From Blasia pusilla (lineage: Eukaryota), in assembly GCA_050084515.1 (NCBI GenBank), contig CM114271.1:33666001-33730000 (forward strand): a DNA stretch of 64,000 bases, in the 5' to 3' direction. The position numbers were made by a program, and so were the translations under genes. Position 1 is the first letter of the stretch, and every line of letters starts with the position of its first letter. Below are positions 1 through 64,000 of this stretch, in pieces. Below the pieces are notes generated by a model. That model did not search any database and was not told where the DNA came from. It was given only the letters and a program-made list of their open reading frames with translations.

Positions 1-3000
1 GTAGAGCTTGTGCATGCGTTTACACAAATCAAATGAGATTTCTCTGAATGGATGACAATTTAGTACAACTGCTGCAAACGAAACGGAAAGATATAACAGC
101 ACCGCCGTGGAATATGTACGATGAAATGAACGGGAAATCATCAATGGTCAATCCTATTGAGAAGACTAGTTCTTAGAAGGTGGGATTTAGATCTAATATT
201 GAGGATTCATATGGAAAAACCGCTCACGGCAAGAACATACCTCCGTTGGATTTTTGAAGGCGGATATACACCTGAATCTTCCGTTGGCACGCAGCAATTT
301 TTGCAGTGTGTAACAAACCCTCCGAGAGGAACTGCTCCGGTCAAGCTCCATTCCCTTCTGCATCCACAATTTTCCAAGAACGTAATCTGTCGCTGACGCT
401 CGTATTCATCCAGTCTAGGTATATACCCTATAGATGACGTCAATTGCAAGTATGTGGGAATTTCCAAGCGGGTGGTCCAAATTCTCGGAAGTATTTTGTT
501 AGTGATAAACATAGTTTGAGTTGGCGGGTACGAATCACATGGTAAGACGATCGAGACATACAGACCTAGAGCGATCCACAGAGTTCAATAGTGTGCGGTT
601 GGTAAATGTTTACAAGAGTATTTCTGCCGTACTGTTGCAATCTTGAGCACTTTTGACCATATGTGATCATGCACGAGCTGGTGTTGAACTTACCTTGTCA
701 GGTGGTTTGTATGTACAAGTATATGTCTATTTGAGTACACCATGTAGGTGTTGCAATTAAGTGAACATTCGAAAGCTGTCCAGGTCAGTTCAACCTACCC
801 TGTCAATAAAATTCCATGCGACACGTTGTGAACTCAGCAGGCTTTTCCATGCCTTCGATCAGTTTCGCGTAACCGCTTCTTTGTACTACAATCTCTCCTG
901 CACAGAATTTTGCTGGATCGATGAAGCATTGAAATTCAATTCATGTCAGTTGAAAATCCTCGTCTGGAGGTTGTACCTGCGTACGGATCCGTGGATCATG
1001 CTGGACAAGGTGCATGAAGAATGCAAACGTGCAGCAGGCAGCATCCTCGATTTCCTCCAAATATCACGCGACCTTCTCCTCGTGCAAGTTCATTATATGA
1101 TTTAGAGTAATCCAATTTTTATTTTGGTATCCAAATTTCGTAGTTTAGATCTTGCTAAATGTTCTGGGAATATTGTATGAAGCGTATTAAAGCACCTTAA
1201 CTCGAGCTGACACTCAGTGACAAGACTCACAAGAGTTGCAAGCTAGCTCAATTATTGTTGGTCGTGACTAAACTAGTTTGCAACCAAGAGAACAGAAGGA
1301 TCACATTTTGTCTCGGTGGACTAGCGAATTAAATGCTATGTGTTGTTGACAGCTCTATGATCTGTCTAAGCAGTGCTTCAAATGTGGGGAAAGAATGTCG
1401 AGGTAGCTATAGCAGTACCGATGGATATTGACTATGTAAGTCTCATGGCCGAGTTTTACAGTTGAACGAGTTCTCTAGTAATTATACCTCGAAACATCTG
1501 CGGCCCCTATTACTTAACTGAATCTGATCATCTGCAGCGTGGTTATTCGGAACTCAGATCTCAAGGACTCTTAACTTTCCGGAAAAATTAAACCTTGTCA
1601 TGAAGAAGAGGGATTGAATCTTGATGACTGATCGATTTGGGTTTTTCTTTGCAACGTGGCCATGGATGATTCCCTCTAAATTCGAAGGATCACGGTGGTC
1701 TTCACGATCTAAACTATGAAAGTAAATGGCGTCCTGTGCAAAATACACAATACCAGATCTGCAAGGATCGACACTGATTCTCCTCTATCCTTCAAGAACT
1801 CTCTTGCGTCTACAGAAATCTCCATTTCATCATTAGTTCGAGTGACGAGGTTGTGGTTCGCAGGTACTACGAGGTATAGACCTCGAGGTCATTGGTAATC
1901 AATAAACGTCTACCAAACTTTAGGCGTGCGAATTTCAGTTGCCATGAGGACCATCGATACATTTCCTGGAACCAATTCACAGTATCGCTTGGTCCATAAA
2001 GATTCGTACGAGAAATTTACGTTTATCAATATTTGTTCAAGCTCGAATAGCATAGTATAGCATAATATGTAAACTCGAGTTTCTGGAGTGAAGCGAATGG
2101 AGCAAGACTAAATCGATTCAACTCGACTTGCGAAAGTAGTCTAGCGTCTTCACCTACAACTCTATACTCAGGATGCAATCGTGAGGTTTGATTGAAATTT
2201 CAATGGACGTCCACCAACTTCTTTAAATAACAGTACGCACTGTACACAGATAGCTAGTCCTCACGTGTAAAAACCTGAGCTTCTCTACTTATAAAACTAG
2301 ACTATGATACCAATAGTATTGCGGTCTAAGTAGAACTTGCAAACTTGGCCTCTTATTAGGACTTCCAGCTAGCCGTAACCGTAGGGACCATGCATCAATA
2401 GCTTGTTAGTTTGATATGCTCAAAAACTTGAACATTCAATTTGTCAAAGTCACCAGGCAAATTTTTCGTTTGTTGTTGACCAGCGAAGAATGACAAAATT
2501 TTACGGTTTGCTTTTTTATTTGCCAATATCGATCCCATACAGGAAGATCCGCGACTACTTCTCCTATTCCAAGGCGTTTCAAATTCTGAGTGCAAAGTCG
2601 GTAGACTATGCACTCTACTGTTACAGTGAATGGAGATCGGTCTTCAAACAGGTACGAAACGCATGATGACTGAAGTCGCTCGAGCATGCACAGACCTTGG
2701 CGAATGTTGAGTGACTGTTGATGAAACAGTGCTAGTCCATTCAACCGTTTAATCTTCAATCGTCCTCCTCCCGATAGGGAGAACTGTTTGGTGAACGATC
2801 CTGCTTTTTAAGCCCCTGCGTTGGATTTCCGCACTGGTTCTGGTCTAGATAAGCTCCCATGGCCTCCTCAGCTCAGAGTTCAGAGCCTGTTAGATGCTCC
2901 GAATGTTCAGAACTGCCGCAGTTCCGACGATCGATCCCCTTCTCTGATCTTCTTTCTCCTTTTTTCAAGCTCAACTACTACTACTATACATTTGTCCGCC

Positions 3001-4128
3001 ACAGAGTTCTTCGGAAACTAAACGGATCTTGCAGCGTTCAAAAGTTAGGTCTAGTTGCCAAGAGCGATTAATGGCTTACGTACTCACAAGTACTAACTAG
3101 TATATATAATATTAGTGGAGAACTCCTAATAGATAAGTCGTACTATTATTTCGCATTTGGAGCTCTTCCTATTTGCCAAGTGGTTCGGTTGTTACATTTA
3201 ATTTTGTTATATATGGGAAAAAGAGAAAATAAAAAATTAGTGCTATGTTAATTTTTTATCTTAAAATTCTCTTTAGACTTTTTTCATGTCTCCTTATAGT
3301 TTTCCTAAGTTTTCCTCCTATTCATAGTTTTGTAATCCTAAGAGAAATTTCCCTTCATTTTTTTCCAAGTGAACACTCCTACTGAAATTTTCCCAATCTT
3401 CCAAAAAAAATTATTATTATTGTTGTTAAATCAAGCTTGGTTGGACGGGAAATTCAAAATATTTTTTGGGAGAAAACTTAAGTTTTAGAGTCAAAAGAAT
3501 CACTTTTTTAAATGATGAGAGGTAGTATTGTGACAAGACTTTCTCTTCTGTTTTTTGAAAATAAGGGAATTTAAGTTATTTTTTTCATCCTCATAAATAT
3601 TCAGCCCAAAATGTGTGTATATTATTATTGGCATTAGGTTCTTGAATGCTTAACTCCAAAATTGGTAGTTCTCCACTTTTGGGCTTGCCATAAATATCCA
3701 ACTTAATCTTTTTCAAGTTAAGTCAAATTTTCTATCGTCAAACACATTTGGTCATATATATCCAATTGAGAATGTTTTCGTGACTGCAAATCTTTTATCA
3801 AACATAGCCCACCAATATTTTCCCATTGTGTTACGTTATTCTATTTCCATTCATCTAACCTAAATTACAAGTTACTTTGAATTCTTCTTACCATGATCCT
3901 TAACCATTGAAACCAGGGCATGCCTATAAGTTTCCAACTTATCTCCAAAGAGAGAAAAATGGAGTTTTCCAACATAAATTTTCTTGCTAGTTTTGATTGA
4001 AATAATATCTCTTTTCCCTTATCTCGATCAAAAACTGATTTCCCTTATTTTGAAAAACTATTCTCATCCTATCATCATTGTATTTTACTTCCTCATAGTC
4101 TTAAATTATTTTTCCTTCTCAACGAAGC

Positions 4129-4527
4129 CAAGGTTGCACAAAAATAGCCTTGTCCGTCCATAAGACAAATGTGCCAAATGGATGCGTCTTTTGATTCTTT
4201 TTGTCACTAATGAAAGCTCGGAATGTGGAAAGAGGTGCGGGCTTGGATAAGGGGTGTGAGACAAGGACCAAATGGATGTGTGAGCTCGCACTCGCCTATG
4301 TCAAGCCCACATAGGGCCCGCCTAAGGGTCACGTTTGGGCAAGTTTGGGCTCAATATGGGCTAGAAAATGGATGGCAAGAACCGATAGTGGATTGCTAGG
4401 CCCAGGTGGGGGCAAGCCAAGCTCGTGTCTCCGTTGCAAGTGGGGTGGGCTCGTGCCTGATTGGATATGTTCGTCCTAGGGATAGACATAAGTCTGCATA
4501 CACAAACTTTACCTCTATGCAACCTTG
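4129..4527. mobile_element. hAT-like MITE (CAAGGTTGCA...TGCAACCTTG family)
   Basis: Terminal inverted repeats caaggttgca/tgcaaccttg; internal GC-rich gggccc motifs shared with other copies; flanks aacgaagc/aaccaaat are only a 5/8 TSD match. Confidence 0.65.
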
Positions 4528-4798
4528 AACCAAATAGAGAAAATCATGGATGGAAAAGGCAAGGAAAAAGGAAAGTAAGATTTTTTTTTAAATCTCTAAA
4601 GAAATTCTAAAGGAGAAGTAATTTAAATTTGAAAAAAGAATTCGAAATAGCACTTAAAACTAATTTTCTTCATGATCCACATTTCCTTACACACAAATGA
4701 AATGTTCTAAAACATAAAACCCTATCCCCCAACAAAAACATAGATGTTCCCGTTTTTCCCTATTTGGAAAAAGAAGAAAATTTTCCATCGATCCTCTT

Positions 4799-5431
4799 TG
4801 TCGTGCGCATACGCATGGCTACACAACCCTTATTGCTGGTCACATCTACACACCACACAACACGGATCTTCCCTGACAAATAGGTAGATCCACACATAAA
4901 CAAGAAATACTCACGCATATACAACGAGACCCCACAAAAAAATCAGAGTACAAAAAAATACCTCACACGGCCTAAAACTCTACTCATGAATCTACATCGG
5001 AATGTCAAACGACTCGAACCACATCCACCCTCCGCTATGAGGGAATCCAGACGCTAGCACCCTAACTCTTATACACCCACAAACGTCTATGCAAGCGAGG
5101 TACTCTTAAGGCTCAACATGAGAAAGATGGCTTGAGAAAGCCATCTCTCTTACTCTTATACCCTTGGGAGGAGCCAAAAGGTTCTTCCCCCGAAAATAGC
5201 CCTCAGGTAACCTGCGTGCACAGGTTACCAGGTGACCATTGACTCAGTCAACGGGTCATTTGATGGACTAAAACCAAGATAGGGAAATTTCAATAAATGA
5301 TGTTCCCCACACAACAGACCTGATGCCAAGCTCATCCGACATCTTGGGACAAAGTTACACCTGGACAACTCGGTGACTCTCTATGTTGTCTACGCGATAG
5401 AACTCTATCTACGTCAAAATAAGATGTGACA
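4799..5431 (-). mobile_element. Solo terminal unit (A+B) of a subfamily related to the DNMT-Gypsy element
   Basis: Starts tgtcgtgcgcatac and ends aagatgtgaca, like 13223-13846; similar length (633 vs 624 bp); flanked by 4-bp TSD TCTT (4795-4798 / 5432-5435). Confidence 0.8.
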
Positions 5432-6485
5432 TCTTCCCCTTGGTCTCATTGTAAACATGATTTAAGTCTGACCAACCACTAGTATATTTGCCACATACTA
5501 TTAGTTGGTTAGGATTCTTAATGAGCGACATAAGATGGAGCTAAAACATGAATCTTACAAATTTTTTGCAAAATGAAAGAAACTATAAGATTCCTAGTCT
5601 CCATATACTTTGTGTTAATATGAAGAAATTGTGGCATGCAAGGCTTCAGATACCTATCTCAAGGTCATCATATTACTAAAAATACAAGGTTCAACGTACA
5701 CTCACAAAATTTTGATTTCTTTCCTTGAAAAAAAAATCCAAAAACTTGATTAAATTTGGTGGATTTTTTGTGCTTTTTGCTTGGATTAGTTGCCGACGCC
5801 CTAGAAGTTCCCTTTGGCATTCTCCAAAAGATTTTTGTATCTCGCAAAGGCAATCCTCAATGCATGTCCATTGCCATCGATGCCCAACATCGACATGTAA
5901 CCATTGGCGGTTGTGATTTGTCTTCCTCATTCCTAAAAGTTGTTATCGACAGAGTTTGTTGTTTAGCGGCTCCCTACATACTTTGGGTAGAGTGAGATAG
6001 GTAAAGAAATTTATCAATGATATTGTATGTATGCATATATATTTTTTATGGGTTTGTGGTGTGGGCATCTTATATCCACACTTTCGACATCTTACATTAT
6101 CACTCAAGCATGTCTCACGCTTTCTTCAATGATCCTTGTTACTTTGAAACAAGTGATATTATTATTTTTGGACTCGTTATTGAAGGGAAATTAATTGAAT
6201 ATCTATGATATTATTCTCATATAATTCTTAAATGATGGTTGCATATGAGCAATAATCCTAAGAAAATAATTAAGAGGAAATTTGGTATTTTAGTGAGGTA
6301 ACATCAAAGAATCTTTAGATGAGGAAGATGGAATCTAGGAATTTGTAACCCAACCTATTGTCAACGTAGGGAAGGCTAGTGTTGGTAGGAGAAATTAGAA
6401 TGTGAAAAAATCACTAAAACACATAACAAATCTTGAAACTACAAAGTGGTCTAGTCTATTTTTTGATCTTCAATGAAATGTAAAC

Positions 6486-6529
6486 ATGGAGGAAACTTGA
6501 TGTATGAGAATACATCAAGTTTCCTCCAT
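6486..6529. repeat. Perfect 20-bp inverted repeat with GAGA loop
   Basis: atggaggaaacttgatgtat-gaga-atacatcaagtttcctccat. Confidence 0.9.
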
Positions 6530-8389
6530 ATATCGTCATGCAAAGATCAACAATTCCTAATAATGCTACATAAATCACCTATGTAATATTAATATGACTC
6601 TTCCGACGTCTAAGTCAAGAGCATCAATCTAGGCTTCTCCTCATATCAGGATTGTTAAAGATAGTAAGGAATGCTAATGATCTTTCAATGATGGGAGAGA
6701 GAAATCTTATTAGCTTTTGATAATACGTTAACGTTAGGTTGGGAAGGTACCTTTTGCAATGTATTGAAGAAGAGCATTTTAGGAGATGGATGGAGTTTTA
6801 GGATATGCTAGTAGCTCAATTTCTTGACCTGATCACAAGGAAATTCTTTGAAAATTCAGATGTAGAATGGGAACAATATCTGGTTTTATTCCCCAAAAAT
6901 AAGTTTTTGGTTCAATCTAGGTTTTTGTCCAAGGATAATGTGAAACGTATGAGTGAGAATAGCATCCATTTTTTGGAGTGTATTGAAGCATTGGATGGGT
7001 GAATGTGAGACAATATTTTATTGTTGAGGGAGTTGGAGGTGTTGTGTTTAAGTACAAATTCTTGAGGCTAGCACTTGTGCAATGATGGAAGATTCTTTTT
7101 GATATGTTTCAAAGGTGTTCAAGGATTGTAGACATGGGAATGGAGACATAGTTGTGGATTAGGGTCAAGTGAGTCGAAGAGAAAGATGGTGCATGATGCA
7201 TGGTATAGGGAGCACGCATGTATCATTCATTTAGTTGTTGCTTTGCCTATTTTGAGTACTTCTATGGTAACCTTGGTTTTTCCTCTTTGGAATCATGGAA
7301 ATCTCAATTAAGAAGATTAGGCATTTAGATACACTTTCTAATTTGAAACTAAATAAAAATAAATTGGAATGATATAAATGAAAACACCCAAACTACTTTT
7401 AAATCTTTAAGAATTGATAATTATCCAAATAAAAATAGCGAAAACATTCATGAAAAAATCTAAAAGTAAAACTCCTAAAAAAATAGAGGGATTAGAAACA
7501 AATAATCTCTCCATCCCCTTCCCTACTCACACTTAAAACATGGTCAAAAATAAAATTTTTATAACTAGAAATGGTTTAGACTTGAAGTTAAAATAAATAA
7601 TATGATTAGATTAACAAAGATGAAAATTTTAATCATAAGAAATATAAAATGATAACTTTCTATATTTATTATAATCCATGACTTGAGAAATCATACTTAT
7701 CTTAGGTTTCTAGTAATTTTTTTAGTTGAAATTTCCCTACACTAATGTAATGGATGGGTTATCTCTTACATTATTCGTTTTGAAATAAAATTAAAACCCC
7801 TTTAGAAAAGGAGATCTTTATTTTTCATTTTGACCAACAAGATGGTCGTGAGATGAAACTTGGTGTACTTGTTAATGGGGGTGTATTTAAACTCGCTAAA
7901 TTTTTTCAATCAAAATGTAAGTCAAACCAAAGCCCCAAAAATCAAAATATAGCGTTAGACCTGCATAATAAGGACAACGATTTGGACAGAAGTGGTGAAT
8001 TAGATCATTTATGGGTCTCATGACATTTTAAGCTCATGATTTGAAATGAGAATGTAAGGTCGCTATTACTCATGGAATTGTAGAAAATTTGTCAATATCT
8101 CCTTATGCTTGGTGTCTTTGACCTTTCTTGGGTTAAATGTACGTGAAAACCATGTTGGATGTTGGTCTAGGATACAAACAAAGTATATGAGAATGAGAAC
8201 TTAAGTTCACACCTACTTTTTAGCTTGACGACTAGGAATGCACATGCATTGCACAAGTGTCACATTCGGAAAATATTGAGAAATTTTAAGGAGAAGAAAA
8301 CCCAACCAAGCTAGTCGAATACTAATCACAAGTGGTGGAGATAAAATAAGAATTTAAGATGACAAAAACGTGCAAAGAATCCAAAATAT

Positions 8390-8790
8390 GTTAACAGAAC
8401 TTGAGATCACAAGGCATAGTCAAGAGCTCATCTTATCTAAGCTCAAGATCTCATTTGAGTTTCAGCAAATTGGGCCACATTAATTAGAACTTAAGATCAC
8501 ATTTGAGTTGCAACAAATCCAATGTATCAATTAGAATTAATCTAAGCTCAAGATCTCATTTGAGTTTGAGGCCATCAATCTAAGCTCAAGATCTCATGTG
8601 AGTTACAGCAAATTTGGGCACATTAATTAGAACTTAAGATCACATTGCAACAAATCCAATATATCAATTAGAATTAGCCTCACATTTTAGTTGTAGCATA
8701 TTGAGGGCCATCAATCATACTAACAAAAATAAAGATCATATTTAAGTTGCAACGAATTGAGGATCATCAATGAGAGCTTAATATGACATT
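8390..8790. repeat. Degenerate minisatellite
   Basis: Recurrent tctaagctcaagatctcatttgagtt and ttagaacttaagatcacatt units. Confidence 0.75.
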
Positions 8791-8939
8791 TCTCTATGAG
8801 TAATAATACAAGAATATCCCCATAAAATCAGCTCAAAGTTTAGATGAAATTGATCCGGTGTAAATACTTTAATATATTGTCCAATTGATAAGGAAGAAAT
8901 GCTCCTATAGTAACTGGGGCTTGTCTTAAAGAACAATGG

Positions 8940-9065
8940 TGTTCAAAATTGAATTGGAACTTAAGTCCTTAAAGTACAACAAAGGGTCATAATTGAATTG
9001 GAACTTAAGTTTGTGAAGTACAATGGGCCCGGGTCAAAATTGAATTGGAACTTAAGATCCAAGAG
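8940..9065. repeat. Short tandem repeat, about 3 copies of about 50 bp
   Basis: aattgaattggaacttaag recurs three times. Confidence 0.75.
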
Positions 9066-9489
9066 TACACTATGGGGGCGAAGATTGCTCTGATCTATAA
9101 GAGACCGAATCAAACTAACATAAAAAAAAATGGGAGTCAACATCAGCTATGTGAATTCTACTTGAAATGATTTTTTCAAAGATACCTTCACCCTATTAAA
9201 TCCCTTCTGATTTACTTGTTTACAGGCCTTGTCAATGGAGCTCAAATCCACACCCCATTCCTCCTTCTGCTTCTTGACGACTTTAAGGTGATGCTTCTGA
9301 AGGTTATGTTACTTATGTAGCTTGTAGTTATTGGAGTAGGAATGTGTTGTATCAAGACCGCAAATATGTGTCCAATCCTCTTCATCTCTCTACTAGACAC
9401 TCATACTGACGAAGTCAAAATTGGTATCCACACATGAGCGTGAATGTCGTGTAAACACTAACACAAACGCCTGAGAGTAGGAACTCTCA

Positions 9490-10020
9490 AATTTCAACTC
9501 AAGATGACATAGTTGCACAAGATGAAAAATGAAAAGACCTTCTTTTCATTGAAGGTTTAATTGTTCGCGTCCAAAAATGACTTTTGGTAACAACTCCATT
9601 TTACTTGAAATTTTGCAAGGATGCTAGATGCACTATGGGGACCATGTGTGCCAAATATCAGCTCAAGATGACGTACTTGGACAAGATGAAAAAAAAAAAA
9701 AAAATTTCATTGAATGTTGAATGGGTTGGGTCCAAATATGAGTTAGTAATATGTGAGCTTTTGGTCACAAGTCCATTTTGGTTGAAACTTTGCAAGTGAG
9801 CTACATGCACCTTTGGGAACATGTGTACCAAATGTCATTTCAAGATGACATAGTTGCACAAGATGAAAAATGAAAAGATCTTCTTTCCATTAAAGGTTTG
9901 AGGACGCGAGTTCAAAAAATGAGTTAGCAATTTTTGAGCTTTTGGTCACAAATCCATTTTGCAGAAAAATTTTCAAAAGAGCTACATGCACAATGTGGAT
10001 CATGTGTACTAAAATTTTAA
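9490..10020. repeat. Tandem array, about 3 copies of about 170 bp
   Basis: tcaagatgac(a/g)ta(g/c)ttg(c/g)acaagatgaaaaa at about 9500, 9663 and 9840, each followed by similar ttttggt.aca...ccatttt blocks. Confidence 0.8.
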
Positions 10021-13000
10021 AATTATATTTATAATTTAAGATAATATTTAATTTCAAGATTTAAGTATAATTTCTGCTTTTTAAAATCTTAAAAAGAATA
10101 AAAAAATATTCTAAATAAGATCCATCTCCCCTAAATAATTTCACTATTCCACAAAACGTTCAAATAATAACTATTCTTCCTCTTCCACTCTTCCAACCAA
10201 AATAAAATTCATTAACTAAATTCTTAATTAATTTTAATTAAAAAAAATCATTTGCCTCTTTCCATTCAAATTCATTTTCCTTTCCCAAAATATCAGATGT
10301 GAATTAATACACTTATTTAAAAAAATCTAATTATTCATTTCAAATTTTAAATATAATTTATATTTTCTAAAATCCTACAAGTGTAACTACATTTCACTCT
10401 TCTCAGTAATTACACTCCTCGATTCAAATTTAAATGATATCCTAGTCCCATAAGTAATTTTATCCTTCCATAAAATTCAAACAAAATCTATTCCTTCTCC
10501 ATGAAAATTTAATTTTCCTTTCCATTAAGTATGAATCAAGGCACAACTTATTTATTTATTTTATTTATCACAAATTTTCTAGTTCAGTAATATTTATATT
10601 CATCTATTATAATATTAAATAATTAATTAAATGATAAGTAAATTTTGATTTCTATTCCAGTTAAAATATGTTGCCTATTTTGTCCTATTATGTCAGTATC
10701 TCATCGTATTATAGATATGGGGTTTCCAATTATCATATACATTTACAAAATATGAAATAATTTTTTTTTGAAAATATGAATTCATAATTTTCAAATAATT
10801 TTTAATATTGTAATGATTAAATCATTCCCCTGGTTCTACTTTTCACTTTAATATAGGCCCATTGGGAAAAATTTCAAAATACACTTCTTGGATATTTATT
10901 ATTTTTTATAAAATAATTAATAAGAACTCCATATATCAGGTATAAGTAAAAATATTTTTAAAATATGTACTTTTTTTAAATAAAATAAATAAATTTATAT
11001 CGAATAAACCTTTCAATCATCATACCTTCTACCTTACCCAAGGACTTATAACCCTAGAGATTTTGATGATGGTTTAGCACAAGTTATTGAGTTGGGTTGA
11101 GGGCGTCCCTAACTTCCATGGATTCAACCCCGAGCAAAGAAGAAGTTTTCAGACTCTCGATTTTGGAGATCTATGGCTATTCCATGGATGAGGTCTCCTC
11201 GATCGTACATGTCAATGATGTGGACCAGCCACGCTTGCATAGCCCGATCAATCCTCTTATGACAAGGGATTTCTGCGTGAAGCACCCATCTATGTTCACT
11301 TTAGGGTTAAAGTTTGATCGGAGGCTACGATGTCCCAAACTGAAAGTGAAATTGTCTTGCTCTTGGGTTTTCTTGCAATACGTAGGTGGTGCATTACTAT
11401 CAGGACCGTGGAAAGATATGCCGAAAAGGTCATAGAGTCTTCTGACCAAGCTTATCTACAAGTTGGACACTTTTGAGATAGTAGCATGGCCTTTTGAAGA
11501 CAATATGGATGCCAATAACAAGCTTTACATGTGCGTGTCACGTAGCAAATCATGCATTTGGGACAGTTGTTTGCCACGAGGGGCCCTCCTTTAGTCTTTT
11601 AAATTTATTAATATATCATGAATAGATTCTTGTATACCTGTTATTGTAGAATATTCATGTTATTGGGATTGCCTTCATCCAATCCGAAAGATCTTGCACT
11701 TGTGTGCTCTGATTGAGAGGTGTTGGGGCCAACATCAAAGAGGCATGATACACAACTACTTGATATGTTGAAATAAGATCATATCAACCTCCTTCACGAG
11801 ACGACCCTCAAGTAGAGTCGTCTCGGGGGTGAGTTCTCCCACGTTACCCTTTGCTCTCCATCGTAGCAGTTCATCCACCTCTTGCTCTCGTCTTCCCATG
11901 ATGTGTTGATATGCCTTCCTCCATTGCTCAGTGTGGTCAACCATTATAGCACTTTGCCTTCTATGGAGGTCATCTCTAGCAATAGATTCATTCACAAGCC
12001 TCTCTATCTCTCTCTTAGTTTGTCGTGCTCCTTAGATAGTTGTTCATAATTCCCCTTCAAAACGTTGAATTCCGCAGCCAAATCAAAATTGCGTTGGGAA
12101 TTTGTTATTCAACTCTCCAACTGTTATTCGCTATTATTTGGAGCACTCTCCCCACGAAACGTTCGAGGAAGAGCACCGCTATTTACAAGGCGATAAGAAC
12201 TCTCCCTGGGTCCATCTAAGCTCATATTATGACCTACATTGAGGTTATTCAAAACATCTCATCTATCCTTCGTTCCCATCTGCACTCGCCCTTCATCTCC
12301 ACTCTTGTCATGTATCTCTTCTTCAAGAGGGTGATTTGTTTTGTGTCCATCAAAGGAAGATAGTATGCCTCTAAGGCTTCTTGACAATCCACCTTGCTGA
12401 TAATGGCCTCATGACGATCATGGTGATGAAGCTTCCCCTCTTGGTCGTTTAGACTTTGGTGGTGGGATTATACTATCTTCTTATCTGGGTCTCTTATCTC
12501 TTCTCGAAGACCCCTCATCTACATCGCCATACTAAACCTCCATATCCTTCCTCAACTCCGCGACTTTGAGCTAAAAAAATACCTTGCTCACTAACTTCCT
12601 ATTTCTCTTGGGGTGGGGGGGGGGATCTTCATAATTTGGGACCATTGAATAAAGCCCAATCTTTTGTCCACTCATCTTCTTCCACTTTCATTGCAAATTC
12701 TCCAATCGTATGCTCTAGCCACTTCAACCGCGACTTCTTGAACTCTCCTTTTAGAACTTGTGGATCAATGGCGCTATCTAAGTGCGCCTTTACTTTATTT
12801 TCTGTGATGAATTGTGAGACCATCTTCTTGTCTCCATGTATCAAGGGGTTCTTCCTCTCTTTCGTCATCCTCATTGTCGTGAGGACGACGATCTTCATGA
12901 GATGGCAACTCTATTTTTTCTTTTATCAAAATATAAAAAGAAAGGATCATTTAGAAATGATTCTAGTAATAGTGACACGATGACACAAGATACATCTATG

Positions 13001-13222
13001 GATCAACCAAGCTTCATCATTTACAAAAATTCAAAATAACACATTCATCTTTTTCAATCAAGTCTTCCATTTCTCATGAAAAATATCCAATACTCAAACG
13101 GATTTACAATCACACTACCACAGTTACTGGCCTTAATCGCAAATATACATCATGTACATCTAATATTTTCGCATTTGCTATGATATATGCAATAAGATAC
13201 TCTAGGCTTTTACGATCAGAGA

Positions 13223-13350
13223 TGTCGTGCGCATACACATCGCTACACAACATACATTGCTATCACCAAACACACACACAAAAATGCACAATCCCATGCT
13301 AACTCATGGCATCCAAACAACGAGACGAGAAGTATCAAAATATCTCCAAT
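13223..13350 (-). repeat. Terminal repeat B2 (element 3' end)
   Basis: Near-identical to 13849-13976 (catacacatcgctacacaac...cccatgctaactcatgg...aaaatatctccaat). Confidence 0.9.
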
Positions 13351-13846
13351 TAAAATAAGGTCAAATCTCTCTCATAACACCATAACTCTCACATGTGTGC
13401 ACTCTCACATGTCTCTCTCAATGTCAAACCAAACCCACTCTTCTAATGAGAGGCTTGGGTTACACTCACAAGGCAAGGGATCATAGCTCCGCCGCCTCGT
13501 GCCAAGAGGTTCAACAAAGAGAGAATGAGCTTGCAAGCTCTCTCTCCTTGAGGTATACCCCTCCCCTCTCCCAAGCTCTCTCCATGGTAACCTATGCTTT
13601 CAAGTCATCTTCGTGGCTCTTGACCTGATGTAGGAGGTCAAGGGCCACTTCCCAAAATAGAAAGTCAACATATACTTAAAATGGTACTTACCTAAAATAG
13701 CAAGTTTCTCAATATGGCTCCAAATGAGCCGAAACGAAGGATCTCCCGGGGCATCAACAGGTCATCCTCGACCTCCTGAGCATGTCCTCCACTACTCACG
13801 AAGGCGCTCTACTAGATCTTACCGATCTATCCTAAAAGATGTGACA
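13351..13846 (-). repeat. Repeat A2
   Basis: Colinear with 23700-24202 and with the reverse complement of 54007-54526; on the element strand it starts TGTCAC. Confidence 0.9.
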
Positions 13847-13848
13847 AT

Positions 13849-13976
13849 TATCGTGCACATACACATCGCTACACAACATTCATCGTTGTTATCGAACACA
13901 CACACAAACACACACGATCCCATGCTAACTCATGGAACCCAAACAGCGAGATGAGAAGTACCAAAATATCTCCAAT
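13849..13976 (-). repeat. Repeat B1, preceded by a polypurine tract
   Basis: Copy of B2; the element strand reads ctAGGGGGGcg (13977-13988) directly upstream; joined to A2 by the dinucleotide AT. Confidence 0.88.
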
Positions 13977-14156
13977 CGCCCCCCTAGCTGGTGGTTAGGT
14001 CCCTCTAACTCCAGATAGCCATCTATCCCTACCTACCATGACATACATCTCTCGGACGCTAAGAGCAAAAAGGCAGGGTGCTCATGTGGCCCCATTGTTA
14101 GTCGCCTTCTTATCATCCATGTCACAAACACAAGTGGGAATCTAGAACTACCTACT

Positions 14157-14447
14157 CTATGTACATCTGGGACACATCCATCGTCCCTGAGGAACCCTAG
14201 TGAGAGGTGGCGTCAAACATGCCATATGCCACCCTCTTGAACATCCATCACAAACTAGCATAGTGGCTGCACCACGGGCAGAACCACACAACAATGTACT
14301 ATCAATGTCAGGAAGGTGACATGATGCATAGTTACGCACATGGTCCTTCCAAATCATACCATCGCGTCCCTCCAATAAGAGGACATCAGATGGAAAAACC
14401 TCATGCACTCTCAAGATAGTGCGCCTTGCAGTCACATCCAAGGTCAT
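14157..14447 (-). pseudogene. Integrase C-terminal region plus PHD finger
   Basis: ...CGSARGAATMLVCDGCSRGWHMACLTPPLTRVPQGRWMCPRC matches the C4HC3 PHD pattern (first Cys lost). Confidence 0.88.
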
Positions 14448-14480
14448 GGGTACCTTCTGCTGTAAGTAGGCATAGTCTCC

Positions 14481-15420
14481 CTAATGAAACCTCCGGATGG
14501 TAGATCGATAACCACCCCCCTGAATAGTCACATACCTCAACGTATCCCGATGCTGCACAATCGCCAAGTTCTCAAACGCCATAGGCATCACTCTCCAAAA
14601 CAATTCAGCCCTTTGAGAACATGCTCGCATCCATATTTTAGGGTTATCAAGGTTCAAAACCTCACCAACATCTTGACAAATGGCCGCAGGTAAATCCGGC
14701 TCTCGGCCATAAAGTAGCAAGAACGTTGAGAAAGACGCTAAGGATGCCCGCTTGCTGAATCTATATCCCATCGCCAACCAGGGCAACTGGAGGTCCCAAT
14801 CTCCTAGGTGACCTCTCTGCAAGCCATACTTAAGTAATCCTCTCTTCACCGTCTGCACAACCCTCTTTGCTAGTCCATCCGCCTCAGGATGATCTTGCGA
14901 AGTGGTGTAGTGATCGATCAGCGCCTCATCACACAAGGCCTGAAACTTTGTACCCTGGTTTGTCAACACCTCAATTGGTGCACTATAATGACTCAACGCT
15001 CGATCTAGGAAGGCAAATGCTACTCCCTCACTCGCTTTGTCAAGCAATGCAACCAACTCTATCCACTTCGAGAAGTGCTCGACCACCACCAACACATAGC
15101 GACTATGGCCCTCTTTCAAAGGTAAAGGTCCTACAAAATCCAAACTCCATCTATAACCTAAACCCATGATCAGAAGTGGATGAAACTGTGGAGTCGGAGC
15201 ATTGAACAATGCCCGGACCCGATCACAAACTATACACCTAGCAACAAACTACTGAACGTCAGTCTGCAAGCCTCGCCACCAACACTGTACCTGGGGCAAG
15301 CTATATGTCCGCTTCACTCCAAAATGACCCAACAGCTCATGGGCATGACGTACCAAACGTGCTCTCTATGAAGGATGAGGCACTACACGTACTCTACCAT
15401 CCTCCAAAATGTGCAACACA
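14481..15420 (-). pseudogene. Gypsy DDE (rve) integrase
   Basis: WSLDFVGPLP...YVLVVVEHFSKW...EVLTNQGTKF...HPEADGLAKRVVQTVK...DWDLQLPWLAMGYR; upstream H/C zinc-binding remnants. Confidence 0.92.
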
Positions 15421-15739
15421 TGTGTATCCTCCCACCGGAATCGTCTGGCTCGCTGTAGGACTCGATCCCGCTCTCTAGCACCCACTGAACGCTGCCAATA
15501 CGCAGGTACTCCAAGAGAACTTCATCGTCGTGAATATCTCGCCAACAGTTGTCTCCTCACCATCCTCTGGATCTAAGAAGTCTCCATCAGACCTCGCCAT
15601 CAAAGTCTCAGCAATCTGACTCTCCATAGCCAACAAGCTCAAATAGGCTGACGCGTGCCATCTTGGCACCAACTCCTCATCACTCTCTCCATGCCAACGA
15701 GCTCCCATCGCATCTCGCTGACTCGGGCATGGGTTAGGG

Positions 15740-16900
15740 TTCAAACCATCTGCATCCTGGTTGAGCGTCCCAAGTCTATGCACCAACTAGAAGTCATACT
15801 CCTGCAATACAAGAGTCCACCTCCCAAGCTTCCCTGTAAGTTTGTCGGACTCTGTCAACCACTTAAGTGGTTGATGATCAATAATGATAGTAAAGGGATT
15901 GTTGAATAGATAACACCTAAAATATGCGACACAGTGCAGCCAAGCACTCACCCTCATATGAGTTATACTTTGCCTCTGCAGCGTTATTCGAGTGACTAGC
16001 GTAAGCCCTCACGAACTCTCTACCATCATCGTCATGCTGGGTGAGCACGGCTCCAAGCCCCAACATGCTCCAATCGGTTTGCAATTGGAAAAGACGCCCC
16101 CCCCATCGGTCTCCTCAATATGGGCGCAGATGTTAATCTGTCCTTGAGTAGCTGAAATGCTCTCTCCTGGTCAGCAAGGTCAACGACTTCGCAATCGAAT
16201 TGAAACCCTTGAGGTACCATCGATAGAAGGTCACCAATCCCATGAATGCACGAACTTGTCTCACATCTATAGGGCGTGGAATGCGTGAAATAACCTCTAC
16301 CTTTGTCTGCTGCATACCAAGGCCACCTGGGTATATCGTATGACCTAGATACTCAATCCAATCGTTGAAGAACTTACACTTGCCTGGATGTAGCTTTAGC
16401 CCATGTAATTGCAATCGTCGAAACACCTCCTCTAGATGTCGCTCATGCTCCTTAACCATTGAGCTAAAGACTACCATGCCATCAATTTAACACCTAGCAA
16501 AATCTAGACCTGCCAAGATCCTATCCATGACCCTCTGAAACTCAGCCGGGGCATTCCTTAACCCAAATGGTATGAACCGCCACAGGTACAAACAATCCTT
16601 CCCATGAGGATCGATGCCCCAAAATTCCGTCTTCGACATGTCCACCAATCTGATAGGCAGCTGATGGTATCTAGCTCAAAGATCTAACAAGCTGAAGACC
16701 TTTGCATGCCCAATAGCATCAAAGATCTCCTCAAGGGTTGGCTTGTTATACCTATCGGACTTCGTCTGCCGATTGATAGGTCGGTAATCTCCACACATCC
16801 GCTTATCCATCCAATTACCATACACATCCTTCTTGGGGGGCATGATAGTGACATATGCATACTCTCCATGTGACATCTCCACTAGCCTTGCTCAAACCAA
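15740..16900 (-). pseudogene. Gypsy reverse transcriptase and RNase H
   Basis: KRMCGDYRPIN, FSLLDL, IPFGLRNAPAEFQRVMD, degenerate *IDG (YIDD), KCKFF..IEYLGH; RNaseH LQTDWSMLGLGAVLTQ...YNSYEGECLA. Confidence 0.93.
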
Positions 16901-17479
16901 GCTCTGACTCATACTCTGAATTAGAGCATTCTCCATGTCACTGTACCTGTAGGGTTGTTGGAAGATCAGCGTGTCACTCGACAACTCAATGCGGATCTCT
17001 TGACCCTTCAGCATACCCAAATCCTACATACTAAATGCAAAACAACTCCTATAACTCCTAAGGAACATGTGTATCCTGTGCCGCTCTCCTCGTGTCAACT
17101 TAGGGCCCATATTTGGATCCCAAGTCTCCATCGTGACTACGGTAGGACTCTCTGGCGTGGGTGTCAGTGGTTGCTATGGTGCAACCCCCTCTCGGACAAG
17201 AGAACTTGACTGCTCCCCTGCATCCAACTGCAAAATTGGATCTCCCCTACATGAAGTACCCAGAACCACGCTCGATGTTGTGGTTGTCATCTCCTGGCAT
17301 ACCTGCAAAGCATCTCAAGAAGTCCAAGGGTGTCTCTCTTGATCATCCCCGGTGTGTCGATCTCCTCGAGTCTCACCCCTAGCCATTGCCTCAACCGTCT
17401 CGGTAGGCATGGGGCTCACCAACGCAACAGGTGTGATCTGTCGCATCCTCAAACGATGCTACTCAGCTACTCCTAAGAA

Positions 17480-18415
17480 AAAATCCATGTTAAGCAGTTC
17501 AGGTCTATCGCCTAACCCAAGACATGCGTCATGATGCCTCTAATAGTGACGGTACTGCCATCACTCCTGTGGGGAATCCCATCGCTCACTCTCGCTCATT
17601 GGCATTGGGCTCCACCAACTGCTGTACCTGGTCATCCCAAACCAAGCCAGGCCCGACCTCCTTGAATGCATAGGAAGCGGGAAAACTCACCAATGTGGGA
17701 AAGGCTGCTCGTGGCATGCCAATTCTGTTGGCCACAGTCAGCGACGATCGCTCATCGTGCCTAGCTGCCAGTGATCGATGTGCCAAAATAGAATCTACCA
17801 ACAAGGGACGCTCCACTCTTACGTACGCCCTCTGCAAAACCTCATGTGGCACCAAGTTGGTCCACCAAAGATGCGGGCGATGTGCTCTTGAACTTACACT
17901 CGCCGCATCCAACAACATTGCCAAGCCGATCCATGCGTGCATCTGATACGCACTCGTCACCACGCGGGACCTTGAATTGCCCAAAATTGGCACATTCTCG
18001 AGAATGTATGCTAAAGAACAAGACTGATGCTCTTGTAAATGTTGCAAGATCCGCGTCATCTCCCAAAATAACCTAGACCAAGAGTTAGCTAACCCACTAC
18101 CTCGTCCAACACTCGATTGGCCCTAACACGGCCAACCAGCAATGACCAAGTCTATGGTCCCTACCCGCTCAAAGTCCTATGCCCCCAACAATGAAATGTC
18201 GCTCGGTAGGGAACTTCGGTAGCCGTGGATGGCGGACGCAGACAACAAGTTGGGAGATTAGAGGCATAATTGCGCCACATGGTAAAGTGAAGCGCGCCTT
18301 GCAACATTATGAACCTCCACGTACAAGTACTGCTGCACGCGCACTCCTGCCTACAAAACAACATCTAAACCAGTGCCAATCCCTCCAAAGAGATTGAGCA
18401 CGCAAATACCCTCCT
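17480..18415 (-). pseudogene. DNMT3-like C5 cytosine DNA methyltransferase domain within pol
   Basis: Manual translation: motif I VLNLFGGIGTG (18369-18401), YLYVEV, DI, motif IV DLVIAGWPC*G (18123-18152), LFWE, motif VI YILENV, motif VIII LDAASVSSRAHRPHLWWTNL, motifs IX/X ERE*AMGFP...VLG*AIDLNCLTW. Confidence 0.93.
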
Positions 18416-18819
18416 TTGGGATGGATCACAAAATTGAGGTGGTGTCGAAAGGGGTCATAGTAGCACTCGTGGCTACCTCGGTTTCTCTGACCTGTCACGC
18501 TCTGGTGTAAATGTCTCGCTCCATGCAGTCTGCATATGCTAAGCAACTAAGAGTCGAAGCTTCTCAGTCGAGCCCCAAAGCGGCACCTCTCCTCCACGGA
18601 ATGATACAGCTACCATGACACTCCTCTATATATAAATTTCAGGAATGGGAGTGTCCTCTGAGTGGACATATCCCTCAATCAAATCACTAGGCCAAGTGAT
18701 GGCGCTACTAAATGCTGCTAAGGTTTCCATCTCTCCTTGCGGTCGTCCGATCACTCCATCAAACGGGTAATAAGCTAAGGCACCCATTACTAGACTGCCA
18801 TCTTGGTCTATAGGACGCT

Positions 18820-19200
18820 CAATCCTCCCAGTAATCCAGAGAAAACCCCATCGGGTACAACACTACTCCACCAACCAAGACGTCGTAGGACTCTACATCG
18901 ATTACTATCGCCTTAACTTGCACCAGGGACTTATCTGTAGGATATCCTAGGTGAAGTCTCCCCACGACCTCCTATCGGATGAAATACTGTGTGTTACTCG
19001 CTCCACCCAAGGATGTCTGTATGTGTAATGGATAACACTCCACATCGGCTCTCGTCAAGCCCAATCCTCTGAATGCCGATTTCCCCAACATCAGGGGTTA
19101 CGCTCATGAATCCAACAATATGCGTTGAAGACTTAAAACTCTACCTCCTCGACTCACCAAGTGGAAGACCTCGCCTCGATTATCTAGCAACACAATACCA
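18820..19200 (-). pseudogene. Retropepsin-type aspartic protease
   Basis: RILLDS*...PLMLGK and DVESYDVLVG; the second copy keeps RVLLDSGVQPLMLGK. Confidence 0.75.
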
Positions 19201-19779
19201 GGAGCGGCCATGACACACTCTATCGCGGGCCTAGCGGGCATCCTCGCCATCCTAGGAGTCGCAGACTGCCATGAATCTGACGTGGACGGCCCAAGCATAG
19301 GCTCCAAGGGCAGGTCCATCACCTTCTCTGCAATCACCCCTAAGTGTGACGCATGCAGGAACACCAACTCCACGTTCACATAGCGTAGCGGCCACGTAGA
19401 AAACCTCGGCGGGGGTATCTCCCAATGTCACAACATTAGAAGGAGAAAATAAAGGAGCGCGGTACACAACAGTGGCCGCCCCCAACAACGTGCTCAACAC
19501 ATGCTTCTCCTGAGCATCAGCAATAAGAGTCGTTGCACTCGCTTCTCCCATCACCCTCCGTGCTTGCACACCAGCAACATCACCAACTCTCCAGGAACTC
19601 TGATCAATATCCATCAATGGGGTCCTTATTGCCTCATACAACGTGAAAGACTCAGGAAGCTTGGTTTGTTTCTTGGCTTCCCCTTGGTGTGGATCCAACT
19701 CTACGGCTGCTCCACACGTTCCAATTGCGGCGGCCTACATCTAGGCAACCCCGCTCATCCGACCAGGATCCTCCATATC

Positions 19780-20860
19780 TCTAGCTACTCCATATGATGT
19801 CGATGCCACCGATCTGGCATCGAGTAGTAACCTGAGTGCCATAGCGGCAATTTTCTACTGTAGCTGCTATATTTGGCAGCCATCCCAACCTCATGCCCGA
19901 CGTCTCCCTCGATGAATCTAGGTGGTCAAACTCTACCTTCTTCACGGGAACCTCCATCACCCCCTCGAGCAACTCCAGCTCCTCGTCCCCTAATGAGACC
20001 ACCTGGTGCACGACCTCCATGCCCACGTACCCGGACCAGCTTCTCGCTCTGGTGCCCTCTCTGGCCCTTGGTCTAGACGTACTCGGGGTGTAAGCTGAAA
20101 CATCCGACACGTGTGTGACCGTACTTCTGACAATAGTCACACTGATAATCTCCTGGTGCAGCACCATCTCCTCCACCATGTTGAGGCATGCATCCATGAC
20201 CTTGACGGGTGCAATTGTGTTGGTGATGGGCTCCACTGAATGCCCAAAAACCCTAAACCTGGCGGCGGCTGCACCACATATGACGGCGCGGATCTCTATG
20301 GCACAGGCTCTCAATAACTTCCATGTGCTCGTGGTGCCACAATTGTCTCTTGGAATCCACGTTCATGCACTCGTGGTGCAGATACTCGTGCTTGCTCTCG
20401 CCTAGAGCTCATGGTGGCTACGCTCTCCTCCTCCATGTTGCGCTCAATGTTCTCGATAGTCCTAAAAACATCTCTTAACGTGGGTGAGGTGTTCATAAGA
20501 AGCATCCCCCTCCCGCATGTGTGTCCCTAGGGTTTGGTCCAACATCGCGTACCATGACTGGATAGTGTGGGCCTCTGTCACCCCTTGAGTGACGTTAATC
20601 AATCTGCATAAGCGAGTGTAGGCCTCAAGAGGCCTCTCTAGAGTTCCTAGCCCATTGTGAGTCACACCAATTCCTAGACTCCGCAATGAAGTCGCATAAC
20701 TCTATAGCGCCTATAACGCCCAAAAACCTACGCGGTCCTCTACCCCGGTCATCCATCTTGTACTCCCAAGCGGTAGGACCACTAATTGTGATGCACTAAC
20801 ACACTTCTCTATACTCTCCCTCTCGTCTGAAGATGACACAGAAGAAGGTCGAGGTGGTCC
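19780..20860 (-). pseudogene. Gypsy gag, degenerate, with about 370-bp internal deletion relative to copy 2
   Basis: Homologous to 55742-57090; EAYTRLCRLINVTQGVT; CCHC knuckle CDYCQKYGHTRVGC. Confidence 0.8.
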
Positions 20861-21945
20861 CTCATGTGGAGACCCTCGAAACCTCGCGCCACTCTACGTA
20901 AAACCTCTAGAGCTACTGCCGGGTCCACCATCTCGCCTCTCAAAGTCCCAAAATGACACCATGATGACCCTTATACCCCTCTCATGCGATCACTCCCAAC
21001 CTTACGAGTAATCACTCAATCACTCAAACTAACATGCGGCACTAAATCTACACTCTCTCTCACTGAGAAGGGGGTTGTGCAACAACAAGCAGCGTGGTGC
21101 GGCAAATCAACTACTGTCTTATCATCTCATGAACAACATATACTCTCAACAGTGGACACCCCAAACAAGTCTATGTCCCCTAAACCTGTATATCAACGAT
21201 GCTCTTAGCATTTGCACGAAATCCAATATCCCAAAAAACTACCCAATACCTGGAATCCCCTAACACGTACAAGCAAAAGACAAGAATGGGTAACCTGAAC
21301 AAATATCGATCGCTCCTTAGCAACTGTGAACTTCATCTCTAACTTGGTCGTGATGAAAAAATCCTCCAATCAGCAGGTCGTACCCCTATGGTACCAACGA
21401 TGCTCAAATCTCCTCATTGTGCGGTGCGGCACTGGCGTCACGAAACGGCTATAAAATGGCACGAAATTCGATAATTGGGGTGCGGCACTCCGCGGCATAC
21501 TCTCCTCAATCAGAAATACACACGGTCTACACCTTAGTCAAGGAGTAGCTCCGCGATTGAGACGGTGCGATGTCGCCACAAGCGGCACGACACAGAAATC
21601 GGCGACGCGTTGCGGCTACAAGCGTCATGGCACAGTAATCAATCATCGTCAAGCGGCTACCAATCACAACATAGAAGAATGAAATGAAAACTCAAAAACC
21701 ATCAACCCGAGGTCACCTGCCATCAATGGTTGATGACAAAATTGGGATGACGGCGGCGGCCACAACAAAGTACGTGGTGGCGGCTCAAGTCAGAGAATCA
21801 ACGATCGTCGTAGAAGACCGTCCACTCGTGAATGGCGAGTCCCAAGACGGTCGAGCGGCGCTAGGAGGCGGCAGCTGGCGATGGTCGTTGGTGGACCGTT
21901 GTCGTGTCGAGAATCTTTCTTCGAGCAATCGGCCTTCTAGCCGGT

Positions 21946-22532
21946 AGATGCAAAATCGATGCAAGGTGAACTCTCTAATAAGTTCTCCTTTTTCAATACA
22001 AAATTATGATGTACACTCTCCATTCTCTCATGTATCACAAATGGAAATCACTTCTTCGTAACATCGGACCCAAATTCTTAACTATAAAATCCCTATAAAC
22101 TATTTTACGTTTTGTACACACGAGGAAGATAGCACAATTAGTGTTAAACCTTACTTGACCAGGCCTATTGACATCCATGGATCGCTATATAAGGACATAC
22201 AAAGTACAATCCCATGTCCTTCCATATGTGACGATAGGAAGAATCAGGAGTTGGAGATTGCATGACTGGTTCATGAACGCCTCCCAAAGTGATAAACTAA
22301 ATAGCGAGTGAACCAGGTGCCTATCTACAAAGAGTACCTTGACATGGTAAGGATTGAGGAAAGGAAATTCAAAAGTGCTCCATCCCTATCCATGCGATGA
22401 CATTCTCTACTCTCCTCAAGAATGGATTTTGGCGGAGTTATTCTCCCAAGAGGGGTAATCCACTCTCATTGGGAAAGTAACAAGCCAAAACATCCGCTAT
22501 TTCAGTATGACTAAACTCCTCTAAGGTGACAA

Positions 22533-22563
<31 letters not shown>

Positions 22564-23129
22564 CAACACCACACTCTAGAAATCTCTCGAAGGTTAGACT
22601 ATGGTCAAGTTACTCTCCCAAGAGGGTGATCCACTCTCATTGGAAGAGCAAGCAATCCCAAAGCCATACACTCAAGAGAGACGCGAGAGACTGAAGATGT
22701 GGAATAGAAGGTGCTGAACCCTTGAAGGTCCCTCCTCTTTATAAACTCACAAGGGATCCACAAGAGTACGAAATAGAACTTATCTTATCTTGTGCCACAT
22801 GGCTTCCTCTCAAGGCTTAGCCAATCACATTTTGACACAAGTAGATTTCCTCTTATCTCTTCCAAAATATCCTCTTTTACCCACATGATATTTTCCAAAT
22901 TACCCCAACTAACCTAGCCACCAACCAAGATTACTTTTGCTTTTCATTAAAGCAACTACTTTACTTTTATTAAGTCATCTTTTATTTATTACCTCCTTTT
23001 CCTAAAGTTGGGCCCGCATAAAAGAGGCACCATAAAGAGGTTTAAACATAAGAATCTCCTTTTTCTAAGCCAATTTACTTAATACTAATGAAACTCTATC
23101 TAACACTTAATGACGAAGGAGTTTACACA
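21946..23129. mobile_element. Probable solo LTR of an unrelated family nested in the Gypsy 5' region
   Basis: Absent from copy 2; ends ggagtttacaca; contains a (CA)n run, a duplicated ctcccaagag...ccactctcattgg block and a TATA-like site; candidate TSD ccggt/ctggt; left boundary uncertain. Confidence 0.5.
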
Positions 23130-23684
23130 CTGGTTGATTTTACTATACGACACCGTTGAGGGTGAAGATGGATGGCGGACGGAAACAGTGGACTCTAGAT
23201 GGCGACCGTTGACCGTCGAAGATGACTATGACGGCAACAGCCGCCTCCGGTATAGCGGCTAGTTTAGGGTTGAACAATTTTACCCTAAAACTTGCCTGGC
23301 AATGGCAGGTTTGCAAGATCAACCATAACTTTTTGCTCACAGCTTAGAATCGTGCATCGTTTCTTCCACAACGGATAAAATTGGCAGCGCTTCCGTGCTA
23401 ATTTCTTCCACAAAAAACTTCAGACCTTTAAAATCACAAACCAGCAAGCTACTTGGTGCTCTCAAGAGCATTAGAATGGGGAAATCTGCCCCCAAACTTC
23501 ATCTCTAAAGAAATTTGGGTAGCGCTTCCGCGCGCCATTCTTCTACACAAAAAATTGGCAATGGAAAACTGTAAAACAAGTAGCGTTCGCTCTGGTGAGC
23601 ACTCCCATGAGCCGGTGAACAAGGAACATTGTCTCCAACCTACAACAATAGTGAGTAACCAGCGAGCTGCTCCATTGAAGCTCT

Positions 23685-23699
23685 CTCATTCTCTCTTTG
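23685..23699 (-). promoter_or_regulatory. Self-priming primer-binding site
   Basis: Element strand CAAAGAGAGAATGAG directly after A1; complementary to CTCATTCTCTCTTTG inside repeat A (13515-13529; partly deleted at 23854-23866). Confidence 0.75.
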
Positions 23700-24202
23700 T
23701 AAAAGAAGGTCAAATCTCTCTCACAACACCATAGCTCTCACATGTGTGCACTCTCACATGTCTCTCTCAACGTCAAACCAAAACCCATTCTCCTAATGAG
23801 AGGCTTGGGTTACACTCACAAGGCAAGCAACCATAGCTCCTCCGCCTCGTGCCAAGAGAGAATGAGCTCTCAAGCTCTCTCTCCTTGAGGTATACCCTTC
23901 CCCTCTCCCAAGCTCTCTCCATGGTAACCTATGCTCCCAAGTCACATGCGTGGCTCTTGACCTGATGTAAGAGGTCAAGGGCCACTTCCAAAAATAGAAA
24001 TTAGATCAAATACTCAAAATGGTACTTACCCAAAATAGCAAGTTCCTAAATATGGCTCCAAATGAGCCGAAATGAAGGAGAAACCTGCTCTCTCAAGTTT
24101 CTCGGGGCCTCAACAGGTCATCCTTGACCTCTTGAGCATGTCCTTCACTACTCGCGAAGGTGCTCTAGTAGATCTCATTGATCTATCTTAAAAGACGTGA
24201 CG
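23700..24202 (-). repeat. Terminal repeat A1 (element 5' end)
   Basis: Homologous to A2; not followed by B. Confidence 0.9.
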
Positions 24203-24206
24203 GAGA

Positions 24207-25537
24207 GATTCGGAGCTAATGCCCACTTTGGAATTATTCCAAATAAGTAAATCTCACATTGGCTTGGGCATCCCTAACAGCGAGGTTATATGTCACATAG
24301 TTGAAATTCTTCACAATCATTCCTAGGGCATAGATTTTAGTGGCCTTGCTAAAAGGAAGATTCTCAGGCCCTACTATCAACTTTGGTGCTATATATCCAG
24401 CATGATTTTTTTTCATGTTGTCATCATCTATCACGTGAGTTCAAGTTTTTATCAGTCCATATAGCATTTTCCCAATCTCCAACGCTCATGTATGGGTTAG
24501 AGTTGGATCCAAAATGGATGAAAATATTCCTAGCATGGAGGTCGGTATGAAAAATCTCACGCTTGTTGGCAGTCTCCATGGTACCAAGAAGAAAAACCAA
24601 AAATTGGACAACATTTTATGCTTTTTCGAGACATCGGATCTTTTCCAACTCTCCTATATAAACTAGCCCCGTCGTTCTTCAAGGCATGACATGCTTGCAA
24701 CCAATTTTCAAGGTATCCACCATTCCAATATGGATAGATGGTACGCAATGGATCCTTGATCAACCTTCTCACCATGCGAACAACACCGCAATGTAAAATA
24801 CTCGCGAACAACTCCTCACGCATCATCGATTTTCTTGAAAATAATATAGATGATTCCTTATACACATTCATGCAATAGAACATATCTGCACTAAAGCCAA
24901 TGGTTCCGTTGATTTTACAACGGTACACAGTTCAGTGTAAATCGGATCCCACAATATCGCTCGGATCAGCTCCTACTTCTACATTACTGTCAAAAATCCA
25001 TATTACTCCACATAGAACTATGAATGTTTGCCCCACAAAAGTACCATGTCCCTTGAAAAGACATTGAGCATTTCTTAACTACACACTGAATCTTTCTATG
25101 AAAGCCGACTTTGCAACATTCAGCTTCTCATCCTCATATGTCTTGAGATCGATATACGCTCTCTCAAGGTGAATACCTTGTTGGACACAAATTTTAGTTA
25201 GCCTATCGGCCTTTTTGGCATCCTTTTCTTACTTAAATATCTTGGACAATCTGTGTAATTCCAAGGTGTAATCATGGAAACCATCCATACTCTTCAAAAT
25301 GTAGGATCGTCTCTTCTTTAATGAAAGTTGGAAAAACCTATCTCACCATGCCTCTCTTATGGCCATGTTGAAATCATTCTTGGAATTTACTCTTTTCCTC
25401 TTGGCACTATCATTACCCGCTCTCAATGATCTAGCCCCACTAGACATTACCCTTAGATGAAGAAAAAAAAAGGTCTCTTGAAAAAAGGAAAGAAATGTAC
25501 GAATTGACATAAGAAAGTACCGAAAAGATAATGACAT
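24207..25537 (-). pseudogene. Protein kinase pseudogene; its C-terminus continues at about 13140-13222
   Basis: YPYWNGG, catalytic loop IFHTDLHARNIFI, VGDWE (DFG equivalent), GYIAPKL (APE), KATKIYALGMIV (subdomain IX); reads through the TSD as ISSESLSDRKSLEYLI (subdomain XI). Confidence 0.75.
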
Positions 25538-26554
25538 GAGATGCTAAAACAATGGCTTAGAATGTATGGGCATGATGGAACGACGGTCTCGATTTAGGGT
25601 TAATGTTGGGCATTCAGAGGGAATATTTAGATATTGGGCGTGTTTAGATAAGTTTCCTTAATCACCTCCACATTCCTAGCGTGCTAAGGAGAACCAATAA
25701 AACAAATGTAAAACTCGAGTCAATGAATCGGAAATCTCAAAATCACCAAATAAGTTTAGTGACACAAGAGGTTTTGACACTCACAAACACTCACATAATG
25801 TGGAATCAATTGGAGTTTTTTTAGGATGCAATAAGGAGTGCAAATATCCAAGTTGGTCACAAACAAAATCCAACTTAACTACCCCCAAAAGACACCCAAA
25901 AAATTTCCCTAAAATTCCTAATAACCTTGGAAGCCCTTAGCTCTGAAGGCACCAATGAAATTTGGAGCCTGATCCAAAATATGTCATAAAAAAAGGAGAA
26001 AACATGGAAAAATAGGGATAAGTGGGTTAATTAGCTCTTAGTCCCCTCCTTTTAGCCTTTTTGGGGGCCACTTGTGGACCCTTTCCTCATGAGTTTGCGG
26101 GATGCGAGGTACACGTAGGCTTCACGCGAGCTTCAAAGACAGCCATGAGGCCGCTCCCGATTAGAGAGATGACAACGGGCTACATCGGGGGCTACGGCAG
26201 GCCCGTATGTGGGCTATGGCACGGCCACCCTATTCAAGCACACCCCTCGGGCTACATCGCGGGCTTGCAACCCGCGGCCTGCATGCCGGCTCTGGCTGGG
26301 GTTTATGGGCAAACCGGAAGGTTGTAGGTTTTGGTGATAACGATACAACTACAAACCGGACGATAATTTTTGAAATTTTCTTCATTCTGGTCAGCTAAAC
26401 ACATAGAAATACAAAGGTAATCTCCTTGTACCTTTGGTTTTTGGCCAATGATTGAGAAAATGAATCGGTGCCGTGCAAAACTTCCTGCAGGAAGAACGTT
26501 ATTTCTAAATTCTGCTAGCTAGCTATACATGTAACTCGAGTTCTCCCTACAAAT

Positions 26555-26850
26555 TGGGTGCACGGGCTGGGCGCGGGCCTTGGAGCCCACACGCGGGCTA
26601 GGGCACGGGCCGTGGAGCCCGCACACGGGTTAGGGTGCAGGCTAGGGACGGGCCCTAGAGCCCAAAAGTGGGCTAGGGCCCGACGGAGGCCCAAGCTAAA
26701 AATGGGCGTGGAGCGTGATGCGGACTAGGAAAGCAAGGGCAAAACGCTCGGGTGGCATTGGCCCAGGTGCGGGCCGTGGGCATGTGGGCCCATGGAGCCC
26801 GCACAGACATGTCGGTCCTTGGGACGGACATAAGTCTGCGTGCAACCTTG
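26555..26850. mobile_element. hAT-like MITE remnant
   Basis: Repeated cgggc.../gagccc motifs; ends gggacggacataagtctgcgtgcaaccttg like other copies. Confidence 0.6.
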
Positions 26851-27816
26851 AGCTAGATACCATTAACTACCTATCATATTGGAGGTCGGGCAGAATACGA
26901 CATTTTGGGGCATCAATCCTCACCGGAAGGATTGTTTGTCCTAGTGGTGCTTCTTACCATTTGGGTTAAAGAACGCCTCAACAAAGTTTCAAAGGGTCAT
27001 GAATAGAATCTTCGCAAGTCTAAATTTTGCTAGATCTCACATTGATGACATCGTTATCGTAGTCATTAGGGCCACGGTTGAGAAACATGAGCAACTCAGC
27101 GACATCTAGAGGAGGTGATTTGACAACTGTAGTTACATGGGCTAAAGCTGCATCTAGGCAAGTGCAAGTTCTTTTACGATCAGATTGTGTATCTGGGTCA
27201 TATGATATACCCAAGTGGCAAGTGACCTTGGTATTTAGTAGACGAACATAGAAGCTATCTCATACATTCCATGCCCTATAGATGTGAGTCAAGTTCGTGC
27301 ATTCATGGGATTCATGAACTTCTATTGACGATACGTCAAGGGTTTTAGTTCAATTTTGAAGCCACTAACCTTGCTGACCAAGATGGATTATGTGTGGCAT
27401 TTGGGAGGATGAGCAAGTCTTAGAGATAGCATTTGAATTGCTATCTTGACATCCGCGCCTACACTGAAGGGACCGATTAGAGGGCATCCTTATGATCCTT
27501 TCCAGTTGCATACAGATTGGAATATGTTGGGGCTTTGAGCGGTGCTCACCTAGCATGACGATGAGGGAAGAGAGTTCGTGGTGGCTTACGCTAGTCGCTT
27601 GAACAATGTTGCATAGGCAAAGTTTAGCTCGTATGAGGGTGAGTGCTTGGCTATAATATGGCCTATTGCGCATTTCAGGCATTACTTATTCGACATCTCC
27701 TTTACCATATCATTGAATATCAACCACTAAAGTGGTTGATGAAGTCCGGCAAGTTTATATGGAATCTTGCGAGGTGGGGGCTCTATTGTCGTAGGAGTAT
27801 GATTTCTAGGTTGTAC
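26850..27816 (+). mobile_element. Degenerate RT-RNaseH fragment of the same Gypsy family
   Basis: LPFGLKNASTKFQRVMNRIFASLNFARSHIDD, GKCKFFYDQIVYLGH, LHTDWNMLG, SYEGECLA; colinear with the reverse complement of 15790-16680. Confidence 0.85.
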
Positions 27817-30800
27817 CCTAAACAAGTCCATTTTTTTGCAACCTTGAACAAGATGAAACTAGAGCTAATAGAAGTAATCTTTACTTATTGGAGTCAATGG
27901 CTTCTTTTTGTACATTTTCTTTTGCTACAAGTCTTGCCTTATATCTTTGTTCACATGTTTGAGGATTTTCCTTTTTTAAAATCTCCACTTACATCCAATT
28001 TCCTTCATTTGGTGCCCGCCAAAATGGTAATGCTCATTGGAGTATGTAGAAGGTTGACACAAACCATTCCATCAATGATGGGAGGAGGAATTTCTTATAA
28101 TGATTGTTACAACCTGAAGAATATATATAAGCGAGGAGATACTTATTGAGTACAAATGGTCAGCCATTATATGAATGTCATCTTAAAAATGTATGGGAAA
28201 AGAATAATACATTTGATTTATTTACTTTATTGGTGATTTTCATGGACATGGGTCCGGATACAAACATACAATGTCATATGTCAATGATTAGATTAAAGTA
28301 CTAAATGAAAAGAGGTGGGGTTGTATCACCCTAGCTAAGAAATGTCTCCTTAATAATTAGATCAAAAGAAATTGAAAAAGGTGCCACAAAAAACTCACAT
28401 CTATGTCATCTTTTCATTGACCTTCAAACCTACAAGAAATGCTCTCAACTTTCCAACATGAATCATGACACCATTCAAATCCAACTGATCCCTCTTCCCT
28501 CCCATCTCCATATCACATGTTGGTCCTCATCGTCTCCCATATGAAGAAAACTAAACATGAGTAGTAGGATTGGAACAAATCTGCATCCCTTTTAGAGGAG
28601 GTGGAAGAGATTATTGACATTGTCAAAGTTAGATGGAGAGAAAAAAAAAGTGCTTGTAAGGGCGGTAAATATATGCTATTCTTTGTCTTAGTTTCTTTCA
28701 TTTTAATTTAAATTCCAAAATTTCCCCTAGTTCTACAATTCTTAATTTCTTGGCTATGGAAAATTAGGACATACAACATTTCATGTCAAATTTTGCCCTC
28801 CAAAGTTATAAGCTATATCCTAGAATAGAGTTTTCATATCATAAGGCAAGTTGAACCTACTTGTAAGGTTTTGGGTTATGGTGAAAAATCTCACTCAAAA
28901 GTAGCCCATCTCCAAATTTTGATGGCAATATTCTTATAGATTGCACGAGGAAAAAATATTCACCACCAAATTTATTAATGAATTTTTACTTTATAGTAAA
29001 ATTTAATACGTATGAGGATTGAAGTCTTGGGAGCGAACCGAAAAGTGTCCAAGGCGTGAGAAAAAAGGGGTCCAAGAACTTTTTGGTGGGAATAAATGAC
29101 ACTTAGAATCGCGCTTAGATTTGTGTCAACCTATTATGCCACAGTTTGAGTACGTCATTCCTGGACCAGTCCCTGAAATTGGACGAGTCTCAATGCCCTC
29201 GAATTCCTTTTCCCAATCCCGGTGCTCTCTCAGCACTCGTTCGCAAAGTCCAGAAAGTACGGAAAAGAAGAGAGTGAATTTGAAGCTCAACATTAATGGA
29301 ATGACTTGAGAAATGGTAGGCCTTCTAATAGAAAGTTTCCGGCTCGCTTGTATTCATCATGTGATTATGTTTGACAGGAAATATAAAGCTAGAGATGTAA
29401 GAGTTTGGATGTTCGTATCCCACGCCTTTTGAATCATTGAGGTTGACCTGTCCAAGATTTGATCATTATCGTTCCAGGGCTCTGGAAGCAGCGGTGAAAT
29501 CAGTCTTAATTACACCAGTGTCCTTCTATCGTAGAAGTGCAGGATGATATCTAGCTTCTTCGCACCACAGGTTTTGATGCTTATCGTTCCCAATTTCATG
29601 GGTCCCCATCTTTCCATGTAAAGCATTGCCCGATTTGACACAACTAGCTATAGGCCATACGATATTTTCTTGGAATTTTCTTGATGAATATCGATTGATT
29701 AACCAAGCGGTTGCAACAACTTCTGAATATATTTCAGAACCTCTAGCAATCTGCATTCCTATGAGTCACCTCGGCCTCGAAGAAGCGTGTAGGAAGGAAG
29801 TTAGATTCTTGTGAACCGTGGGAGCTTCCTGCTCTAGGTTTACTATAGTATATGATTATTGTAGCCACCTTAGCCCCGAGATGAAACCCTATAGTCTAGA
29901 CTCCGCATTACATTGAAGTAGTTGTTGGATCTTCACATGGACTTGTTAGACTATTCCAAGATTTGAATGGAGGACCACCAAATCGTCCGCGTACCGGATG
30001 AAAGAGAGTTGGGTCCGCCATCTCTCTCTCCGCCCAACGGCTTGGAGAATTCCACACTGCTTTACTTTACTTTACTTTTTTAATATACACATGTAAAGTT
30101 GAGAATGGTGGAATGGACGGATTGCTCTGTAGCGGATTTTTATGATGAATCGTGTACATTACCAGCCAGTCAGGTGAGCAACAGACCTTGTTCGTTTGAA
30201 TTGCACGTCTACATTTTTTTTCACGTAAAAAGGCCGCAGCATTCATTGAGTTTAGACGCCTAAACCTCAATTAATCATTATTCCACCATTTCACTCTCAT
30301 CTTGTTCCTTCCCTGGTATACTGTCCCCAACATGGCATGTTAGATCCCTTGCAGATAAAAACTGTTAACATTGATTCCCTTGTCCCACTATGCAATCTCA
30401 AATTCGGGAAAGCATATACAACGTCTCATCACTACCCATACATACCCAAAACCAGTAGCTTTTAGGAGGCACATTTGTAGTACTTACATCAAGGGGGGAA
30501 CTTAACGGCAAGACCAAGATTTGGACAAGAGGGAGTCGGCCTTGGTAAAGGATAAGGAACCTCTCAAAAATCTCCATATCTTCAGTAAACACTCCATGTT
30601 CCAAACTAAAGAGTTCCTGTTTGTATCATCTGTGGCCAATTTTTTACTTTTAGCTCCTCTGGTCAACAAGCGTGTCCTAAAATAAGCTATCTTGAAATTG
30701 GCAATCCACTAAAAAAGGTACCTGCTAGTGCACTGAGCTTGGTTCCCCAAGAGGACATCGAACCAGTCAGAAGTCTACTGCTAGATTGAAACCACTATTC

Positions 30801-31741
30801 CTCTTCTCATTTGTTAGAATGTAGAGGAATCCTCCATGGTATTCCATAAAATACTAAGTTATAATATGGTGAAGAAAATAAAGAACTACTTTGATAAGGC
30901 CTCCCCATCTAGGCTTAACCAATGGGAAAGGTATAATACTTCCAATTTGCTTCCCATTTCCAATTATATAATAAAATTTCATTATCTATAACTATAACAT
31001 GGAAGATTAAAATGCTTCTTGAAGGTGGGAAAATACTCTCACGAATGATCTGTTTAAAAAATTTCATCATTCAAACTTGGAATGCTTTTCATTTTATTCC
31101 CTCTTTAGTTGACTTCAACACATAAATCTAGATTGCTTTCATTTCCTACCAAAAAAGTAAAATTTGTAACATTGCTATGGAGGATAGCAGAATGCCTTCC
31201 AATTTTTAACCTTTGCTTGAGATGAATTATTTTGTTTTCCATCTCATATTTACCATATATGAACATTATTTACCGATCCCTATATCTAAATAGGAGATGG
31301 AATTCTTGGTATGAACGTGGAATGTCTCGAAAATTTTATAAATTCTTCCTTTATTTTCTGGTCCTCTTAATCTCAAGAAGGAATGCTTTCAACACTATCC
31401 ACTCATCCATTCAGTTTATTTTAGAGTTTTACACATGCTTTCCATTTCTTTGAGTAAGAAAAAGGATATAATACTCCAACTGTGGCTATGAGACTTTTCT
31501 GGAATAGTATGGCATTTGTGGAATGCTTTCTATCCGGCACTAAATAACTAAAACACAAAAACAAAAAATGGTAAATGAAAGAGTGGAATATTTTCCTTTG
31601 GCTACGCACAACAACTTCCCATTTCCAATTTTATAATAAATTATGATTTTCTTCGAGTGTAATGTGTGTAGATGGAAGATGGAATGCTTTCTATTTACCC
31701 CAATCCTCCCAACACTCTTATGAATTTTCCCATAATTTCTC

Positions 31742-32077
31742 CATGGTTGCACAAAAACGGACAAGTCCTTCCTTAGGACGGACATGGACGGACGAGTTTG
31801 GACATGTCTACAGATAAGGTTTCCAAGAGGTAGGACCCATATGTATAGTCTATGATGGAAGGCAAGGCAAGGATGAGCGGAGCAATGAGGGAGGAGGGAG
31901 TGGATGTGGCGGGAGGAAGAAATGGGGGAGTATGGAATACGAAGGCAAGTAAGGGGAATGAGAAAGAAGGAAAAAGTGGGGCCCATACAGACAAGTCCTT
32001 CTATAAGACAGACATAAGTCCACGGACATAGATATGTCCACGGAAACGGACGTGGACTTTTTCCTCATGCAACCTTG
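31742..32077. mobile_element. hAT-like MITE
   Basis: TIRs catggttgca/tgcaaccttg; perfect 8-bp TSD AATTTCTC (31734-31741 / 32078-32085). Confidence 0.9.
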
Positions 32078-34809
32078 AATTTCTCGGTGTCCTTAATTCT
32101 AAGATGGAAGGCTTCCCATATTATCCACTTATCCATTCACTTTATTTTATAGTTTTACACTTGTTTTCTATTCATTTGGATAAAAGAATGGTATAAGGAT
32201 TTCCATTAGCTAGAGCATAAACTTTCCATTTGCTGAGTAATATTTGAAGCAGATCATGTGCTGCTAGAAACCCTATAAGAAAGTTGAACGCCTTCATTTT
32301 GCTAGCATATATCTATAGCAATATTTCTTCCTTTGATGCCCTATTTTTATGAATTTCTTTTTTTACACTTAGGGATGATGGGTTTGAGGTTTGTAATTTA
32401 TTTAAATCAAAAAATAAAAATAATTCACTCATATGAAGTCGTGAAGATCATAACTTAACAAACATCAAACTAATTCACACAAATTATTTTCTTTTCAAGA
32501 AAAAAAATGTGTTTCCACATATGAAGAAAGTATTTCCATAGAGAACATTAGAGATTTTGTTCTCTCTGAACAAGAGGTCCTTTTCTTTCCTTTACTCCAT
32601 ACTATATCTATTTACTATCTTTTCTGACAACAATCTACAAGCATGCATCACACCTCATTTTGGTGATCAATTCTTTATATTCCGCCACCTTTACTCCTCC
32701 TTGTTGCTTTGGTTCTTGTATTTAGCAAGTTGTTCTTCCCACTCAAGGTTCATAAAATATGCCATAGCTTCAACCCTCTCTTCCTCATGTAGTTCATCAA
32801 TTCCACATTCTCTGTAGAACTTGTCAACTTCCTCTGCACGTTGCTTTAACTCTGCTTCCACTTGCTCAATTTTTTGCAGCTCTAACTCTTCCTCCAATCT
32901 CGCTTTTCTAATAATGATATGGGGAGGCTTTGTAGCCAAGTTTTGTTGATTTGATTGACTTAAAGCCATACGCATTTACTCAATACCCTTCATTCACAAA
33001 AGGAAGGAGCAAGTTTTAGTATTAGGCATTTTTACATATCTAACAAAGTCACACCTTCCAAAAAAACCTCAAAAGAACAAATAAAAACATGATCAACACT
33101 ATTGTACAAAGAAGAGTTGTCGACTATCCAGAAAATTCTCAATCAATTCTCTTTTAGTAAATTACATTTTCCATGATAGTCTTAACGGACACAAAGAAGG
33201 TATTCCAGCCATGTCAGGGTTATGCAATATCCACTTAGTTTAGGGAACTACATGGATGACACCTTAACAACAATAAGCATTTAGTATTGACGTAATCCCA
33301 GGGTATAATTCATAAGACACCTACTTACTGTCAATGAGTGGGAAAAAAAGTGGCTGGATGATTTTGTCTACACAAACAAAGATGCCATGGAAGTTACCTT
33401 CAATCCCCTAAGACCCTATAGACGCCAATGTTGGAGATGGGAAGCATTCCAGTGGCAACTGACAGGGCAACGGATATCAAGATAACCCACACTCCACCCT
33501 ACAAACCAGATAACCTTTCTATGACATGTGAATAAATACATCTTCACGAATGCAGCAAGAACCTCAATAGTGATTCTCACTTGATTCTTACGATACAGGA
33601 AAAACCCAAGGGAAAAAGGGGTATACGAGCCAATCAGAGGACCTATACACTGAAAGCCTTCTACGAGAGCCACAACTTTCAAAATCGGGCTCTAGTGTTA
33701 GAGAAAGCATTGAATTTCATGCTTCAATTGATTATGGATCCAGATGCATGGTTTATTGATACAATTAGTGGAACCTTTGTTCCACTAATAGTCTCTAAGT
33801 GACATGGTCACATGCAACACCAAAACCCATCTAATACACCTTGACGATACATTTTGAACTTATCAATGAAAATTTCAAGAAGCAGGTAACTAGAGAGACC
33901 AACTGACCCACCAAATACATAATCAAGCACTAGAGGCTGAATCATTTCGTATGACTTAGTACCATGTGACACCGAATACACTTATACAGATAAAGCTACA
34001 ACCAAAAAGTGACTCCCCATCTATTCAAGAAAGAACCGCAAACAATTGGCCACTAGTGTCATCTGGGGCCAATTGTAGAAACATAAGGCATTCCAGCAGT
34101 GCAACTCTACGGATTTCAAAAACATGCACGAAAGCTCTCAGGCAAACCTCCCCTAATTCTCTGCCCGCCCCTAATTCTTTGCCCGCGTCATCTAATAAGC
34201 CTACAAAACAAATGCGAAAATCAACAGACGAATGACCCATCCAACTGGTCCTTCATACGCTGTGGAGATGAATGTGTTCATAAACACATCCATCTCCAAG
34301 GTTCAGAGACATGACAAACCTAATACGTTACGGACCGAAAGCACTGGGGCTTCAACGATCAAAGCTTCGGATTTCAAAATGACCCTCCAATCCCCCTTCC
34401 AAACCACGAAAAGAATTTCATTTCCAACCGAATTACGTAATCGTGCACCACCGGAGGGCAAATCTCTGCAACGGAGGATTTAACGCATCACATAGATGAA
34501 TGTGTTCATAAACACATCCATCTCCAAGGATGTGCAGCCGATTGAAATTCTGCCGGGATTGGGAAATTCGTAGCAAAATCAGCAGCTCCGTCCTCCGCAG
34601 TTGCTCCGTCCTCTCTTATGGCAGAGCTCTCGCATGACCAATGTCCGGGGAGAACCGGGGTAACGTGTTGAGCTGGCTGGAAGAATTTGAGAATTTCAGA
34701 TTCAGTTTGTCACTTACCGGCCAAAAACCGAGGGTTCAGGGAGGGTTTCGATTGTATTAGTATCTGTTTAGCCGACTGGAATGACGAAATCTTCAAAAAT
34801 TGCCGCTCG

Positions 34810-34915
34810 GTTTTGTAGACACCGGAAACGTACCGGTTGTCACGAAAAAACTCCCCCCCCCGTTTTTGTAGACACCGGAAATGTACCAGTTGTCACGAAA
34901 AACTCCACCTCCCCC
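34810..34915. repeat. Tandem duplication of about 52 bp
   Basis: ttttgtagacaccggaaa(c/t)gtacc(g/a)gttgtcacgaaaaa occurs twice. Confidence 0.85.
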
Positions 34916-35509
34916 ACCCTGATGACGAATCTCTATGAGGACTAGGACTGCCTCCTCTCTACGAAGAGTCACTTCTGCTGGATTTATAAACTGTGCGATT
35001 TGAAATTCAAATCGCACAGCATTGGATGGTATGTATGCCATACCATCCACCCTACCATCCACATGGGTCTTAGATATCCGAGAGCGTCCCGAGCATCCAA
35101 GAGCGTCACCGTTGCCCGGAAAATGTAGCCGTGGGGCGGGTGTAGAGCATTCCGATCCGATGGGGGGAAGGGGTTTGAGGGACCCGTCACTGGAACCCGG
35201 GACAAGGGGGAGCAATAACTGATCTGCATTCTCTGACTATGGTGAGCGATCATTGAAGGATCCGTCCAACTCATCTGTAGAGCTAGCTTCATCAACATAG
35301 CCTTAGCTTCGATCATCACCGGAGCGAAACCTTCCAAACTTCCAACGCTTTGAGCGTTTGAGGAAATCACTGGCTTACGATCTCCCTCTCCCCTTACGTC
35401 CGACTCCTGAGCAGTGACGTCCGGCCTACGAATCCCTACAAGCTCTGCATTCTCATGCGATTAATTACGAATCGGTTGCGACACATCACCGAGAGTTACG
35501 CATCGAATT

Positions 35510-36410
35510 CCATTCCACTCCGAAAGTCAAGAAACGTACATATGCGATCTCTATACGCTTACACGTCTTATGAGTGCGTTCTCCAGAGGAAGACTGTAGG
35601 CAGGATTCTTGAACGCCGTCTGAGATGTCGATTGACTCGTGAACGTATGAATATAATCCACTCGGAATGTAAGGAAACGTAAATACGCGATCTTCATACG
35701 CTTGCATGAGCTGTGAGTCTATGAGTGTGGACTGTCGGCAGGATTTCCGAAAGAGAGCCGTCTGCGATGTCGATTGACTTGTGAGCGTATGAATAGAATC
35801 CTTTCAGACTTGAACCACTCAGAAAAAAGTGAAGGAACGTAGATACGCGATCTTCATACGCTTGCGTGAGCTTTGAGTCTATGAGTGTGGACTGTAGGCA
35901 GGATTTCCGAAAGAGAGCCGTCTGAGATGTCGATTGACTTGTGAGCGTATGAACAGAATCCTTTCAGACTTGAACCACTCGGAAAGTGAAGAAACGTATA
36001 TACGCCATATTTATACGCTTACAGGTACTATCAGTCTGTGCGTGTGGACTGTGGGCAGGATTTCCGAAAGCCGTATGAGATATCAATTGATTTCTGAGTT
36101 TCTAGGTAAATCCTTTCAGACTTGAAGCTCTCGGAAAGTGAAGAAAAGAAAATACGCGACCTTTGTACGATTACATGTACGATGAGTCTATGGGTGTGGA
36201 CTGTGGGCGCGATTTCCGAAAGAGGGGCGTATGAGAGAAAGATCAATTGACTTCTGTGCGTATATGGAATCATTTCACACTTAGAAAGTCAAGAAACGTA
36301 CATACGCGATCTCTATACGCTTACATATACTATGAGTGAGCACTCTAAAGGACCGTAGGCAGGATTTCCGAAAGCCGTGTGAGGTGTCGATCGATTTGTG
36401 ACTACATAAA
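35510..36410. repeat. Tandem array, about 6 copies of a 140-160 bp unit
   Basis: gactgt.ggcaggattt anchor at about 35592, 35730, 35890, 36047, 36199 and 36351. Confidence 0.9.
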
Positions 36411-39400
36411 TAAGTAAAGAAAAGGGAAGGACCTTGGGAAGCAAACGAACGCGCGAGCCGAAGATTTTATCGCTGGTCGATGGCGGGGGTCCATCAGAAT
36501 CTGCGCAAACGCAAGCTGGTGGAACCGGTCCGTTCCACCAGCTGGCCGGCACGCTTTTGAGCTGCCTGTATCTCGGTCTGGATCAGTAGATGGATAATGC
36601 ATCAATTTTCCGTGGAGCTGGAGGCTTGAGCAGCGAATTCCGATTCCAACGGCGGACGTGACCCAAAGTCGTCCGGCAGCTTGCGGTGCAGCGCGGGCTC
36701 CGTGAATGAGTAGCGTGGCTAGAGTCGGAGATAAGAAGTGCAATAGTTAGATTCTCAGTTCACACCAGAATCGCAGCCAGCTGCGTAGATATACGCTCCA
36801 GATCTTCTGGAATTACAACGCGCCTGCGCAAATCGATCGATGTATCTAGCCCTACGAGAATTCCAGATTTCTGGATCGATCTTTAGCTAGATCGCTGTGG
36901 ATATTGGAGCACTGAAGAGGTCGTACACGAGTGAGAACAGATCGATACTTCCGACTCAACGACTCAGATCCGCAGATTCGGACTCGCCTCCGAATCACTG
37001 AAAAGTTCCCAGTGTTCGATGCACGTCCACCAATCTACCGATGAGTGGATCGAGTGAATCAATTCAACTCACATCGAGAGTCACTTGTAATACGATTCTT
37101 TCCCTCACTCCCGTGATCAGGGGCTCTATCCCATCCCTGTTTTAATGGGTTTCCATACCATCGAGAGTCATAGCTCAAGCCCCCTCAGACTTGCCCAGGG
37201 AAATGAGGGTCACTTAAAGTGTGCACGGGCTCATTTCTCTTGGTAAGCTACAAGACGGAACTCCCCTCCCAGAAACACTAGCACTAGAATTCGCGTCCAT
37301 ATCTCTCAGAATCGGTGGGCTTATTATTATTATACTACTACTGATAATAATATTAATAACTACTGAGAGCTATTCATTCATACTACCATATCGGTCTCCA
37401 ATGGAAGCCCCGAGCCCTGTACATGCATGCATTCAAATAGCTGCAGCGGACTGAAGGCGTTGCCGGCAGAATCTGATGCAGGTCGACTGCGGCCACATCT
37501 GTTGACGGCGGTTCGATGAGCGTCTGGCGCATTTTCTTACTTTGCAAATCCCACGCGCACACTAACAGATGTCGATGTTTGTTTTAGAAAGCACCGGGAC
37601 TAGTGCTTCGTGTTGAAAAATGATCTGTAAAGGCGCCGATCTGTGGCAATTCGTGTGATGCATAACTCGTACATACCCATGAAGTCGCAAGCTGGATGAT
37701 GGTCAACTTTGGACCTCGGAGCAGACCCAATTCAGCAGCCGTGCAACAGCGTCAATGCTCGAATATCGATGTAAGTTGCACTTAATGGCACTCGCGAGTC
37801 GTGCGTGACTCGACGAGAGCTGTGTCTACATGATCATGACACAAGAGCGACTCTAGGTTTGGCCCGGCCCCTCACACGACAGATCCATGAATAGCCTCGG
37901 CTCTTACAGGACGAGTACTGACCATAAGCTAGTGAGTCCACGAATGCGGCCCGTTGGTGACTTGCGGTCGACCCTCATGGTTCATTTCGGAACTGGTTTC
38001 GGCAGAGTTCATCCTATCTCCGTGAATGTGATCGACAGCAGGCACGTTCAAGATTGATCAGGTGGACTCTAGTACGAAGCGAATCATGAGCCTGAGGATT
38101 CGGACGGCTGCCGGGATTCTCATGATCCAGATCTGGACTGGAGGGAAGTGGAAGCGAAACTTAATATTCTTCTCTGGTTTGGTTTCGTATTTTCTGGGCC
38201 GCGAGGACTGAGTTTAGCATCGATAGAGCTAGCTGCTCCCTGGAGCGCCGTACCGAATCTGTAACTAAAGGATTCTCCCTCATGATAAGAGCCCTCATTA
38301 CGCACGTAAGGATCGATGGCGATCCCCGTCCGCTCAGTCGGTGTCTAGTTAGCTAGCTACGCGATAACGATTGCCAAAGCTCAGAGCCACTGGAGACAGG
38401 GATTCAAGCGAGAAGCGAAGCTCGGATCCCGATCCTTGACCCTTCGAATTTACTCTCCATGTTACCTGTATCAAGCGATGAACTTATGCATGAGTGCAAT
38501 TACTTGTGCTACGACTGACGGGAGAGCTCTTTCGGAAGGTCCTGGAAGAGCGTTCACTTGAAAGTTGAAAGCATTGCCAGTGCCCGGAGCGCCTGCAAGT
38601 CAACGTCTGTACGCACATGATGTACAGTCTCTTGGACCGACCAGACCCAAACTTCACGCATTTCGACCCCTAGTTTTAGACAGTAGCTGTCGCGGTAGTA
38701 GCTACGGACCCGGAACTTCCTCACATTGACTTCGATTCACTGTCCAAGAGCTCGGACTGCGAACGCCCCCGGATTCAAGCCACTGCGCGCCCCTTGAAGA
38801 TCAAGATCGACAGATTCCTCATGTGAACGCCGTCCTCATGATCAACGTCCGTTGCAATCGCAACATTTTTGGATGGATTTGCGTGCACGCGCGACTCGTT
38901 CAAGAGCGCAATTTTCGGAGATATCTCGGCTCTTCGCCTTGATTCATACGGTCGCTGATTACGGTCAATTTTAATGAATGGCACGAGATTTCGTTGGATG
39001 TCGCGAACTAATTCACTATTCCATCGCCACGATCAGGCTCTCGCAATCCAGCAATGCACGAGCTGGATCTACACGCTCGTACATCACAAACTGCCATCAA
39101 TATCACCGAAGATTCGCGAGCTCCCGTGACATAACTTTAGCTGCCAGTTCCGATTCCAGAGACGGCTTCTTTTAGCTCAAGAGGGCCCCATAGTTTAGTT
39201 CTTTGCAAGTGATGGAGCTATCAGGGTGTTACGTGTGCGGCGGAGGTTAAAGAATAACAGAGATTAAGCTCTAGCTCTAGAAGCTAGAGGTACAGAACCG
39301 CTGAGAACTTTAGTGCATGTCGATCTCTGAGACTCGCTCCTTTCAAAGTTGTTGACATTCGTTGAGCAGATAAAAGGCATCCCGTGATTCCCGTCCGCCT

Positions 39401-42400
39401 GCCTTCAGGCCGATTGCCATCTGAATCAGATCAAGAAGCGGTGGTGGATAAGCTATCCTAGCTGCGATACCAACTCTACCAATCATTCGCCGGAATTTTT
39501 CGATTCGATTACTGCGAAGCTCAAGCTAGTCAGTCTCGGAACGAAAGGAATCAACGCTGCGGGAGTAATTTTTAAGATCCGTATCACGATTCGTACACGG
39601 ATTTCTATGCATGTGCAGAATTAAAACAGTTCGGGATAGATGGATCCGTGAATGTAGAGCAGTCGGACATTACTTGCTAGCGTTCAGTGAATCAATCGCG
39701 TACCGCTAACATCGATCCCTGTAAATTTGGACTTTTCTCGCGAGGGGCGGAAGAGTTTCTGTTGAAAGTCGCCTACACATCTACGTATGCACACACGCAC
39801 ACACTCACACAGCGCAGCGCTGGCTTCATTTCAAGACCTCGAGCTCCAGCAATGGCCATCGCGTGTCAAGTGCTTAGAAGCCGATTGACGACCGTCTTAA
39901 GAATGAGTGAACCGGCCCAAGTCTAACGCGGCGCGCTGGCGGATCCGAGCGGGGACCACTGGCGCGCGAGCATGTAGACGACCGGTGTAGGAAAGACAGC
40001 CCGGACTCTCGCGCGCTGTCCTCTCCCCCGGCGTCTAGATCTGGACCGAGTGCTCCACTCTCCCGGATATTGTGCGCGAGGCCAGGTGAACCATGAATGA
40101 CGCATGCATGCGCGCGCGCGTAGTTCGCTCATCCCTCGAAAGCTTGGCAATTCCCAGGCTCGCGGCCATGGCAGGGCGACCGTGTGGCGTCGACGGATTC
40201 AAACCTTGGTGCATGAAGAATCTAGACTTCCAGGCAGCAGTGGTTCAATTCGCGATCGTGGGGTCAACTTCAACCTTTCGATCCCACTGTACCTAAAAGG
40301 CCGTGCTCGTGCCGTTGGACCTACCGGCCCTATATTTCAAGCTCGAGCTCGCGCCATTCAGATACGTCCATTTGTACATATGCGTGTCTCTAGCGACTAA
40401 AGTTGCGGCTATCTACGTACTCTCGCGGGAAACCGGAGTGTATGTACATGTATGCGTGCGCACCATCTACGTACTCGGATGTTTGTGCGTCGATCTTACC
40501 TTGAATATTCGCTGGCTAATTAATCGGGAAGGCAGTCGGTGAGTGAAAGATGAGCGATTGAGTTTTACCGTGAATCAAATCGTCGCCTCAAGATTCGTAG
40601 TCCCGACTCTTCGGAGTTAGGTTTTCGCGTCGGCGGTTTCCACTCGTTCGAAGGTTACGCGAGTGGATTTTCAGGTCATCGAGTTAAAATCTCAGGTATC
40701 AAGATCTAGACCAGACGAGACATGTCCGCGAGCTAGCGATCGAAGTCGCCGAGTTAGCGTAGAATATGTTGAAAGTCATTGAATGACATGCACTTATTGA
40801 GAGAAGTGGTCCACTGGACTGAGCGAGCGCGAAAAATGTTCGGTCGTTGCGTTGAATGAGTGACGCGCGTATAGATCGAGTAATGTCGACGGGCACTCGC
40901 TCGAGAGGCAAAGCAATACTACAGAGATAGAGTCGGTCACGAACTTCAACATTTCGCCGGACGCTCTTTCGAGCGGCATCAACTACGCTTCATGACTAGT
41001 CACCTGTAGCGTACGTTCGAACTTGCGAAGCTTTGACTGCGCAGTTTTACCCTGCGATTGTGGCAGCAGCGCGAGCTCAATTCGCGCTGTGGAAGACCGT
41101 GCACGAATGCCGACCAGGAGCTCAAATCCGTTCCTGGAAAGCGGAGCGCGCACTGTTCGCCATCGGTCCGAGGAACAGAGGGAGACCGTGCGGGAAGTCC
41201 AACAGATGTGTGACGACGTGATGTCGTCGTCGCCAGCAATCGAGCGGGCAGCTGCGCGCGCGGTAGGAAAGACGGCCGAACCCTATAGCAGTAGTGATTC
41301 CTGCTTCCTCCTCGGCCTAGCTTCGGATGATCGCAACTGACCTCGGATGTGCTGGGATTTCTCAAGGAACGTCCATCGACCCACGGGTACCGGATTCCCG
41401 GCCCACTGCAATTCGCAGCAGAAGCGGCTTCCGGATCGTCTAACTCGAGACTCGGCCGACTGGCGCGGTGTAGGAGGAGTAGGACAGAGAGAAAGAGAGA
41501 GAGAGAGGAGACATCGACATCGATCGATTGCGGGGGCACAGGCAGGCAGGCGGTCCCGAGGTCTCGGGCACCGGGATCTTTATTGTCGAGTGCGGAGTCA
41601 ACATGCTGCGCTGCCGCCTCATGAGGCCGGAATTCAGAGTGCCCGCTCGCTTATAAAGTACGATTGGCTTCGCAGGCAGGGCCATCGGAAGAGCCTAGAA
41701 TTCCTCTCGAGACCTCCAAATCCATCCAATAAATCGTCCGCAACAACAAAGATCTAGCCTGTCAGCAGTGTCCATATCCGCCCGCGGCTGTTCGTGCAGT
41801 CTCGCGTGCGCCGGGGGACTACTGCTCGCGATCTAGATCTGGAATCCGGATTATAGATCTAGAGGTCTACATGACCTAGGTACGTACAAGATAGATCTCT
41901 GGATCTGAGCTAGCTAGTCAGCTAGCTAGATAGACAGTCGGACAGACAGATCCTTACTGTGGGCAACCCTCTACCAGTCAGGGCACAGGCCAGGCCTGTC
42001 CTAGAGCTTCTTCCTTCGTACGTAACTTAGGCATCTGAAACTCGCACACCTTTACTCGTCGCACTGCGAGGCCTCGTGTCCGGCCGCGAGTCTAGACAGG
42101 GATCGTGTCGGGTAGATAGGGCCTCGAGCTCAATGGCGCCGGGAGGCCTGCTGCCGCTGCATGTGCCAGCGGATATATGAGGGAAGGAGTCTCTATCGAT
42201 CGAACGCTGAGCCGCGAAGAGCGAGACGGAGTCGACAGTGAGCCTCACGCACTCACTGCTGCCTCAGAAAGCGACGCTCGAGTGATCAACTGCCAGATTA
42301 TTGTTATAGATGGCGTGAAGATGGAGCCGAAGGGAAAGGTTGTGGCAATTGCAGCCGCATTGTTCTCCAGCACGTTTGCTTGGTCAGATAGATAGATAGA

Positions 42401-42637
42401 TAGATAGATAGATATTATACCTGCTGTGCTCAAGGTCGCTCCGCTTTCTCTCGTATGTTTGAGCACGGGGATTGGCCGGGAACCTGCTGACACTGCGCAG
42501 GAGCAAATCGGAGGTTGGCACCTCCGGTTCAAGGTCGAGGTCAAGGTCGCCACCTATCTCCATAGAAGACTACTCGTGATTGACAGATTCGGGAGTTCAC
42601 GGATTTGAAGGGGCCTCGGGCTCCCGAGTACGTGCGC

Positions 42638-43339
42638 ATGCTTCTCTCAGGTGCCGGACGTCGGAGGACAGTATCGATATCGATGACGCTCTTAGGCCTG
42701 TGTGCATGTGCCGCACTCGTGTACATTTTGTGCGTCTTCTCTTCTATTCCGATGATCGAATCGCGCGCTCTAGGGTCCGCTCGAGAAATCCAGCAATTGC
42801 CAGGGATGACGAGAAGCGCTGGCAGCGAACCAGATGTTCGACAGTTTGAGGATAGGGGAGTAGAGAAAAGAAAGCTGTCCGCAGGAGGCTGGAATCCTGC
42901 ACTTCCTTTCTTCCGCGGTCATGAGAGGCCGAGACTAACTGCGGGAGGGGGATTCATCGGCAAGAACATTCGCATCTCTATGTTGCGAGCTGGCACACCG
43001 TCGAGCCCGAGTGCAGTGAACCACCGCCGGCAAACCAGGAGCAGAAAGCTAGCGAGGTCCCCGCCCGCGAGAAGACCCGAGCACCACACTCTGCAGGCGA
43101 TGGCGACTGCAGAAGTGCTCCAGGGAAGACGAGGGCTAAGAAACGCGAGGAACTTCCTTTCCGTGTCCAGCCCAAGTGACAAAAATCACGGCTATAGAAC
43201 GCTAACTGGAGACGACTTCGAAGGGAGATTCGAACGCTCCCCACCAAATCCAGGCTCCGCACCGGCACCCGCAGATTGGCATCCGGGGCCCGACGACTGT
43301 CCGACCATGGCCAGACCATCAGTGCCACCACCAGCCTAG
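42638..43339 (+). CDS. Probable secreted signalling-peptide precursor (IDA/PIP/CEP-like modules)
   Basis: Intronless ORF with ATG at 42638 or 42683; hydrophobic signal MTLLGLCACAALVYILCVFSSIPMIES-RAL; low-complexity prodomain with His-terminated motifs SMLRAGTPSSPSAVNH, RNFLSVSSPSDKNH and RKLSAGGWNPALPFFRGH. Confidence 0.6.
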   Translation: MLLSGAGRRRTVSISMTLLGLCACAALVYILCVFSSIPMIESRALGSAREIQQLPGMTRSAGSEPDVRQFEDRGVEKRKLSAGGWNPALPFFRGHERPRLTAGGGFIGKNIRISMLRAGTPSSPSAVNHRRQTRSRKLARSPPARRPEHHTLQAMATAEVLQGRRGLRNARNFLSVSSPSDKNHGYRTLTGDDFEGRFERSPPNPGSAPAPADWHPGPDDCPTMARPSVPPPA

Positions 43340-45372
43340 CCTAGACTGCAGGCGCGCACGTTCACAATCATCGATCACCACTCTCATGTTGGAACGCCGG
43401 AGCCCGTCGCGATGAGCAATCGCAAGATATCGACTATTGAATCTACCGGAGATTCTCACGGTGCAATCACCCAACTGATATGTGCCAGGGATTCTTCGTA
43501 GCTCGGGCCGCATCCTCTCTTCGTAGAGCTCAGCTTCCATGGCCCCAAGGCTCTAGCAGCAAGTACACACAGGTTCAGTCCAAAGTCGGACTCCATGGAT
43601 GCGAACGATGATGAATTCTGCGCTCTCGAGCTCCTACCTCTCTCCCCGCGCGTATCAAGGGTACCACAGGAACCGAGTACTTCCCCATCTGCACAATCGC
43701 AACGTTCCAGAAACATGGAGCCGTACGTACACGCGTGTGTCTAGAGATCTTGCTCTCGAAACTGCCACAATGCGAGCGACCCCGACGCTTTTCTGCAAGT
43801 TATTCGTCGATGACCAACGAGACCCATGGCGTCTACGCAGGGCTGCTCAAACGTATCCGCATTGGCCGGCCAGGCAATCCGTGCAACCATGAATGAATTC
43901 AAACGGCGAGAGCGATCATTCCTGTACTTAGATCCCAGGAGTGTGCGGATTTCTTCGTCCATGATCGATCCTCGACATGAACCTCCTGATCATGACGAGC
44001 AATTGGCCAGGCGAGGTGTGGGGGGAGGGGGCCGGGAGTCGACATGAGAGAAGGTGGACGCATTCATCTTTCATTTATCATTACGGAGGGCCAGAAGACG
44101 AACATCTGTTCGCCATGAACATCATTCTTGAGGTCCCGCATCCAAATCACAAATGGATCACAGGACGCCGAGAACTTCAACTTCAGGAGAACGATCGATC
44201 CTTCTACGGCTTCGCCACGGCCAGAATTCAAGCGAGCCGACGTCAGGAAGGTCGTGCGAGCTCGCCTCCGGAGGGTCCTGCTGCAGATTGAGCAGTACCA
44301 GTGCGCAATAGCTCCGAAAACGCAGTTGCTTCCGACGACGGAACATGAATCGAGCTCAGCAACTACCACGCCTCGTTGTACTAGATCATGAGGATACTCG
44401 AAGTCCCCGAGCCAACTATCGATTGAAAAGGCTCATTACGTACGCGGTCCTATTCGTAGATATGTCTCGAGGTATCTGAGGGTACAAAAAAGGTGACCTG
44501 CGCATGCTGCAAGCGAGCACGGCGCGGGTCTTCGCAGCTGCCAAGAATATGGCAATCGGATTCAGATCATCTAGAGGGAGGGCTCTGTGAGGTCGATATT
44601 ATGAAATCGCCAGGATATGTGCATGCATGCGTGTAACAATTACATCTGTTTGACATGACGAATTGGATTCGTGAGGCCTGACTTTCATCAATCATTCTAA
44701 GTTGTGTTTTTCTCACGAGTGCTCTTGCCTGTTGCTCTCTGTAAGCAATTTCCGTCTTCATCAGCAGATTTCCAGCCCCATCGGCGGGAGAATCGAAAGA
44801 GAGCTCGCGACGATCCGATCCGTCAGTCGTCCCCGGCGGCTCGTCCATCGACCGACGACGTCCGCGTGAGCAGACAGATATCGTGACTGTCACCTGTCAG
44901 TGATGATTCTGCTATTCATGATCCGAATTGTTGCTTCTCAGCTCAGCATCACACGCAAACTTTAGATGGATGCACCGCGAGAGATCCGGAAGGTACTGCG
45001 TCGTGATCCAGAATCGGTCTACATATTTGTACATGTGTGGATTGACGAGTCCACATTCTCGAGCAATCGTTGAATCTTTCTACGTGGGACTAGCTTCAGC
45101 TTAGCTTTCATTCATGGTGGCTAGGAGCTTGTTGAGCAGTAGCACAGATTTAGATCCATCCGCGTATATGAATGAATGATGTCCTATGCTTGTGAGAGCT
45201 CGAGTACGGACGCGCAATGGACGGGAGGTTCGGATCACGTCTGCGGCAGACGTCGCTCAGAAATGAATCCAGTGCATAGAAACTGCAGGTTCGACTCAAC
45301 AGCTCTCGGTTGATCTGCGAGTTGGACTGCTTCGATCGCGATTTATTGATATTCGCTGAGATGGGGAGAGCT

Positions 45373-45762
45373 CTAGATGCTCACCTTCGAAGCCAGTGAC
45401 AGGCATTTTCGCGTGTCTGCATTTAAATCTTTAAATCTTCGCCGGCTCCTGTTCAGCAGGAGTTTCATGGTCGGGAGTTTTGGATCTAGGTCGATATTGA
45501 GCGCTTTCAAGAGTTCCGTTTGGATGTTGACAACATGGAGTTGAGGGGGTCGTGGTTTCCTAGATCGATCGAATCGCGTCTCCGAGACCGGTAGTTGAGG
45601 TCGCAATGTCGCATGGAGTGGGAAGTTCACAGCTTTCGACTCCATGCTTGCCTTCAAGGAAGAGGCTTGCATTGCCGAGAGTGTCATGCTACAGGGATTC
45701 AAGCGTGGCACGGCCACCAGTCCATAGCGATCGAGTCGTACTTTCGCGCATTCATCGGCCAT
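45373..45762 (-). CDS. Hypothetical protein, 129 aa
   Basis: ATG-initiated ORF with protein-like composition in the CpG-rich island; leader-like sequence upstream and a telo-box (TAGGGTTT, 47185-47192) at the island edge; no recognisable domain. Confidence 0.35.
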   Translation of the reverse strand: MADECAKVRLDRYGLVAVPRLNPCSMTLSAMQASSLKASMESKAVNFPLHATLRPQLPVSETRFDRSRKPRPPQLHVVNIQTELLKALNIDLDPKLPTMKLLLNRSRRRFKDLNADTRKCLSLASKVSI

Positions 45763-48176
45763 CGATCGTCGATACCCACATCCGGACGTGTGGTAGTTAA
45801 CGCACCCGAAACGGTTCTGAAGTTACCTCTGAGACATGAATGAATTCTCATGGCACAGAGCTACGAATTCTCGAGTGTGCGTGCATCGATTCTCGGACAC
45901 GGTTTCCGTTGAGCGCGCACATAAATTTTCCTTCAGCGCACGGCAACCTCCCGCTCGTGCTCCCGTCGCTGCCGAACACGTGGTGCTGAAAAGTGGGAAA
46001 CTTGGTCGACAATCTCGCGAATCTTGAGCGAGAAAGCTCGGGGATTCAGATCTCGATCGTAACTTCGAGCTTCCTCGAAACATGGAGAGGACACTCGAGT
46101 CCGGGCTACAGTGCAGCGAGAAGCACGAGGGCGAAATGTGCACCAACTTTTCTATAGCTGTGCCGCAGCTACAACCCTACCACATCTCTGGATCCGTCGA
46201 CGAATTGAATGCCATGCCAGACATCAACGGCGCCGGGATGATTCCCCTCCCTCCCCGCGAAGCCCGAAGTCAGCTAGCGCTGAGCCTAACGATCGAGGAG
46301 GAGTAAACCGCCCGTTGAGCAGCGACCAAATCGCAAAATCACAACGGAGCGCGATCACAACGAGGAGACCCTAAGTAGACATCTGCCAAACCGGAAATCA
46401 CAGCCACAACCGCAAAAAGCTTCCAGCACGCGACAGGACGACTCCGCGCACCCTCTCCAATCTCCCCCACTAAGAAACTTGAGTTGTCGAACGTGATCAT
46501 TGACCCCTCCGTCTCATGCTACGAATCTTCTCCGTATTATTATTATCCTTTCTATCTATCCTTCCATCCATCCATCCTCTCTCTCTCTGGCTATTAGTCC
46601 CGGCGCTGCGTGGTGGTCCACAGCCTACTACCCCTACTTACGATGCGTGCGCGTGAATCCGGAGGGAACCGTTCCTGAAACACGCTTCCCAATAGGAGCT
46701 ACTAGTAGTAGTAGTAGGATCAGCGATCTCTCTCGCGACCGTGTGCGATAATGCGATTCGTTGCAAATTTCTCGCGGCTATTATTACACGACGCATTCCA
46801 TCAAATCCCCGACCCGCAAACCCAAACCCGCCATCCCCCAAACACCCTACCACCCTAATTCCTTCCGATTCCTTTCGCTGACAGTTCTGAAAGTGTGGTC
46901 GATCGATCGCGTTCAGGAGCTCCGATCGATTTGGCCGAAACAGCAACGTTGCGGCATCGGTCGGACCCCATCCGATTTAGGAGAATGTCACAAAGCCATC
47001 TCACGACAGGCACACGATCCGCGCCGGCCCTTTTTTATTGTTGTTTGAAATCGACACCGATCTTGAGCGCGCGAAAGGTGTGTCCTAAGGCTATCGCGAT
47101 TTTGAGGATGGCTGCTCGAGATTTGCTGTGTCCTGTGCGAGTTCACCTCCACTCCACGTGAGCCCCACGAAACAGTGCGGAGTTTAGGGTTTCGAGTCGA
47201 GAAGCGATCAATAATCGATGGGGCGCCACTTGACAAGATAATAAAGTGGGTACATTTACTTGACTAGACTCGTTTAGTTAGTGGAGTGCATCCAAACATG
47301 TACTTGAATCGATGACTCGATTCTTTCGTCTCAAAGTTCACATTTTGGGGACGAGTGAGAATGTGAGGCCGAGCTAACGGAGTCCTCAGGGAAGGAAGGC
47401 ATGGGAGAAAATATTGGAAACCTTAAGGCGTCCATAACAAAATAGTGTATATTATTTTATTATGATGAATTAAGTCCATAAATGTATGGAGGGAACTCGT
47501 TGGGGAGACCGGAGGGAGGATAGGGGATGTGTAGGCATAGGGATCCGTGACATGAGTGGGAACCACTCGATCGGGATCTAATTTGTCCTTCTTATCCTTA
47601 TTTCCATATTTGGTTGGGGGAGGTGTGGGATTCTCAAAAACAAAGTTTGCGCCGAGAGGAAGGAAAGGGCATTTATTTATTTATATTTAAGGTGATTGGG
47701 TGATGTACGAAAAATAAAAATTTTATTTGAAGAGTTTTTGAATAATAATATTATAAGTCAAAAAATTTAAATGTCTACTTGTATAATATGAAACATTTTC
47801 TTATTGTCCAGATGTCATATGTCAAACAAAGAGGTGTTTACAAATCAAAAATGCACTCTCCAATAATAATATAGATACACTCCTTATCACTTGGCCTTCA
47901 TCTCCTAATCATAATCACTTAGTAGATTCGATCAATAGTCAAGGGTTGACACACTTGAGGATGTTGTTTTGTCATGCCTTTATTCATGTGTGTGTAAGTG
48001 GAAGAGAATATAAATTCGAAGTGCAGTCATGGTTTTTAAATTTACTATCGATAAATGAAAGTGTTGGGAGCCATTCAATTTCAAAGCTATGGAGGGTTCT
48101 TTATAGTTTTCATATAGGTTCCTTAGTCTAGTTTTTTCTCTACGGATGACAAATGTCATAAGTTAGAGGCTCTTGA

Positions 48177-48264
48177 AGTGGTCTATACGGTAAGGGAGGA
48201 CACTTTCTTTATTTGTCCTAATGGACAATTAAAGAAAGTGTCCTCCCTTACCGTATAGACCACT
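48177..48264. repeat. Near-perfect foldback with 42-bp arms and a 4-nt loop
   Basis: agtggtctatacggtaagggaggacactttctttatttgtcc-taat-ggacaattaaagaaagtgtcctcccttaccgtatagaccact, one mismatch. Confidence 0.92.
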
Positions 48265-48638
48265 AATAAGAATGGTAATGTGAACAAGTAAGGTAGTTTG
48301 TGTACAAAATTAAACCCAATATCTAAAATTCAACAATTTGTATTTTTGAATTTTTTGGGAGGGGAGGACATGGTTGACACCATGTGCCAACTCGTCAGAG
48401 GTAGTCCCCCCTTACTGCTATAGATGTAATTAGAGGTGCACATATCTAAGTTGTATAAATTTAAAGTGACACCATGGTGCATGATGTTTAGAACTCGAAT
48501 ACTTGTGTGAAGAAAAGTGAAGAGGTTCATAAGAAAAAATTGAGTTGTTGAAAAAATCTCAGTGTTTTTTCCAAACTATGCAAAAGCGGATAAAAATGGC
48601 AAAAAGGGAGTGTGAATTCAACACAACTCATCTATCAT

Positions 48639-48984
48639 CAAGATTGCATGGAAACGGACATGCCCGGCCCGCACTCGGGCCCATACTCAAGCTTGCACCC
48701 GAGCCTGCACCCGACCCCGCTGAGTATATCTGAGCTAACAGAGCCCACACCCGTTGCAAGGCCCCAAGCCCACAGGGCGGGCTCATGCGGGCTTCAGCCT
48801 ACCCAATGGGAGCCAAGCCCGCCCTACGGGCCTGGTTGCGGGCCTACCACGGGCCTCGCACAAGGTGCGGCCACCGTCATCCTGGGTCTGCGGCGGGCTC
48901 TAGGCGGGCTTGGGTGCAGGCCGCAGGTACGCGGGCCTGCACAAACATGTCCGCGAACCAAGACTTTGTCCGTGTGCAACCATG
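48639..48984. mobile_element. hAT-like MITE
   Basis: TIRs caagattgca/tgcaaccatg; perfect 8-bp TSD TCTATCAT (48631-48638 / 48985-48992). Confidence 0.9.
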
Positions 48985-49908
48985 TCTATCATAGGGTTTG
49001 TTTAACTTTGTTCATAACGAACTTTCAACATAGATTAAATCCATACTATAATATTACTATGAGCATGTATTAGCACACCAAGATGTTTTTAATTTTTTGT
49101 ATAATCGAATTTTTTCAAATTTTCCATCGTTTGATTTTGTATCATGTCATTCCAAATTTTCATCAAAATCTCTTTATCCTGTTGAGTATCAAGTAGTCTA
49201 GAATTTTATCGCAAAAAATCAAGTTTAATGGAGTTCTAGAACAAAGTTTAATATAATATTTGGAACCAAATATCTAGAATTGAAGTTTCATGAATTTTAT
49301 TTTTTTAAACTCAGGAATATTCAGATTTTGTCTTTTCAACTCCATTTGGCCCTTTGGTTGCCAACTTGCCATGTAAGGAGACAAAAGAAAAAACTGAAAA
49401 TTTAGGATGAAATTTTTAGAAAGTCTTGAAAATCTTCATCTCCAACTCCGATCCAAATTATTTTACAACAATCTTTCAAGACTTTCTAAAAGATTTGAAA
49501 GTTTTTGATATACAAGACTTTCAAATCTCTTACAAAGTCTGCCAAATCTTGTTTTCTAACTTCAATTCAAATTTTTATGTGATACAAAGAATCCTTTTTT
49601 TTATTTCAATTGCAATGCATATAAAATGAAGATTAGACTATTCGTAAACATTATAATATATCATAAACATTTCCATAGTGGAGTTGTGTCAAGAAATCTA
49701 ACACAAATTAGTAGCAAGAATTGATAATGAAAAGTAGATGAATCATTCTAAAGTTCAAACCACTTTTAACTATTAATAGATTCAAATTAATGTCGTTTCC
49801 TTTTGTACGTTAGATTACCCAAAAATAGGAAACTTTTGGCAACGAGACCTAACAATCCCCAAAATTTGGGTTGTGAGTGCCAAAGGAGCTCAATATATGC
49901 AACAAGTG

Positions 49909-50858
49909 CTAGGTTGCATGAGGACAAATGTTTTGTTTGCGGACTAAATATGGCCGTCCTAGGGCCGGACTTTGTTGTGTAGTAAAATTTTCTCTCATCC
50001 CAGGGGATTCTTACCCTCGGGTTCCAATCCAGCTGCCCACACCCAATCTCACTAACAAAGTTGCATATGGAAAAAATCCATGTCCACAGACATGTCCATA
50101 TCCATTGTATGGAAGGAATTATCCCATGTGGACCCCACCTCCACCCAAGGACCAAGGTTGCATGGAAACGGACAAGTTTGTCCATGGGAGGAACAAGTCC
50201 GGACATATCCATAGACATGTCACCCGAGTACCCGCATCCGAGCCCGCCCCTATGCAGGGACCCGCACATGGCGGGATGGCTGTGGGCTACCAATCCGGGT
50301 GCTCGCTACAAGCTCAGTAGGCTACAAGGGCGGGCTTGGGTGCGCCCCAAGTACCTGGGCCCACACCGACATGTCCATCCTAGGGACGGACATAAGTCTA
50401 CGGACACGTACTGTGTCCGTGTGCAACCCTACCTCCACCCTTTCTTATCCCCTCGCCGCCCCAACCCCGCTCGCCTCGATGCTCTCTGCTTAGTCATTGC
50501 TTCCTCCCCCCACCTCCACTCCCTACCCCCTTGTTACCCTCCTTGCCCCTTCCCTACCTCCCACCAAGAGCAATAAAGTGTGGGCTCCACCTCTTCTAAT
50601 CCATGTCCATGGACATGTCCAAAATTGGCCGTCCATGTTCGTCTTAGGGACGGACTTGTATATTTTCTTACAACCATGCCTGCTAACCCATGTTGTGCTC
50701 CACCACGCATCCCTCCCAAATGTCCCGCATTCCCCTCCCGGCCTTGCACTTGTCCTCATGCTCCTGTCCTCATCCCTTGCCCTTACATGGACCACCCACG
50801 TTCCAAAAAAACCTGTCTCACGAGGGCGGGACGGCATGTTTGTTTCAAGGCAGCCTTG
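49909..50858. mobile_element. Triple-nested hAT-like MITEs (outer 49909-50858, middle 50056-50678, inner 50146-50431)
   Basis: Inner TSD CCTCCACC is perfect; middle ctcactaa/cctgctaa and outer aacaagtg/agcaagcg are degenerate; all carry related GTTGCA TIRs. Confidence 0.72.
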
Positions 50859-53800
50859 AGCAAGCGTTGGAGATGTCGATTCTTTCTCGAAAAATGTTGA
50901 ATATCTTGTGGGTGCTAGACCTTGCCCTCCCTCTACCACCGGCCTCCTCATCGGATCCTAAGGATGGAGATATGGTTATTTTTATTGGATGAATCCGTTT
51001 TTGTGCAATCCTTCCTAATAAATACACAACCATGGTCAAAATTGAATTCTCAAGTCCCTTCCAAATAATTCAAAATGTGTCCCAATCTTTTTTTCGTCAA
51101 AAGCTAAACTTCTAGAGTCTTTCATCCTTAAGGGGACCTCTTTGTACGGCCCTGGTAGACCATCACGTGCATTAGTAGATTTGTAATACTCTTTTTCTAA
51201 ATATAATGGTGTCTAGGGGCCCATCCTCGCTTTCTTTGTATATTCCCGAAAAAAGTAAAAATAATAATAATTTGAACGTCCAAGAGTCGAGGAGTCCTTC
51301 GAAGTAGTTGTAGAGTTTCAAATAGATCAGAATATTCAAATGGAAAACATGGGCCCATCATGAAGGGACTTGTTATGATGACTTCTTCCGTTTCTTATTC
51401 AAAAAAGAAGCCCCTTAAAAAATAATATAAACAAAAGGTACTTTGGTGACCGAAATTACAAATTCCCAGCCCTTCCCGCACATTTGCGTAATTAATTCCA
51501 CATTATTCAAATAGAAATTCCAGGTACTTTTATTTTATTTGAAAGAGCATGGATACACCCTTTTGTGGGTGTCAAAAGATGCCTTTAAATCTTTACACGT
51601 TTAAATAACGAGGTCCATATTGTTGAATAAAGGATATCCATTTTATTATTATAACAAACCTCAAAAGAGGATAAAGAAATGTAATAATAGGTTTTCATGT
51701 AATTTATTTATCTAAAAGGTGTTGGATTTTGGTGGGTGTCAAATGATGCCCTCTCCACACGTGTCGTATCCTTCAACATTTAGTTTAAAAAATAATAACT
51801 AACTCCACATTATTGAAATAGCGTTTCCAATTCTTTTTATCTAAAAAGTATGTGCTTTGGTGGGTGTCAAATCATCACCCCCTTTAATAGACAAGGTTAA
51901 AAAAGCACACGAGGCAACAAGCACACGCCAAGGCTCCCAAACCACCAACAAGAATATCTCCATCCCCCTAATCCCAAGCTGGGTATATATATTTAATATC
52001 CACTTTATTATAAGCTGGTTATAGGTTTGTCGTGAGCCGAGCTTATTTCATACTTTATTACAATTTATAGTTTTCTACTTCTTTATAAAAAAAATTACTC
52101 GAGGGTTTAAAAAAGGCATTCTTTTTCTTCTCATTGCGTGTTAAAAGCCAGTAGGATTTGCAAAAGTATCAATATTGGGTGTTTTAGCGACCGTTAAATT
52201 CCGAGTTTATCCCAAAGAAAAAAGTCCTAAGACCCTTGCAAAGTAAAAACCCATTGGATCTCACGTTTCTTCTTCCTAGTGAGGAGATCACGAAATTCTT
52301 TTGACTCCTTTGATTCCCAAAACTGCACTCCTCCCAATCGAAGGCGCACATGGGAAGTCATAGGTTTGGCAAATGGTCATCTTCCTCCTTTCATAATATT
52401 AATATAGTACCCTTTTCTCCTACTTTCCTATGCACGGATAGTATTGTATTTGGGTTCTTTCAAAGTTGGCATATGAGACTTTTCAACAAGTCAAAACGTT
52501 GTCAAGCTTTCCGACTAAGAAATAGGGATTTTTGTGGTGAACTTTAGGCTTTAGAAAGAAAAATGCATGAAAAATCAACGCTATCCATTTTTTTATCCAA
52601 GCTCTCCTCAGCCCTCCCCAACGTTGAGTTCTTCGACATGTCTCTTGGGGGTGTCAAACTTGTTTTGCATGCACTCTTGAAAAGCAACGCTTCATTTTTT
52701 TGATGAATAAGACAATTGCAAAAAGTGGTTTTTTTTAATACTTGTCTAGGATCCACTTTCTTTGTAGGGTGCTCCTTTGATGTGGACGAGAAGGAAAGGA
52801 GATATCGTGCATAAAATAAGGATTTTAAGAGCTTTAAAATTATAAACGTAAGGGAGTAAACACGTGTGTCTTAGGCCAACCAAAGACCCCACTATTGGCC
52901 TTCGCTAGGAGTCATGGGCTCTTTCATGCACTTTTCCTTCCACTTTGGGAAGTCACTTTTGCATGCATTTTGCAAAACCTTATTTAAGGGAGGGGAGGGG
53001 AGATTGCCTCCTTCTTGCTCCCCCTTTTTTTGGGGTAGGTGTCCTCCAACTTAAACATCCCCAAGAATGCCTCTTTTATTGAGTTTTCCTCATCTTGGTA
53101 CTTTGTTTAGGGGTACTCTTTCATTTTCTAATAGTTAGCTAAGTCTTTTCTTCATGAATTTCAAAGTCAGGAATTCCTTATAAATTGCATAGACTTGGAA
53201 TGCATCAAATTTTCTTGCATCCTCCTCCTCTTTCATGAAGTTAAGTAGGAAATTTAGCTTTTCTACAATTTAACATATTTCTTGGTGATTAATTATCTGA
53301 AATATTGCAAAATTTCAAATTAATTGATAAAGAAGGGTTCAATTTTCTTCGTCCGAAACATGTCACTTATAGATGAGAACCTAGATTAGGTGTAAAATAA
53401 ATAAAGAACATTAGAAAATGAATATGAAATTCGTGGTGGTGATTGTGGTCAAGATCCTTATCTTAAGTTATCACTAATCAAGAAAGAATCGTTCGAGATA
53501 TTATCCTTATTTTCAATTTTATGAAGAGAAAGAGATATATTTGTGAAGCCTTTTTCATCTAAGAAATAGAGAATTATTATTTATTTAATTTTTTAGCCAA
53601 GGAGATGATAATCAATTCCTTTTTGTGTATTATTTTTCAAAATTTTGCAAAAAAAAATCATTTTTAAACCTCAATCTTCAATCTTTGAGGAAGAATTCTT
53701 GTCATAAATGATTTATCATAGGGAACTACATGTAATATGGGGCAAAAAGGAGATCAATACAATCATGCAAAAGCTTGGAGAAAGAGGTATAGCTTCAAAT

Positions 53801-55741
53801 ATATTCTATTATTATCTATCTTTCCTGAAATCCTCTTTCATTCTTGTATATGTATATTTTATTTTTTATTTAATATAAGGGAAAAAAAATCTATTTCTAT
53901 AGATTCCCAAATAGAATACCTATTTGAAAAAAATTTGTGGGATATCACATGAATCCAAGGAAACATAAGTTATAATTCAATTGAAAGGTAGATTTTCCCC
54001 TCATTCCGTCACTTACGTCTTTTCGGATAGATAGGTGAGATCTAGTAGAGCGCCTTCGTGAGTAGTGGAGAAGAGGCTCAGTAGGTCGAGGATGACCTGC
54101 TGAGGCCCGAGAAACCTGAGGGAGAAGGTTTCCCTTCGTTTCGGCTCATTTGGAGCCATATTGAAGAACCTACTATTGTAGGTAAGTACCAGTTTGAGTA
54201 TATGATCAACTTTCTATGTTTGGTAAGTGACCCTTGACCTCCTACATCAGGTCAAGAGCCAAGGAGGGGACTTGGGAGCATAGGTTACCATGGAGAGAGC
54301 TTGGGAGAGGGGAGGTGTATACCTCAAGGAGAGAGAGTTTGACAGCTCATTCTTTCTTTGTTGAACATCTTGGCATGAGGCGGCGGACCTATGGTCTTGC
54401 TTGCCTTATGTGTGTAACCCAAGCCTCTCATTAGGAGAGTGGGTTTGGTTTGACATTGAGAGAGACATGTGAGAGTGCACACATGTGAGAACTATGGTGT
54501 TGTGAGAGAGATTGGATCTTATTTTACAAAGAGAGAATGAGTGAGTGAGAGAGCTTCATGGGGAGAACTCGCTGGTCACTCACTAGTTTTGCAGGTTGGG
54601 GATCGTATTCCCCGTCCAGCGGTTCATGGGAGTGCTCATCGGAGCAAGAGCTGCTTACTTGTGATGTTTCCTTTGCCGATTTTTCGTGTGTAAGAGTGGC
54701 ACGCGGAAGCGCTGCCCAATTTTTGATAGGGATTGAGTATGGGGGCGGGTTTCCCCATGCTGGTGCTCTCAGGACCACCATATAGCTTTCTGATTTATAT
54801 TCTCACATGTTTTACATTTTTTTGGGAGAAATCGGCACGGAAACGCTGCCAAATTTTGTGTAGGTGAAAGAGACATTGGACTTTACGACAATCCCTGTCA
54901 ATTTTTACTGGAATATTCGATTCCAAATATTTTTGACACTATTGTAGATCATCAAGCTATGCACGATGTGCAACAAACGGTGCACAATTTAGAGTCAGAA
55001 AAAAAAGTTATGGTCAATCTTGCAAAATTGCCATTGCTCAAATTGCACCGTCTCAATCGCGGAGCCGGTCCTTCACTAAGGTGCACAGCGTGTGAATTGC
55101 TGATTGAGGAGGGTATGCCACCAAGTGCCGAGCCGTTTGTAGCCATTCCGTGCCGTGAGTGCCACATCGGATTGTTGGACCTGCACCGCACATTGAGGAG
55201 GTTTGAGCAGCGTTAGTACGAGAGGAGTACGACTTGCTCATTGGAGGAGTTGTCTTCACGACCGAGTTCGGGTCAAGACTTGCAATTGTCGAGGAGCAAC
55301 ATCGACATTATTGTTAGGTTACCCATTTTGGTCTCTTACCCTACACGTGTGAGGGATTTCCGGATATTGGGAAGTTATTTGGGATATTGGGTTTCGTACT
55401 GATGCTAGGAGCATCAATGATGTATGGGTTTAGGGGACATAGACCTGTGTGGGATGTCAAGAGTTGAAGATGGTTTGTTGATGAGACGATAGATCGGTTG
55501 ATTTGCCACACCATGATGCTCGTTGCCGCACAACACACGTCTCAGTGAGAGAGTGTAGATTGAGTGCCGCATGTTTAGTTTGAGTGATTGAGGGATTACT
55601 CACGAGATTGAGAGTGATTGTGTGAGAGGGGCACGAGGGCCATCATGGTGTCCTTTCGGGATTTTGAGAGGCGAGGTAGTGGACCTGAGAGTAGCTCTAG
55701 AGGGTTTACTTGGAGTGGTGCGAGGTTTCTAGGGTCTCCAC

Positions 55742-57091
55742 GTGAGAGACCACCTCAATCTCCTTCTATGTCGTCTTCAGACAAGGGGGGAGCGTATAGA
55801 GGAGTGTGTTAGTGATCCACGGTATACATTGAGTGGTCCTACCAGTTGGGCGTACGAGATGGACAACCGGGGTAGAGGACCGCGTAGGTTTTTGGGTGTT
55901 GTAGGCACTATAGAGCTACACGACTTCATTCCGGAGTTCAGGAGTTGGTGTGACTCACAACGGGCTAGGAACTCTAGAGAGTTCAACCCATTTACAGCAT
56001 GGAATGGTATGTTCCAGCATGTAGAGGGTACGCCCATGGACAATTACTATGAGTTCTCCCACATATATGCCCAGGATATTGAGGCATGGCGACTCTACTA
56101 TGACCCACACTTTGTGTCATGGACGGAGCCATTCCCAAATGAGGAGGAGAAGTTAGGAGAGGCTACTTCCTCTTCCACTAGTGATGTTTTAGGAGGGTTC
56201 ACTCGCACTAGAGTAGTTGCACCATCTAGTCGGGTTCGTCCCAGGTTCAACCCCGTGGTTGAGTTCTTCGTTGAGTTGAGGGCGAGCTACCAAGGTATAT
56301 GGACGGAGAAGTTGCGGAGCATCCACAACTTCCATAGGCGCCCGTGTGAGAGTTTGCGTGAGGCTTACACTTGCTTGCGCCGATTGATCAACGTCACTCA
56401 TGGAGTGACAAAGGCTTAGGTTATCCACTCATAGTACGGGCTGCTAGATCGGACCCTAAGACACGGGTGCGGGAGGGGTGCTTCTTATGAACACCTCCCC
56501 TAAGTTGAGAGATGTTTTGAGGACCGCCGAGAACATTGAACGCAACATGGTGGAGGAGGCGTAGCCACCATGGGTTCTGGGCGAGAGCAATCATGATTGT
56601 CTGCACCACCTGTACAGCAACGTGGACTCCGTGATAGGTCGATTGTGGTACCACGAGCTCGGGGAGGATATTGGGAGGCCGTGCCATAGAGACCTGCGCC
56701 TTCATATGCGGCTAAGCAATAGCCGCCTACGATTACTTGTTGGTCATGTGGTGGAGCCCATCATCAACGTGATTGCACTCCTCAAGATCATGGACGTGTG
56801 CCTCAGCATGGAGGAGGAGATGGTGCTGCACCAGGAGGTTATCAGTGTGACTATTGTCAGAGGTATGGTCATACATGCGCCAGGTGTTTCAGTTTACATC
56901 TTGACTTACATCTAGACCAAGGGCCAGAGAGGGCACCAGAGCGAGAAGCCGGTCCGGGTGGGCCTAGAGATTGTGCACCAGGTGGTCTGGTTGGGGGACG
57001 AGGAGCTGGAGTTGCCCAACAGGGTGGTTGAGTTGCCCGTGGAGGAGGTAGAGTCCCACCACCTACATGCATCAAGGGAGATGCCAGGCGT
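55742..57091 (+). pseudogene. Gypsy gag (continues after 62434)
   Basis: 225-aa ORF plus downstream fragments containing two CCHC zinc knuckles. Confidence 0.8.
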
Positions 57092-60000
57092 TATTGAAGA
57101 TTGAATTACAGTCAAGCTCATGAGACACTTGAACTGCTACATTTGGCACTCACACAAAGTAGGGAAGCTTAATCTTGGTTAGTCACTTAAGCACGATTAT
57201 TTTAACTAGGGTTAGTTAATCACAATTAGGCTAACTCGAGACTATGGTTAAGGATAGGGTTAGGGTTGCTTGTACATACCCTAAATAATTGAGAAGAGAA
57301 CCAGCTTCCAATCATTCTCTCATTGCAAATTTCGTTCTCCATGGTGGTGCGTGTGTGGGTGTGAGCCTTTTTCCACCAGTTAGGCTTGTTTAGCAATTTT
57401 CCAGATGGTATCAGAGGGGGAGGAGAACATCACTTGAAATTCTTGGTGTTTGAAGAGAGAAGAGAGGCAAGAGAAGGCACAATTTTAGTTTGGGAGAAGG
57501 AAATTTTATGCAGAGCTTAGAGGTTCAGACTTCAAGTAGAGCTTTGATGGTGATAAAACTTTGGAGGCATTTTTTAGGGCTTTCCTAGTCGATTCAGCCG
57601 TCATGGTCCGCTTTGGCTAGAATGATGTGAAAGGTTGGTTTCAGCCGTCTTGAAGAGCTCATTGAGAGCTTTCCAATGCACCAAAAATTGCTTGATTCTA
57701 ACACTCTAAGCTCCTGCCGCAGTAATTTCAGTGTAGAAAAGTGCAATTACTGAAGAAAAGTTGTGCAGTTTGCTCTCTACATGCCAATTTCGACTAGTTC
57801 TTTCATACACTTGATCAATTTTGGCAAATTTTAGGTCGATTTCTGTGTAGGAACGGTCTATGCTTCAATTGGAGTGGTCTATGCTTCAATTGGAGAAAGC
57901 CTGAAATTATATTTTTTGTGAGAGAAATTGTTTATCATGGAGTATTCCTCAACATCAATCAGAGGCGAGAAGCTAGACAAGCAAAATGATAATGTTGGGA
58001 AGTTTCACATGAAATAATTTATCATGGGTCAAGAACTATGGGAGCTTGTCACAGGTGATGAGGCCAAGCCAGAAGGTGACTCAACAGACTTGAATGTTCG
58101 CGCTTGGAATAAACGCGCAAGGCAAGTATCCACTACATTTCAATAACGATCAGTTCGCCAATGATAGGTCATATCCAAGATGTTGATATTCCAAAGGAGG
58201 CTTGGAATGCATTGGAAAAGCTGTTCCAGACATCTACAAAGGCCTAAAAGCTTCAATTGAAACAGCAATTGAACGAAATGAGGAAAAGATCACAAAGCAT
58301 CAATGATTATATTTTGAGTATCAGACATATTGTTGATTAGTTGAATAGCATTGGAGTGACAGTAGAAGATGATGATCTGATCTTATTCACTCTTCAAGGC
58401 CTTCCAAAGGATTACAAGTCCTTTGAGATCTCTATCTCTGTGAGAGAGAAGTATCCAACCTTTCAAGAGTTAGTTCCTCTGTTGATCAGTGAAGAGATGC
58501 GCCTAGTAGGTAGCGGTCGCTCGTCTAGTCTCCAAGAGAGTGCGCTATTTGCAAGTTATGGATCAAACACAGGCAAGGGTCGTGGCAGAAACTCCCGTGG
58601 TCGTGGTGGATATCAAGCATATGGAGGAAGAGACACTCAATATAACGTCACTCAATCAACTACGAACCAGTACTAGACACAATCACATGGTGGTGATGGT
58701 GGAAACCGTTGGGGTTGAGGTCAGCAACAGAGGGTCCCTGGATCTTGCAATTACTATGGGATAAAGGATCACTATGCAAAGTTTTGCTTCAAGAAGAAGG
58801 TAGATATGAGAACAAGAGCCTTATAACAACAAAACTATGTGGAGCAACAACACCAAGAGCAGTACCAAGAACAACAACATTCACAAACGGAGCATCTCTT
58901 GGTCATGACTCATCATATGGGAGCAATGGTCAAGAAAGACTCGACAATAGATTGGTACATTGACTCCGGTGCATCAAATCACATGACCTCACAAGCAAAA
59001 TGGTTCAGTAGTTTGGATCCGGTGAAAGATCCTGCAATTGTGCTCACAGGAGATGACACTCAATATCATATTACGTATACCGATAAAGTTCCAATAGCAT
59101 CAGATGGTCTTTGTACTCTTGGAAATGTTCTCTATGTTCCTACTATTGTAATAAATCTGATCTCTGTAGGACAGATAGTAGAATAGGGTTATCAAGTGAA
59201 TTTTAACGTAGATGGTTGTTTCATTGAAACATTAGATGACTAGACTATGATAGCCAAAGGAACAAGATCAGGCAGAATGTTCAAATAAGATGGTTCTATG
59301 CCAGAGATTCAAACAACAATGTATGGTCAAATAGGCCAATAAGTCACAGATCTAAATCTGTGGCATAAAAGAATTGAACATATGAATCTTCAAAGATTAC
59401 ACAATCTTTCATCATCTAATATAGTAATAGGAATCCCTAAATTAGCGAGTCCTACTACGTTAGAGGTATGTCCTACTTGCCAATTTGGAAAACAAGCTAG
59501 ATTTTCTTTTCCAAAGCAAGGTAGAAGAGCATCCAAGATATTGGAGTTGATTCACAATGATGTGTGGACAGCATCACAATAGAGCCTTAGTGATTGTCAG
59601 TACTTTGTTTCATTTATTGATGACTTTTCTAGGTATATATGGGTATACTTTTTGAAAGCCAAGTCAGAGGTATTCTCAGTGTTCCAAACATTCAGAGTTC
59701 TAGTAGAGAAGCATACTAGACAACACATTTTGAAATTGCGTTGCGATGGAGGAGCAGAGTATCTTTCAACAGAGTTTGATGACTATTTACGTTAGAATGG
59801 CATCCAACGTCAAGAGACTTGATGCTACACTCCACAACAAAATGGAGTGGCTAAGAGGAAAAATCGACATATTGCTGAAGCGGCACGAGCTATGCTGAAT
59901 GAGAAGAACATGCCTAAGGTGTATTGGGCAGAGGCTGTAGCATGTGCAGTCTTCGTAATCAACCGAACTCTAACAACACGAGTTCATGATAAAACTCCAT

Positions 60001-62433
60001 TTGAAGTCTTCACAGGAAGTAAACCTAATTTTTCCTTCTTGAAAGTATTTGGCTGTATCTGTTATGCTCATGTTCCTTCTGAGAGACGTCACAAATTAGA
60101 CCCCTAAGTCATAAAGATGTATCTTCATTGGCTATGTTGATGGAACTAAGGGATATAAGTGCTACATTCCATCCTCTAGGCAGCTTATTATTGACAATGT
60201 CTATTGGTTTATAATCATATTCTCTCCCTCAACAGACAAGTTTAGAGGTGGAATAGGCTCAGATGGAGCATACCATGACTTTAGCTCATCAAAGATAACA
60301 ATTTGACTAATAATAAGCAGCTTATCCCCAAGTACTAGTGCAGGATTAGGAGAGGTCCTAGATTCATCCATTAAATTTGTGAGTCCATGGAGAGGAAGAG
60401 TACATATTCAGTCAGTTAACACTAGTCAGAGCTTGAGTCAGTTGTCAAAGGCATCTACCTATGAACAACAACTTCGTAGATCAAGTAGAGTTACACATCT
60501 AGTTCATAGATTCATAAATGAAGGTTTCCTTGCGACACATCATGCATATATGATGACTACCCTTCAAGAGCAGGAGCCGAGTTGTTTTGAAGAAGCTGCG
60601 AGTAAAGTCGAATGGATTGAAGCTATGGAGGAAGAGCTTGTTGCATTAAGACATCAACAGACATGGGAGCTAGTTGATATACCTTCCGGTAAGGAAGCTA
60701 TTGGTTGCAAATGGGTTTCTAAAACCAAACGCGATCAAGATGGTACAATTAATAGATACAAAGCGAGATTGGTGGCTAAGGGCTATGCACAACAATATGG
60801 TATCGATTATGAGGAAATATTTAGCCCTGTTGCAAAGATTGCGACTACGAGAACAGTGGTTGCAGTTGCAGTAAGTAAGAAGTGGAGATTACATCACATG
60901 GACGTCAAGAATGCCTTCTTGAATGGAGATCTATGTGAGGAGGTATATATGACTCAACCACCTGGATACGAGCATCCCAAGTTTCCATTTCGCGTATGCA
61001 GGTTGAAGAAAGCTCCATACGGGCTCAAACAAGCTCCAAGAGCTTGGTATGGCAAGATTACATACGTCCTACAAGAGTTGGGTATTAGGGTATGTGATTT
61101 TGACTCCTCGTTATATGTCTTGAGAGGACAAGATCATATAGTTCTCATTGTGTTGTATGTTGACGATCTCTTGATTACTGGGAGTAGTGAAGAAATGGTA
61201 CAACAAGTCAAGCTTAAGTTACAAGAAAAATTTGATATGAAGGACTTGAGAGAACTCAAGTACTTCTTTGGTATTGAGTTTATCAAGGTTGGAGAGAGCA
61301 TGTGGTTACTACAATGGCAATATGCTCTTCATATGCTTTCAAAATATGGTATGACAACTTGTAAGCCAATCTCTACACCGTTGGACCAAAGCGTGAAGCT
61401 AAGAGTAGATGAAGGAGAGCTGCTTGCAGATTCTAATATGTACAGGCGCATGGTTGGAAGTTTGATCTATCTAACTATAACTAGACCATATTTGAGCTAT
61501 GTTGTTGGCCTAGTGAGCCAGTTTATGCAAGCATCTCGAAAATCTCACTTTGATGTTGTGAGGAGGATTATGCGGTATGTGAAATTCTCTATTCAATTCG
61601 GGCTTCAATTTGAACCTTCTCTGAGTTTTCAATTACACGGATTCACAGATGCTGATTGGGTTGGAAGCGTGTCTGATCAACACTCCACATATGGTTATTC
61701 ATTTACTTTGGGAAGTGCAACTATAAGTTGGGCTTCAAAGAAGTAACCTACAGTTGCTTTATCTTCAACAGAGGCGGAGTACAGAGGAGCAACCAATGCA
61801 GCATGTGAGGCAGTGTAGCTTCATCGATTACTTGTTGAGATTGATGTTAGTAACTTAGGACCTAGTGTAATATATGCAGAAAATATTAGTAGCATCAAGC
61901 TTGCTAATAATCGTGTATTTCATGCTCGTACAAAGCATGTTGAGGTGCACTATCATTTTATCAGAGAGAAAGTGCTTGCATGAGAAATTGATCTTGTATA
62001 TATAAGAACAGATGAGCAAACTGCTGACATCCTTACAAAGACATTGTCTAGAGATAAGTTTGAGATGTTTAGAAAGGATTTAGGTGTTAGAGATATCGAT
62101 ATGAGCTTGAGGGGAAGTATTGAAGATTGAGTTACAGTCAAGCTCATGAGACACCTGAACTGCTACATTTTGCAATCACACGAAGTAGGGAAGCTTAATC
62201 TTGGTTAGTCAGTTAAGCATGATTATTTTAACTAGGATTAGTTAATCACAATTAGGCTAACTCGAGACTATGGTTAAGGATAGGGTTATGATTGCTTGTA
62301 CATACCCTATATAATTGAGAAGAGAACCAGCCTCCAATCATTCTCTCATTGCAAATTTTGTTCTCCATGGTGATGTGTGTGTGTGTGTGAGAGCCGTTTT
62401 CCACTAGTTATGCTTGTTTAGTAGTTTTCCACA
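57092..62433 (+). mobile_element. Full-length degenerate Ty1/Copia LTR retrotransposon
   Basis: LTRs 57092-57405 and 62118-62433; PBS TGGTATCAGAG (tRNA-iMet) at 57406-57416; PPT GAGGGGAAG; TSD ggcgt/tgcgt. Confidence 0.95.
57937..62117 (+). pseudogene. Copia gag-pol (gag, PR, INT, RT, RH) with several stops
   Basis: WYIDSGASNHMT; FIDDFSRY and YTPQQNGVAKRKNR; YKARLVAKGY, MDVKNAFLNG, YGLKQAPRAW, LYVDDLL; FTDADW, ALSSTEAEY, ARTKHVEVHYHFIRE. Confidence 0.95.
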
Positions 62434-63095
62434 TGCGTGAGGCTAGGATGGCTACTCAGATACAACAGCTACATGAGCATATTGCCGCTATGGCATTGAG
62501 GTTACGTGATGCCGGATCCGTGGCATCGACATCATATGGAGCAGCCATAGATATGGAGATCCTGGTTGGATGTGCGGGGTTGCCCAAATGGAGGCCGCCG
62601 CAGTTGTGACGCGTGGAGCAGCCGTAGAGTTGGATCCACAGCGGGGGAAAGCTAGGAAATAGATCAGGCTTCCTCAATCTTTCACGTTGTCTGAGGCGAT
62701 GAGGACCCCATCGATGGGTCCTGATCAGAGTTCTTGGAGAATTGGTGATGTTGTTGGTATGCAGGCATGGAGGGCGATGGGAAAAGCGAGTGTGACGACT
62801 CCTATTGTTGATGCTCAGGAGGGGCATGTATCAAGCACGTTGTTGGGGGCGGCCACCATTGTGTACCGCGTTCCTTTATTTTTGCTTCCAATATTATGAC
62901 ATTGGGAGGTATATCCGCCGAGGTTTTGCGGCTGGACGCTACGCTATGTGAGCGTGGAGTTGGAGTTCCTCCATCACATTCAGAGGTGATGGACCTACCC
63001 TTGGAGCGGATGCTGGGGCCGTCCACGTCAGATTCATGGCAGGTTCCGGTTGCTAGGATGGCGGAGATGCCTGCTAGACCCGCGAAGAGCGTGCC

Positions 63096-63725
63096 ATGGT
63101 TTCTCATGGTGTTGTGTTGCTGGATAACCGGGGAGAGGTCTTCCAATTGGTGAGTCCCGAAGATAGAGCTTTTAGTCCGCAACGCGTCTTGTTGGATTCA
63201 GGAGTGCAACCCCTGATGTTGGGGAAAGCGTCATTCAGAGGATTGGGCATGATAAGAGCCGATGTAGAGAGTTGTCCATTCCGGATATAGACATCCTTGG
63301 GTGGAGTGAGTACCACATAGTATATCACGCGACAAGAGGTCATGGTGAGGATTCGCCCGGGACACCCTACAAATGAGTCTGTGATGCAAGGCAAGGCGAT
63401 AGTGATTGATGTAGAGTCCTACGACATCTTGGTTGGTGGAGCAGTGTTGTACCCGATGGGGTTTTCCTTGGATTACTGGGAGGAATCAACGTCCTATAGA
63501 CCAGGATGGCAGTCAGGTGATGGGCGCCTTAGCTCATTACCCGTTCGATTCACAAGTGCAATGATGGAGCGACGGCCAGGAGAGATGGCGACCTTAGCAG
63601 CATTTAGCAGTGCCATCACTCATCACAATGATTTGATTGAGGGACATATCCATGTAGAGGATACTCCCGTTCTTGACATTTCTATGCAGAGGAGTGTCAT
63701 GGTAGCCGCATCAGTCCGTGGATGA
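63096..63725 (+). pseudogene. Gypsy aspartic protease (copy 2)
   Basis: RVLLDSGVQPLMLGK...DVESYDILVGG. Confidence 0.78.
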
Positions 63726-63899
63726 GAGGTGCAGCTTTGGGGCTCGATTGAGGAGCTTCGATGCTTAGCCATTGAGCATGTGCAAACCACGTGGAGCGAA
63801 ACGTTTGCACCAGAGTGTGAAGGGTCAGAGGAACCCCAAGTAGGCAGGAGTGCTGCTATGATCCTTTTGGACACCACCCCGATTTTGTGGTGCATCCTA

Positions 63900-64000
63900 G
63901 AGAAGGATATTCGGGTGTTGGATCTCTTTGGAGGGATCAGCACTGGGTTAGCTATTGTTTTGCACAATGCGCGTGCAGTAGTACCTGTACGTGGAGATTG
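63900..64000 (+). pseudogene. Start of the DNMT3-like domain (copy 2)
   Basis: EKDIRVLDLFGGISTGLAIVL (SAM-binding motif I), followed by YLYVE. Confidence 0.85.

Follow-up and report, generated by a model that had tools for sequence, protein, structure and literature searches.

The window, the whole 64,000-nt stretch of DNA analysed here, carries on its minus strand an element (element 1) that, from its sequence, is best explained as a decayed copy of a Ty3/Gypsy-type retrotransposon belonging to a lineage, found in green plants and algae, whose members carry Dnmt3 and PHD modules. A second copy (copy 2) begins on the plus strand. Read along the minus strand, element 1 comprises flank, A1, internal region, a G-run polypurine tract (PPT), B1, the dinucleotide AT, A2, B2, and flank. 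The four repeats were delimited with a repeat finder and blastn.

24203–24206, minus strand: target-site duplication (TSD), 5' side, TCTC (GAGA on the plus strand)
23700–24202, minus strand: repeat A1, 503 nt, starting CGTCAC
23895–23889, minus strand: TATA motif in A1
23866–23854, minus strand: PBS-complementary segment in A1
23685–23699, minus strand: predicted self-priming PBS, CAAAGAGAGAATGAG, adjoining the end of A1
18456–23684, minus strand: leader, presumed gag and protease, decayed
17526–18455, minus strand: C5 cytosine methyltransferase region, Dnmt3-like, lying ahead of RT
15787–17170, minus strand: RT and RNase H (Pfam RVT_1, RT_RNaseH), with stops and frameshifts
14481–15248, minus strand: DDE integrase core, rve (Pfam PF00665, E 4e-9)
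14157–14480, minus strand: C-terminal PHD finger of Pol (Pfam PF00628, E 6e-12)
13977–13989, minus strand: G-run AGCTAGGGGGGCG, polypurine-like, abutting B1 and presumed to prime the plus strand
13849–13976, minus strand: repeat B1, 128 nt
13848–13847, minus strand: AT spacer between B1 and A2
13841–13855, minus strand: B1/A2 junction, CACGA(T)A-AT-TGTCAC, a decayed GACA-NN-TGTC palindrome
13351–13846, minus strand: repeat A2, 496 nt, starting TGTCAC
13558–13552, minus strand: TATA motif in A2
13529–13515, minus strand: PBS-complementary segment in A2
13223–13350, minus strand: repeat B2, 128 nt, ending in the element's last bases ...GCACGACA
13219–13222, minus strand: TSD, 3' side, TCTC, matching 24203–24206
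54007–54526, plus strand: repeat A of copy 2, followed by its PBS (54527–54541) and an internal region continuing to 64000

Domain content, repeats, and termini

Along the minus strand, a Dnmt3-like region is followed by RT, RNase H, DDE integrase, and PHD, and the succession of Pfam matches to RVT_1, RT_RNaseH, rve, and PHD agrees with the initial annotation of a DDE-integrase Gypsy element. No Pfam match was obtained in the leader (presumed gag-protease) region of element 1, within which 19301–18762 matches residues 651–832 of ORF1 of L001, one of three related contigs from elsewhere (L001, L002, and L003). The Dnmt3-like region has a weak Pfam match in element 1 (E 0.0096) and shares 44% identity with the DNMT region of L001 ORF1 (tblastn, E 7e-69), which itself matches PF00145 (E 7e-12) as well as DNMT3A/B/C in the PDB. 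The RT/RNase H region is 54–64% identical to L001 ORF2 (tblastn). Decay extends to the integrase, in which N stands in place of the second catalytic D and K in place of the E, leaving the first D as the one intact residue of the three; all three residues are invariant in 12 relatives, with spacings of 60 and 35 residues. An in-frame stop separates the integrase core from the PHD finger, and alignment to the closest homologue places a gap of 14 residues just upstream of the finger. The RT, RNase H, and integrase order is repeated in the intact relatives L001, L003, P0013, and P0028, and an intact relative finds its best PDB match in the Ty3 Gag-Pol polyprotein (E 7e-100). The 20 ORFs of element 1 and the scanned ORFs of L001 and L003 gave no Phage_integrase (tyrosine recombinase) match. 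Named homologues come from Chlamydomonas eustigma, Tetraselmis, Closterium, Calypogeia, and Sphagnum.

A1 (24201–23700) and A2 (13845–13351) are 85.2% identical over 515 columns (E 6e-172), and B1 (13976–13851) and B2 (13350–13225) 86.5% identical over 126 nt (E 3e-37), similarities far beyond chance that uphold the extents originally assigned to all four repeats. Element 1 has split direct repeats of the PAT/Ngaro type (A1-internal-B1-A2-B2) in place of two complete LTRs: its 5' end holds A only and its 3' end B-A-B, as does that of L002.

The GAGA duplication proposed to enclose the whole element is present (24206–24203 and 13222–13219), and a 1-nt shift of both boundaries extends the match to 6 bp, ATCTCT. 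In a simulation of 20,000 random flanks with boundary slack of up to 3 nt, matches of at least 4, 5, and 6 bp arose by chance in 4.4%, 1.2%, and 0.3% of cases, under a slack model that excludes the exact shift required for the 6-bp version. Given these rates and a single old copy, the TSD of 4–6 bp (p ~0.04 for 4 bp) is suggestive rather than strong. The 3' terminus of element 1 is CA, and in both element 1 and L002 the second B ends in GACA followed by unrelated flank; we designate the ends TGTC...GACA. The 5' terminus is CG in both genomic copies, whereas L001, L002, and the internal junction have TG; TCCGTCAC stands at both genomic 5' ends, as opposed to TGTCAC in the internal A2 and in the junction read consensus. 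This discrepancy is unexplained and counts against the interpretation favoured below.

Recurrence of the layout and reverse-transcription signals

Copy 2, whose internal region is interrupted by a nested copia element, runs past the window end at 64000, with only its 5' side visible. There its A leads straight into internal sequence, as had been noticed earlier: a single blastn alignment joins 54527–54856 to 23699–23377 of element 1 (81%), with no B between. Element 1, copy 2, and L001, the three elements with sequence on this side, all pass in the same direct way from A into the PBS and internal region. On the 3' side, the order PPT-B-A is found in L003 and in L001 and L002 (one sample, one family), and B-A-B follows the PPT in both elements reaching past A2, namely element 1 and L002; the B copies of L002 match each other at 100% over 106 nt. 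Since the arrangement recurs in copy 2 (5' side) and in the three contigs (PPT-B-A; B-A-B in L002), the A-internal-B-A-B layout is, by these alignments, typical of the lineage and not a local rearrangement. The family is also very abundant in its host, with whole-genome reads of the species mapping to it at a depth of ~3000 from 2 Gb read, and among those crossing from A into B are 200 that support one joint. Sense-strand RNA of the family is present in RNA reads, 12 of which, from two RNA runs, span the A/B junction; transcripts therefore reach B2.

A PPT lies directly before B in 4/4 elements covering the region, representing three lineages: L001 and L002 share the motif GCTAGGGGGG of element 1 at this position, which a G8 run occupies in L003. 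Directly after A, a predicted PBS is found in 3/3 covering elements (element 1, copy 2, and L001), of the self-priming rather than the tRNA kind, in that the bases right after A are complementary to a segment 167–178 nt before the A end. The perfect complement measures 13 nt in element 1 and, in unrelated sequence, 11 nt in L001, lengths attained by 0/2000 shuffles in each case; in copy 2 it measures 8 nt (attained by 152/2000 shuffles), or 15 nt with one G-U pair. In both families a TATA motif stands 28–29 nt ahead of the complementary segment. When RNAs with a start and end picked by the analyst from the complementarity were folded, their 5' end paired with the PBS, at z-scores of -4.2, -4.9, and -3.3. 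The 15-nt PBS is identical at 15/15 positions in element 1 and copy 2, where flanking internal sequence is ~81% identical. With complementarity significant in two of three elements and a transcription start predicted from TATA spacing, the pattern looks like Tf1-type self-priming. Together, the PPT before B and the PBS after A, both of which the initial annotation had placed at these positions, indicate that the LTR of reverse transcription is B+A, as it had also suggested.

The integrated ends TGTC...GACA adjoin at the internal B/A junction as a palindrome, GACA-NN-TGTC. Its intact form, GACA-GC-TGTC, is present in L001 and L002, and L003 reads GACA-GC-TG, where the contig ends. In total, GACA-NN-TG(TC) occupies the B/A junction in 4/4 elements covering it, from three lineages with 42–55% Pol identity. 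A repeats of the element 1 family are unalignable with those of L001/L002 (identity 0.46–0.48, against 0.46–0.47 for shuffles); the palindrome is conserved across three lineages although their A repeats are not alignable with one another.

Candidate routes of integration

The recurrent anatomy, the conservation of palindrome, PPT, and PBS, and a DDE integrase with no tyrosine recombinase in the scanned ORFs are best explained, with a probability of roughly 0.5, by a B+A cDNA whose ends are joined and whose integrase opens the palindrome, A-internal-B-A-B being the normal integrated form. Reverse transcription would follow the ordinary LTR scheme: transcription would start inside A1, ~28 nt past the TATA motif, the first bases of the RNA would fold back on the complementary site after A and prime the minus strand as in Tf1, the plus strand would be primed by the G-run before B, and the cDNA LTR would be B+A. 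The DDE integrase would act not on the cDNA ends but on the two halves of GACA-NN-TGTC at B/A inside the LTR. Once the cDNA had closed on itself by linking its A end to its B start, in the manner of a two-LTR circle, integrase would nick both palindrome strands in the 5' LTR after CA, leaving two recessed CA-3'OH ends with 2-nt 5' overhangs; inserted with a short target duplication, these would give A1-PBS-internal-PPT-B1-NN-A2-B2. A circular permutation opened by the DDE integrase had been proposed from this locus, and the adjacent termini do form a fitting palindrome; the joined or circular DNA intermediate, like self-priming and cleavage at the palindrome, we infer, in its case on logical grounds. 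Extended to the whole lineage, an integrase attachment site moved inside the LTR and an obligate end-joined intermediate would yield a circularly permuted provirus, a proposal to which we give even odds. Random cutting of a two-LTR circle should also yield the mirror form A-B-A-internal-B, which counts against this route: the mirror form was seen at 0/2 of the 5' ends in the 64,000-nt window, and in short reads, where its junction types are identical, it looks the same as A-internal-B-A-B.

The same product, from the same sites, could be reached with no nuclear circle if integrase cut the 5'-LTR palindrome of linear cDNA and host end-joining linked the outer ends (A end to B start). The present data do not separate the circle and linear routes; the latter would leave a chromosome break to repair at each insertion, and we know of no precedent for integration that leaves outer cDNA ends to host end-joining. 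We regard this linear route as rather unlikely. We accord a similarly low likelihood to a DIRS/PAT-like scheme equipped with a DDE integrase, in which RNA would extend from A1 to B2, the B1-A2 bridge would restore B2/A1 in a circle, and the circle would be opened there. PAT and Ngaro elements have exactly this layout, the internal junction contains complete termini plus 2 nt, and sense RNA reads span A into B; transcripts reaching B2 are unneeded in the LTR-type scheme and fit a DIRS-like one equally. Yet the PPT before B and the self-complementary PBS after A are signatures of the LTR-type two-jump scheme, under which B+A LTRs are expected and B2 would not serve as a template, and RT, RNase H, and integrase are Ty3-like.

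Far less probable is an ordinary Gypsy element with A as its entire LTR, B1/B2 reflecting an unrelated local duplication or the locus a one-off rearrangement, for example a tandem LTR combined with a deletion. The A repeats are old (85% identical) and rearrangements could have built up, but this reading is contradicted by the recurring order (the identical B pair of L002, PPT-B-A in L001/L003, A into internal sequence in copy 2) and by a PPT that precedes B, not A2; the same arrangement is also reported, in a figure legend, for KnitGypsy-Dnmt3 (PMC5890265). Least probable of all is a tyrosine-recombinase element (PAT/Ngaro/TOC-like) merely resembling Gypsy, which would account for the split direct repeats and is contradicted by domain content, with no recombinase in the 20 element 1 ORFs or the scanned L001/L003 ORFs, an rve integrase with conserved DDE, a candidate TSD, and Ty3 as the best PDB match.

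Split direct repeats serve classification and curation guides as diagnostic of TSD-less tyrosine-recombinase (DIRS-type) elements, a rule that the Gypsy-DNMT3-type lineage of element 1 breaks. Pipelines expecting two full LTRs would misplace its ends by calling A1/A2 the LTRs, leaving out B2, and missing the TSD. GACA-NN-TGTC inside the LTR offers a directly testable hypothesis, that of a retroviral-type integrase acting internally instead of on DNA ends, and predicted self-priming combined with Dnmt3 and PHD would make a compact system for retroelement-host chromatin interaction. Integration through a circle junction was once proposed for retroviruses and later abandoned; if the joined-end route favoured here is true, this lineage would be a natural and successful case of it, and split direct repeats would arise by convergence without a tyrosine recombinase.

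Comparison with known systems

The architecture is not without precedent. KnitGypsy-Dnmt3 of Klebsormidium nitens (de Mendoza et al. 2018), named ‘streptophyte Gypsy-DNMT3’ in a 2026 preprint (10.64898/2026.05.21.726589, in the part available), is described in the Fig. 4c legend as having DIRS-type repeats with Gypsy domains (PMC5890265). Like element 1, it has a Dnmt3-like methyltransferase inside a Gypsy-type Pol and A-coding-B-A-B repeats, and element 1 joins this barely characterised kind; the host differs, and the likeness is one of description, not sequence alignment. In the available text of PMC5890265 the repeats appear in the figure legend only, with no TSD, PBS, PPT, junction, or mechanism, and the PHD finger present in element 1 has 0 occurrences in the main text. 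New here are the self-priming-like PBS, the B+A LTR, and the conserved GACA-NN-TGTC at B/A.

In the passages available from PMC4157794 and PMC8969392, the order A1-internal-B1-A2-B2 is the textbook mark of TSD-less elements with a tyrosine recombinase, as the initial annotation had stated. PAT, Ngaro, VIPER, and TOC1 share this order with element 1, the internal B1-A2 pair likewise following the coding region, but have a tyrosine recombinase, no DDE integrase, and no TSD, whereas element 1 has rve/DDE without a recombinase, a short candidate TSD, and Ty3-like RT, RNase H, and integrase. The two groups suggested earlier as atypical Gypsy comparators do not fit. Troyka is described, in the portion of PMC12440569 available, as an atypical Gypsy-family lineage of animals whose LTRs are ordinary, whose ends are CG..CG, and whose TSDs measure 3 bp. 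CG also starts both genomic 5' ends here, but element 1 ends in CA, has a candidate TSD of 4–6 bp, and shows no 3-bp TSD fitting CG..CG boundaries; split repeats are unreported for Troyka in that portion, and no tested feature relates the two. Selgy is a short ordinary element according to the part of PMC6317226 available.

According to the same source, self-priming had been predicted earlier for two plant lineages, Tcn1 and TAR. Tf1/sushi elements and Tcn1 have a PBS beside U5 that is complementary to the transcript start and not to a tRNA, as predicted for element 1; compared by features, they differ in carrying two full LTRs and a chromodomain, where the element 1 lineage has permuted repeats, a PHD finger, and DNMT. 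The closest likeness for the proposed cleavage is among retroviral integrases: those of PFV and HIV-1 cleave palindromic LTR-LTR junctions (PMC1180852, PMC1905944, in the parts available), a DDE integrase acting at an internal palindrome of juxtaposed LTR ends, CA..TG. In retroviruses the palindrome is the U5/U3 circle junction and cutting restores the normal linear genome, whereas in element 1 it lies inside the LTR (in U3), where cutting would permute the provirus.

Repeats, ends and decay of the window element

Both repeat pairs of the Gypsy-type element on the minus strand at 24202-13223 (element 1) were recovered by a repeat finder and by a blastn search of the window with the element as query, so the split-repeat layout reported in the initial annotation is real. 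A1 (24201-23700) and A2 (13845-13351) are 85.2% identical over 515 columns (E 6e-172), and B1 (13976-13851) and B2 (13350-13225) are 86.5% identical (E 3e-37). The minus-strand order is flank, A1, internal region, G-run, B1, AT, A2, B2 and flank, with these landmarks:

24202, minus strand: element start, CGTCAC (sequence reading)
13989-13977, minus strand: G-run AGCTAGGGGGGCG, directly before B1
13223, minus strand: element end, GCACGACA (sequence reading)

TCTC lies on both sides of the element, and if each boundary is moved by one base the match grows to 6 bp (ATCTCT). Among 20,000 simulated trials with random flanks and boundary slack of at most 3 nt, chance matches of at least 4, 5 and 6 bp arose in 4.4%, 1.2% and 0.3%, respectively, the shift that yields ATCTCT lying outside this model. 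A target-site duplication (TSD) is plausible from this one old copy. No empty paralogous site came to light, as the flanks matched nothing but themselves.

A Pfam scan of the 20 largest minus-strand frames detected, from 5' to 3', DNA_methylase (weak, 18122-17586, E 0.0096), RVT_1, RT_RNaseH, rve (E 4e-9) and a C-terminal PHD finger (E 6e-12). The copy carries many stops and frameshifts, one in-frame stop separates the integrase from the PHD finger, and two catalytic residues differ from the closest homologue (67% identity; second D to N, E to K). Judged by its sequence, this copy is dead.

Family-level data under the host species label comprised a whole-genome shotgun (WGS) run, a contig set and two RNA-seq runs, each aligned to 13000-24400 at 80% likeness or more. 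On element 1 we placed 174,525 of 12.4 million WGS reads (542, 4756, 34,014 and 135,213 by identity class); most were below 90% identity, indicating a large, old and diverse family. Depth was ~2400-3100 over Pol, ~3200 over A2 and ~1300 over A1. C>T and G>A differences were in excess, which would fit deamination of methylated cytosines as the route of decay. RNA first mates on the plus strand were in roughly 10- to 100-fold excess, which by stranded-library convention corresponds to sense transcripts of the element.

Elsewhere in the window, short tandem arrays occupy 35640-36294 and 9554-10013 (units of ~155-160 nt and ~180 nt, 61-93% identity). At 34000-48000 the G+C content rises to 0.47-0.56, compared with 0.32-0.40 for AT-rich parts of the window outside this block. 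No Pfam family matched either of the two frames scanned in the block (216 and 251 aa), which may represent a further decayed repeat.

Relatives and recurrence of the layout

With the integrase-PHD segment as query, 50 longer proteins matched at E 1e-5 or better. Nearly all contain RT, RNase H, integrase zinc finger, rve and PHD domains, several add PF00145, and the named sources among them are Chlamydomonas eustigma, Tetraselmis, Closterium, the liverwort Calypogeia and Sphagnum. Viral contigs, queried with one protein and with an alignment, held no relatives. Scanning prokaryotic genome contigs returned three related loci (L001 and L002 in one record, L003 in another) from metagenome-assembled genomes (MAGs) assigned to a cyanobacterium and to a Minisyncoccia bacterium; all three are clearly eukaryotic sequences that contaminate the bins.

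L001 (9285 bp) has intact ORFs, of which ORF1 encodes an aspartyl protease and a DNA methyltransferase (DNMT; PF00145, E 7e-12) and ORF2 encodes RT, RNase H, integrase and PHD finger. The best solved-structure match of its Pol is Ty3 Gag-Pol (E 7e-100); its DNMT region best matches DNMT3A/B/C (E 6e-8) and is 44% identical to that of element 1 (E 7e-69). L002 (2905 bp) is the 3' end of a copy 90-95% identical to L001, and L003 (10,362 bp, 42% identity) has a Pol of 2152 aa. The DNMT lies upstream of RT in element 1, L001 ORF1 and the related protein P0013, and between RNase H and integrase in L003 (3061-9519), where ~350 extra aa follow the PHD finger. The window also holds a stand-alone RT/RNase H piece from this lineage (26848-27809, plus strand; 74% identical to element 1, 44% protein identity to L001 ORF2), with no A or B repeats nearby.

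In copy 2, the second family member in the window, A (54007-54526) runs straight into the internal region without B. L002 reads Pol stop, 3' UTR, GCTAGGGGGGGCA, B1 (~106 nt), GC, A2 (~360 nt), B2 and 21 nt of unrelated flank, its two B copies being 100% identical. Together with the intact ORFs of L001 and L002, that identity suggests hosts in which copies are still active. L001 reads presumed plus-strand primer (PPT), B, GC, A and leader; a genuine circle was rejected here, the 127-nt end overlap being an assembler product of collapsed repeats. L003 reads G8 run, ~110 nt, the same B end as element 1, GC, TG and contig end. In sum, PPT-B-junction-A occurs in 4/4 elements covering that region (three lineages), B-A-B in 2/2 extending far enough, and A directly into leader in 3/3 covering the 5' side. 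The initial annotation had allowed for a one-off rearrangement; the layout instead recurs in copy 2, L001-L003 and KnitGypsy-Dnmt3, a Klebsormidium nitens Gypsy element with a DNMT3-like methyltransferase. Troyka and Selgy, which the initial annotation proposed as comparators, were rejected.

Reverse transcription, the junction palindrome and integration

The G-run directly before B implies that the repeat made by reverse transcription is B+A, and together with a predicted primer-binding site (PBS) after A it bears out the B+A unit proposed initially. The 15 bases adjoining A1, CAAAGAGAGAATGAG (23699-23685), recur unchanged in copy 2, within a leader only ~81% identical, and are reverse-complementary to a stretch within A. 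The complement comprises 13 perfect bases in A1 (23866-23854; reached by 0/2000 shuffles) and 15 in A2 (13529-13515); in copy 2 it comprises 8 perfect bases (reached by 152/2000 shuffles), or 15 with one G-U pair. The leader of L001 starts with TTGACAAAGAT, unrelated in sequence to the element 1 site, yet perfectly complementary to a stretch of its own A lying 178 nt upstream of the A end (0/2000 shuffles). Such complementarity is the signature of predicted Tf1-type self-priming. A TATA motif lies 28-29 nt upstream of the start of the complementary segment in both families, placing that start where transcription would be expected to begin. In RNA folds from the complementary segment to just past the PBS the ends pair (z -4.2, -4.9 and -3.3), the terminal helix being no independent result because the fold limits were set from the complementarity. 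For the plant lineages Tcn1 and TAR, too, self-priming is a published prediction (PMC6317226).

No tRNA-type PBS adjoins A. TGG-starting stretches found by eye 26 and 39 nt after A1 were rejected as tRNA sites because they differ in copy 2 and are not adjacent, whereas the site adjoining A is invariant. A Ty1/copia element nested in copy 2 (57090-62434, plus strand; LTRs ~94% identical over 274 nt; RVT_2 ORF at 60307-61746, E 1e-76) serves as an in-window control for normal LTR layout. Its canonical tRNA-Met-type site, TGGTATCAGAG, directly follows the 5' LTR, so ordinary PBSs are recognisable in the window.

The integrated ends are the A start and the B end, and both meet internally at the junction of B1 and A2. 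This junction reads ...CACGACA GC TGTCAC... in L001 and L002, the shared B end followed by GC TG in L003, and ...CACGATA AT TGTCAC... in element 1; B2 ends in ...CACGACA before unrelated flank in element 1 and L002. A perfect palindrome of 10 bp is formed by GACA-GC-TGTC and likewise by GACA-AT-TGTC, the latter one transition from the element 1 junction. The motif is conserved between the two families despite A repeats that are unalignable (identity 0.46-0.48 vs 0.46-0.47 shuffled) and B repeats that are barely alignable (0.56-0.57 vs 0.50-0.51), the last ~25 nt of B sharing TAGCGAT and, 11 nt later, CACGACA. By comparison, the cDNA ends predicted from PPT and PBS (B start, A end) lack TG..CA and are not related as inverted repeats.

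The A1-internal-B1-A2-B2 product equals two LTR equivalents plus a joint of A end to B start that is absent from the cDNA. Among the best-supported joints listed, 13350 to 23726 (200 WGS and 12 RNA reads) represents this A-end-to-B-start joint in a diverged subfamily. The 2456 loose read ends at the B end (13223), whose consensus is the A start at an agreement of only 0.39, are read as a mixture of B-to-A junctions and varied flanks. The simplest route, to which we assign a probability of about 0.5, would begin with end-to-end joining of the B+A cDNA into a form like a two-LTR circle. Integrase would then open the palindrome of the 5' LTR and insert both new ends with a TSD. By established integrase chemistry, nicks after CA, one per strand and 2 bp apart, would give recessed 3' ends (CA-3'OH) and 5' overhangs of 2 nt, matching the geometry that retroviral ends have after 3' processing. 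Retroviral integrases are reported to cleave palindromic LTR-LTR junctions (PMC1180852, PMC1905944); with the palindrome inside the LTR, as in this lineage, cutting would permute the provirus. A circle cut at random should yield A-B-A-internal-B insertions just as often, and short-read junction types are the same for that mirror form and for A-internal-B-A-B.

One point against the joined-end route is the genomic 5' end, which is TCCGTCAC in element 1 and copy 2 (24202-24195, 54005-54012), against TGTCAC at internal A2, in the read consensus of the B-to-A junction and in L001 and L002. Possibly an ancestral CG was deaminated later in A2, or the difference reflects 5'-end formation.

Two other routes are unlikely, to an equal degree: linear cDNA cut by integrase with its outer ends joined after insertion, and DIRS-like bridging from RNA running into B2. 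The latter would be consistent with the 12 sense RNA reads that span A and B. In both families B has a GT-rich composition (13223-13350, 13849-13976; L002 2311-2416) and follows an A/T-rich A end; speculatively, B2 may supply termination/polyadenylation signals working only in the A-to-B context. Local rearrangement or unrelated duplication is very improbable given the recurrence in relatives, and a true tyrosine-recombinase element slightly more so, the 20 largest minus-strand frames containing neither a tyrosine recombinase nor any Pfam family beyond those named.

Comparison with known elements

By domain content and repeat layout, element 1 belongs to the Gypsy-DNMT3 kind first described in K. 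nitens. In the accessible text of de Mendoza et al. 2018 (PMC5890265), split repeats with Gypsy domains are already in print, solely as a figure-legend remark: KnitGypsy-Dnmt3 is given a DIRS-type repeat structure, which the Fig. 1e legend writes as A-coding region-B-A-B. A 2026 preprint names 'streptophytes (Gypsy-DNMT3)' and, in its accessible part, leaves the repeats undiscussed (10.64898/2026.05.21.726589). Among searchable papers, a set excluding Repbase entries, subscription journals and supplements (those of PMC5890265 may say more about the repeats), we found no treatment of TSDs, PBS or self-priming, junction palindrome or integration route in split-repeat Gypsy elements. Element 1 adds a new member, itself dead, to a kind that is known but has barely been characterised, and the mechanistic reading of its lineage is new and testable.

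What the first reader, a model, noticed from the sequence alone, without database searches (positions are those of the whole stretch)
17480..18415. Gypsy retrotransposon encodes its own DNMT3-like cytosine methyltransferase between protease and RT
Seen: the canonical C5-MTase motifs occur in order inside pol (FGGIGTG, AGWPC, ENV, DAxxVxxxAHRxxLWWTNL, ERExxMGFP...LG). A second, diverged copy shows motif I at the same position (63900-64000), so the domain is a family trait and not a one-off capture. Known: these motifs resemble the DNMT3 catalytic domain (IRVLSLFDGI, GGSPC, FENV, IDAxxVSAAHRARYFWGNL), and DNMT-carrying retrotransposons have been reported in dinoflagellates and the charophyte Klebsormidium. 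Inference: a land-plant lineage of such elements that may methylate its own cDNA or integration site. This copy is inactivated by stops.
Basis: partly seen in the sequence, partly recalled or inferred. Interest (0 to 1): 0.92.

Follow-up and report, generated by a model that had tools for sequence, protein, structure and literature searches.

The report
Dead Gypsy retrotransposon carrying a DNMT3-like methyltransferase
This is a decayed copy of a plant jumping gene whose own polyprotein includes a DNA cytosine methyltransferase of the DNMT3 type, a kind of element so far described in print from a green alga and here shown to be abundant, transcribed and conserved in a land-plant-type lineage.

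Summary
On the minus strand, 18464-17476 encodes a C5 cytosine methyltransferase domain (PF00145, 36.7 bits against a cut-off of 22). Its best solved relatives are DNMT3A/B.

It lies inside an LTR-bounded Ty3/Gypsy element of about 11 kb (24203-13351). The order is gag, protease, DNMT, RT, RNase H, integrase, PHD finger.

This copy is dead: 27 stops, at least 9 frame changes, LTRs 89.5% alike.

The domain is a family trait:
- A second copy at 54015-64000 (+) shows it at the same place.
- Marchantia, Calypogeia and Sphagnum proteins are collinear.
- 47 of 80 metagenome loci show protease-DNMT-RT order.
- 1.4% of the DNA reads laid from one run of the same species label fit the element, with no dip over the DNMT.

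Three RNA runs show strand-biased transcripts across the element, DNMT part included. Catalytic residues are kept in 257-259 of 260 relatives. dN/dS is like that of the protease.

The kind is known from Klebsormidium (PMC5890265), so this is a new member, not a new kind. What the enzyme does for the element is untested.

The parts
23697..24203 (-). 5' LTR of copy 1 (about 505 bp)
   Evidence: blastn 24201-23700 against 13845-13351, 85% with gaps; global alignment 443 of 495 aligned columns identical, K2P 0.114. The exact ends are read by eye.
20007..20741 (-). gag remnant, with a CCHC zinc knuckle
   Evidence: tblastn with Marchantia P0074 residues 9-41, 173-211 and 303-373 in three frames. 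The knuckle C-x2-C-x4-H-x4-C is readable in the frame-2 translation. No Pfam hit at E<=0.01.
18762..19289 (-). retropepsin-like protease, with 4 stops
   Evidence: tblastn with P0074 residues 578-755, 51% identity. An LLDS-x-A active-site stretch is readable. No Pfam hit in this copy; relative P0135 has Asp_protease_2 at the matching place, 22 bits, below Pfam's cut-off of 24.3 (E 2.8e-4).
17476..18464 (-). DNMT3-like C5 cytosine methyltransferase domain (the finding), with 8 stops and 2 frame changes
   Evidence: PF00145; DNMT3A best in PDB; 55.5% identity to P0074 residues 862-1178; motifs I, IV, VI, VIII, X in canonical order.
16334..16834 (-). reverse transcriptase (RVT_1)
   Evidence: Pfam E 3.8e-21; tblastn RT-RNase H 17122-15932, 58% identity to Marchantia P0076.
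15796..16093 (-). RNase H
   Evidence: PF17917 and PF17919 in two frames.
14898..15374 (-). integrase (H2C2 zinc domain and rve core)
   Evidence: PF17921 E 7.6e-13 and PF00665 E 9.9e-8. The longest open frame of the element is 14481-15248, 255 aa.
14163..14291 (-). PHD finger at the C-terminal end of the integrase
   Evidence: PF00628 E 1.1e-9; best PDB matches are CHD4, PHF12, KAT6A and KDM5B PHD fingers; collinear with the INT-PHD part of P0092.
13351..13845 (-). 3' LTR of copy 1
13225..13350 (-). 126-bp repeat of the stretch that precedes the 3' LTR (13851-13976); it obscures the original 3' flank
   Evidence: 87% identity. In other copies this stretch is followed by an LTR start (loose ends at 13223).
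54015..57089 (+). copy 2, 5' part: LTR (54015 to about 54526), leader, gag (55874-56908)
   Evidence: blastn 79-87% to copy 1; tblastn with P0074 residues 9-354.
62435..64000 (+). copy 2 resumed: protease and the first residues of the DNMT domain (from about 63858), cut by the window's end
   Evidence: blastn 81% to 19896-18312; tblastn; motif I readable.
26848..27809 (+). third, partial relative (RT-RNase H piece only)
   Evidence: blastn 74% to 16679-15787; tblastn with P0076.

Best explanation
Shown: 24203-13351 (minus strand) is an old, dead copy of a Ty3/Gypsy LTR retrotransposon. Its single gag-pol reading direction carries, between protease and reverse transcriptase, a complete DNMT3-type C5 cytosine methyltransferase domain with unpermuted motifs. 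A PHD finger follows the integrase. The domain is an inherited part of a large element family. That family has two arrangements: protease-DNMT-RT (this one), and RT-RNaseH-DNMT-integrase-PHD. It occurs in records whose sources name bryophytes, Closterium and chlorophyte algae. In the organism whose reads fit the window, the family is abundant and transcribed.

Inferred: in live copies the domain is an active DNA cytosine-5 methyltransferase. It is made as part of Gag-Pol and so travels with the enzymes that make and insert the cDNA. The most likely job (my odds about 0.35) is de novo methylation of the element's own new DNA, at or just after integration. The integrase PHD finger would tie the complex to chromatin with unmethylated H3K4. 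This would be a reader-plus-writer pairing like ADD-DNMT3 of animals. Whether that would hide the new copy, restrain the element or serve something else is open.

This particular copy does nothing. It has itself been eroded mainly by C-to-T and G-to-A changes.

The confidence of 0.8 is for the identity of the element and for an active DNA methyltransferase in live copies, not for the specific job.
For: Identity of the domain:
- PF00145 hits the window copy.
- A profile of 15 domains gives DNMT3A/B/C E 4e-20 to 1e-18, DRM2 4e-10 to 4e-9, M.HhaI 5e-7, DNMT2 4e-5, and no DNMT1 at E<=1e-3.
- The AlphaFold model of natural relative P0002 (59% identical to the window copy) has pLDDT 92.3. Its listed Foldseek ranks 1-49 are all DNMT3A/3B/3C, with target-normalised TM 0.40-0.85, and 0.79-0.85 for chains holding the catalytic domain alone.

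Element anatomy: LTR pair, gag knuckle, protease, RT, RNase H, integrase, PHD in that order.

Family trait:
- Copy 2 shows the domain at the same place.
- Marchantia P0074 and P0076 and Sphagnum P0095 are collinear with the window.
- Of 80 metagenome loci, 47 show PR-DNMT-RT with or without INT-PHD and 15 more show PR-DNMT.
- DNA read depth over the DNMT bins (1634-1689) lies between that of the protease/gag bins (1146-1950) and the RT/INT bins (2415-3013), without a dip. 174,171 of 12,434,590 records read (1.4%) were laid on the element.

Constraint:
- The catalytic Cys is kept in 257 of 260 full-length domains, the motif VI Glu in 259 of 260, and two motif VIII Arg in 258 and 256 of 260.
- Window-to-Marchantia identity is 56% for the DNMT, against 58% for RT-RNase H and 45-51% for the protease.
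- Median pairwise dN/dS is 0.54 for DNMT (52 loci), 0.59 for protease, 0.43 for integrase and 0.37 for RT. One pair of stop-free copies has dN 0.29 and dS about 1.8.

Breadth: 412 cluster representatives at E<=1e-30. Of 260 full-length domains, 161 are type B, 41 type A and 58 undetermined. The type B rows form one clade.

Expression: three RNA runs give depth 24-45 over the DNMT bins on one read direction against 0.4-3.7 on the other.

PHD type: the best solved matches are CHD4, PHF12, KAT6A, KDM5A/B PHD1, DPF2/3, PHF21A, ATXR5 and AIRE. That these read unmodified H3K4 is recalled, not tested.

Decay: this copy has T or A where most reads have C or G at 688 of 1448 listed places, against 293 the other way. 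CpG observed/expected is 0.70-0.75.
Against: No activity was measured for any member of this clade. The only activity data in print that I read concern Symbiodinium elements (PMC5890265, section 11).

Most copies are dead. Only 3 of 80 metagenome loci have a stop-free single-frame DNMT of 300 residues or more, and both window copies are broken. dN/dS of 0.54 is only moderate, and the recent pair L003-L008 gives 0.84.

The Pfam match of the window copy covers motifs IV-VI only.

No cellular DNMT3, DRM, CMT or MET1 sequence could be put in a tree, so 'DNMT3-type' rests on PDB profile and fold ranking. No Klebsormidium sequence appeared in any hit list, so kinship with the published elements is not shown.

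In 113 of 260 relatives the Pro of the Pro-Cys motif is Glu; the effect of this on catalysis is unknown. (The window's clade has Pro-Cys.)

RNA depth falls from the 3' to the 5' end, and 66-73% of the RNA reads laid are under 90% alike. It is therefore unknown whether any intact copy is among those transcribed. The strand reading assumes the usual library type.

The role of the PHD finger and the target of methylation are inference only.
Confidence: 0.8

Rival explanations
1. One-off capture: a piece of a host DNMT3 gene was inserted or transduced into this single copy and is not part of the element's biology.
For: Retrotransposons do pick up host fragments. This copy is dead, so nothing here demands function.
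Against: The same domain stands at the same place in copy 2, which is about 80% identical. It also stands there in named Marchantia, Calypogeia and Sphagnum proteins and in 62 of 80 metagenome loci with protease upstream. Read depth shows no dip over the domain. The domain is continuous, without introns, in the element's reading direction.
Confidence: 0.01
2. The enzyme acts in trans on the host genome, or on rival elements, rather than on the element's own new DNA. For instance it could blur the host's methylation landscape or silence competitors.
For: PMC5890265 (section 11) raises accidental or deliberate methylation of the host genome by such enzymes. The family is abundant (1.4% of the reads laid) and transcribed, so the protein dose could matter.
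Against: In both arrangements the domain is kept inside Pol, next to RT or integrase, rather than as a free ORF. That fits action inside the particle or integration complex. There is no direct data either way.
Confidence: 0.15
3. Self-restraint or host benefit: the domain marks new copies for silencing. This lowers the transposition rate and harm to the host, and so helps the family persist.
For: This is offered as a possibility in PMC5890265 (section 11). Nearly all copies seen are dead and carry the mark of C-to-T decay.
Against: C-to-T decay and dead copies are usual for any methylated plant retrotransposon and need no element-borne enzyme. Selection for restraint at the level of the element is hard to maintain. 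The family is nonetheless abundant.
Confidence: 0.15
4. The domain no longer methylates DNA. It methylates RNA or RNA-DNA hybrids, or it is a non-catalytic partner of host enzymes in the manner of DNMT3L.
For: PMC5890265 considers RNA methylation for its LINE-borne DNMT. Glu replaces Pro before the catalytic Cys in 113 of 260 relatives.
Against: The catalytic Cys, the motif VI Glu-Asn and the motif VIII Arg residues are kept in 249-259 of 260, unlike DNMT3L. The profile matches DNMT3 at E 4e-20 but the tRNA enzyme DNMT2 only at 4e-5. The fold ranks with DNA-bound DNMT3 structures.
Confidence: 0.07

Closest known systems
KnitGypsy-Dnmt3 of the charophyte Klebsormidium nitens (de Mendoza et al. 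2018, PMC5890265; sections 9 and 11 and passages read)
   Same: An intronless DNMT3-related domain with unpermuted motifs inside the Pol polyprotein of a Gypsy-type element. Key catalytic residues are kept, there are signs of purifying selection, and the host is a streptophyte.
   Different: The paper's Fig. 4c legend says that element's repeats are arranged as in DIRS elements; here there are two plain direct LTRs. The paper stresses few copies in K. nitens; here the family takes 1.4% of the DNA reads laid. The paper's main text names no PHD finger (0 occurrences). The domain order of the K. nitens element could not be seen, because figures and supplements are not held. No K. nitens sequence was retrieved, so shared descent is untested.
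SymbioDIRS-Dnmt3 and SymbioLINE-Dnmt of Symbiodinium (same paper)
   Same: A retrotransposon-borne DNMT inside Pol. The paper also reports two domain orders within one family (passage read).
   Different: Those are DIRS elements (tyrosine recombinase) and LINE elements in dinoflagellates. Here the element has a DDE integrase, LTRs, gag and protease.
Animal DNMT3A/3B/3C catalytic domain
   Same: It is the best sequence-profile and fold match, with motifs I, IV, VI, VIII and X in the same order.
   Different: About 20-23% identity. The window element has no PWWP or ADD domain upstream, and the domain is embedded in a retroelement polyprotein. The only chromatin-reader module is a PHD finger about 1100 residues downstream, after the integrase.
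Plant DRM2 (domains-rearranged methyltransferase)
   Same: A plant de novo methyltransferase of DNMT3 descent.
   Different: DRM has permuted motifs (stated in PMC5890265, section 9), whereas here the order is canonical. The profile matches DRM2 only over positions 8-141, at E about 1e-9, ten orders of magnitude weaker than DNMT3A.
Chromoviruses (Gypsy elements with a chromodomain after the integrase; PMC2864245 and PMC3350952 seen in search listings only)
   Same: A histone-reader module is fused to the C-terminal end of a Gypsy integrase, presumably to steer integration.
EpiLTRs and DAM-carrying LTR elements (bioRxiv 10.64898/2026.05.21.726589; abstract and three passages read)
   Same: LTR retrotransposons that assemble 'epigenetic toolkits' from a methyltransferase and a chromatin reader. 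That preprint lists 'streptophytes (Gypsy-DNMT3)' as a previously described case.
   Different: Those carry adenine methylases and a DNMT that is sister to DNMT4, with chromodomains. Here the element carries a DNMT3-type enzyme with a PHD finger.

Membership tests
C5 cytosine methyltransferases (Pfam PF00145) | Profile match above the curated cut-off | tested here: met
   36.7 bits against a cut-off of 22, E 4.3e-9, over residues 87-165 of the X-read translation; 32.5 bits in the long frame.
C5 cytosine methyltransferases (Pfam PF00145) | Motifs I (FxGxG), IV (PC), VI (ENV), VIII (RxR) and X (GN/GQ-type) present in canonical order | tested here: met
   Read directly, and aligned to 260 relatives. 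In this copy a stop follows the Pro-Cys, and motif X is split by a frame change.
DNMT3 clade of eukaryotic DNMTs | Closer to DNMT3 than to DRM, DNMT1/MET1, CMT, DNMT2 or bacterial enzymes | tested here: met
   Among solved structures only. Profile E is 4e-20 for DNMT3A, 4e-10 for DRM2, 5e-7 for M.HhaI and 4e-5 for DNMT2, with no DNMT1. The listed Foldseek ranks 1-49 are all DNMT3A/B/C.
DNMT3 clade of eukaryotic DNMTs | Placement inside DNMT3 in a rooted tree with cellular plant and animal DNMT families | not tested
   No cellular reference sequences could be obtained from the tools. The 150 listed representatives were all of the element-borne kind.
DNMT3 clade of eukaryotic DNMTs | N-terminal PWWP and/or ADD reader domains, as in animal DNMT3A/B | tested here: not met
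   Pfam finds none in the element. Protease lies upstream and RT downstream. The 2025 survey PMC12344493 notes that some DNMT3s lack companion domains (passage read).
Ty3/Gypsy LTR retrotransposons | Two direct LTRs flanking gag and pol | tested here: met
   LTRs of about 505 bp, 89.5% identical, about 10.35 kb apart.
Ty3/Gypsy LTR retrotransposons | Pol order protease, RT, RNase H, integrase (integrase after RT), with RVT_1-type RT | tested here: met
   Pfam RVT_1, RT_RNaseH, Integrase_H2C2 and rve in that order. Protease by collinearity with Marchantia proteins.
Ty3/Gypsy LTR retrotransposons | Target-site duplication, primer-binding site, polypurine tract | tested here: inconclusive
   No matching short direct repeat at the two flanks by eye. 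The 3' flank is occupied by a 126-bp repeat of internal sequence. No tRNA-like match was sought beyond ARAGORN, which found no tRNA gene.
Gypsy-DNMT3 elements as described for Klebsormidium nitens (PMC5890265) | Intronless DNMT3-related domain inside the Pol ORF of a Gypsy-type element | tested here: met
Gypsy-DNMT3 elements as described for Klebsormidium nitens (PMC5890265) | Repeats arranged as in DIRS elements (Fig. 4c legend) | tested here: not met
   Plain direct LTRs at both ends. This feature describes the K. nitens family and may not define the kind.
Gypsy-DNMT3 elements as described for Klebsormidium nitens (PMC5890265) | Sequence kinship (one clade) with the K. nitens element DNMTs | not tested
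   No protein named Klebsormidium appeared. The paper's supplements are closed.

The most novel reading that the evidence does not exclude
The window belongs to an ancient clade of Gypsy elements spread across the green lineage. Each element would carry a self-contained de novo methylation module: a DNMT3-type writer in Pol plus an H3K4me0-type PHD reader on the integrase. The module would have been kept through at least one reshuffling of domain order, and in bryophyte-type genomes it is abundant and expressed. If the enzyme is active in vivo, part of the de novo methylation of these genomes would be written by transposons rather than by the host. The relation between element-borne and cellular plant DNMT3, that is, who gave the gene to whom, would then be open. 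Marchantia polymorpha, a tractable model, carries many such copies and could be used to test this.
Probability: 0.2. Interest if true: 0.8.

Novelty: new member of a known kind. Interest (0 to 1): 0.5.

Why it matters
DNA methylation is the host's main weapon against transposons, so a transposon that brings its own de novo methyltransferase raises the question of what it gains. In print the case rests on dinoflagellates and one charophyte alga.

The evidence here points to such elements being widespread:
- 412 cluster representatives at E<=1e-30.
- Two domain orders within the family.
- Presence in records that their sources name as liverworts and peat mosses.
- Abundance and transcription in the window's organism.

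That would move the open question of what element-borne DNMTs do into organisms where it can be tested genetically, notably Marchantia.

The pairing with a PHD finger of the kind that (by recall) reads unmethylated H3K4 gives a concrete, testable model of targeted self-methylation.

Tried and rejected
- **Whole genome:** none is held for this window, so copies could not be counted in an assembly.
- **Sequencing runs:** no RNA holder was listed by the index. I laid raw-read runs of the same species label instead.
- **tRNA and Rfam:** no tRNA gene and no Rfam family in the window, so no primer-binding-site assignment.
- **Target-site duplication:** not found.
- **Organism:** names stayed coded. 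The element is only about 68% identical in DNA to the 80 metagenome loci, so those hosts are not the window's species.
- **ESM Atlas:** on Calypogeia P0004 it returned its own streptophyte cluster and phage methylase clusters at similar scores. This was uninformative.
- **Pfam elsewhere in the window:** Pfam on ten other long frames found a nested Copia RT and one sub-threshold RING-finger match (zf-rbx1, 18.4 bits against a cut-off of 31); the other eight frames gave nothing. Pfam on two of six frames of the CpG-rich 34-47 kb block found nothing.
- **Klebsormidium relatives:** a third protein search, with the DNMT part of a type B polyprotein, was meant to reach them. It gave chlorophyte and Marchantia names only.
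- **Cluster names:** look-ups for 20 unnamed proteins named only Closterium and Scenedesmus.
- **Literature:** searches for a land-plant report found none. Only PMC5890265 and the 2026 preprint name Gypsy-DNMT3 elements. Supplements, which may list such copies, are closed.
- **Not run:** homodimer prediction, because the report does not rest on it.
- **Rejected readings:** one-off host-gene capture, a DRM-type enzyme and a DNMT2-type RNA enzyme (see rivals).
Full report
**What is in the sequence.**

Read from 18458 down to 17481 with X at stops, one frame gives the C5 methyltransferase motifs in canonical order:
- FGGIGTG (motif I)
- AGWPC, followed directly by a stop (IV)
- ILENVP (VI)
- SRAHRPHLWWTN (VIII)
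- NERE-x-AMGF (X)

The last conserved stretch (LG-x-A-x-DLNCLTWI) stands in a neighbouring frame after a frame change near 17526.

Three searches show the match is not chance. Pfam gives PF00145 at 36.7 bits against a curated cut-off of 22, but only over residues 87-165. The best solved relatives are DNMT3A catalytic domains at E 4e-11, and DRM2 comes five to six orders weaker. Natural proteins match up to E 5.5e-113 at 59% identity.

**The element around it.**

Two direct repeats of about 505 bp (24201-23700 and 13845-13351) lie about 10.35 kb apart. They are 89.5% identical over 495 aligned columns, K2P 0.114.

Between them, always on the minus strand, Pfam and collinearity with relatives give this order:

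| Part | Coordinates | Basis |
|---|---|---|
| gag remnant with CCHC knuckle | 20741-20007 | |
| retropepsin-like protease | 19289-18762 | |
| DNMT domain | 18464-17476 | |
| RT (RVT_1) | 16834-16334 | |
| RNase H | 16093-15796 | |
| integrase zinc and core domains | 15374-14898 | |
| PHD finger | 14291-14163 | |

So the element is a Ty3/Gypsy LTR retrotransposon with two accessory modules.

The copy is dead. The pieces collinear with relatives hold 27 stops and change frame at least nine times. The DNMT part alone has 8 stops and 2 frame changes. The longest open frame in the element is 255 codons.

I found no target-site duplication. The 3' LTR is followed by a 126-bp repeat of the stretch that precedes it.

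**Family trait, not a one-off.**

Four lines agree.

1. *A second copy in the window.* Copy 2 lies on the plus strand from 54015 and is about 80% identical. It is split by a nested Ty1/Copia element (57090-62434, RVT_2). It resumes with protease and reaches motif I of the DNMT (LDLFGGISTGLA) at 63858-63999, where the window ends.
2. *Named relatives with the same order.* Proteins that their sources name as Marchantia polymorpha, M. paleacea, Calypogeia fissa and three Sphagnum species match at 46-59% identity. Marchantia P0074 (gag-protease-DNMT), Marchantia P0076 (protease-DNMT-RT-RNase H) and Sphagnum P0095 are collinear with the window.
3. *Metagenome loci.* Of 80 loci fetched with the domain profile, 47 show protease-DNMT-RT, and 19 of those run on to integrase-PHD. 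A further 15 show protease-DNMT up to the contig's end. 9 start with DNMT-RT, 6 show the DNMT alone and 3 are odd.
4. *Raw DNA reads.* I laid raw DNA reads of a run with the same coded species label as the index holders, sampled at about 1 in 100, at 80% likeness. 174,171 of 12,434,590 records (1.4%) fit the element. Summed depth rises steadily from gag (1146-1222), through protease and linker (1450-1950) and DNMT (1634-1689), to RT and integrase (2415-3013). There is no dip over the DNMT. Of 308 joints only 15 were listed, so a minority form without the domain is not excluded.

**What kind of methyltransferase.**

A profile of 15 domains was searched against all PDB chains:

| Target | E-value |
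|---|---|
| DNMT3A/3B/3C | 4e-20 to 1e-18 |
| DRM2 and tobacco DRM | 4e-10 to 1e-8 |
| M.HhaI | 5e-7 |
| DNMT2 | about 4e-5 |
| DNMT1 | none at E<=1e-3 |

An AlphaFold model of the natural relative P0002, with a 48-row alignment, has mean pLDDT 92.3. Its listed Foldseek ranks 1-49 are all DNMT3A, 3B or 3C; target-normalised TM-scores run from 0.40 to 0.85, and are 0.79-0.85 for chains that hold the catalytic domain alone. The motif order is canonical, unlike the permuted DRM.

I could not place the clade in a tree with cellular DNMT families. No cellular reference sequences were obtainable: the 150 best of 8066 representatives were all element-borne forms.

**Breadth and two arrangements.**

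The profile finds 412 representatives of 50%-identity clusters at E<=1e-30. Many are polyproteins of 1000-3456 residues.

I held 260 proteins that cover at least 280 of the 338 profile positions. This is a set pooled from four searches, not a random sample. Their arrangement is:
- 161 have the DNMT after RT or before integrase. This is type B: RT-RNase H-DNMT-integrase-PHD, and 101 of them show all four markers.
- 41 have it after protease or before RT. This is type A, like the window.
- 58 show the domain alone.

Named type B proteins come from the chlorophytes Monoraphidium, Cymbomonas and Scenedesmus. Named type A proteins come from bryophytes and Closterium.

Two trees place the window copy:
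- *Quick tree, 80 of the 260 rows* (all 41 type A rows; 32 of 161 type B rows, of which 4 were named and 28 drawn at random; 7 of 58 undetermined rows, the window among them). All 32 type B rows fall in one clade with SH-aLRT 98. The window sits in a clade of 15 rows (99) that are type A or undetermined.
- *Careful tree, 50 rows rooted on Closterium.* The window lies inside a clade with 100/99 support. That clade has 38 rows and contains all 24 rows named as bryophytes. The window is unresolved at its base on a long branch of 0.41.

This is the basis for calling it a land-plant-type lineage. The window's organism itself stayed unnamed.

**Is the domain kept by selection?**

Across the 260 domains the key residues are kept as follows:

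| Residue | Kept in |
|---|---|
| catalytic Cys | 257 |
| motif VI Glu | 259 |
| motif VI Asn | 249 |
| motif VIII Arg (two positions) | 258 and 256 |
| motif X Gly | 254 |

An oddity is that the Pro before the Cys is Glu in 113 of them.

Between the window and Marchantia, the DNMT is as conserved (56%) as RT-RNase H (58%) and more so than the protease (45-51%).

I computed pairwise Nei-Gojobori dN/dS among the metagenome copies, leaving stop codons out and keeping pairs with dS between 0.1 and 1.5:

| Domain | Loci | Pairs | Median dN/dS | Quartiles |
|---|---|---|---|---|
| DNMT | 52 | 1121 | 0.54 | 0.48-0.62 |
| protease | 37 | 372 | 0.59 | 0.48-0.73 |
| integrase | 19 | 164 | 0.43 | 0.35-0.50 |
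| RT | 23 | 204 | 0.37 | 0.30-0.47 |

Most of these copies are dead, which pulls every value towards 1. The point is that the DNMT behaves like the protease, an undoubted working part.

Two points count against an easy reading. Only 3 of 80 loci have a stop-free, single-frame domain of 300 residues or more. Of the three pairs among those, two give dN about 0.28 with saturated dS of about 1.8, and the recent pair gives 0.84.

**Expression and decay.**

Three RNA-seq runs of the same species label put 0.07% of their reads on the element (7233, 8194 and 7873 records). The reads lie ten- to fifty-fold more on one read direction. With the usual library type this means sense transcripts of the minus-strand element.

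The DNMT bins have depth 24-45 against 0.4-3.7 on the other direction. Depth falls from the 3' end (150-240) to gag (12-29). 66-73% of the RNA reads are under 90% like this copy, so they come from other copies. Whether any transcribed copy is intact is not known.

In the DNA run, this copy differs from most reads by having T or A where they have C or G at 688 of 1448 listed places, against 293 the other way. CpG observed/expected is 0.70-0.75 with TpG excess. A copy of a methyltransferase-bearing element has thus itself decayed in the way expected of methylated DNA.

**The PHD finger.**

The window's own PHD stretch and that of an intact type B relative both match best the PHD fingers of CHD4, PHF12, KAT6A/B, KDM5A/B (first finger), DPF2/3, PHF21A, ATXR5, AIRE, UHRF1 and KMT2C/D.

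From memory, not from any call, most of these read histone H3 with unmethylated Lys4, and none of the classic H3K4me3 readers is in the 60 listed.

In the metagenome loci the finger follows the integrase in 20 of the 32 loci that show DNMT, RT and integrase in element order. In the protein set it follows in 128 of 161 type B proteins.

**How it most likely works.**

Shown: the enzyme domain is translated as part of Pol, in two different positions, but always between the enzymes that process the particle's contents.

Inferred: it is packaged with Gag-Pol and meets the newly made DNA. The PHD finger on the integrase steers or holds the integration complex on H3K4-unmethylated chromatin. The DNMT then methylates the new copy, and perhaps its surroundings, de novo.

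This follows the reasoning given for DIRS elements in PMC5890265 (section 11). I give this about 0.35. Action in trans on the host genome and self-restraint get about 0.15 each, and a non-DNA or non-catalytic role about 0.07. A one-off capture is excluded.

**Comparison with what is known, and novelty.**

PMC5890265 describes intronless DNMT3-related domains in the Pol of a Gypsy element of Klebsormidium nitens. It reports conserved residues and Ka/Ks under 0.2. It says the repeats are arranged as in DIRS elements and remarks on fewer copies (sections 9 and 11 read). Its main text names no PHD finger.

A 2025 survey (PMC12344493, passage read) and a 2026 preprint (10.64898/2026.05.21.726589, abstract and passages read) refer to such elements in 'streptophytes' by citing that work.

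Five full-text searches found no report of such elements in land plants, of the two arrangements, or of the PHD pairing. Supplements, which may list them, were closed, and most subscription journals are not in the library.

The window therefore holds a new member of a known kind. The wider picture that the searches opened is what deserves follow-up:
- presence in records that their sources name as bryophytes
- high copy number and transcription
- a family spread across the green lineage with two domain orders
- an H3K4me0-type reader

**Limits.**
- No cellular DNMT3 and no K. nitens sequence is in the trees.
- No activity data exist for this clade.
- The read-depth figures include any sequence at least 80% alike over part of a read: 69% of the DNA reads were laid only partly.
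- The protein sets are pooled from searches and are not censuses.

Noticed in passing
window 57090-62434 (+): A Ty1/Copia element is nested inside copy 2 of the DNMT-bearing element. It has an open 479-codon frame (60307-61746) with RVT_2 at E 1.2e-76, so it looks much younger than its host copy. Its CpG observed/expected is 0.42.
   Followed up: partly
window 34000-47000: This block has GC 0.52 (up to 0.56) and CpG observed/expected 1.13, so it lacks the CpG depletion seen everywhere else in the window (0.42-0.75). There are no Pfam hits in the two frames tried or in four long ORFs. A 160-bp tandem repeat (3.7 copies) lies at 35658-36236. Its nature is unknown; it may be unmethylated or recently arrived DNA.
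   Followed up: partly
window 13225-13350 and 13851-13976: The 126 bp just before the 3' LTR of copy 1 are repeated (87%) just after it. In other copies of the family this stretch is followed by an LTR start (loose ends at 13223). The 3' flank may therefore be the remnant of another copy or of an aberrant recombination.
   Followed up: partly
window 21571-23299 (-), peak 22794-23162: The leader of copy 1 holds about 1.7 kb that copy 2 lacks. RNA depth there (121-234) is several times that of the neighbouring bins, and many read starts lie at 22903. This may be an inserted small element or an internal promoter.
   Followed up: no
window 26848-27809 (+): A lone RT-RNase H fragment, 74% identical to copy 1, with no DNMT-bearing part next to it within the blastn matches.
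   Followed up: no
window 8435-8790 and 9488-10013: Tandem or near-tandem repeats with periods of about 143 and 177-181 bp in the AT-rich flank.
   Followed up: no
relatives P0001-P0365: In 113 of 260 element-borne DNMT domains, mostly type B, the Pro of the catalytic Pro-Cys dipeptide is Glu, while the Cys is kept. Motif VI is often ENT or ENA instead of ENV. This is an unusual active-site variant worth testing.
   Followed up: no
protein P0332: A 1974-residue type B polyprotein (RT, RNase H, integrase, PHD, DNMT-like) is named by NCBI as coming from a 'Minisyncoccia bacterium' MAG. It groups with the Monoraphidium protein in the tree, so the contig is probably algal DNA binned into a bacterial genome.
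   Followed up: partly
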